A stretch of DNA of 30,627 nucleotides. Origin: Promethearchaeota archaeon. Lineage in GTDB: Archaea; Asgardarchaeota; Lokiarchaeia; Sigyniarchaeales; SOKP01. Under the pieces are notes generated by a model. That model did not search any database. It worked only from the letters and a program-made list of their open reading frames with translations, and was not told the DNA's origin. The stretch is taken from the NCBI GenBank assembly GCA_016926735.1, contig JAFGOA010000044.1, forward strand, positions 1 through 30,627, read 5' to 3'. Numbering within the stretch: position 1 is the first letter of the stretch; each line of letters opens with the position of its first letter. The translations under genes and the position numbers were made by a program. Of this stretch, positions 1 to 30,627 are shown one piece after another.

Positions 1-110
1 ATCTCTTTTATGTGAGCTTCATAATCTTTAGCTCTATGCTCGATAATTGCCCTTCGTAAGTCGCTAAACAACGTGCGATTATAATAGACAACCTCTTTTT
101 TTATGTTCAT
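1..110 (-). CDS. Partial CDS (N-terminus only, runs off the window), hypothetical protein
   Basis: Minus-strand ATG at 110 preceded by GTGAGGT (SD-like); frame MNIKKEVVYYNRTLFSDLRRAIIEHRAKDYEAHIKE is open to the window edge. Confidence 0.6.
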   Translation of the reverse strand, partial: MNIKKEVVYYNRTLFSDLRRAIIEHRAKDYEAHIKE

Positions 111-300
111 AATAGTACCTCACAGCCAGTTTTATACTATTGTATTGAGAGAATTATTTAAAGAAAAAATTAGGATAGGATGCAAAATCCAGTGATTATG
201 TCGCTTCATGAGTTTTATTTCTGAAAAGAATATTCCAAAAATCTCAATAGAAATAGATGTCATATCCTTTTTTTTAGTAAGGGTACTATTTGAACGAATC

Positions 301-3300
301 TTAAGAACCAATAAATAAATTTACTCTTTTTGTCTTTGCACTATAATATATGCGTTCAATACTAAGGTCATCTATGTCATGCCCCCATATACCGTATCGC
401 CCAAAACTCCGAGCTCTATTTAACATATTGGGTACGGTTCCGGGATCGCCTACATCTAACTCTTCCTCATCATATATTTTTTTATACCCCTCACAGATAC
501 AACGCCATAGATCCATTCTTGAAAACCCCCCTTTATTATAATATTTAAATCCGACTACAACAGAAAGAGGATAGTCAAAGTCGATAATGATTTTCTCATC
601 TGTAATAACAATTTCATCTGGATTTCGCAGGCAAGATCTTTTATCCTCAGGTGGATAGTCCGAAACTGAAAGAGAAAATCCTTTTAAGTTAAAACTCCCA
701 TCTTCCTTATATTCTATATCTGAATTTCCAACTATCGCCAGTTTCTCCTTATTTTTTAATGCTTCTGGGATTATAGTATCATAACATCTATTCAGTCCTA
801 AAAATTCAAGATTCTTAAGATGTACAATTGATTCTGGAAGTCTTGCTATTTGTGAATCATTATCTAAATTTAGAACTTGTAAGGAAACTAAATTTCCAAT
901 TGCATCTGGAATACATGTAAGAGGATTATTGCTTAGATATACTCTTTCCAATGTGTTTAGCTCTGTTATAGCTTCTGGGAAATTTGAGAAAGCATTATGG
1001 GAAAGATTCAATTCTTTAAGATGTATAAGATCTTTCATGGAAGATGGAAGGGTCTCCAATGAATTCCAGCTTAAATCTAACTTACGCAAATTTTTTAATT
1101 TAAGGATATTATCTGGAAACTCTTTCATATTTGTTTCATATAAAGATAATTGTTCAAGGAGATGTAAGTCTTTAACTGAACTTGGTAATGACGTCATATT
1201 TTCATTCGAACCCAAGAGCAACTCCTTAAGATTTGAGAGCTCTGAAATGGATTCTGGAAGTTCTTGGATATTATTGTCCCATAGACTTAATTTTTGAAGA
1301 GATTTGAGATTTATAAGCGATGTTGGGAATTGTTGTAAATTATTATTCTCTAAATAGAGGGTTTTAAGCGTTTTTATTTCAGAAATTTCATTTGGAATTG
1401 ACTCTAATTTGGAATGAGAATTATGTCCGCAGAGGCTAAGAGTCTCTAGATTTCTAAGGTTTCTTATTGAATCTGGAATCACCTCTAGAGTTTTATCACC
1501 TATAATTAGGTCTGTGAGAAATTCAAAATTAAAAAGTACGTCTGGGAGTGTTGAAATTCCACAGTTTATTAATGCCAATCCAACTACAACCCCATTTTTA
1601 ACCTTTACTCCTGAAATGTCATACGACAAATCATAAACGTATGGAATCTTACGTCCTATAGTCCCTTCTAATTCCAATATAAAATGCAGTTGCTCTTGAT
1701 TTGGTGGTTCTAATCGTGATTTGGGAATTGTATCCTTTGTATTTGATGTAACATCCTTCTTTATATAATATATTTCATGAGAATAATTCATAGAAAGGCA
1801 GAATTCACTTAAAGGAAGGGATGTCTCTTTTTTATCAGCATTAAATCCTATTATTATATTTTTAAACTCAGGCAGATTTTTTATGTTATTAAAATCGGGA
1901 TCATCTTCAGCAGATTCCCTGTATTTTGAATTCTTTTCTATTGCTTTCTGAAGAAACTGTAATGCTTTTTCATGGTGATTTTTCAGAGATTTGAGACGAG
2001 CATACATATAATAAGCAGTAGCATAGAAATGGGTCTCACTATCGAGCTCTATTATTTTTTCCAGCCATTTCTCTGCTTCTGTATACTCTTTTAGTTCCAT
2101 AAACACGAATCCCAAATCCTCCCATGCTTCATAATACTTAGGACGAAGTTCTACAGCCTTTAATAAAAGATTTTTTGCGTCTATAAACTTATCCTCATTA
2201 ATGAGTGTTTTTGCTTCTACGTACTTCCTTTTTGCTTCTTTTTCCCTCTCCGTAATCATAAAATTATTGATATTTCTAAAAAAGCGTTCTATATTTTCAG
2301 AACCTTGAAATTGGTAGGGAAGATTTGTCCATTTAAAAATTATTTTGGTTAAATTTGTTAATTCTTTTAGTCTTTGTAATTCACTTACCTCACAAAATTT
2401 TTTGTTATATGAGAAATCTATTATTTCAAGAGAGAAAAGATGTTCAAGACCACTAAGGCTCTCAATCTTATTTTCTCTTAAATTTAATACTCTAAGGCTT
2501 CTTAATGGTTCTAATCCTTTAATATCTGTAATTTTATTCTTGCTGAGATCTAAAATCTCTAAATTCTTTAGGTCGCTTAATCCTTTTATGTCTGAAATAT
2601 CTTCTATATTTCTCTTTTGAATTCTTAAGGTATTGTTAATAACCAAAAAGAATTCCCCCTTATATGTTACAAAGCTATATTCGTCTAAGATATTATAATT
2701 CTTAAGACGTTTTAGTAGATTCGCACAGCTTTGCTTAATTTCCTTATCTATAATGAGATCCGTTGTATATTGTTTTGTAGATTCTAGTAAAAAAAATTGA
2801 AACATCTCAAGTAAAAAGGCATACACATCAGCAGGCAAAGTTGCTGTGAATGAACTAAATTCATTTTTATTTAGAGTCAAAAATCTGGAAAGAATAGGTG
2901 TAAGTCTGCTAATCATCGCTTTATCAGAATCCGTATACGCTTTAACGATTATATTTTTTAACGTATCGCAGATCTTTTTTTCATGGGACGTAAATAATGT
3001 AATGAAATTTTGATCAGTAAGATACTCCAACCATCGTATATGAATTATTTCAAACAGAAATTCATATGCCAGATGAAGGACTATGTCATTTAACACTTGA
3101 TTATGCTTCAAAAAGTCAAAACCTTCATAATACCATTGTAATATATGATTAGCCTTTTCAAGTGGTCTATCGCAATACCCTTCAATAAGAGGAATAGGTG
3201 AAAATATTTTCTCTAAATGATTTGTTTCTGACGATCCAATCACATCCAGCCATTCTTCACCGTAAATAGGTATAGGAGCAGACTCCACAATAATTCTTAA

Positions 3301-4269
3301 GAGATCGTCAGTAGAACATTTATCTATAAACTCTGTAAATCTTTGTATAAATTCACTAGGTGCCTTTTTTTTAGAGATATTGAATAGCTTAGCTACCCAA
3401 TCTTGACGTTGTTCAAAAATTTCTATATACAATTGTTCATCTTTAAGAAAATTCGATATGAAAACAAAAATGTTCAATTTTTTACTGGTAAATAATCTTT
3501 TAGGATTTACCAATCGATATAAATCCGAATTAATTAAAACAATGAATATCTTTACGTCAGCACTTTCCATAAAATCTGCTATTCTATTCTGAGCAGCCTG
3601 AGGAGGATTACTAAATATTTTAGGAGAAACGATAGAATATTCTTCCCAATACCAAGACTCATCAAAATCCTTCAGAATTGAAATAAGAAATCCCAAATAA
3701 TCTAGTTCTGGGTCTTGAAGAATTTCTCTAAAATCTTCCTTAGTAATATAATAAATGAAATCGTCTTCAATAAAATCAATTAACTTTTCTTTCTCTCTTT
3801 GAATAACAATGTTATATACAATATCCTTTAAGGATGGAGAAAAACTTTCTTTATATTTTTCAATAATAGTATCAAAAAACCACAAATGAAACCAAGATTT
3901 AAAACGCTCTTCATTACTATATTTTGATTTAATTTCAAAATAAGCGTCCATTACTTTCCTACTGGGGATTTTTAGAGACAGTTCTTTATATTGGTCAAAA
4001 ATTTCGTGTATAGTATATATTAAAAAATCAATATCTCTGAGGGTAAGCATTCCTATGAAGATTTTCTCAAAGATATTTACTTTATGGTTCATTATCTCTA
4101 GGAAATCCTCACGAGTCGTTTTCTTAATTAAATCTTCAATTGCGATGTCGCAAATCGTCTCTATATCATTTTCTTCTAAAGCCTGTTCAATCTTACCTCG
4201 AAAATAGCTTGATTCTGATATTTTCTTTTCTTCTGAACCGTTCATTTCTGTCTTATTATATAATAACAT
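301..4269 (-). CDS. Large LRR/TPR multidomain protein: helical N-terminus, LRR, TPR, second LRR, uncharacterised C-terminal domain
   Basis: LRR block LKNLEILDLSKNKITDIKGL (~aa 550-650); TPR block AWEDLGFVFMELKEYTEAEKWLEKIIELD ending AEDDPDFNNIK (~aa 680-805); about 11 LxxLxLxxNxLxxLP repeats (~aa 895-1170); C-terminal GRYGIWGHDIDDL segment. Confidence 0.9.
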   Translation of the reverse strand: MLLYNKTEMNGSEEKKISESSYFRGKIEQALEENDIETICDIAIEDLIKKTTREDFLEIMNHKVNIFEKIFIGMLTLRDIDFLIYTIHEIFDQYKELSLKIPSRKVMDAYFEIKSKYSNEERFKSWFHLWFFDTIIEKYKESFSPSLKDIVYNIVIQREKEKLIDFIEDDFIYYITKEDFREILQDPELDYLGFLISILKDFDESWYWEEYSIVSPKIFSNPPQAAQNRIADFMESADVKIFIVLINSDLYRLVNPKRLFTSKKLNIFVFISNFLKDEQLYIEIFEQRQDWVAKLFNISKKKAPSEFIQRFTEFIDKCSTDDLLRIIVESAPIPIYGEEWLDVIGSSETNHLEKIFSPIPLIEGYCDRPLEKANHILQWYYEGFDFLKHNQVLNDIVLHLAYEFLFEIIHIRWLEYLTDQNFITLFTSHEKKICDTLKNIIVKAYTDSDKAMISRLTPILSRFLTLNKNEFSSFTATLPADVYAFLLEMFQFFLLESTKQYTTDLIIDKEIKQSCANLLKRLKNYNILDEYSFVTYKGEFFLVINNTLRIQKRNIEDISDIKGLSDLKNLEILDLSKNKITDIKGLEPLRSLRVLNLRENKIESLSGLEHLFSLEIIDFSYNKKFCEVSELQRLKELTNLTKIIFKWTNLPYQFQGSENIERFFRNINNFMITEREKEAKRKYVEAKTLINEDKFIDAKNLLLKAVELRPKYYEAWEDLGFVFMELKEYTEAEKWLEKIIELDSETHFYATAYYMYARLKSLKNHHEKALQFLQKAIEKNSKYRESAEDDPDFNNIKNLPEFKNIIIGFNADKKETSLPLSEFCLSMNYSHEIYYIKKDVTSNTKDTIPKSRLEPPNQEQLHFILELEGTIGRKIPYVYDLSYDISGVKVKNGVVVGLALINCGISTLPDVLFNFEFLTDLIIGDKTLEVIPDSIRNLRNLETLSLCGHNSHSKLESIPNEISEIKTLKTLYLENNNLQQFPTSLINLKSLQKLSLWDNNIQELPESISELSNLKELLLGSNENMTSLPSSVKDLHLLEQLSLYETNMKEFPDNILKLKNLRKLDLSWNSLETLPSSMKDLIHLKELNLSHNAFSNFPEAITELNTLERVYLSNNPLTCIPDAIGNLVSLQVLNLDNDSQIARLPESIVHLKNLEFLGLNRCYDTIIPEALKNKEKLAIVGNSDIEYKEDGSFNLKGFSLSVSDYPPEDKRSCLRNPDEIVITDEKIIIDFDYPLSVVVGFKYYNKGGFSRMDLWRCICEGYKKIYDEEELDVGDPGTVPNMLNRARSFGRYGIWGHDIDDLSIERIYYSAKTKRVNLFIGS

Positions 4270-4493
4270 ATTTATAAATAAAAAAAACCACTTTTCATTT
4301 TTTCACAATCTGCTATTTTTTTTTTAAAATACTGAAGGGATAAGTATATCTATCGAAAAAATCTTATTTTTTGTTTATTTTAAAAGTGATAATGTATTTA
4401 GGGTAATTTTTTAAAGACCATTCAAAATCTTGATTCTTTTTTTGTATAATCATATATTAAGATCAATAAATTCAACCACTATTTTATTGAATG

Positions 4494-7400
4494 TTAATAG
4501 AATTTATCAAATATCACAAGTGTTTTGTTTACAACTTCTATTAATTTGGATATATTATTAATAAATTCTGTTTTGTTAAGAATACCGCCATGACCGCTAG
4601 GATTTCTGGTAGGTGCCGCTAATTTTGCATATTCTTGAAATGTCTTTAAATTTTCGAGATTTACTATTTCTAAAAGTTTTTTCATAATGTCAGCTAATAC
4701 AGGGTCTAAATTTGGTTTTAATAAATCACCTATTAAATGTTCAATATGCCCTATTGACATATGTTGTCCATTCCATACTTTCTGTAATCCAAAGGATAAT
4801 TTATTCCAATCATCTCTAGGAATTTTAGAGCCTGGAGTATAATGTTGTTCAAGCACATCTTTAACCAATTTTGATACGGTTGCATTAAAACAGCAATCTA
4901 CTCCATTAGTTAGTTCCAGAAATATGATTCCGGTATTTTCAGTTAGATTTTCAATTGTATTCAAATTTTTAATAAGCTGTTCAGCTAACTTAAAATGTTT
5001 TAGAGCATCCGTCTCATGTACTATATTCAGATTAATGATCCCTCGTATGTGCATATCCATAAGTGTACTATGAGCAAGCATAATTTTAGTTATTTTTTCG
5101 TCACTATTTTTAAAATGATACTCAGCATCAAGATATATTTCCTTAGCTTTAATATAATTTAAGCGGAATTGGTACATTTTAGCTAGATTTAACCAAAATG
5201 TAGGATGATCAGGATCTATCTCAATTGATTTTTCAAAATATTCAATTGCAGTGTCTAATTGGATTTGATCGCTATATACCGTTCCAATATTGCATAGGAG
5301 TGAAGCTTTAAATTTTTCGTTATGGACGATATCTAACGCTTTATTAAAATATTTATGAGCTGCTTCAAAATACCCTAAATCAGCTAAAGATAACCCTATA
5401 TCACAATAAATTATATCCAGTTTTTCTACAAATTTTGTTATATATTGAGATTCGCTCAGCATCTTAATAATATGTTTATCAAACTCTTTTTCTTTGAACC
5501 AAATCATTAAAAATTGGAAGAGTGATTTGATATTACCTGAAACTTTTTGATATGTTGAATGATTTTCGATATGATATAATTTAAATAATGCATTACTTGC
5601 GAGCGAGTATTCTTGCATGAATAAATACAAAATAATAAGATATTTCTTATAATAGGTGTCGTCCGGTTTAAAAAATAGAGCATCATTAAGATAACCAATA
5701 CTAGTTTCAAAATCCTTTAAATACAGGAAAGGAAAAGCAAGTGTTTCACTAATTAATCTTAATCCCTCACGATCCCGCTCATTAATAGCCAATTGATGGA
5801 TAAGTGGTTGATATTTTAATATATATCTAAAACTGGCCATTGATTGGGAATTGAGTCCCCTATTAAGATATTTAACTAGTTCTAAAAAGTTGTCGAAATA
5901 AAAAAGCTCCTCTTCTGTATATTTTGAGAATTGTTTTTTTCTTAAATCAGCATATAAAATATAGAGTTCATACCTTAAAGCAATTAAAGGCTCTCGTTCT
6001 AATATTTCTACTGAAACAAAATCTTGTATAAAATTCAAATTATCTTTATAATGGAAGCTTTCAGAGATCATTAAACGGGGAGGAAACAATGAGAAAACTA
6101 TTTCAAAAGGATTAGTATCTTTTGACTTCATTAATTGCTTAGGCTCTAATTGAATCCTATTTAAGATTTCCCTTTCTTTTCTAAAATTTTTATTTAATCT
6201 ATACAGAATACTCTTTATAGTTAAGATCTTATATTGGATCTTTACATCCTCTGATAATTCTATCATCAGATCATAAATTTGATTCACAAACTTGAATATA
6301 TTTTTCTTTTCTGATTTAATACTAATTGTAGCAAGTAAATAAAGTAGTTCAATTTGGATTCTCGAACTTGGATCAAGAATTGAAATTAATACATCTTTTG
6401 ATTTTTTATAGGATTCCCGACATTCTTGCAGAAAGGGAATTCTCTCTGAAAATAGTAATTGAAAAGCTTCTTCACATTCATTTTGTTCTACATAACTCTT
6501 GCATAAGTATTTAATTAGGATAAAGGTTTGAATATCTTTCTTAATATTACGTGATTCTAAATAATATCTCATTAATTCTCGAATTTCTTGTAAAAATCCA
6601 AAAAAGTACCATTCAGGCAAATTTCCAATGAAATTTGAAAGAGTGTATCTCTCTTTATTATCAATTATGAAGGTAATAAAATGATCTATTCCATAAAATT
6701 TTTCTAAAAATTCTGTTCTTTTAGAAAATGATAAGAAATTAAAATAGATGAGGCTTACAATTTTTAGAATGTCTCTTTTAACCTTCACAGTCTCTAAAGG
6801 ATTTAATTCTTTTCCAATGATATCCTGAAAGTGTTCGAAATATTCATTTATTTCACTATTTAATTCATTATAATCCATAGTATCTACAATATCTTGCATT
6901 TGTTCGCAAACTAAGATATTCCATCGCTGAGCATCAATGTAATCTAAAAAATATGGATCTAATAATTCGGAAACTTCTTTTAACGCTGCTAGATAATAAT
7001 GATGCCCATTTCTATTTAAACCATATGGATTACTTGTCCAGAATAAATAATGACCATGAAAATAACCCGTAATAAGTTCCATTAGCATTGATTCTGATGC
7101 ATAAGATTCTTGGCTTTTTCCAAAGTTCATATAATATCTCCACTTCTTATAGAACCAGTATTTTTTAGATTCTGTACTGAAAAAGGGAGATGTAAAAAAA
7201 TCTGGATGACTAGAACTAATCATATTTTCAATTTTAACCTTATCCTCATAATAATTTAAATCTTTTTGAAGCTCTTTATCTATCTCTTGAGGATAGGTAA
7301 AAAACTCTTTTTCTTGAAGGAATGGTATAATAATTCGCTTAATTTTTCTTAAAGATTCTTTATCATTGCCTAATTCAGCATATATTCTACATTTAAATCC

Positions 7401-7604
7401 AGGGTCGAGTCTAAGTTTTTTTAGATATAAATTCTGATATAACATATGTTTACCAAACTCTTTATAATCTAAAGTCTTTGATTCTTCCATTTGTTTTATC
7501 CATTGAATACGTTGATAAAAGATATATTGTTCCAAAATGAAATATGGGTCAAATTTTTCTTTTAATTCGCTTTTCTTATGTTGCTTACTATTTTTAGATT
7601 TCAT
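4494..7604 (-). CDS. TPR-repeat protein with putative C-terminal HEPN RNase domain
   Basis: TPRs (IYCDIGLSLADLGYFEAAHKYFNKALD; LLCNIGTVYSDQIQLDTAIEYFEKSIEIDPDHPTFWLNLA); helical C-terminus with Rx4H motif RNPSGH (nt 4590-4607). Confidence 0.75.
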   Translation of the reverse strand: MKSKNSKQHKKSELKEKFDPYFILEQYIFYQRIQWIKQMEESKTLDYKEFGKHMLYQNLYLKKLRLDPGFKCRIYAELGNDKESLRKIKRIIIPFLQEKEFFTYPQEIDKELQKDLNYYEDKVKIENMISSSHPDFFTSPFFSTESKKYWFYKKWRYYMNFGKSQESYASESMLMELITGYFHGHYLFWTSNPYGLNRNGHHYYLAALKEVSELLDPYFLDYIDAQRWNILVCEQMQDIVDTMDYNELNSEINEYFEHFQDIIGKELNPLETVKVKRDILKIVSLIYFNFLSFSKRTEFLEKFYGIDHFITFIIDNKERYTLSNFIGNLPEWYFFGFLQEIRELMRYYLESRNIKKDIQTFILIKYLCKSYVEQNECEEAFQLLFSERIPFLQECRESYKKSKDVLISILDPSSRIQIELLYLLATISIKSEKKNIFKFVNQIYDLMIELSEDVKIQYKILTIKSILYRLNKNFRKEREILNRIQLEPKQLMKSKDTNPFEIVFSLFPPRLMISESFHYKDNLNFIQDFVSVEILEREPLIALRYELYILYADLRKKQFSKYTEEELFYFDNFLELVKYLNRGLNSQSMASFRYILKYQPLIHQLAINERDREGLRLISETLAFPFLYLKDFETSIGYLNDALFFKPDDTYYKKYLIILYLFMQEYSLASNALFKLYHIENHSTYQKVSGNIKSLFQFLMIWFKEKEFDKHIIKMLSESQYITKFVEKLDIIYCDIGLSLADLGYFEAAHKYFNKALDIVHNEKFKASLLCNIGTVYSDQIQLDTAIEYFEKSIEIDPDHPTFWLNLAKMYQFRLNYIKAKEIYLDAEYHFKNSDEKITKIMLAHSTLMDMHIRGIINLNIVHETDALKHFKLAEQLIKNLNTIENLTENTGIIFLELTNGVDCCFNATVSKLVKDVLEQHYTPGSKIPRDDWNKLSFGLQKVWNGQHMSIGHIEHLIGDLLKPNLDPVLADIMKKLLEIVNLENLKTFQEYAKLAAPTRNPSGHGGILNKTEFINNISKLIEVVNKTLVIFDKFY

Positions 7605-7833
7605 GATTGTCTTAATAAATATAATTATTATATAAATTATTCCTTGGATTTTTATATCTGCTATTCAAAATAACCAATCTTTATCATCTAATTGCAAAAT
7701 TACACTTATTAGAAGATATATATTAGTATGTTCCAATTATTAATGTGGAATGGTAATATTTTTTTCTTTGATCATTTAGTTCTCCTCAGATTATTATGTA
7801 TTGTACTAATGATAATTAAAATTAATTAATTTA

Positions 7834-8649
7834 TCACCAAGCATAGAGACCCCCTCTTTGGATGTATTTTTTAGGATTATATGTTATTTCATTTAAGGCA
7901 CTTTCTATACCAACTTTAAAGATCGGTCTACTGAAAATATAAGAATTATTCGTATTTTGATAAAATCTCCCATAAGGATCTATCATAAGATATGATTCTA
8001 TCATCATTTGGTTAGTTTCAGCTATAGGTTTTAAGAATAGATGCCTGTTTAAAAAATTCTCAAATTCAGTATTAGAAATTAATAAGTTAGCTATATAGGG
8101 ATGATTTTGATTTTTAATTTCTAGGATTTGGAAGACTTTCCATCTTTCTGGTTTTATCCTTTTAATTAACCAAGATAAATCCTCCTGATAGTTTAATCTA
8201 TTTACAACTGTGTTTATTTTTAGTTTGATCCCAGTTTTATGAATTAAGACTGATCTTTTTATAATTTTTTTTACTAAATTTCCATTTCCTCGCCCTAAAT
8301 TGAAATTAGTTAATTCTAATCCTGAATCTATGCTAAGACCAATCCAATCAATAGATTTGCTAAATTCTTTCAGGAAATTCTTAGTAATTCCGGTTCCATT
8401 TGATATTATTGAGGTAATTAATCCTAAATTTTTACTATATTTTAGTAGATCTCCCAGAAATGGACTTAGAGAGGGTTCTCCACCAGCAAAATTAATTTTT
8501 TTAATGCCTGCATTTGAGATATCATTAATAATTTTAATACATTGATTGAAGGATAATTTAAGATTAGAACTTTCAAAGCGTGCAAAGCAATATTTACACT
8601 TAAAATTGCAATAAGGCCAAAAATGGAAATTAATACTTTCTAATACCAT
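7834..8649 (-). CDS. pVip: Viperin-family antiviral radical SAM enzyme (ddhNTP synthase)
   Basis: SINFHFWPYCNFKCKYCF (CxxxCxxC), KINFAGGEP, KLKINTVV, RWKVFQ, SYLMIDPYGRFYQN and C-terminal RGGLYAW are viperin family motifs. Confidence 0.95.
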   Translation of the reverse strand: MVLESINFHFWPYCNFKCKYCFARFESSNLKLSFNQCIKIINDISNAGIKKINFAGGEPSLSPFLGDLLKYSKNLGLITSIISNGTGITKNFLKEFSKSIDWIGLSIDSGLELTNFNLGRGNGNLVKKIIKRSVLIHKTGIKLKINTVVNRLNYQEDLSWLIKRIKPERWKVFQILEIKNQNHPYIANLLISNTEFENFLNRHLFLKPIAETNQMMIESYLMIDPYGRFYQNTNNSYIFSRPIFKVGIESALNEITYNPKKYIQRGGLYAW

Positions 8650-8682
8650 AAATTAAGTATTAATTTTACCCTTAAAAATTAG

Positions 8683-8702
8683 TCTTTAATGGCAATTAAA
8701 GA
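8683..8702. promoter_or_regulatory. Palindromic operator candidate TCTTTAAT-N4-ATTAAAGA
   Basis: Perfect 8-bp inverted repeat (8683-8690 and 8695-8702) in the divergent spacer between viperin and wHTH-CARF; a third ATTAAAGA half-site lies at 8718-8725. Confidence 0.7.
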
Positions 8703-8704
8703 GT

Positions 8705-8712
8705 ATATAAAA
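8705..8712 (-). promoter_or_regulatory. Putative TATA box of viperin
   Basis: Minus strand reads TTTATAT(A) about 55 nt upstream of the viperin ATG, immediately upstream of the palindrome. Confidence 0.45.
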
Positions 8713-8720
8713 CCACTATT

Positions 8721-8737
8721 AAAGAAATGTTTATAAA
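8721..8737 (+). promoter_or_regulatory. Putative BRE/TATA of the wHTH-CARF gene
   Basis: Purine-rich AAAGAAA followed by TTTATAAA (8730-8737), 22-29 nt upstream of ATG 8759; spacing fits a leaderless archaeal transcript. Confidence 0.55.
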
Positions 8738-8758
8738 TTCACAAACTAATACTTTATT

Positions 8759-9478
8759 ATGAAGATAAGTCTAACAAAGGAAGATTTTTCTGAAAGACAA
8801 ATTCATATTCTAGATTTATTATTCGAAAAAGAATATCAACAGAAGAATCTCCAAGAAGCTTTAAAAACTACAGCACCAAATCTATATTATCACCTAAATA
8901 AATTAGAGGAGTTAGACTTAGTTAAAAAAAATACTTTATATGAAGTAGGAAATGTAAAAATTAATATGATTTCATTAAATCCTGCTTCACGTCAGCAAGT
9001 TAGAAAATTAATTGGCAAAGAAGTCAGTAATTATGTATTAATTACGGGATTTGGAGAATTAAAGACGGGATATAGAGTTCCGGATTTGGTTTATAACATT
9101 TTAATAAAATATCATTATCCAATATCTCGTGTAATTTGTTTTACTTCTCAAGATGCAAAATCTAAAAGAATGGAATTTAAAGAGCAGGAAAATTTAATCG
9201 ATATCGATGAATTTTTTGTATATCCTTATGAAGATTATCGATTTATTGAATCCGGATTTTTTCAATCTATTGAAATAAAAATTAGCGAAGAGATGGAGAC
9301 TGCTAACATTCTTATAGATTTAACTCCATTGAGTAAATTATTTTCATTTAAATTACTTGAACTCGCAAATAAATATCAGATTCCTTGCGTATATCTTGGC
9401 ATGGATAAGCAAGGTAACGATAAATTATATTGGATGTCAAATATGAAAATTGAGGGAAAAATTGAGACATTTGATTAA
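8759..9478 (+). CDS. Transcription regulator: N-terminal winged HTH plus C-terminal CARF-like domain
   Basis: wHTH: RQIHILDLL...QKNLQEALKTTAPNLYYHLNKLEELDLVKK. CARF-like Rossmannoid pattern: VLITGFG, RVICFTSQDA, ILIDLTPLSKLFS (cf. DxTGGxK), IPCVYL. Confidence 0.75.
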   Translation: MKISLTKEDFSERQIHILDLLFEKEYQQKNLQEALKTTAPNLYYHLNKLEELDLVKKNTLYEVGNVKINMISLNPASRQQVRKLIGKEVSNYVLITGFGELKTGYRVPDLVYNILIKYHYPISRVICFTSQDAKSKRMEFKEQENLIDIDEFFVYPYEDYRFIESGFFQSIEIKISEEMETANILIDLTPLSKLFSFKLLELANKYQIPCVYLGMDKQGNDKLYWMSNMKIEGKIETFD

Positions 9479-9529
9479 AAAAGGTGATGAAAAATACATT
9501 TATCAGGATATGAATTTAACACAAAAAAA

Positions 9530-10468
9530 TTGTTCTTAAGATTTAATGGTTTAAACAATGAATTTATGAAAAGAGTTTTTACAAGTAAAAATGAAAAGGA
9601 AGAAATAGAAATTATCGAAAAAAAATATAAATTATTTGAATTATATCATGACGAATTTCTCTTTAGATCATATTACGCTTATTCAATATTAAAAAGAATG
9701 AGATTATTGAAAGAAGTAGCTCTTAAAGCTCAATTTGAAGGGTTAAAAAACTACCTTAAAATATCAGATGAACAAGAAATATTATTTTCTTCTTTTATAA
9801 CACGGGAATATATTTATTTTGTTATGCCTTTTCTAAATACTATATTTATCTTACAAGATCGAATAATGATATTAATCGGTGAGTTTCTTAATATTAATGA
9901 TAAATTTGATAAATTACCAAAATACTACTATGATTATAAAAAAAAAAAAAATAAAATAATATCATTGTTTCCTAAACCACTTCAAACTTTATTAATTAAT
10001 TATTGGGAAAATCATGGAAAATTCATTAGACAATATAGAAATTTAGATCAACATCAATATCAGTTGTATTATCATTCATTTTATAAATTAAAACCCAATG
10101 AAGAGTATGTTATTTATTTACCTGATGAAATAAATCGGAATATGGCTCTACATGAAATAAAATACAAAAATAAAATTGTAGCATTGGACTTTTTTGAGAA
10201 GGAATTTAAAGCATTTCATGATTTTGTAGAAGAGATGTTAGAAAAAATTAAAATTCAACCCTCTGAAATACAACCAGGTTCCTCTTTTAGACCATTAGAA
10301 CATTTAAAAAATTATAAAAACGGAGATATCATCTCAACAATGATTATTGGTAATGAAACAATAGTTTTTCGAATAAACAATGAAAATGATCCAGATTCAG
10401 AAGCTAAACATCTTACTATACAGAAGGTTCCAAATAAAGTATCATCATTTAATTGGAAATTCAGATAA
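9530..10468 (+). CDS. Putative HEPN RNase (Cthe_2314-like pattern); start codon uncertain
   Basis: Helical protein with FLNTIFILQDRI helix and Rx4H motif YRNLDQH (nt 10037-10054). Confidence 0.65.
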   Translation: MFLRFNGLNNEFMKRVFTSKNEKEEIEIIEKKYKLFELYHDEFLFRSYYAYSILKRMRLLKEVALKAQFEGLKNYLKISDEQEILFSSFITREYIYFVMPFLNTIFILQDRIMILIGEFLNINDKFDKLPKYYYDYKKKKNKIISLFPKPLQTLLINYWENHGKFIRQYRNLDQHQYQLYYHSFYKLKPNEEYVIYLPDEINRNMALHEIKYKNKIVALDFFEKEFKAFHDFVEEMLEKIKIQPSEIQPGSSFRPLEHLKNYKNGDIISTMIIGNETIVFRINNENDPDSEAKHLTIQKVPNKVSSFNWKFR

Positions 10469-10647
10469 TAAGATTGGCTTTTATGAGGAACCCCTACTAT
10501 GATTTTCTTTACTTATTCCTTAAGTTTAGATAATCTTTTCTCCTAATTGATATTGTAAAAAAAAGAAAAATCTGCATTATTTATGAAAAATAAATTAATT
10601 AATAGTGGGTATAGATAATTACATATGTATCTCTGATAATGTTATAA

Positions 10648-12759
10648 TTGATAAAAATGAAAGTCTTAAAATGTTTAAAATGTGGAAAGGATTATGATCC
10701 AGTTTTTCGAATATATGATAGTAAGGTCTTTTGTCTTAATTGTGAATCATTTCAGATTAAAAAAGAGTTAGGTCCATTTGAAGGGCTCTTCTCAATTGGA
10801 AATAGAAAGGATAAATTAAATCTTTATAAAGCAGTTGATGAGATTAAAAACCCATTTTCAATATTCTGTCATCTCTTAGGTAATCAAGATCAATTTACAG
10901 AAGAATATTTCAAATCTGGATTGTATCCAGTAGAAATTATTCGGAGATGGACATATTCTCAATATCTACTTGAGATTATTTTTAAAAATAAATTATCTAG
11001 GAATAATTTAAAAGATTTAAAAGAAAATCAATATAATATAGAAGAGATAAAGATTGTAAGAGATAAATTATTCTTATTAACTGAAAAGGCATATAGTTAT
11101 GATAGATTTTCTGAAGATTTTAAAAATAATGAATTGATTTATCTTGATAGTGGATCAAAAATAGAACTATATCTTACAAAGGATAAATTCTTTTTTTCGA
11201 CTCCAAATAACATTTATGACGCTCTTATTCAGAAAAATCCTTTCTTTTATAATAATTATGTAATGGAATGCAAGGGATATGCTCCAAATATTCTTATTAA
11301 TGTTGATTCTTCATTGCAAGAATGGTCATTAGCAACTAAAATATATACTGATATTGCCAAATTTGCCTCAATTTATCCTATCAATATCAATGAACTTAAA
11401 TATCCAGAGTTATCTGCTCAGATTTTACAGACTCATGCTTCAGAGGACATAATGAAACCAATATCACCATCATTTCCAATAATCACTATTCCTTTTGATT
11501 ATCAAAATGAGTTCATGGATATATTAAGTCGTTTTGCTGCACTTGGATTCTTTCTGAAAGGAATAGAATATTTAGGAAAAAATTTTCAGGAAAGTTATAA
11601 AGAGACATTTGATTATTTCTCAACTTCATTCAAATTTCGCAGAATTTTTTATTCCTTTGAAGATTGCTATCTTACTACATCTGAAAGATTGGAATTTTTC
11701 TCAAAACTAATAGAAAGTCAATATCAAATCTCAAAAAAAAACGAGAAAAGAAATATTAGAAATTATCGTGGCATGAAAAAATTAGAACATAATATTTGGA
11801 AATTTGGTTTTCATATAAATGTGGATCATATCTTTAAAAATAAAGAACTAATGAGGAACATTAAATTAACCAGTGCGGAGGGAGAATTAGAAGTAGATGT
11901 TGTTTTTTATAATGATAATAAGCTTGAATTTATTGAATGTAAAAGTGATGTTGCTCTTAACCTAGTTAGACAAGAAGAATATTTAAGAAAAATGAGAAAA
12001 AAAATTAAACCTCTTAAAAAATATTTTGAATCAAAAGGATATGAAGTGGAAAAAATAATTCCATCTATGATATGTGAAGTCTGTGTTACTCCCCCTCCCA
12101 AAGACATTGATATTTATCTATCAGAGATGCATCTATTTGAAGTGTTGACCAGAAGAAATGGATTATTTGAATGGGATGGAAATAAATTCTTTGATAAATA
12201 TCCAATAATCGCACGATTAGGATGGGAAAATTATCTTTATTCTGACAATATCAATATTGATTTAAGTTATCTAATACAAAATTCTAAGACTTTTCTGCGC
12301 TCTACCACAATTGATGAATTAATTAATAAATATAAATATAGAAAAGAAGACTTATCAAAATGGAGAAATCTTGATGTATTGTGCATTTATGATGAAAAAA
12401 AAAAAGAAATTATTGATTTTATAATTTTACCCCCATATTATAGGCATAATTATAATGATTCTTACACTTGGGATAAAGCACTTGAATTTCATTCTTCTTA
12501 TTATGGTCAACGGTTTCTTCATATTGCTTCTAAAAATGGAATATTTGGATTTTGTCCAGAGTGTTTAATTTTCCCATTAGTACCAGTAGGATATGCATAT
12601 AAACCTGCAAGGTTTAGTGCAGAAGGAATTTGTCCTAATTGCAATAAATCGATAGAATTAGAAGCTTTTGATAAAGCTAGCTTTCATAAAAATGAGGAAC
12701 TCCTTAAAAAAGTCAAATATTCTTTCGATAAAAGATTAGAACCATATTTAATTGATTGA
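10648..12759 (+). CDS. PD-(D/E)xK nuclease-domain protein with N- and C-terminal Zn ribbons
   Basis: CLKC..CLNC at the N-terminus; GELEVDVVFY...FIECKS catalytic motif; CPEC..CPNC at the C-terminus. Likely start is ATG 10657. Confidence 0.7.
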   Translation: MIKMKVLKCLKCGKDYDPVFRIYDSKVFCLNCESFQIKKELGPFEGLFSIGNRKDKLNLYKAVDEIKNPFSIFCHLLGNQDQFTEEYFKSGLYPVEIIRRWTYSQYLLEIIFKNKLSRNNLKDLKENQYNIEEIKIVRDKLFLLTEKAYSYDRFSEDFKNNELIYLDSGSKIELYLTKDKFFFSTPNNIYDALIQKNPFFYNNYVMECKGYAPNILINVDSSLQEWSLATKIYTDIAKFASIYPININELKYPELSAQILQTHASEDIMKPISPSFPIITIPFDYQNEFMDILSRFAALGFFLKGIEYLGKNFQESYKETFDYFSTSFKFRRIFYSFEDCYLTTSERLEFFSKLIESQYQISKKNEKRNIRNYRGMKKLEHNIWKFGFHINVDHIFKNKELMRNIKLTSAEGELEVDVVFYNDNKLEFIECKSDVALNLVRQEEYLRKMRKKIKPLKKYFESKGYEVEKIIPSMICEVCVTPPPKDIDIYLSEMHLFEVLTRRNGLFEWDGNKFFDKYPIIARLGWENYLYSDNINIDLSYLIQNSKTFLRSTTIDELINKYKYRKEDLSKWRNLDVLCIYDEKKKEIIDFIILPPYYRHNYNDSYTWDKALEFHSSYYGQRFLHIASKNGIFGFCPECLIFPLVPVGYAYKPARFSAEGICPNCNKSIELEAFDKASFHKNEELLKKVKYSFDKRLEPYLID

Positions 12760-12909
12760 GTTAATCTCATTAATAAATAAGAATATAGAAAAATTTCATA
12801 TTATTTATGAAAAATGAGAGAAAGATTTTGAAAATCGTCTTTATAAAGAATTTTGGATTATTTTTGGAAACCCATATAAAAATAGAGAAAAAAAAAGAAG
12901 TATAAAGAA

Positions 12910-13899
12910 TTAGTTATTAAATTTTCTTTTGTAATAGGCACCTATAATGAGTGCTACAAATGCAATTATCCCCATAATCCCTACACTACTATAGAAAAAC
13001 GAGGGAGGAATATAAGGAAACAAAGACGCAGGATTATGGGTCTCGTTATTTGGACTATCCGAATCTATCTCACCGGTAAATGTCTTATTTATGAGAATTT
13101 GAATCGCTAAATTTATATATCGTTGAGCTTGGGTGGTATAAAACGTCATATAATACATTCCCTCCTGAGCTGTGCCAAACGGAAAGGTAATGGGCTTATA
13201 TATACTGATTATAGGTTCTTGATTATAAATGGTAAAGACGATATCTGACGGATCTGTTACATTTAAATCAAATGTAAAGGTCAAATCCTGCGAGTAGGCT
13301 ATTGGACTTATCCTCGTAAGCTCAATATGGTACATTGCATCAGACTCCAAATCCATCGTATAATTTACCGACTCTTCTTTTTCAATTACATAAAGATCTC
13401 CATCCAAGGAAAAATCCTGCTCTACTCTTATATGAATGTTTAAATTCGGACCTTCTATCTCGGTAAAAAGCAGAGTGTAATTTCCCTCAACTACGACTCC
13501 AAAAGGTACTGGATAATACTTGTTAAATGTCATCTGTTCTTCTGATTTATAGATATAGTACACCCTGCCGATTGGATCAATTAGAGTAATATTCATGTGA
13601 CAACTATGTCCATCAGTTACTACGGCAGAACTTACCCAATAGTTAAATCCCTTCAGAAAATAGACATGAATTTCTATTTGGCGTTGATTCTCATGGAAGG
13701 TATGCACTTTATCATGAAGGACACCTTCTCCTATCGCTTGGGATTTTATTGATTGATCCTTGATAATACTCGTTTCTCCAGAAGGATTAATACTTTGATG
13801 CATATCATTCTGAATAGAATTAAATCCTAAAAAAATAATTAAAACTGTAAAAAAAATCGCACTTACTTGATTCTTTTTATTGTCTTTTGGTATACACAC
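12910..13899 (-). CDS. Secreted/membrane-anchored surface protein with two tandem beta-rich repeats
   Basis: N-terminal hydrophobic segment; internal duplication (NITLIDP..YYIY..VPFG...EGNY and DLNVTDP..FTIY..FPFG...EGMY); C-terminal TM helix plus basic tail YYKRK. Confidence 0.75.
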   Translation of the reverse strand: MCIPKDNKKNQVSAIFFTVLIIFLGFNSIQNDMHQSINPSGETSIIKDQSIKSQAIGEGVLHDKVHTFHENQRQIEIHVYFLKGFNYWVSSAVVTDGHSCHMNITLIDPIGRVYYIYKSEEQMTFNKYYPVPFGVVVEGNYTLLFTEIEGPNLNIHIRVEQDFSLDGDLYVIEKEESVNYTMDLESDAMYHIELTRISPIAYSQDLTFTFDLNVTDPSDIVFTIYNQEPIISIYKPITFPFGTAQEGMYYMTFYTTQAQRYINLAIQILINKTFTGEIDSDSPNNETHNPASLFPYIPPSFFYSSVGIMGIIAFVALIIGAYYKRKFNN

Positions 13900-14148
13900 A
13901 ACTTTCCATCTCTCTATGTCGAAATTTTTAGGTAGATCGTTATTAGAAAAAGAATAACCCGAATATATATAAAGAAAAAAAGTAGATATCTGATTATAAA
14001 TTTTTATTTAATCAAAATTATTGATTATTTATTTAGAGAGGATATTTTAATGGTTGAAATAGGTTAAGACTGTAACTTTATAAAAAGACATCAATACTAT
14101 TTATTTTGTTATAAAATGTAATTAAAATAACCAAAAGGTGAGAAAAAA

Positions 14149-14940
14149 ATGGAACGAAATACAGGGTTAATTATTGGTATTATCGGATGTATCATTGGAT
14201 TTTCAGGTCTAGGTTTAGGAGCATATAATATAATAAATTCTCAAGTAATTGAAGGACCTCAAGGACCAGAAGGACCCCCTGGATCAGAAAATATGATTGA
14301 ATTGTCATCAGGGATATATACGGGATTACAGCTTTATGGGAAAAATGTATTAATCCCTGAAGGAAATAATGTTACATTTCAGAATGCCAAAATTCTAGGA
14401 GGAGAATTGTATGTATATGGAAATTTGACAATTATAGATTCTCAAATAGATCACTCTATCAATGGATATGGTAATGGGCAAATTAATATTACAGATATGG
14501 GGATGCTAATAAATATAGAACTTTTTTTATATGAAAATTCTAAGGTAATAGCAGACAATATAACTGCTTTAGATAATGACATTTGGAATGGATGCTCTTT
14601 TATTTTACATGGAAGTGCGAATCTAGTTATTTCAAATAGTATTGCAAATATAAAGGCTTATGATGAGAGTATTGTAAATGCTACTAATTTATCATTAGTA
14701 TCAGCTATTCGTTTATGGGGAAATTCTCGAGGAACAATAAAATCCTCTATATTAGATAGTTTTCGCTGTTTTGAGCAAGTAAAAGCGTATTTCTTGGAAG
14801 CATCAACAACTACGTATTTATATTGCTATGGAACGCCAAATCATTGTCCTTTTAATAATGCAACCATATACAAAGATGGAACTTCTACTATTATAAGTCC
14901 GCCAACTTTAAATGATGATGCTCAAATAATTGATATTTAA
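14149..14940 (+). CDS. Membrane-anchored surface protein with short collagen-like linker and putative beta-helix
   Basis: GGTGA SD at 14137-14141; N-terminal TM helix; GPQGPEGPPG; repeated beta-strand units (LYENSKVIA, LHGSANLVI, AYDESIVNA, LWGNSRGTI). Confidence 0.75.
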   Translation: MERNTGLIIGIIGCIIGFSGLGLGAYNIINSQVIEGPQGPEGPPGSENMIELSSGIYTGLQLYGKNVLIPEGNNVTFQNAKILGGELYVYGNLTIIDSQIDHSINGYGNGQINITDMGMLINIELFLYENSKVIADNITALDNDIWNGCSFILHGSANLVISNSIANIKAYDESIVNATNLSLVSAIRLWGNSRGTIKSSILDSFRCFEQVKAYFLEASTTTYLYCYGTPNHCPFNNATIYKDGTSTIISPPTLNDDAQIIDI

Positions 14941-14948
14941 ATTATTCA

Positions 14949-14966
14949 TTCTTTTTTCTTTTCTTT
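14949..14966 (+). terminator. Putative archaeal oligo-T terminator
   Basis: TTCTTTTTTCTTTTCTTT just after the stop at 14940. Confidence 0.4.
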
Positions 14967-15224
14967 GTTAAGGAAGATAATAACAATTTTTAGGATAATA
15001 ATCCTTTGAGATTCTTACTCTCTGAATAATATAATCTACTTTTAAGAAGTTTTATTTCTTTAGCAGTGTCTTTAAATTTTAGATGTCTCTCATAGTCTCA
15101 TAACTATTAATTTCAATGATCATTTAGATATATCCATTAAATTATAATTTTTAAATATACAAAAAAGATTATATTATTTTGAACAATTTAATATTAAAAG
15201 ACAAAAATTATATTGTGAACATAT

Positions 15225-16349
15225 ATGGAATTAAATAATGGAGAAGAGAATTTATTAATTAAGATCTATATTGGTCAAAGAATTAGATCTGAGGGCCTAG
15301 TAGAAAGTAGTCTAAATTCCGAAGAATTATCCAACATAAAATCTCTTATTGAGAAAAAATTAATAGAAAATTCATATTGGAAACCTTTTAGACACTATAA
15401 TTTATACTTAGTATCAAAGAAAGGAGAAGAGATTGCTAGTATATGTATTCAAAACATACTCGATAAATCTAACATAATAAAAGAAGTTAAAGAAATACCA
15501 TTAATTTTTCTAAAATTATATCTATTCCATGATGTAGATTTTTTTATACATAGAGAAGATCAAGAATTCGCAGAATTTTATTGGGATGAAGGTGAAAGAG
15601 AATTTCTTATAGAAAAAGGACAAGAAAATCGAAAAAAATTAATTAATTTATTTAAACAGCGAAATCTATGTGTCCAAAGCTATGATTATGTCTCAACTAA
15701 TGGAGGAGAATTAAGAGCTAAATATAATATTGTCCCAGAAATAGAAATAAAAGCATTTTTTGATAATACATTTGGTATTAAAGAAGGTCTTTCAGATGAT
15801 ATTCTTAAGCGATTAGTAAATGAACGTCAAGAAATAATTAAAAAAAGAGAAAATCTACTTTTTGAGGAAATTATTGATGATTTTATTCCAAAATATCCGA
15901 AAATAATAATGCAAGATCAAAAAAAAATAATGCCCTTATATGAACAGAAAGGAATATCTATTTTCTTAAGTTATTCAACTGAAGATGAAAAAATATTTCC
16001 AATTGAAGTAATAGCAGGAGAATTAAAAGTATATCATGATATTCAAGATGTCTTTTATTGGGAAAAGGATATGGATGATAATATTGTTGAATATATGGAT
16101 AAATATATAGAAAAGAGCGATATTTTTATATTATTTAGCTCTCCTAATGCAAAACTTTCGGAACAAGTTAAAAAAGAATGGACTGCAGCTGAAAGCTCAG
16201 ATAAAATAATAATACCCATTTTTGAAGTTAAAGAAGATATACCCACATTATTGAAACCAAGACGTGGGTTAAAATTCGATATCCTTAATCTTTCAAGATT
16301 CATTAATGAATTACATAAATTGATATTGAAAAAGCTAAAAATTGAGTAA
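15225..16349 (+). CDS. TIR-domain protein (C-terminal TIR, possible N-terminal wHTH)
   Basis: SIFLSYS, VFYWE, IEKSDIFILFSSPNAKLSEQVKKEW (catalytic-position Glu), KIIIPI. Confidence 0.88.
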   Translation: MELNNGEENLLIKIYIGQRIRSEGLVESSLNSEELSNIKSLIEKKLIENSYWKPFRHYNLYLVSKKGEEIASICIQNILDKSNIIKEVKEIPLIFLKLYLFHDVDFFIHREDQEFAEFYWDEGEREFLIEKGQENRKKLINLFKQRNLCVQSYDYVSTNGGELRAKYNIVPEIEIKAFFDNTFGIKEGLSDDILKRLVNERQEIIKKRENLLFEEIIDDFIPKYPKIIMQDQKKIMPLYEQKGISIFLSYSTEDEKIFPIEVIAGELKVYHDIQDVFYWEKDMDDNIVEYMDKYIEKSDIFILFSSPNAKLSEQVKKEWTAAESSDKIIIPIFEVKEDIPTLLKPRRGLKFDILNLSRFINELHKLILKKLKIE

Positions 16350-16805
16350 AAATCTATTAAAAATGATGCTCAAATCAAAAATAAAAACTTCAAATACCCT
16401 CTTTTAATAGAAAACCTTGAATTAGGTCATAAGTTTAAATATAAAGAATCTATTGAAGTATATCATATTAGATATATTGAGACATTAGGAGAAATAGTAA
16501 AAGAGAATCTCAGTAGATATAAAGAAGATCAAAAAAAAATAAAATTTAACTGTTTAAAAATAGATAACGATTATGGATAAGAATATTCCTCTTAGTTATA
16601 TAAAATATTAAATATTAAAAATTTTTATTCTATATTTGAGATAAGTAATACTTCTTAAAAAAGACAAGAAAATATGATTTAAAATTAAAATAATTTGGAT
16701 ATTTTTAATACTAATTAAGTTTAAAATAGGATAAATATAGCATTAGATCTTAAGTTGTTTTATTCTTGAATTAATAATATATAAGATTGAAGAGTTGAAA
16801 CAAGA

Positions 16806-17339
16806 TTGATTCACAGACCAATAGCGTTTGATTTCCTACAATTAAATAATAAAATAAGAGAATTTATGAACATCGAATTAGAATGGGATTTGAAAAATAA
16901 TCAATTATATAAGAGCCCAAGATTAACTCTAAAAGGATTAAATGAATTTCCAATTTTATTAAAGAAGGCTATTGAAAATGGTAATGATATCTCATTTAGT
17001 GATAATCTCAAAAATTTTTTTAAAGAGAATGAAAAACTTATTAGAGATGGAATTGGATATGAAAAAAAAATTCCATATGATGCTCATTTTGTATTAGGAC
17101 AAGGGCAATTTAATATATATTATATGCGAGCAATATGTCAAATGGCTATATCACAAGGAATAAAAACTGTGGAAGTTTATAGAGCTAAAAAAAGTCAAAA
17201 TCCGCGTAAATCATCTCAAAATCTTATAAAAAATAAAATAAATGCTAAAGATTTACTGGGAGATTTAAGAAATTCTGATTTTGGGTCTAAAAAATTCTCA
17301 TTAGGATTCCCAAATTCAGGATTAAGTGTTAAATATTAA
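16806..17339 (+). CDS. Hypothetical protein directly upstream of OLD nuclease (likely start ATG 16866)
   Basis: Long ORF with motif-like blocks GQFNIYYMRAIC, VEVYRAK..NPR and PNSGLSV; no function assignable. Confidence 0.7.
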   Translation: MIHRPIAFDFLQLNNKIREFMNIELEWDLKNNQLYKSPRLTLKGLNEFPILLKKAIENGNDISFSDNLKNFFKENEKLIRDGIGYEKKIPYDAHFVLGQGQFNIYYMRAICQMAISQGIKTVEVYRAKKSQNPRKSSQNLIKNKINAKDLLGDLRNSDFGSKKFSLGFPNSGLSVKY

Positions 17340-17369
17340 TAATTTCCTTATAAATGAAAATTAAAATAA

Positions 17370-19304
17370 TTGTCTGTAATTACAATGTTGATTAAAACTG
17401 TGATAATAAATAATCTAAGATGTTGTAAGGAAGTAAAATTTAATTGTGACTCTCTAGTAGGATTAATCGGTAAAAATAATGTAGGAAAATCAACAATTAT
17501 TGAAGGAATAAAAAGTTTTTTTCGATCTTCAAAATCATATAATTCTGATGATTATTATGATAGTTCAAAAGCTATAAAAATTAATTTAATTTTTCATAAA
17601 CTCCACACTAAAGAATTAGAACAATTTAAAAAATATTATTACAATAACGAACTAAGTTTAACACGTATTGAATCAATTGAAGGAAGTATTAGATTTATAG
17701 GAGTGAAAAAACAAATACCTGAATTTATAGAAATAAGAAAAAAGAAGTTAGCACCAGAAAGGATAAAAGCATATCGAGAACTTTATAAGAATGCTATATA
17801 TGAAAACATGCCTGAACCAGATACAGCATGGGGTAGATTAGAAATAAAAATGCAGGAATTTGAAGAAGGATTTTCCGAAGAAGAAACAGAATTAACAGAT
17901 TCGGAAATTTCATTTATTCAAAATACACCCTTTGGAGATGAGACTGCAAGTGAAACCACTAAAATAATTTATATTCCATCTTTTTATGATATATCAAGTG
18001 AAACAATACATACGAGAGGAATTATTCAACGAATATTCAATGATTATATCAATTCATGTATTGAAGATGATAAAGAATTCCAAGAAAAACTAGAAAAAGT
18101 AGAAAATGAGATTGATAATTTATATAGGAAAAAAAGGAGACCTCTGCATTCCGAATTTATGGAAAAATTAAATAATTCTTTAAAAACATATACTGTAGAT
18201 CTTCAATGTTCAATTGACATAGATGAAATTAAATCGAATATACGATTTCCTCAACCAAGGATAACTTTTGAAGATCAATACATAAAAACAAATATTGAGA
18301 AGCAGGGAATGGGTACACAAAGATCAATTTTATTTGGATTATTTAATTTTTGGACCCAAATTACACATGAGTTATCTAATAATTCATCAGATCTACAAAA
18401 ATTAGATATTATTATGCTTATTGAAGAACCTGAAATATATATGCATCCATCAAAATGCAAGTATTTATTTAATTTATTTACAAATTTAACAGAAAGTGAA
18501 GGAAGTAACTCAGTTAATTTCCAAATTATTTATACAACACATTCTTCTTATTTCTTAAATATTATAGAGTATAATTTTATCAAATTAATAAGAAAAAAAA
18601 ATAACAGTTCAGAACATCCTCTCACAACAATAGTATCAGAATTAGATAAGGAATTTTTTATTAAAAAATATTGTAAGGAATTTTCTTGTGATTCCTCTGT
18701 TGTTACTAATCAATCAATTTGGATAAGACATTTATCTAAAATATCTAATTCATTTAATGAAGGTTTTTTTGCCAATAAGATCATATTAGTTGAGGGAAGA
18801 TCAGATTTATCATATTATTATTATCTTCAAAGTTATTTAAAATATGATTTTAATCATGAGAATATATGTTTCATTAAAGTAGATGGTAAAGAAAAATTAA
18901 AGTATATTCATTTTCTTTATTCATTATATAATATCCCTATTTTTATAATATGGGATGGTGATATTCATAATAAGGGAAACGTGTCAGCAAAATCCGCTCA
19001 AAAAAATAAAGAACTATTAAAAATAATTGGAGAGAAGGAAAAAGATTTTCCTGATAATTCTGTATATGATAAAGGTGCTATTTTTAAAGATACAATTGAA
19101 GAATATATTAAAGCAGAATTAGGTGATACAGACTTTAATAAAATCAGGAAAGATGTTGTTGATAAATTTAATTTACATGGATATGATAACCTTGAAAAAA
19201 ATTCTGAATTTGCGTATAATTTGATAGAAAGAATATATTCTGAGGGAAAAAAATTACCTTTTTTGGAAGAAATTATTCATAAAATTGCAGAAAAACAGTC
19301 CTAA
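17370..19304 (+). CDS. OLD-family ATP-dependent nuclease (ABC ATPase plus TOPRIM; GajA-like)
   Basis: Walker A GKNNVGKS, signature QGMGTQR, Walker B LIEEPEIYMHP, H-loop TTHS, TOPRIM ILVEGRSD and DGD. Likely start is ATG 17385. Confidence 0.92.
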   Translation: MSVITMLIKTVIINNLRCCKEVKFNCDSLVGLIGKNNVGKSTIIEGIKSFFRSSKSYNSDDYYDSSKAIKINLIFHKLHTKELEQFKKYYYNNELSLTRIESIEGSIRFIGVKKQIPEFIEIRKKKLAPERIKAYRELYKNAIYENMPEPDTAWGRLEIKMQEFEEGFSEEETELTDSEISFIQNTPFGDETASETTKIIYIPSFYDISSETIHTRGIIQRIFNDYINSCIEDDKEFQEKLEKVENEIDNLYRKKRRPLHSEFMEKLNNSLKTYTVDLQCSIDIDEIKSNIRFPQPRITFEDQYIKTNIEKQGMGTQRSILFGLFNFWTQITHELSNNSSDLQKLDIIMLIEEPEIYMHPSKCKYLFNLFTNLTESEGSNSVNFQIIYTTHSSYFLNIIEYNFIKLIRKKNNSSEHPLTTIVSELDKEFFIKKYCKEFSCDSSVVTNQSIWIRHLSKISNSFNEGFFANKIILVEGRSDLSYYYYLQSYLKYDFNHENICFIKVDGKEKLKYIHFLYSLYNIPIFIIWDGDIHNKGNVSAKSAQKNKELLKIIGEKEKDFPDNSVYDKGAIFKDTIEEYIKAELGDTDFNKIRKDVVDKFNLHGYDNLEKNSEFAYNLIERIYSEGKKLPFLEEIIHKIAEKQS

Positions 19305-19319
19305 GAAATTTACTTCTGT

Positions 19320-19631
19320 TTAATTATATTTTACTAATTGATCTTCCCCACCCATCGCTGCAATAACATAATAATCTTCTGATGTATGCTTATAATATAT
19401 ATGAGCAATAAATCCATCAACATTGTTTACTTTGTCAGGGGCGCAATTACTAGAGATTAAATCGTCTCTAAATATTAGTTTTAACACAATATGATTCTGA
19501 AAAATAAATTTAAATGAGTAAGAAGCAATTTTAGGATCAAGTGTTATTATGAAAAGTTAACATCTTATCCCAATATAATATCCTATTTTTTAATTATTTA
19601 ATTTTGGTAATTGATCCAATACTTTAACCAT
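19320..19631 (-). pseudogene. Possible decayed small gene with two in-frame TAA codons
   Basis: AAGGA then ATG at 19631; the same frame runs to TAA 19320-19322, interrupted by TAA at 19590-19592 and 19557-19559; the last ~78 codons are stop-free. Confidence 0.35.
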
Positions 19632-19786
19632 AATTTCCTTATTTATACTCTTATATATATAATCATTATTACTATATTTATCTTATATCTAACACCTACC
19701 TTTTTAAGAGGAACATCATAGGGGAGGAAGAAAATAAGTTATTTAACAATTTAAAAATTGGGTTACCACCAAGGATCTCCATCTTT

Positions 19787-20254
19787 TTAAGCAAATTTAT
19801 ATAAACCATACAAGTAGTCAAAAAAACCTTTTAAGATAAATTGTATTAATTTTTCCTTATAATCCACTGAAACAATTTCTAAAAACTCATTTATTATTGA
19901 ATAACTTTTAAGGTGCTTAATAACATAAAAACGAGCACCTTCTTGATATTCCTGATAAACACCCATTTCTTCTAATATCTTTATAGCATCAAGGTGTTCA
20001 ACTATATCATTAAGAGCACTATTTAAAATTGAATCAAATTTATTGATAATTTCCATATTATTGTTTTTTAAATCTTTTATAGAATTATTAACACTAAGTG
20101 AGAAATTTCTAACTCCCCAGTAGATAGATTCCTCAAGATCATCAAAGATTTTAGGTAGTTTTGGATAAATCTCTGAATATTCCCCTTTTTTCATATAATC
20201 ATCAATATAATTATATATGAAGATATTAAAAAAATTACTAATTTGATTAAACAT
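19787..20254 (-). CDS. Hypothetical helical protein, probably the 3' part of an interrupted gene
   Basis: 155-aa ORF; the same frame is open for 77 more codons upstream of a TAA (20255-20257) that abuts its ATG. Confidence 0.5.
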   Translation of the reverse strand: MFNQISNFFNIFIYNYIDDYMKKGEYSEIYPKLPKIFDDLEESIYWGVRNFSLSVNNSIKDLKNNNMEIINKFDSILNSALNDIVEHLDAIKILEEMGVYQEYQEGARFYVIKHLKSYSIINEFLEIVSVDYKEKLIQFILKGFFDYLYGLYKFA

Positions 20255-20544
20255 TTATAATTGATTTCCATTAAGTAACCAAGATTTAAAATCAGTATCG
20301 TTAAAAACATTACCGTTTTCTATCCTTGTACCGTATTTAGCTTCCATCTGACTCAGTAAATATGGATCACTACAAGATTCCAGACTTTTTGGGTGACGAA
20401 AGAGTAGAGATAAAATTTCTTTTATATTTTCTCGATTTCTAATGTTATGATATATATCCTTTTTATAGTTAATTTGTTGTATATCTAATTAATGAAAGAT
20501 ACTAATCATACTAGAAAATAATATTCAAAAATCTAACTCACAAT

Positions 20545-21309
20545 TCACCATCTTAGGTCTAATTGCTTTCCATAAATATGCAACCATTCTTTCCATTTTC
20601 TGTACGTTGGCTGTAAGGATTCTACCATATCCCAAAATGAAGCAGAATGATCGGGATCATGTAGATGACTAAGTTCATGAATCACGACATAATCAATAGC
20701 AGGGACAGGTGCCATCATAATACGCCAATTAAATAAAAGGATTCCTTCAGGCGTGCAACTCCCCCATCGCAGTTTAATCTCACGGATTTTTATCCCTTTC
20801 GGCACTTGTTTTAAATAATGAGAATATCTTCTAACTCTTTTTGTAATAAACTTTCGTGCTTTATTTTTATACCAATCAACAATAACATTCTTAATCTCAC
20901 CTGTCCTTGCATTATCAGAAAGGTCTTCATTAACATATACATGAAGCGTTCGACATACGCGAACTACTCGAGTCTTTTTTTCATCAGAATTATGAACCTG
21001 AAGGTGATAGATATTGTTTTTATATCTTACTATTTCTCCGCTTATTGGCTCCTGAATTTTTGGGATAGGAGGTTTTACTTTTTCATTATACTTGATCTTA
21101 TCTGCTATCCACTTGCGTTTCCTATTTACAGCTTCAATAACGATATTTTCCTCCATATCATATGGTGCGCGGACAATTATCGATCCATCTGGATCTACAA
21201 TGATACCCACAGTCTTTCTGTGAGTTTTTTCAATTTTATATCTATAGTTCTTTTTTCCAAACTTTACAATATGATGGGAATCCATCTTAAGTATCATTTT
21301 ATACACCAT
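20545..21309 (-). CDS. YgjP/DUF45 (SprT-like) zinc metallopeptidase associated with type I R-M
   Basis: RWGSC, FNWRIMMAP, DYVVIHELSH (HExxH), HSASFW; lies 2 nt downstream of hsdR. Confidence 0.92.
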   Translation of the reverse strand: MVYKMILKMDSHHIVKFGKKNYRYKIEKTHRKTVGIIVDPDGSIIVRAPYDMEENIVIEAVNRKRKWIADKIKYNEKVKPPIPKIQEPISGEIVRYKNNIYHLQVHNSDEKKTRVVRVCRTLHVYVNEDLSDNARTGEIKNVIVDWYKNKARKFITKRVRRYSHYLKQVPKGIKIREIKLRWGSCTPEGILLFNWRIMMAPVPAIDYVVIHELSHLHDPDHSASFWDMVESLQPTYRKWKEWLHIYGKQLDLRW

Positions 21310-21311
21310 TC

Positions 21312-24300
21312 CTAGTTTTTATAATGCACTTTTGCGAGATTAACCAGTTCAATTACCACCTGATTAAGTTCTTCCTTGGTATAATTAGGATTTATTATAC
21401 GTAATTTGTCTTTAATTTCTATTCTAATTTTGCGTTGTGTTTCGGACTTACGAGTCCAATCCACGATATTTATAAGGGGTTCAATTTTCTCTAAAATTTC
21501 ATATGTTATTTGAACAAGATCTCGATCGTCTGTTATGCCTACTTTCTCCATTTCACGTTTACAAATATTATAGAAAGCCATCTCGGCTGAATTGAGTCCC
21601 ATTGCCCGTGCTATATTAGGTCTGGCTTTTAAATCCGTTATTAAAGCTTTTAATTCTTTAATTTTGTCTGCGAGACTAATTCGTTCTTGTCGATACATTG
21701 CAATAATTTTTTCTAATCGTTCTTTTAAACTCGTATAAAATTCGGGATCTTCATCCATATTCACATTAATCTGGTGACGGAGAGCATGCTCTATTTCACT
21801 GGCTTGAGATTCAGGTCTTCTAAATTTATCCAATTTTTCCTGAAATTTGGGTGAGAGAATTGGAACAAGATCTACAAGCAGGGTAATTGAGGGAGATCTT
21901 ATATATTCATCAATCAATTTTTTAACTTTTCCACCACATCCAGCAATATTAAACCCCTCTTCACGATAGCGAGCGTTTAATCCTGCATTTAAACGCTCAA
22001 ATAGCTTTAAATCCTCTAAATATGGTTCAGCACGAGGATCGGGTAAAATTATATCGAGTGTCTGAGCAAAATTTCTAAAATCTGCTCTCAATTTCGCACG
22101 TTTCTCTTCATCATTGAATGCTAAGACCATCCCCTCCAAATCAGTTCGATCCAAGCCATTGATATCTTGCATAAGTGTGCGATGGAATTGTTCTAATCGT
22201 GGTATTTCGCTGTCAATTGGCTTCATAACGCCTTCTATATCATTCGTATCAAATATTTCTAATGCTTCCTCTAAATTAAGCGAAATACCATAATAATCAA
22301 CGATCAATCCACGAGTTTTTTGTTCATAAGTACGATTAACTCTTGCAATCGCTTGAAGGAGATTATGCTCTTTAAGAGATTTATCTAAATACATTACCTG
22401 CTCAATTGGGGCATCAAAACCGGTAATTAACATATCGCATACGATTAAAAAAGTTAAGGAATCATTAGGATCTTTAAATCGTTTAATATATTTTTTCTGG
22501 TCTGTTTTATTAATTATAAAAGGTACTTTTAATTTCTTCAACTCATTATCATATAAAAGATTGGGTGAAATAAGGACTACTGATTCAGGGGCATTAAATC
22601 GGTCCAAAAACATTTTATATTTTACAGCTAATTCCCGACTGTTAACTACGATTTGGGCTTTGAATTTATTTGGTTTTATTTTTGCTTCATAATGATCTAA
22701 AATATCTAAGCACACTTTTTTAATACGTTCTTCTGCGCCTAATAAATTAACTTTAGTAGCATATTTATCTTTTATTGCTTCCCGTTCTTCGTCTGTTTTA
22801 TCAGCAAAAACTCTATCAAATAACTGATCGATTGTACTATCTTCAATTGTTAATTCTGGGAGCCTGTTTTCATAGAGGATCTGAACGGTGACTCCATCTT
22901 CTACCGATTGACGGATGTCATATACATCAATAAATGCTCCGAATTTACTTACCGTTTTACCTCTCCCAACGATTATTTTTTCGTTCTTTTCTGTACGAGC
23001 CAGTGGAGTTCCCGTATAGGCAATAAAAAAGGCATTGGGCATGGATTTTCTCATCCGCATTGCAAAGGTCTTATATTGAGAACGATGAGCCTCATCAACA
23101 AGCACTATTATGTTCTTAGATTCATTAAGTATGGGATACCCTTGCTCCTCTTCTTTTTCAGCTTCTTCCTGTGTTTCCTTGTTTGTTATTTTGAATTTTT
23201 GTATTGTCGTAAAAATTGTTTGACCTTGACCCGTTCTAATAAGTTCTTGTAGATGCTCAGCATCTTGAGCTTCTATCGGGTTTGGAAAACCAGATGCAAT
23301 AAACGTTTGATTGAGCTGATCCACAAGATCAATCCTATCAGTAATGAATACTAAAAGTGGGTTTTCAAGTTTTGGCTCTCTTCTCATTTTTACTGAAGAG
23401 AATAACATTGTAAGAGATTTTCCACTACCTTGAGTATGCCAAATGGTACCACCACATTCTTTAGGATCAAGTATTCTTTGTATGGTTTTATTAGTTGCTC
23501 GAAATTGCTGGTATCGTGCCATCATTTTAATAAGCTTACCGTTGATTGTTTGAAAAACCATAAAATTTCGAATAAGATCTAGCAGATTATTGGGTTCTAA
23601 GAGTCCATATATAAGGATGTCCTGAGGTGTTGGCTTTGTAGTTTTTCTCCCCGTCTTTTTGATAAAATCTTCCAAATCCGATTCAGTAATAGGATAAGGT
23701 TCTTTCCATTGTCGGAAATGAGAATAGTTATTTCCTACTACTCCATAATATGATGTTAATCCTGCGGTTGCAATGATGATTTGATTATAATAAAATAATT
23801 TCGGAGCTTTTTCTTGATACATGGTTAGCTGTCTTATTCCCGGTATGATATGCTCTCCTTGTAAAATGGGACTTTTACATTCTATAACCACTAATGGGAT
23901 TCCGTTAACAAAGATTACGATATCAGGAATTATATTTCCTTTAGAAGAATTTACTTTATATTGATTAGAAACAAGAAATTCATTTTTATCAATATTTTCC
24001 CAGTCAATCAATTTGACTGGTTGTTGTCTTCGACCCCTCCCGTTCTTAATATCTTGCTCTACAGTAAAAGTATGCGGTTTGGTAAGATATCCCCAGATTT
24101 CTTGATTAAATTCGATTTCAGATACTTGAGGAATTGTAAGCATACGAAAAACTTGTTTTATGTTATACTCATTAATCCAAGGATTGAATTCTCTGATCTT
24201 GGCAGTTAATCTTTTCTTAAGAAGCACTTCTCGAAGACTCGAACGTTCTTGAGTTGGTGAGGTCTCCCTTAATTCTGCTGGCCTGATATATGTATATCCT

Positions 24301-24416
24301 AACTCTGCAAGTAGACATAATGCAGGCTTTTCGGAATTCTCCCACTCATTCCATTTCGGAATATTTCGATTCTGTTTATTAAATTCTTGAATTTCATCAC
24401 ATTTATTCATATTCAA
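21312..24416 (-). CDS. hsdR: Type I restriction enzyme R subunit
   Basis: PDIVIFVNGIPLVVIECKS nuclease motif, WHTQGSGKS Walker A, DEAHR, TGTP, MLITGFDAP, LLQAIARVNR. Confidence 0.97.
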   Translation of the reverse strand: MNMNKCDEIQEFNKQNRNIPKWNEWENSEKPALCLLAELGYTYIRPAELRETSPTQERSSLREVLLKKRLTAKIREFNPWINEYNIKQVFRMLTIPQVSEIEFNQEIWGYLTKPHTFTVEQDIKNGRGRRQQPVKLIDWENIDKNEFLVSNQYKVNSSKGNIIPDIVIFVNGIPLVVIECKSPILQGEHIIPGIRQLTMYQEKAPKLFYYNQIIIATAGLTSYYGVVGNNYSHFRQWKEPYPITESDLEDFIKKTGRKTTKPTPQDILIYGLLEPNNLLDLIRNFMVFQTINGKLIKMMARYQQFRATNKTIQRILDPKECGGTIWHTQGSGKSLTMLFSSVKMRREPKLENPLLVFITDRIDLVDQLNQTFIASGFPNPIEAQDAEHLQELIRTGQGQTIFTTIQKFKITNKETQEEAEKEEEQGYPILNESKNIIVLVDEAHRSQYKTFAMRMRKSMPNAFFIAYTGTPLARTEKNEKIIVGRGKTVSKFGAFIDVYDIRQSVEDGVTVQILYENRLPELTIEDSTIDQLFDRVFADKTDEEREAIKDKYATKVNLLGAEERIKKVCLDILDHYEAKIKPNKFKAQIVVNSRELAVKYKMFLDRFNAPESVVLISPNLLYDNELKKLKVPFIINKTDQKKYIKRFKDPNDSLTFLIVCDMLITGFDAPIEQVMYLDKSLKEHNLLQAIARVNRTYEQKTRGLIVDYYGISLNLEEALEIFDTNDIEGVMKPIDSEIPRLEQFHRTLMQDINGLDRTDLEGMVLAFNDEEKRAKLRADFRNFAQTLDIILPDPRAEPYLEDLKLFERLNAGLNARYREEGFNIAGCGGKVKKLIDEYIRSPSITLLVDLVPILSPKFQEKLDKFRRPESQASEIEHALRHQINVNMDEDPEFYTSLKERLEKIIAMYRQERISLADKIKELKALITDLKARPNIARAMGLNSAEMAFYNICKREMEKVGITDDRDLVQITYEILEKIEPLINIVDWTRKSETQRKIRIEIKDKLRIINPNYTKEELNQVVIELVNLAKVHYKN

Positions 24417-24434
24417 TCTTTCCTTTTTATAAAT

Positions 24435-25637
24435 TCATAAACTAACTCTTTTTTTACCAGTAAGGAGAACTTGCATCAATCCTTTTTTTAATTTTTTAAT
24501 TTTTTTAATATATCTTAACTCATTTTCTATTTTATTATCAATATTCCTAAAGATATTACCAATTTTAATCTGTTCTTCAAGTGAAGGTAAGGGTGATTTA
24601 ATGTTTCTTAAATCTGCTTGATTCAACTTAATTCGAGTCGAACCAACAGTATATGGTATTAAATTAAGATAATTTAGACAATAAAGAAGGAAAAAATTAT
24701 TAGATTTTCCATCTACAGCTTTTAACACATGAGCATGATTATTTACCCAAAATTTACCATTCATAATATAAGCACTCTGTTCATAGTTTCCAAAAGCTCC
24801 ACCGTCTTCGGCTAATAGAACATATTCACCATCAAATAAATAATCATCTATATAGTCTATAATATTATTTGCTCCACAGTAAGGATAATTCCCCTTTCTC
24901 TCATTTCTCTCTGCTTGAGAAAGAGGTATTCTCTGACTATCAAAAATCTCTACTATCTTTTCTAATTTAACTATTTCCCATTCTTTTGGAATTTTTCCCA
25001 ATTTTGTCTCTTTAAATTCGGTGTGCCCAATCCCCTCCGTGAATAGACGTTGCATCAGCCCCTTCTTACACTCCTGCAATTTTTCAATTAGTCGCTGGGT
25101 GGCTTGGATGAGGTTATCTACATTTTCTAATATATTAACAATTTTAATACTCTCTAATTTTGGTGGTTGTAGTATTTTTGTTTTTTTCATTTCAGAACCA
25201 GTGACTTCAAGGAAAGTGCTCCCATTAGCTCGACGAATAAATCTGTTTTGCATTAAAGGTTGACGAAAAAAATAATAAAGGTATTTTACCGAAATATTCT
25301 CATTAGGAACTATATTTTGAAAACCCTGATTTGTTGAAGCTAGTGTAGTATTGATGGCACAAGCACCAATTGTAGCTCTTGAAGTGAATAATAAGGAATT
25401 TTCTGGAATAAGATTAGCAGAACTATTATTTAAACCTTCTTTTGTTATTTTTCTCTCAGAGTCGCGAATATATAAGTTTGAGAGATTTGTAATTTCCGAT
25501 GGAGTAAACCAATTAATATCTCCTCCCCAATATTTTTCATTTTGAGTATCAGGAGTTCCTCCACCTACAACTTTTCCTACTTTTTGAATGTTTTTAACCA
25601 TCCAACCATCAGGGATATATTCAAAATCATAAATCAT
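24435..25637 (-). CDS. hsdS: Type I restriction enzyme specificity subunit
   Basis: Two TRDs (GGGTP...STNQGF; IPLS...YPYCGAN...FWVNNHAHV) with repeated conserved helices KKGLMQRLFT and KKGLMQVLLTGK. Confidence 0.96.
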   Translation of the reverse strand: MIYDFEYIPDGWMVKNIQKVGKVVGGGTPDTQNEKYWGGDINWFTPSEITNLSNLYIRDSERKITKEGLNNSSANLIPENSLLFTSRATIGACAINTTLASTNQGFQNIVPNENISVKYLYYFFRQPLMQNRFIRRANGSTFLEVTGSEMKKTKILQPPKLESIKIVNILENVDNLIQATQRLIEKLQECKKGLMQRLFTEGIGHTEFKETKLGKIPKEWEIVKLEKIVEIFDSQRIPLSQAERNERKGNYPYCGANNIIDYIDDYLFDGEYVLLAEDGGAFGNYEQSAYIMNGKFWVNNHAHVLKAVDGKSNNFFLLYCLNYLNLIPYTVGSTRIKLNQADLRNIKSPLPSLEEQIKIGNIFRNIDNKIENELRYIKKIKKLKKGLMQVLLTGKKRVSL

Positions 25638-27135
25638 AATTTAATGTCCTCATATTCTCATCAAATTTAACTTCTAAATCTTTTCTTTTTTCTCTTATCA
25701 TTTGGATTTCTTTAAGACATTCATTTATATCAATAAGTTCTTCTTCAGGAAGAATATCTACATATCGCGATACATTTAAATTATAATCATTTTCTATAAT
25801 CTCTTCAAGGGTAATTAAATCAGAAAATTTATCAATTTTTTTTTTTTTTTGATAAGTTTTTGAAATTTTCATAATATGATCTTCTCTGAGAAAATTTTGT
25901 CCTGAACCTTCTTCATATTCATTTTCAGCATGAATAAAAAATACTTTTTCCTTTAGTTCATTTGTTTTATTCTTATTGATTATAATAAGACATCCAGGAG
26001 AGCCCGTATTGTAAAATAAATTAGCAGGTAGAGCGACAATACCTTCAATTAGGTCATCATCGATAAATCCTTTACGACATTTCTTTTCTCGATTACCTCT
26101 AAATAAAGCACCATTATCTAATACAACCCCCATCCTTCCAGTAGTGTTTAGAGTTGATACCATATGCTGGACCCACATCCAATCCCCCGAGCTATTTGAA
26201 GGAACCTCATATAAAACTCTTCCATAAGGGTCCCCCATATCAAACTTTTCTTTACTCCACTCTTTTTGGTTCCACATGGGATTTGCAATTACCATATCAA
26301 AAACCATTAAAATTCCATCTTCACTTAAAGGATCTGTCATTGTATTGCTATGCAGAATTTCAGCATCAAGGATATTATGTAGGAGCATATTCATTTTTGC
26401 GATTGCCCACGTGTTTCGATTCTTTTCTTGACCAAATAAGGTCAGATTCTCTGGATTTTGTCCTGTCTCTTTTAGGTATCGAAAACATTCAATTAACATT
26501 CCTCCACTTCCACAGGCAGGATCACAGATTCTCATTCCCTCTTTAGGTTGCAGAATCTTGATTAAGGTTCTAACTACTCCATTAGGAGTATAGAATTCAC
26601 CTCCTTTTTTTCCTGAATCATCAGCAAATTGTTTAATTAAGTATTCATATGCTCTTCCCAAAATATCAGGATCAGAAAGGTTAGAGTTGGCTAAATTATA
26701 TTCTTTCTGGCTAAAATGAATAATTAATTTAGAAAGGGTGTCATCCTTAAGACGCTTGGTATCTCCAAATTGAATTGGGATTAATACGTCTTGGAGGGCT
26801 TCATTTTCCTCTTCCATGGCAGCAAAAGCTTTGTCAATAGCTGCTCCTATACCTTCTGAGACCTTTCGAATTGCTGACCAGCGAGCTTTTTTAGGAACAT
26901 AAAACTTATAATTATCACGGTCTTCAGGATCACCTTTAATTTGTGTGTATTCATCCTGAAATTGATCGGATAATCGTTTAAGGAATAATAACCCAAAAAT
27001 ATAATGTTTATACTCCGAAGAATCGATACTTCCCCTAAGGATATCGGCGGATGTCCATAAAAAGGCTTCTAATTTATCAAGGGTTAATTTTGGCATCTTT
27101 TGGTCTGACCATTTGTCTAATTGTTTTTGAGCCAT
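25627..27135 (-). CDS. hsdM: Type I restriction-modification methyltransferase subunit
   Basis: LWTSADILRG, GEFYTP, motif I DPACGSGG, motif IV variant NPMW, YNLNVSRY; overlaps hsdS by 11 nt. Confidence 0.97.
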   Translation of the reverse strand: MAQKQLDKWSDQKMPKLTLDKLEAFLWTSADILRGSIDSSEYKHYIFGLLFLKRLSDQFQDEYTQIKGDPEDRDNYKFYVPKKARWSAIRKVSEGIGAAIDKAFAAMEEENEALQDVLIPIQFGDTKRLKDDTLSKLIIHFSQKEYNLANSNLSDPDILGRAYEYLIKQFADDSGKKGGEFYTPNGVVRTLIKILQPKEGMRICDPACGSGGMLIECFRYLKETGQNPENLTLFGQEKNRNTWAIAKMNMLLHNILDAEILHSNTMTDPLSEDGILMVFDMVIANPMWNQKEWSKEKFDMGDPYGRVLYEVPSNSSGDWMWVQHMVSTLNTTGRMGVVLDNGALFRGNREKKCRKGFIDDDLIEGIVALPANLFYNTGSPGCLIIINKNKTNELKEKVFFIHAENEYEEGSGQNFLREDHIMKISKTYQKKKKIDKFSDLITLEEIIENDYNLNVSRYVDILPEEELIDINECLKEIQMIREKRKDLEVKFDENMRTLNYDL

Positions 27136-27237
27136 ATTTATGATCTCACTTAAGATATATCTATCATTATATTTATATTCAATTTCTATGTTTTTATTAG
27201 ATTTTCTTAGTTTGATGATATTTTCGAATAATTATTT

Positions 27238-27490
27238 CTATGTAAAAAATTTTTGATAAAAATATATATGAAGCCATAAGTAATTTCTCATAATAACAGC
27301 ATGTTTAAATTTCCATGCTTCTTCTTTTAAATTCCCTAATAAATGTTGTAATGATCCTCTAAAATTATAAAATAATTTATTTCTTGAGAAAAGACCTATG
27401 TCATTATAAATAATTTACCAATCTATATCTCTCTTGAAATTATAAATAGCTAAATCACAATTTTTCTTTAGTTTTTAGGATTTTATTCAT
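27238..27490 (-). pseudogene. Possible decayed ORF remnant with weak TPR-like pattern
   Basis: Minus frame CDLAIYNFKRDIDW*IIYNDIG...FYNFRGSLQHLLGNLKEEAWKFKHAV; the upstream ATG at 27490 is out of frame. Confidence 0.25.
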
Positions 27491-27643
27491 TTATATATAA
27501 AAATTCTTTTTAAGTAAGTTATAATAAGTCTCAATTAAATAGTAAAAGAAAGAAATATGGATTAATTATTCTGAATATTACCACAAAAGTATTTATAATA
27601 TGTTAAAACATCTAGTTATATTAAAAAAGACAAAATTAATAAA

Positions 27644-28600
27644 ATGAATAGAAATTACTTTAAGGGAATAGTCTTTTATTTTATATTATTAATTTTTATA
27701 ATTATATTATTAGTTTTCTTGATATTATCATATATCACACCAGAATATTCAGATATGAAAGATGTATTTAAGATTACTTTTCCTATTTCTATTTCAACGA
27801 TAATAAGTATTATTTTTGGAACCTATCGATCCTTTTTTCAAACTCCTTTATTAGAATTTGAATTAAAAGAAAGTTATAATTATCTTATAGATATATTTGA
27901 TGTAGAGAATAATAATACAACTGCAATTCAAATGAATATAGGAGATAGAATTAACCCTTTTGCAAAATATATACGGATTAATCTAAAAAATATAGGTAAA
28001 ACAACTGCTAAAAATTGTAGATTAAAAATATATATTTATTTTAAAGATGGTGAATTAGTTCGAGAACCCTCAAACTTGTATCCCTCAGGATTTCATCAGT
28101 TTAAAAAAGAAAGAAAACCACCGCCTTTTGTTGATATTGCTGCTGGAGATTCTCAAATATTTGATATTTGTTCAACAAGTAACATTCATGATGAAAAAGA
28201 TATTATTCGATTCGAAGACTTTTTTAATTATTCTCGAGTTCAAGCAAAAAACAATCCTCTTATTATGAATCATAATAATCTATTATATATCACAATTTAT
28301 GCATATTCCGATAATAATAAATCTATCAAAGAGAATTATATGATATTTAAAGATTCTTTTTTAGAAGGTAATGAGTTATGGGAAATTTTAAATATTAAAA
28401 AAATAAATTGGCCTAAACATATATTGAGAAAAGACCAACAAAATCATGATTTATTAGCTACAAATCAACCAATTAAAAAAAAGATTAGCATATATACTCA
28501 AACATATACTGAAGCTAATCCTCAAGATTCTATTTCAGAAACAAATAGGAATCAAGATTCGTCAGATCATAATTATTCAACAGGATTAACTGATAAATAA
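27644..28600 (+). CDS. Hypothetical membrane protein (two N-terminal TM helices plus beta-rich soluble domain)
   Basis: Hydrophobic segments at ~aa 9-31 and 44-61; IRINLKNIGKTTAKNC strand pattern; low-complexity S/T/N/Q tail. Confidence 0.75.
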   Translation: MNRNYFKGIVFYFILLIFIIILLVFLILSYITPEYSDMKDVFKITFPISISTIISIIFGTYRSFFQTPLLEFELKESYNYLIDIFDVENNNTTAIQMNIGDRINPFAKYIRINLKNIGKTTAKNCRLKIYIYFKDGELVREPSNLYPSGFHQFKKERKPPPFVDIAAGDSQIFDICSTSNIHDEKDIIRFEDFFNYSRVQAKNNPLIMNHNNLLYITIYAYSDNNKSIKENYMIFKDSFLEGNELWEILNIKKINWPKHILRKDQQNHDLLATNQPIKKKISIYTQTYTEANPQDSISETNRNQDSSDHNYSTGLTDK

Positions 28601-28618
28601 TAATCTCGATAAATAAAA

Positions 28619-28646
28619 TTTTCTTATCTTTTTTTTTTATTTTTTC
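28619..28646 (+). terminator. Putative oligo-T terminator
   Basis: Long T tracts shortly after the stop at 28600. Confidence 0.4.
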
Positions 28647-28948
28647 ATTTAAAAAAATAATATGGTATAATATGATATTATTGAATAACAATCAAATAAA
28701 TTCAAATTTATTTTTTGTAGAAGGGAAATATATATCAAATTTTGATTAAGGACGACCTTGTGATTGCTGTAGACCTTTTAGATGGGCAAATCTTAGAAAA
28801 AGAGTGTAAAAACAACTAAAAAACTATTAAAATGTTATAATTCCTAATAATATTTATTTGATATTTAGTAAGAATGTGATCATATTAACTGTTATTTTTA
28901 AATGAACTAAAAATAATTATAACTAAAGACAAAAATAAATAAGAAATT

Positions 28949-29554
28949 ATGAGTATAATAAGTAGAGAGGAATTTTTAAAAGGAATTAAAGAATACGAAA
29001 TTCAAGAGCCAAGAGATACAGTATATAAAATAACTTTATTTTATATACAAAATAATTGGGATAATATTGAAGAAATGGTTGATGCTCTCAATGTTTTTCT
29101 GAGATCATGGAATAGAGCTTTTTATAGATATGGAAAAAGTGATTTTAAATGTCTTGAAAGCATTATCAGGAAGAATTACAATATATTAAAGAGTTATAGA
29201 GATAAATCTATACTTTCTTTTAATAGTAAAGATTATTCTATAATTAAAAAATTATTTAATGAACTTTTAGAAGTTTTAAAAATAGAGAATAAAAATGGAA
29301 TTAAAAAAAGTCCTGTTTCTGTCTCTAAAGCTCTACATCTTTTGGCACCTAATTATTTTCCATTATGGGATCAATCGATTGCTATAGAATATCATTGTTA
29401 TTACTCGAAAAATCCAGATGAAAAATATATTAATTTTTGTAAAAAAATTAAAGAGATTGCAGAAAATATTTCATATGAAATAGAAACTAAAAAATCATTA
29501 GTTAAATTAATTGATCAATATAATTATGCAAAATATACTAAAAAATGGATTTAA
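28949..29554 (+). CDS. Putative helix-hairpin-helix DNA glycosylase-like protein
   Basis: SPVSVSKALHLLAPNYFPLWDQSI resembles the HhH plus P-x-x-D segment of the HhH-GPD superfamily. Confidence 0.55.
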   Translation: MSIISREEFLKGIKEYEIQEPRDTVYKITLFYIQNNWDNIEEMVDALNVFLRSWNRAFYRYGKSDFKCLESIIRKNYNILKSYRDKSILSFNSKDYSIIKKLFNELLEVLKIENKNGIKKSPVSVSKALHLLAPNYFPLWDQSIAIEYHCYYSKNPDEKYINFCKKIKEIAENISYEIETKKSLVKLIDQYNYAKYTKKWI

Positions 29555-30486
29555 AAGGTGATTTTAATATGAAAAATATTGAAAATAATGAAAATTTTAA
29601 TAATTATTTAAAATCCATCAATAGAGGAAAGAATTTAATCAGCTCTATGGAGAAATTAAATGAAATTCAAAATGAAAAAAATTATAGTGAAATTAGAAAT
29701 ATTGGAGAAATGAAAGTATGTGAAGAATTACTAAGACAATATGGTGATAATAATATCCAAATAGATATAAGTCCCAGTAAAGGAGTTGATCTTATTGTAT
29801 ATTTTATAAAACTTAAGAAAATAATCAATATTGAAGTAAAATCCACTGCTTTTAAAAATGATTATTTGAAAGATATGTGGATTTATGGAATTCCCATTAA
29901 AACTAAAGATTTCGAAGAATTTGATTTGTTAGCAATGGTAAATTTTATTCCAAAAATTATAAAATCTAATGTTAATACAACACAAATCGAAAAATATAAT
30001 GATCAAAAAGAATGTGTAATATTCTATTTTAATCAGAGTGATTTTAACATATTGCTTCCCTCTCCTTTTATGATTTTACCAAGTACTAATTTAATGTATC
30101 TAAAAAAATCAAAAGATAATATTGGTAAAATAAAACGATTTTTTGATAATTTCTACAAAGGAATAGTAATTCCTCCTGAAAAAATATTTGATACTTGTTC
30201 TTTTAAGGAACATCTTAATTTTTTAAAATTTAAAAATTGTTTAAATTATCCAAATTGGTTTGGAAAGAATGAAGAGTGTAGGTATATCAGGGAATATCAT
30301 AAATCTATCCGTGATTTTTATGAAGAGATTATTATAAAAGATTGGGATAGGATTATAAATATTCAAAAGAATATAAATTTATTAGGAAATGAATCCTTAA
30401 GCAAATTTAAAGAATTTTATCCAATAAATGATAATTATTGCGATACATGTAAAATGGATTGTAGATTTAGAGTAATACAGAGATAA
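29545..30486 (+). CDS. PD-(D/E)xK (restriction-endonuclease-like) protein with Cys-rich C-terminus
   Basis: IGEMKV...KGVDLIV...NIEVKS; C-terminal CDTCKMDC; GGTGA SD favours a start at ATG 29569. Confidence 0.7.
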   Translation: MDLKGDFNMKNIENNENFNNYLKSINRGKNLISSMEKLNEIQNEKNYSEIRNIGEMKVCEELLRQYGDNNIQIDISPSKGVDLIVYFIKLKKIINIEVKSTAFKNDYLKDMWIYGIPIKTKDFEEFDLLAMVNFIPKIIKSNVNTTQIEKYNDQKECVIFYFNQSDFNILLPSPFMILPSTNLMYLKKSKDNIGKIKRFFDNFYKGIVIPPEKIFDTCSFKEHLNFLKFKNCLNYPNWFGKNEECRYIREYHKSIRDFYEEIIIKDWDRIINIQKNINLLGNESLSKFKEFYPINDNYCDTCKMDCRFRVIQR

Positions 30487-30627
30487 AAAAGTAATTAGTA
30501 GAATAATATTTAGTGAAAAGAACAAAAAATTATATATAATAATCAGTACTTGATTACGATATAAAACACCCCTTTGCTTTTAATTCTTTTTCCCGACAAA
30601 ACCTTTAGAGTGGCGGGTCAAGTCCAA

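Follow-up and report, generated by a model that had tools for sequence, protein, structure and literature searches.

In a Lokiarchaeial defence island, a prokaryotic viperin gene (pVip) lies head-to-head with the gene of a small regulator in which a winged helix-turn-helix (wHTH) precedes a CARF domain, and the two genes share one compact, mirror-symmetric promoter region. Our best reading is that the regulator would be the hub of a cargo-swapping defence locus, acting as a ligand-gated and autoregulated transcription factor. Given the shared two-way promoter and a sensor of the cyclic-nucleotide type, viperin is probably under the control of a signal, in a manner similar to that in animals.

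The Locus and Its Genes

The stretch of DNA analysed here (30,627 nucleotides, hereafter the window) belongs to a host genome of 3.88 Mb in 238 contigs, with a completeness of 99.3% as estimated from marker genes. Within it, the window forms a dense defence island with genes for LRR and TPR proteins, TIR, type I R-M and an OLD/Gabija-like ATPase. Pfam scans of all ORFs of at least 90 aa detected neither a cas gene nor a CD-NTase in the window, in agreement with the first-pass annotation, which had noted no cas10 or CD-NTase, and with no cas family among these ORFs the regulator gene stands outside any cas locus. The ORF list likewise bears out the head-to-head arrangement of viperin and regulator with a gap of 109 bp. 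Coordinates of all features are collected in Table 1.

Table 1. Features of the viperin-regulator locus, in window coordinates.
Feature	Position	Strand	Description
TPR protein	4494..7604	minus	1036 aa; downstream of pVip; Pfam TPR families
pVip	7834..8649	minus	ORF of 271 aa; predicted intact radical-SAM enzyme
Bidirectional promoter region	8650..8758		109 bp; mirror-symmetric; common to pVip and regulator gene
pVip TATA-like element ATTTTTAAG	8671..8679	minus	about 22 nt before pVip ATG
Operator box O1 TTTAAT-GGCA-ATTAAA	8685..8700		putative; 16-bp palindrome, identical with I4; PWM 15.7 bits at 8685
Operator box O2	8708..8723		putative; PWM 12.0 bits at 8711, minus strand
Regulator TATA box TTTATAAA	8730..8737	plus	21 nt before ATG; position conserved; presumed function
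wHTH-CARF regulator gene	8759..9478	plus	ORF of 239 aa
ArsR-type winged helix, residues ~10-75	8786-8983	plus	Pfam HTH_5
CARF domain, residues ~90-230	9026-9448	plus	AF2, Foldseek, PADLOC CARF_m5--CARF
CARF pocket signature D187-L-T189-P-L-S-K193	9317..9337	plus	directly after strand 4
orf312	9530..10468	plus	52 bp downstream of regulator; probably co-transcribed; HEPN-like, lead only
orf703	10648..12759	plus	rare protein; N- and C-terminal Cys pairs

The viperin is intact, as first proposed: its CxxxCxxC motif is present at C14/C18/C21, and it matches the curated viperin model over the full length (NCBIfam NF038283 viperin_w_prok, 287 bits against a cut-off of 180, positions 3-280 of 281), in addition to the PADLOC pVip model (1.2e-86) and Pfam Radical_SAM (2.2e-17). 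Enzymes of the pVip class produce 3'-deoxy-3',4'-didehydro-NTPs and protect against viruses. For one strain of cultured Lokiarchaea, a preprint reports almost all defence proteins as detected in the proteome and pVip as missing from it (10.64898/2026.02.13.705702); its bearing on the regulator is that of an outside hint only.

Three neighbouring genes are of relevance to the locus. The TPR protein matches PADLOC PDLC02907 'TPR' (4.4e-20), and its N-terminal 720 residues returned TPR-like look-alikes only, with no enzymatic domain. As its homologues directly follow the regulator gene in six other loci (L002, L003, L004, L015, L021 and L032; tblastn and clustering), it belongs to the same shuffling module. 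The product of orf312 matched no Pfam or NCBIfam family; a HEPN-like identity is a lead only, taken from atlas look-alikes that include Cthe_2314-like HEPN clusters (0.94-0.95) and from one motif, R170-N-L-D-Q-H175, that is invariant in four homologues. Homologues of orf312 also occur near the regulator in L012, L014 and L027. The product of orf703, with only four homologues and an unusable AF2 model (pLDDT 41), shows a weak match to a Card1-type PD-(D/E)xK nuclease around residues 394-450 (Pfam Card1_endonuc 0.012, below the cut-off) and a match to PADLOC CARF_PDDEXK at 4.9e-4.

Domain Structure of the Regulator

As modelled, the C-terminal half of the regulator is a true CARF domain that carries the ligand-pocket signature of the family. 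The N-terminus matches Pfam HTH_5 (ArsR; residues 12-57, 29.5 bits, cut-off 22). A sequence search of the PDB with the family profile returned ArsR/MarR HTH domains only and none for the CARF half, and a fold search was therefore needed. The AF2 model (pLDDT 93.0, pTM 0.86) contains a six-strand Rossmann-like domain with a hairpin of strands 5 and 6, the strands being residues 92-97, 122-129, 151-154, 183-187, 210-215 and 221-225. The best Foldseek matches of the C-terminal half in the PDB are cOA-binding CARF proteins, headed by TtCsm6 (5fsh, 7.6e-5) and followed by Card1 (6wxw/6xl1), Cam1 (8t66/8t65), Can2 (8bao/7bdv) and EiCsm6 (6tug); Cdn1 (8z4i/9u49) aligns over 145 columns with an rmsd of 3.9, and the top CARF matches overall cover about 145 aligned columns at rmsd 3.9-5.8.

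The CARF fold is defined in PMC4012209, which gives as signature an S/T that ends strand 1 and [DN]X[ST]XXX[RK] after strand 4. Both the fold and the signature are found in the regulator (AF2, Foldseek and a 35-sequence alignment): T96 closes strand 1 and is nearly invariant in the 35 homologues, D187, T189, P190 and K193 are invariant across them, and G97 and G99 are likewise invariant in the 35 sequences, at identities down to 43%. The window regulator retains every residue that is invariant in the family. Both motifs quoted in the first-pass annotation are present and are invariant or nearly so among the 35 homologues: LITGFG spans residues 94-99, and DLTPLSK spans residues 187-193, exactly at nt 9317-9337. 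With the HTH_5 match, the AF2/Foldseek result and the DxTxxxK signature, the claim of an N-terminal wHTH and a C-terminal CARF domain in a protein of 239 aa holds.

All 35 family members match PADLOC PDLC01987 CARF_m5--CARF (best E 5.7e-19), the window regulator at 1e-14 and 53 bits, and this match takes in the HTH-bearing end as well as the CARF domain, from position 20 to 189 of the 195 in the profile. CARF_m5 is a minor CARF family, presumably from the Makarova 2020 census. The regulator family is restricted to Lokiarchaeia; all homologues with a source name are from Promethearchaeota/Lokiarchaeia, bar two marine-sediment metagenome records and one record labelled only 'archaeon', which fits the probable Asgard archaeon of the first-pass annotation.

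A homodimer model of the regulator scored 0.44 against 0.00 for the best of three controls, passing a mark that is attained by 20 of 30 proteins solved as one-chain pairs and by 1 of 23 solved as single chains; being that of a model, the pass may reflect likeness to already solved CARF dimers. The dimer runs share at least 91% of their contacts with a pLDDT of at least 82, and the modelled interface is confined to the CARF domain, with residues 188-189 and 193-194 among those involved. The structural check that had been suggested for the C-terminal domain, AlphaFold followed by Foldseek, hence ranks CARF proteins at the top and places pocket residues in the interface of the modelled dimer. A nucleotide pocket at the axis of a CARF dimer is part of the explanation that we favor.

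The Shared Promoter and Its Predicted Operator

The spacer between the two genes measures 109-111 bp in 14 pVip-linked loci and can be aligned without gaps, and its length stays fixed while the flanking genes differ among these loci. Its architecture comprises two 16-bp palindromes (TTTAAY-N4-RTTAAA) and two mirrored TATA boxes, and in the window the inverted repeats I1, I2 and I4 cover the entire spacer. A C(C/T)TTAAAAAT block recurs in every aligned spacer without a shift in position; judged by this position and by general knowledge of archaeal promoters, it would be the TATA box of the divergent gene. The short distance between the pVip TATA-like element and the ATG implies a leaderless or near-leaderless pVip mRNA. 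A sigma-70 promoter scan remained at chance level (45 found, 43.1 expected), as expected for an archaeon.

Among relatives, 25 of 33 loci carry the operator as an inverted pair of 13-nt units offset by 26 nt and positioned at -75/-49 relative to the regulator ATG. It is kept also at loci in which viperin has given way to a small ORF or a ThiC-like radical-SAM gene, and the motif is absent from all 23 of the 23 pVip loci that are without the regulator; by this comparison, the predicted operator travels with the regulator gene and not with viperin. The operator of the window is the weakest among all loci (O1 15.7 and O2 12.0 bits versus 15-23.5 in relatives), and its O2 box is degenerate, with the right arm ATTAAA retained and the left arm and GC core drifted. 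Such weakness could mean decay. Single operator matches occur in the host's own 3.88 Mb at chance rate (64, versus a simulated 16 per Mb), and the sole inverted operator pair of this genome is the one in the spacer. One strong single match elsewhere (C65:13496) lies inside an ORF, is unpaired and was taken as chance. We infer from the promoter geometry that the regulator controls the divergent gene, and the operator boxes are its likely binding sites; autoregulation alone would explain the conservation of the operator.

Linkage to Viperin and Exchange of Cargo

The pair recurs elsewhere. In a neighbourhood survey of the kind proposed at the outset, restricted to related Lokiarchaeial loci with at least 300 nt upstream, pVip or a remnant of it was the immediate divergent neighbour of the regulator in 14 of 32 loci, and the two-way promoter and the operator are conserved along with the pair. 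Ten of these viperins are intact or cut by a contig end and four are degraded beside an intact regulator (L002, L003, L012 and L016). The two genes are adjacent in 4 of 13 carrier genomes (G000, G161, G134 and G139), and the pair of G134 is 40% (regulator) and 43% (pVip) identical to that of the window. The linked viperins fall into two deep viperin clades, which needs at least four changes of linkage. The pairing is not due to chance.

The regulator is, on the other hand, not specific to viperin. Its left-hand (divergent) partners include viperin, the commonest cargo on this side, as well as a ThiC-like radical SAM gene, a small basic ORF and others, and in G125 it is divergent from a CARF-PIN effector. 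The cargo downstream of the regulator varies as well (TPR protein, cyclase, helicases, STAND NTPase), and 23 of 27 pVip loci of the phylum are without such a regulator. The ThiC-like gene keeps the same distance of 109-111 bp from the regulator as pVip. That it is the housekeeping ThiC flanking an insertion site was rejected as the sole explanation, as it is only 31-39% identical to ThiC; ThiC itself is present in nearly all genomes of the order, close relatives of the ThiC-like gene in only 2 of 154. The original idea of a viperin-coupled regulator thus stands as regards recurrent pairing and fails as regards a viperin-specific regulator, since the operator goes with the regulator while the gene opposite it varies.

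Candidate Sources of the Signal

A CD-NTase gene (261-276 aa) is located within about 25 nt after the regulator gene in four loci (L005, L007, L026 and L029), where it matches PADLOC Cyclase (2.7e-23) and has its GS...DxD...D motifs intact. At L007 (genome G161), pVip, regulator and cyclase are found together within 2.5 kb. Carrier genomes of the order are enriched for the Cas10 palm (PF22335), which occurs in 8 of 12 of them versus 15 of 142 non-carriers (Fisher p = 2.5e-5); the genomes compared are related and hence not independent, and a single profile search served to define the carriers. On one contig of G232, the regulator gene and a Cas10 gene are 13 kb apart.

The own genome, at 99.3% completeness, gave no matches to Csm1 (TIGR02578), Cmr2 (TIGR02577) or the Cas10 palm (PF22335), and none to SMODS (PF18144), PADLOC Cyclase (PDLC00823) or the cyclase protein of L007. 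Neither Cas10 nor cyclase was detected in 4 of 13 carrier genomes, namely this one and three others. The window regulator is an orphan as regards known signal makers. The link to a nucleotide second messenger drawn in the first-pass annotation is therefore plausible, given the cyclase downstream in four loci and the enrichment of Cas10, but the own genome is without a known signal maker.

Proposed Mechanism and Alternative Explanations

The explanation that we favor with moderate confidence is that of a ligand-gated, dimeric CARF transcription factor which controls viperin and its own operon and is equipped with modular cargo. The regulator would act as a dimer, its ArsR-type winged helix reading the two 16-bp palindromes between back-to-back archaeal TATA boxes and its CARF domain forming a nucleotide pocket at the dimer axis. 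Both transcription units would be controlled at once, viperin on one side, and the regulator gene with the cargo that follows it (here orf312 and probably orf703) on the other. The most likely ligand would be a cyclic oligonucleotide that a CD-NTase or Cas10 synthesizes during infection, and viperin and the right-hand cargo would then be switched on, by induction or derepression, to provide a second layer of defence. The whole would constitute a modular cassette, with the same regulator and operator and different cargo on either side in Lokiarchaeia. The folds, the pocket motif, the dimer model, the conserved operator with its co-location with the regulator gene, the recurrent linkage to viperin and the association with cyclase and Cas10 are computed results; the binding of the regulator to these boxes, the ligand and the mode of control, activation or derepression, are presumed. 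Archaeal activators bind just upstream of BRE/TATA, and as both boxes occupy this place relative to each promoter, we lean toward activation.

It is possible, if on balance doubtful, that the cassette has a wider role as a portable Lokiarchaeial inducible promoter which gives cyclic-oligonucleotide signalling a transcriptional output and drives other cargo too, with L007 encoding the whole chain. If true, the L007 chain would place a prokaryotic equivalent of the induction of an interferon-stimulated gene by a second messenger in those archaea that are most closely related to eukaryotes. Among the other cargo driven by the cassette would be the ThiC-like radical-SAM paralogue, a rare protein and perhaps a nucleotide-modifying antiviral enzyme that has yet to be described.

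The lack of Cas10 and CD-NTase in the own genome and three other carriers would also fit a local metabolite or damage sensor, a divergent feedback or substrate regulator whose CARF domain would bind a compound that the neighbouring enzyme produces or uses up, such as ddhNTP, CTP, 5'-deoxyadenosine or SAM, or else, like RtcR, 2',3'-cyclic-phosphate RNA ends. Both identified left-hand enzymes, pVip and the ThiC-like protein, are radical-SAM enzymes acting on nucleotides and are set at 109-111 bp, which accords with such a sensor. HEPN-type RNases leave 2',3'-cP ends, and in the window the regulator gene is followed by a HEPN-like gene. However, non-enzymatic partners also occur (small basic ORF, TPR protein, helicases, STAND NTPases), the cyclase lies directly downstream in four loci and Cas10 co-occurs with the regulator. 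The invariant K193 is, furthermore, typical of nucleotide-binding CARFs and mostly missing in the RtcR family, according to PMC4012209, and we consider a sensor of this kind unlikely.

The regulator may also be a ligand-independent autoregulated repressor or an orphaned, decaying copy, in which case the CARF domain would be a dimerization module, viperin would be expressed constitutively at a level given by its promoter strength, and the pairing would be a legacy of the island. The operator follows the regulator gene whatever the partner, the O2 box is degenerate in the window, no signal synthase was found in the own genome and pVip has decayed beside an intact regulator in four loci, all of which agree with this explanation. 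Yet the invariance of G97, G99, D187, T189, P190 and K193 in 35 sequences is hard to reconcile with a mere dimerization scaffold, the window regulator keeps all invariant residues, and no spacer has lost the TATA block of the divergent gene, which points to a maintained divergent transcript; we regard the explanation as distinctly improbable. Least credible is that two genes of a defence island came to lie side by side by chance and are functionally uncoupled. Genes of a dense defence island often neighbour each other and most pVip loci of the phylum are without the regulator, but the 109-111 bp spacer and the mirrored promoter elements are fixed in 14 pVip-linked loci with differing flanks, and the pair is retained even where its proteins have diverged to 40-43% identity, as well as across two deep clades of pVip, so that coincidence is very hard to credit.

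Significance

No CARF-viperin link was found in print, none of the matches listed being on topic; a search for the family name carfm5 returned no paper, and that for HTH-CARF/CARF-HTH the Steens review alone. The main text of Leao 2024 (PMC11291487) contains no mention of viperin neighbours, regulators or CARF, and that of the Shomar preprint (10.1101/2023.09.13.557418) none of HTH, regulator or CARF, its neighbourhood analysis concerning kinases; the supplementary tables of either may list neighbours. Viperin control is not addressed in the Asgard viperin papers searched, and prokaryotic viperins have so far been treated as stand-alone enzymes. PMC9704534 names Csa3 as the only characterised non-nuclease CARF effector. 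A ligand-gated CARF transcription factor at the viperin promoter, if true, would be a second and architecturally inverted one outside CRISPR loci, indicating a wider role for cyclic-oligonucleotide signalling. Because the regulator sits on the viperin promoter and in some loci has a CD-NTase gene beside it, such signalling would switch on further defences and not only kill or arrest the cell, and signal-induced viperin would have existed in Asgard archaea. The analysis provides a putative operator and a promoter and, in the L007-type cyclase, a candidate source of the ligand.

Comparison with Known Systems

The animal counterpart, the interferon-induced RSAD2, belongs to the same enzyme family and is under inducible control, and the signal maker at the head of the chain in loci of the L007 type is a cGAS-like nucleotidyltransferase; the resemblance is an analogy of logic only, since the regulatory chains are non-homologous and induction is presumed here. 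In bacteria, transcriptional control of defence genes is known from BrxR/CapW (WYL) and from the CalpL-CalpT-CalpS pathway that leads from cA4 to a sigma factor. These share with our locus an adjacent ligand-sensing regulator, or cOA-triggered transcription, but are bacterial and use other sensor folds (WYL, SAVED-protease), and we know of no regulator of either type that controls viperin. The four loci with a CD-NTase-like cyclase beside the sensor (L005, L007, L026 and L029) have the minimal two-gene layout of CBASS, whereas the 'effector' here is a CARF transcription factor with no SAVED/STING and no killing domain, and the window and own genome are without a cyclase.

The architecture of the regulator has already been catalogued as the CARF family CARF_m5--CARF, but the modest scores make the window family a distant branch. 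RtcR, the CARF-AAA+-HTH activator of rtcBA, resembles the regulator in that a CARF domain governs transcription outside CRISPR loci; it differs in that the window regulator has 239 aa and no match to an AAA+ sigma-54 module, and in that the CARFs of RtcR mostly are without the basic residue after strand 4 (PMC4012209), while K193 is invariant here. A close parallel is drawn with Csa3 (Csa3a/Csa3b) of Sulfolobales, a cA4-binding transcription factor which likewise combines a CARF sensor with a winged-helix DNA-binding domain and, according to PMC9704534 and PMC8699464, couples cyclic oligoadenylate to the transcription of defence genes. The PADLOC Csa3 model matches 30 of 35 family members, via the HTH part only. 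The domain order is CARF-wHTH in Csa3 and wHTH-CARF in the window regulator (HTH_5 at 12-57, CARF at about 90-230); Csa3 is encoded in or beside cas loci, unlike the window regulator, whose host genome is without detectable Cas10; and Csa3 targets cas or repair genes, whereas the predicted target here is a promoter of viperin and variable cargo. The regulator-viperin locus is, by this analogy, best read as a variation on the Csa3 principle.

The viperin gene and its divergent partner

The minus-strand reading frame encodes an intact prokaryotic viperin (pVip), with the CxxxCxxC motif, 287 bits against the NCBIfam equivalog NF038283 (cut-off 180) and a match to the PADLOC pVip model at 1.2e-86. 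Its head-to-head neighbor, 109 bp away, encodes a regulator whose residues 12-57 form an ArsR-type HTH (Pfam HTH_5, 29.5 bits, cut-off 22), so that the intact viperin, the spacing and the N-terminal wHTH described in the first-pass annotation are all confirmed. The C-terminal 150 residues have no Pfam or NCBIfam match; the PADLOC model CARF_m5--CARF aligns end-to-end with the regulator (1e-14, residues 28-216 to profile positions 20-189 of 195).

In the AF2 model of the regulator (pLDDT 93.0, pTM 0.86), a winged helix precedes a Rossmann-like domain of six strands that ends with a strand-5/6 hairpin. In Foldseek comparisons with the PDB, the best matches of the N-terminal part are MarR/ArsR proteins, and those of the C-terminal half are the cyclic-oligoadenylate-binding CARF proteins TtCsm6, Card1, Cam1, Cdn1, Can2 and EiCsm6 (about 145 columns, rmsd 3.9-5.8). 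The CARF pocket signature given by Makarova et al. (2014; PMC4012209) is matched by T96, the last residue of strand 1, and by D187-x-T189-xxx-K193, which follows strand 4, and G97, G99, D187, T189, P190 and K193 are invariant among 35 aligned homologues. With CARF_m5 also matching 35/35 family members, the C-terminal domain is a CARF domain, as had been suspected from its motifs. A two-copy model scored 0.44 against 0.00 for the best of three controls. Of 30 proteins solved as one-chain pairs, 20 attained this mark, as did 1 of 23 solved as single chains. Solved CARF dimers exist, so part of this result may stem from resemblance to known structures. Contact agreement was at least 91% and pLDDT at least 82, and the modelled interface takes in pocket residues 188-189 and 193-194; the modelling thus supports a CARF-mediated dimer.

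Features of the window and of loci around regulator relatives (L, loci; G, surveyed genomes; C, contigs)
Feature	Location	Position	Strand	Remark
pVip ORF	window	7834..8649	-	271 aa
pVip ATG	window	ends at 8649	-	
TATA-like block	window	8671-8679	-	
Box O1	window	8685-8700		
Box O2	window	8708-8723		
TATA TTTATAAA	window	8730-8737		
Regulator ATG	window	8759	+	
Regulator ORF	window	8759..9478	+	239 aa
orf312	window	9530-10468	+	
orf703	window	10648-12759	+	
TIR protein	window	15225-16349		374 aa; C-terminal TIR_2, 8.7e-12
OLD/Gabija-like ATPase-TOPRIM protein	window	17370-19304		644 aa; PADLOC Old, 1.6e-51
LRR/TPR protein and 1036-aa TPR protein	window			
Type I R-M system	window			
ThiC-family radical-SAM gene	L024, L025, L028	1-878, 923-2206, 1-881	-	divergent partner at 109-111 bp; operator pair; PF01964, 4.6e-110
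ThiC-family relatives	G175:C174, G150:C311	2026-3300, 2413-3666		
Very basic ORF, ~41 aa	L005, L006, L029	~7740-7865, ~7740-7865, ~130-270	-	divergent partner; operator pair
Unidentified ORFs	L017, L020, L026			divergent partner; operator pair
Partner not judged	L021			operator pair; no upstream sequence
pVip N-terminal codons by eye	L035			operator pair; no pVip by tblastn
1036-aa TPR homologue	L002, L003, L004, L015, L021, L032			directly downstream of regulator
CD-NTase	L005, L007, L026, L029			directly downstream
~490-aa protein, then orf312 homologue	L012, L027			downstream
MkoA-like SF1 helicases	L030, L031, L008			downstream; L008 with PLD nuclease
STAND NTPase, 1631 aa	L019			downstream
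CARF-PIN effector	G125			near distant family member
HerA-like ATPase	G280			near distant family member
Calcineurin-like phosphoesterase	G138			near distant family member
Hhe-like helicase-nuclease	G134			near distant family member

Distribution and linkage

A database search returned 79 regulator homologues, whose named sources are Promethearchaeota or Lokiarchaeia except for two marine-sediment metagenome records and one 'archaeon'. The family is small: when 1.84 billion representatives were searched exhaustively with its profile, no more than 113 proteins reached E<=1e-3, and 22 reached E<=1e-30. Across 400 genomes of the phylum the profile matches 18 at 1e-10. About 12 of these matches are full length; they all belong to the window's class, and the three relatives of the same genus have none. 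Matches so few and scattered indicate a patchy accessory gene.

Loci were fetched around regulator relatives (7 genome and 28 metagenome loci). A divergent pVip or its remnant lies directly upstream in 14 of the 32 with at least 300 nt of upstream sequence (tblastn), intact or cut by the contig end in ten (L007, L009, L010, L011, L014, L015, L018, L027 and the near-duplicates L022 and L023) and degraded in four (L002, L003, L012, L016). In a neighborhood survey of the kind proposed earlier, viperin is above cut-off in 26/400 genomes; conversely, 23 of the 27 viperin loci from it have no regulator nearby. Regulator and viperin adjoin each other in G000, G161, G134 and G139 but lie apart in G140 and G138; in G134 they are still divergent neighbors, though only 40% (regulator) and 43% (viperin) identical to those of the window. 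In a maximum-likelihood tree of 33 viperins, the 11 that are linked to a regulator fall into two clades far apart from each other, and at least four changes of linkage are required. The viperin link is real, yet not exclusive.

The L002 contig (JANBVM010000002.1), labelled 'Patescibacteria group bacterium', carries a 68% identical regulator with an apparently interrupted frame (86-aa ORF), a viperin remnant and a 1046-aa TPR protein in a Lokiarchaeial arrangement, and is probably mis-binned. A copy at G135:C1:3466648-3467367 (L086), with two in-frame TAA stops and lying among metabolic genes (flavoprotein, pterin-binding protein), is likely a pseudogene.

A predicted operator in a bidirectional promoter

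The spacer measures 109-111 bp and aligns without gaps in 14 viperin-linked loci. Boxes O1 and O2 are each a 16-bp palindrome, TTTAAY-N4-RTTAAA, with a GC-rich core; their outer 13-nt units (TTTAAYGGCSRTT) are strongly conserved and form an inverted pair with a 26-nt offset, and a repeat search confirmed mirror symmetry of the whole spacer. TATA elements lie 21-22 nt ahead of the ATG on both sides, a distance that, from what is known of archaeal promoters, implies leaderless mRNAs for both genes.

A position-weight matrix of the 13-nt units, scanned over 33 regulator loci, located the pair in 25 of them, at -75/-49 relative to the regulator ATG, comprising 14/14 viperin-linked loci and 11 with another divergent partner. 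The pair is missing in seven (L004, L008, L013, L019, L030, L031, L032), in several of which the regulator gene is 5'-truncated or inside a same-strand operon; L030 and L031 have a different palindrome, and L034 has a single match. At the 23 viperin loci without regulator no match reached 13 bits. The 3.88-Mb genome of the window holds 64 single matches, equal to the simulated chance rate (16 per Mb), and its sole inverted pair is that of the spacer (8650-8758), with the weakest boxes among the loci (15.7 and 12.0 bits). Since the predicted operator accompanies the regulator whatever the partner and is absent from regulator-less viperin loci, it is a property of the regulator gene, which on this sequence evidence implies autoregulation; several cargoes alternate at the divergent position, viperin among them.

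Cargoes and defense context

The ThiC-family gene occupies exactly the viperin position. It is 31-39% identical to the ThiC found in most genomes of the order, its close relatives occur in 2/154 genomes, and G175 has an ordinary ThiC as well; it may be a rare accessory paralogue recruited to defense. The small basic ORF is preceded by a GAGGT-like site, and two of its three loci also have a cyclase. Genes that often follow pVip are a MkoA-like helicase and an unknown gene, joined in some cases by a PLD nuclease (L010, L014, L016, L027). A recurrent set near viperin or the regulator, reminiscent of Mokosh, consists of a ~790-aa MkoA-like SF1 helicase, a ~390-aa unknown protein and a ~510-aa PLD nuclease, the last seen in L016 and L008 (set at 3319-8411). 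Distant regulator-family members are likewise found in defense contexts.

The window itself is a defense island, with the TIR and OLD/Gabija-like genes 6-9 kb from the regulator. Two poorly characterised genes lie downstream of the regulator. In orf312 an RNLDQH is invariant, which is an HEPN-like Rx4H motif, and the look-alikes in the atlas bear the name Cthe_2314-like HEPN; combined with the CARF protein encoded upstream, it would resemble a Csm6 split over two genes. The rare orf703 has just 4 homologues among 5.8 billion sequences; Cys pairs are conserved at its two ends, and around residues 394-450 it weakly matches the Card1-type PD-(D/E)xK.

Possible signal makers

The regulator-adjacent cyclases are short (261-276 aa), match PADLOC oligonucleotide-cyclase models (best 2.7e-23), score 25.8 bits against Pfam SMODS, slightly below the cut-off of 26.5, and retain the GS...DxD...D nucleotidyltransferase motifs. 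Viperin, regulator and cyclase occur together in L007, from genome G161. Among 13 genomes carrying the regulator, eight have a Cas10 palm domain, six a cyclase and nine at least one of the two; neither is present in G138, G280 and G125. Within the order, Cas10 occurs in 8/12 carriers versus 15/142 non-carriers (odds ratio 17, Fisher p 2.5e-5), a statistic that is indicative only, as genomes that are related do not count as independent. The regulator of G232 shares its contig with a Cas10 gene 13 kb away. A relative matching the CARF part only (G241:C83:8112-11954; 6.9e-11 over profile positions 70-214) has a gene with a Cas10 palm domain at a distance of about 3 kb.

For the window, the earlier reading that neither cas10 nor a CD-NTase is present holds, as neither a cas gene nor a cyclase was found. 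The suggested genome-wide search for type III CRISPR or CBASS yielded no signal source: the genome, 99.3% complete by markers and split into 238 contigs, has no match to Csm1, Cmr2, Cas10 palm, SMODS, the PADLOC cyclase model or the L007 cyclase. In a genome that lacks both Cas10 and a CD-NTase, the TIR enzyme of the window might supply a nucleotide signal instead.

Proposed mechanism and alternatives

In our model, a regulator dimer would use its winged helices to bind each palindrome, a nucleotide ligand would occupy the dimerised CARF domains, and this occupancy would alter the output of both promoters. Ligand-dependent activation seems somewhat likelier than derepression, given that each promoter has a box directly ahead of its BRE/TATA. 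We infer every functional step, and consider such ligand-gated control of both promoters fairly probable; within it, the chances that the ligand is a cyclic oligonucleotide are about even. According to a preprint on cultured Lokiarchaea (10.64898/2026.02.13.705702), almost all defense proteins of one strain were detected in the proteome, pVip excepted, which would fit non-constitutive viperin, in a comparison that covers viperin alone.

The CARF domain might instead sense a local metabolite or RNA damage, a reading that carriers with neither signal maker favor and Cas10-bearing carriers speak against, and which we regard as unlikely. An autorepressor that is ligand-independent or decaying, favored by the operator's attachment to the regulator gene but opposed by the invariant pocket residues, appears less probable still. 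Chance adjacency, for which the many viperin loci without regulator speak but against which the recurrent divergent pairs stand, is very improbable. Under the ligand-gated model, the connection with induced viperin, in the archaea most closely related to eukaryotes, is appealing and can now be tested; against it stand functional steps that are all inferred and a window genome without a known signal maker.

Comparison with known systems

The regulator family is already catalogued in PADLOC as a minor CARF family. The first-pass annotation knew of no CARF-regulated viperin, and the conserved viperin pairing does appear new as far as the literature was searched, which took in neither the Makarova 2020 census nor the supplementary files of the papers on Asgard viperins; so, in the same literature, do the two-box predicted operator inside a mirrored archaeal promoter, the cargo swapping and the CD-NTase adjacent to the regulator. 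RtcR differs from the regulator in its AAA+ module, which the regulator lacks, placing it outside that group. With Csa3, described in a 2022 review as the only characterised non-nuclease CARF effector (PMC9704534), the regulator shares the principle of a CARF sensor driving a DNA-binding domain, but it falls outside Csa3 on both of the differences already pointed out, the opposite domain order and the missing cas-locus context.

Follow-up and report, generated by a model that had tools for sequence, protein, structure and literature searches.

In a stretch of DNA from a Loki-type archaeon, a viperin gene and the gene of a presumed transcriptional regulator point away from each other across a short spacer, which contains a palindrome and a further copy of one of its arms. 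The question raised by this locus is whether these repeats form the site through which the regulator controls both genes, or whether they are a chance product of AT-rich DNA. The window, i.e. the whole stretch of 30,627 nucleotides that was analysed, is a defence island and also encodes a TIR protein, an OLD/GajA-like ATPase, a type I restriction-modification system and an LRR-TPR protein.

The divergent genes and their products

The viperin gene (7834..8649, minus strand) codes for a radical SAM enzyme of 271 aa, which was identified as a prokaryotic viperin (pVip) by NF038283 (287 bits; cut-off 180) and by PADLOC pVip (1.2e-86), and whose translation carries the CxxxCxxC radical SAM motif as CNFKCKYC. 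Downstream of it and on the same strand lies the gene of a TPR protein of 1036 aa (4494..7604), which matches PADLOC TPR PDLC02907 (4.4e-20) and contains the C-terminal motif RNPSGH (Rx4H, HEPN-like). 'Viperin + TPR protein' is described as an archaea-only type of defence system (PMC12988326), and as in that system a pVip gene and a PDLC02907-type TPR gene are adjacent here on one strand. The TPR protein is probably the partner of viperin in such a system, and its gene is possibly co-transcribed with the viperin gene. The main text of the same paper does not mention CARF, compared with which the regulator and operator considered here would be an added layer of control.

The gene on the other side of the spacer (8759..9478, plus strand) codes for a protein of 239 aa, in which a winged helix (residues 1-88) is followed by a CARF domain (residues 90-230). 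The first-pass annotation had called it a wHTH-CARF protein, and this was borne out by an HTH_5 match of the N-terminal domain (29.5 bits; cut-off 22), indicating an ArsR-type winged helix, by a PADLOC CARF_m5 match (1e-14), by fold comparison and by an intact CARF signature. In a structure model computed from 27 relatives (mean pLDDT 90.7), residues 1-88 superpose on the MarR/ArsR proteins CzrA, MepR, RosR and HlyU (Z 11-11.8), and residues 90-230 superpose on Can2 (Z 13.0, rmsd 2.2, 118 aligned residues), Csm6 (Z 12.8) and Cdn1 (Z 12.6); Can2, Csm6, Cdn1, Cad1 and Card1 together span Z 11.5-13.0, and the Foldseek probability of the CARF fold match is 1.0. A sequence search of solved structures returned winged-helix relatives only, the CARF part being recognised there only through the comparison of folds. 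The signature of CARF domains is given as a serine or threonine that ends strand 1 and a [DN]X[ST]XXX[RK] motif after strand 4 (PMC4012209). The first is present as T96 in LITGFG, nearly invariant among 27 sequences, and the second as D187-L-T189-P-L-S-K193, of which D187, T189 and K193 are invariant in the same sequences.

Searches detected the regulator in 9 of 60 related genomes and in 15 of the 161 genomes of the class (G000 included), and in none of the three same-genus genomes searched; it is also encoded on two contigs of the genome collection and on 38 contigs from metagenomes. One orthologue (locus L004), the gene of which is interrupted by two in-frame stops, was excluded from the protein alignments. 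A divergent viperin adjoins the regulator in 17 of 50 loci; 12 of these have a complete or nearly complete viperin, and in L011, L012, L017, L019 and L020 it is a fragment or is truncated by the end of the contig. The TPR orthologue directly follows the regulator gene in L002, L011, L012, L019, L024 and L034. In the window, this place is taken by an ORF of 312 aa (9530..10468, plus strand), which begins 52 bp after the regulator gene, contains an RNLDQH motif and has orthologues in L017 and L029. No curated family matched it, and a language model gave a lead, to be read as a lead only, to a Cthe_2314-like HEPN protein (0.94); it is possibly a HEPN-type effector in the regulator operon.

Repetition, chance and conservation in the spacer

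The spacer between the ATG of viperin (8649, minus strand) and that of the regulator (8759, plus strand) measures 109 bp. The repeats that had been reported in it were found on the sequence at the same positions. The palindrome (8683-8702) consists of the left arm TCTTTAAT (8683-8690), GGCA (8691-8694) and the right arm ATTAAAGA (8695-8702), flanked by TA-g (8680-8682) and g-TA (8703-8705), and a third copy of the 8-mer, again as ATTAAAGA, is located at 8718-8725, 23 bp past the start of the right arm. Farther to the right, ahead of the regulator ATG, stands TTTATAAA (8730-8737).

Three copies of one 8-mer within so short a distance had been taken as an argument against chance, and on this count the argument is weaker than claimed. 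The 8-mer is not enriched in the window (11 matches vs 9.17 +/- 3.10 in shuffles) and has 1464 copies in the 3.88-Mb genome, the G+C content of which is 26%. A generic pattern, defined as a perfect 8/8 inverted repeat with a spacer of 2-8, arms of at least three different letters and a third copy within 45 bp, has 51 occurrences in the genome, and the counts in the three order-3 Markov genomes used for comparison were 16, 20 and 22. By chance, about 0.15 such triples are expected per 30.6-kb window, i.e. in about one window in seven, and about 6e-4 in a given spacer of 109 bp. The exact palindrome TCTTTAAT-N(0-12)-ATTAAAGA has a single occurrence in the 3.88 Mb when spacers of 0 to 12 are considered. 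The exact-pattern scan also detected one everted pair of the same arms, on contig C56.

The element is nevertheless more than chance because it is conserved across orthologous spacers, repetition by itself being weak evidence. The last 100 bp before the regulator start were aligned for 22 loci (21 distinct), whose regulators are 55-89% identical to that of the window; L016, L002 and L005, which have altered N-termini and motif-free upstream regions, were kept out of this alignment and are counted among the 37 upstream regions discussed below. As the orthologues are related to each other, the locus counts are not independent events. In every one of the 22 aligned Loki-type spacers, two 16-bp palindromes of consensus TTTAAYSGCSRTTAAA were found with their centres 23 bp apart, and the operator region aligns without gaps. 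The consensus has the form TTTAA-N6-TTAAA with an invariant central GC, and the centres of its TTTAA and TTAAA arms are 11 bp apart, about one helical turn. Site 1, proximal to viperin, extends over 8685..8700 (centre 8692/8693), and site 2, proximal to the regulator, over 8708..8723 (centre 8715/8716).

Columns that are invariant in the 22 spacers are 8685-8689, 8692-8693 and 8696-8697 in site 1, and 8712, 8716, 8719 and 8721-8723 in site 2. Site 1 has a consensus fraction of 0.79 and site 2 one of 0.87, as against 0.57 in the 7 columns between them and 0.60 in the 21 columns that precede the regulator start codon (columns 80-100); mean pairwise identity is 0.74 and 0.79 in the sites and 0.45 and 0.46 in their surroundings. 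The best-conserved block of the spacer is an A/T box with a flanking CC to the left of site 1 (8669..8679, box 8672-8679, minus strand), with a consensus fraction of 0.94, and this box, site 1 and site 2 stand as three conserved blocks in otherwise diverged AT-rich DNA. The sites also keep their dyad symmetry: at positions 4/13, 5/12 and 8/9, all 21 copies of site 1 have complementary bases, as do 19-21 of the 21 copies of site 2.

The two sites differ in the window genome itself. Site 1 widens there to the perfect 8+4+8 palindrome at 8683-8702, with unusually perfect arms, and site 2 has a weakened core, in which A at 8715 and T at 8717 stand in place of the G and C of at least 90% of the orthologues. 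The copy of the 8-mer at 8718-8725, which had been described as a third half-site, is thus real as a sequence and does not stand alone, as it is the outer half of the second full 16-bp palindrome (8708-8723). The check that the first-pass annotation had proposed, conservation of the motif in orthologous spacers, gave a conserved pair of palindromes where a single one with an extra half-site had been seen, and it is this conservation that supports a candidate protein-binding site at the divergent promoters and upholds the non-chance nature of the repeats.

That the palindrome is a chance product of AT-rich DNA, or an RNA or DNA hairpin (attenuator or terminator) with no protein site, is hardly credible in view of these data. 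The 8-mer is indeed common, about 20 such triples per genome arise by chance, and the palindrome folds at -7.8 kcal/mol (z -3.7); against chance, however, stand the sequence and the spacing of the site, conserved in 22 spacers, and against a hairpin the behaviour of the arms, the left one being fixed while the right one varies, unlike in a stem. Covariation was absent, with a score of 0.167 vs 0.188 in shuffles, 422 of the 500 shuffles scoring as high. The RNA hairpin was rejected on these grounds.

Probable outward-facing promoters and the proposed cognate regulator

Each of the two sites is bordered by an A/T box on the side of the gene next to it. The box on the right is TTTATAAA, a TATA-like box of the regulator promoter (8730..8737, plus strand), and an A/T box is present at the equivalent place of the orthologues (consensus fraction 0.70). 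A purine-rich, BRE-like stretch (8723-8729) precedes it, and the right-hand copy of the 8-mer reaches into this stretch, as had been noted before. The centre of the left box lies 26.5 bp from the viperin ATG (8649) and that of the right box 25.5 bp from the regulator ATG (8759); each site ends 5-6 bp from its own A/T box, and its centre is about 43.5 bp from the respective start codon. The two start codons are separated by 108-111 bases in all 15 loci for which both starts could be assigned. Loci with a divergent gene other than viperin have the left box as well. The box at 8672-8679 is probably the TATA box of the viperin promoter.

The first-pass annotation had seen the viperin TATA box elsewhere, on the minus strand at 8705-8712, so that the palindrome would lie downstream of it. 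This element, TATATAAA, is present in the window and is not conserved, and the conserved box at 8672-8679 lies on the other side, which places the palindrome just upstream of TATA/BRE. If viperin were transcribed from TATATAAA, the palindrome, standing between that TATA box and the start, would be a roadblock operator, and a start about 26 bp downstream of the element would land at about 8682. We consider this rather unlikely, as TATATAAA, which originated in the inner, degenerate half of site 2, has a consensus fraction of only 0.57 (columns 43-49) and the orthologues read quite differently there, whereas the CC of the 8672-8679 box keeps, in the loci inspected by eye, a constant 19-20 nt to the divergent start codon with differing bases in between.

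No Shine-Dalgarno-like sequence was found before either ATG, and such sequences are described as rare in Lokiarchaea (PMC12993045). A rough survey of 1618 long ORFs of the genome, each taken to start at its first ATG, gave an SD-like peak at -14 to -10, and a general TATA peak about 26 bp upstream was absent. On the basis of the local geometry, the region probably consists of two outward-facing promoters with leaderless mRNAs.

A pair of sites 22-23 bp apart is present in 24 of the 37 regulator upstream regions. The scan matrix was built from 20 of these 24, the window, L007 and L037 not being used; L052 and L053, which were added later and are outside the matrix, have pairs 23 bp apart at the equivalent place, and L051 is a repeat of L012. 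The other 13 regions are without the canonical pair. Two sites 14 bp apart are found in L006, and the sites are single or displaced in L004, L008, L039 and L040. The matrix detected none in 8 of the 37 regions, including L010, L032 and L033, which have a different palindrome, of the TAGTGGCGACTA type, and L002, L005 and L016 with their altered regulators. In L010, the TAGTGGCGACTA-type site occurs twice, 23 bp apart, adjoining viperin. The gene across the spacer is not constant either, as the motif is found with a divergent viperin, with a ThiC-family radical SAM enzyme and a methyltransferase (L027, L028 and L030), or with other genes. In the sequences compared, the motif follows the regulator gene rather than the divergent cargo, as expected for an autoregulated cognate operator, and the candidate operator changes with the regulator clade.

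The same observations bear on whether the sites might be bound by another factor, such as a general or chromatin protein or a different regulator, instead of the wHTH-CARF protein. The outer halves of the sites overlap purine-rich BRE-like sequence, which TFB itself could read. Recognition by another factor is nonetheless improbable, as the motif co-occurs with the regulator gene while the neighbours change, shifts with the diverged regulator clades (L010, L032 and L033; L008, L039 and L040) and is not above chance elsewhere in the genome, with 40 matches of at least 10 bits versus 50 and 57 in random genomes.

The absence of an excess of matches also answers the proposal that a genome-wide scan might define a regulon. 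The whole 3.88-Mb genome was scanned with the matrix made from the orthologues, the window being left out. Site 1 is the top match genome-wide with 19.7 bits, a score to which the best ones in two random genomes (17.0 and 18.9 bits) come close. Because site 1 barely tops the best of the random genomes, the case rests on position and orthology and not on the score. Matches of at least 16 bits number 2 in the genome and 2 and 4 in the random genomes, and the next-best matches are mostly within ORFs or on a 3.2-kb ORF-free contig. Neither the exact-pattern scan nor the matrix scan of the 3.88 Mb revealed a wider regulon, and by these scans the candidate operator is a local switch and not part of a regulon. 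Site 2 of the window reaches 9.2 bits, compared with 14.3-27.6 in the 20 orthologues and below the level of chance matches genome-wide, and the grip of the regulator on its own promoter may be weak in this genome.

Proposed mode of control, related systems and significance

The palindrome and the extra 8-mer are likely to form a dual operator, through which the cognate regulator, acting as a ligand-sensing dimer, would control both promoters. A homodimer of the wHTH-CARF protein, formed through the CARF domains, would occupy each palindrome with one winged helix on each TTTAA arm, and the two dimers would be separated by 23 bp, or about 2.2 helical turns. Each site overlaps the place where TFB would read the BRE, and a bound dimer could compete with or contact TFB/TBP. 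Because each site abuts one outward-facing TATA box over its BRE, one protein would govern both promoters, that of viperin (with the TPR/HEPN gene) and that of its own gene (with the following ORF). A ligand in the CARF pocket would alter DNA binding, and both promoters would be switched together.

Whether such a dimer silences or stimulates the promoters is less certain. Repressors of the ArsR/SmtB and MarR families typically bind palindromic operators as dimers and repress their own genes under the control of a ligand. The N-terminal domain of the regulator resembles these proteins in its HTH_5 match above the cut-off and its superposition on CzrA, MepR, RosR and HlyU; the regulator differs from them in having as its sensor a C-terminal CARF domain of Rossmann-like fold, where those families have a metal site or a small-molecule pocket inside the winged-helix dimer itself. 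The near-consensus TATA boxes, the ArsR/MarR-type winged helix and the precedent of Csa3b favour a repressor, and we find it rather probable that the protein represses in the resting cell and is relieved on signalling; repression of viperin had also been supposed in the first reading of the locus.

That precedent, the closest known, is the pair of sites RI/RII of Csa3b at the type I-A interference promoter of Sulfolobus/Saccharolobus (PMC5389559, PMC7480081). Csa3b is a CARF/wHTH regulator, which is reported to repress from two palindromic repeats immediately upstream of BRE/TATA (PMC5389559). Both systems thus combine a CARF domain and a winged helix with tandem imperfect palindromes immediately upstream of BRE/TATA in an immune gene cassette, and in both the pair of sites is conserved in relatives, 20 of 25 Sulfolobaceae having two copies in the case of Csa3b. 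A nucleotide-type ligand modulates DNA binding by Csa3b (PMC7480081), as is predicted here from the CARF signature. They differ in that the domain order is reversed here, with wHTH first and CARF second; in that the half-sites are TTTAA-N6-TTAAA here and TTTTC-N8-GAAAA for Csa3b; and in that the targets here are viperin and other non-CRISPR effectors, the two sites serving two divergent promoters.

With identical sites and protein, the regulator could instead be an activator, which, bound upstream of BRE/TATA and perhaps dependent on its ligand, would recruit TBP/TFB to both promoters; viperin expression would then be induced by the alarm, with positive autoregulation. The site centres, about 43.5 bp from the start codons and directly upstream of TATA/BRE, suit this reading. 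Ptr2 and TrmBL1 are examples of archaeal activators with binding sites placed in this way. Further points in its favour are that the Csa3a palindrome is placed 12 bp upstream of the BRE of activated genes (PMC8699464), and that Csa3b acts as an activator of cmr genes and bound DNA better in the presence of a cOA analogue (PMC7480081). On the other side, both A/T boxes are near consensus and conserved, which fits strong basal promoters that need silencing, the wHTH resembles ArsR/MarR-type proteins, which are mostly repressors, and Csa3b represses from a similar position (PMC5389559). We regard activation as a serious though less probable alternative and retain the ligand-relieved repressor as the preferred mode.

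Csa3a, described as a cA4-binding dimer and an activator (PMC8699464), offers a second comparison. Like the present locus, it joins a protein with CARF and wHTH domains to a conserved palindrome (CAPPa) just upstream of the BRE/TATA of immune genes, the motif and the regulator occurring together; unlike it, CAPPa is a single 18-bp TCCC-N8-GGGA site present at several loci and constituting a regulon, whereas two sites at one locus are found here. The authors of that study state that specific or cA4-dependent DNA binding could not be shown in vitro (PMC8699464). Members of the Csa3 family have an N-terminal CARF domain and a C-terminal wHTH, an order that the regulator does not have, and the PADLOC Csa3 model matches its residues 12-90 only (1.3e-5). 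No cas families were found among the ORFs of the window, and no Cas10/RAMP in the assembly. The regulator would thus work like Csa3b or Csa3a, yet it stands outside the Csa3 family by its reversed domain order and the lack of a cas context.

Because the CARF domain keeps its nucleotide-binding signature, a nucleotide-type ligand is expected, and the predicted pocket should bind a cyclic oligonucleotide or a related alarm molecule. As to its source, no family match to Cas10 (Cmr2, Csm1), RAMP or SMODS (PF18144) was obtained in the own assembly of the window (99% complete, 238 contigs), and no relative of the cyclase protein of L003 was found in it; such assemblies often miss CRISPR regions, so that these searches do not demonstrate the absence of a cyclase or Cas10. 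A CBASS-like arrangement, in which a cyclase is encoded with the sensor, was not found in the own genome by these searches and is seen in L003 and L031, where a CBASS-type oligonucleotide cyclase gene (PADLOC Cyclase, 2.7e-23 and 1.2e-12, respectively) follows the regulator gene by 20-23 bp. Among five other regulator-bearing genomes, G021 and G124 have a clear Csm1, the gene in G124 being about 12 kb from the regulator orthologue, and G090, G079 and G053 have weak Cas10-like matches only. CapW, a wHTH-WYL protein of the CapW/BrxR type, is described as a repressor. The likeness of the locus to CapW/BrxR and to animal cGAS-STING-interferon signalling is one of logic only, in that an infection signal leads to transcription of immune genes; the sensor here has no homology to the WYL domain of CapW/BrxR or to cGAS-STING, and the resemblance is functional and hypothetical.

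In the literature searched, supplements aside, no description was found of a viperin tied to a CARF- or Csa3-type regulator, and the papers on Asgard viperins that were looked up are silent on a regulator, promoter, helix-turn-helix or CARF. Animal viperin is a classic example of an induced antiviral gene, whereas next to nothing has been described on how its prokaryotic counterparts are switched on. The present locus suggests an alarm molecule as the switch of viperin, a relative of an enzyme that interferon induces in humans, in a Loki-type archaeon. The question of whether an Asgard viperin is under second-messenger control is reduced by it to a protein of 239 aa, a DNA of 90 bp and a few nucleotides.

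More speculatively, Loki-type Asgard archaea might possess a portable sensor-switch cassette, composed of the wHTH-CARF gene and its dual operator, which would make viperin and interchangeable effectors transcriptionally inducible by a cyclic-oligonucleotide alarm from Cas10 or from a co-encoded cGAS-like cyclase. The effectors of such a cassette could, equally tentatively, include the TPR/HEPN protein, helicases, a STAND NTPase and the ThiC-like radical SAM enzyme. If true, this would be a logic otherwise known from cGAS-STING-interferon signalling. A reusable regulatory cassette, the cargo of which changes between relatives, would also be a route to new effectors, and the ThiC-like radical SAM enzyme that replaces viperin in some loci is a candidate for one of them.

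Genes around viperin and its regulator in the window

Two ORFs follow the wHTH-CARF regulator gene in the window, at 9530-10468 (+) and 10648-12759 (+), and neither matched a curated family. The first contains an RNLDQH motif and has a high-scoring language-model lead to Cthe_2314-like HEPN proteins, and the second gave weak PADLOC matches (~5e-4) to the nuclease portion of CARF-PD-(D/E)XK proteins. The TPR protein gene behind viperin (4494-7604, -) encodes a C-terminal RNPSGH, an Rx4H HEPN-like motif. Elsewhere in the defence island lie genes for a TIR-domain protein (15225-16349) and for an ATPase-TOPRIM protein resembling OLD/GajA (17370-19304), a complete type I restriction-modification system with an adjoining YgjP-like peptidase gene (21312-27135), and a gene for an LRR-TPR protein of 1322 aa (301-4269).

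Cargo at orthologous loci

Loci carrying orthologues of the regulator gene (L-numbers, with locus-internal coordinates) were compared with the window. In L002, L011, L012, L019, L024 and L034, the TPR orthologue lies directly 3' of the regulator gene and not of viperin, so rearrangement of the cassette has occurred between lineages. Cargo other than the TPR protein was found behind viperin in L014, L018, L020, L029 and L025/L026. The first four carry an AAA_11 helicase of ~790 aa (PADLOC MkoA-like, 6.8e-20) together with a 393-aa protein matching no family (for example L029:1633-4020 and 450-1631, both -). In L025/L026 the cargo is a protein longer than 1275 aa (1-3825, -) that matches STAND NTPases weakly.

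Behind the regulator, 20-23 bp 3' of its gene, a CBASS-type oligonucleotide cyclase gene is present in L003 (689-1474, -; PADLOC Cyclase, 2.7e-23) and L031 (1144-1584, +; 1.2e-12), with a weak SMODS Pfam match; in L003, viperin lies across the operator from the regulator and cyclase. Directly 3' of the regulator gene in L013 (1724-3901, +) are genes for an anaerobic ribonucleotide reductase activase and for an NrdD that is split into two ORFs, a nucleotide-metabolism neighbour of a viperin locus.

Decayed genes and the operator

Viperin is decayed beside an intact operator and regulator in L011, L012/L051, L017 and L020, being reduced to a remnant of 24-90 residues in L011, L012 and L020 and split into two pieces in L017. 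The regulator gene of L004, from the related genome G044, contains two in-frame TAA stops, and that of L011 appears to be broken. On the L011 contig (JANBVM010000002.1), which is titled as a Patescibacteria MAG, the operator pair and the TPR gene accompany the Loki-type regulator, here with 68% identity; the contig is probably mis-binned.

In the window's own genome, the second-best score of the operator matrix (17.9 bits, within the chance range) was at position 2034 of a 3.2-kb contig, C28, with no ORF of at least 80 aa within 400 bp.

A ThiC-family gene in the place of viperin

In three loci, the divergent gene at the same dual operator encodes a ThiC-family radical SAM enzyme and not viperin (L027:3-878, L028:923-2206 and L030:3-881, all -; PF01964, 4.6e-110 in L028). 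It is followed in L028 by a methyltransferase gene (192-926, -). The ThiC-family enzyme may be a different nucleotide-modifying effector placed under the same switch.
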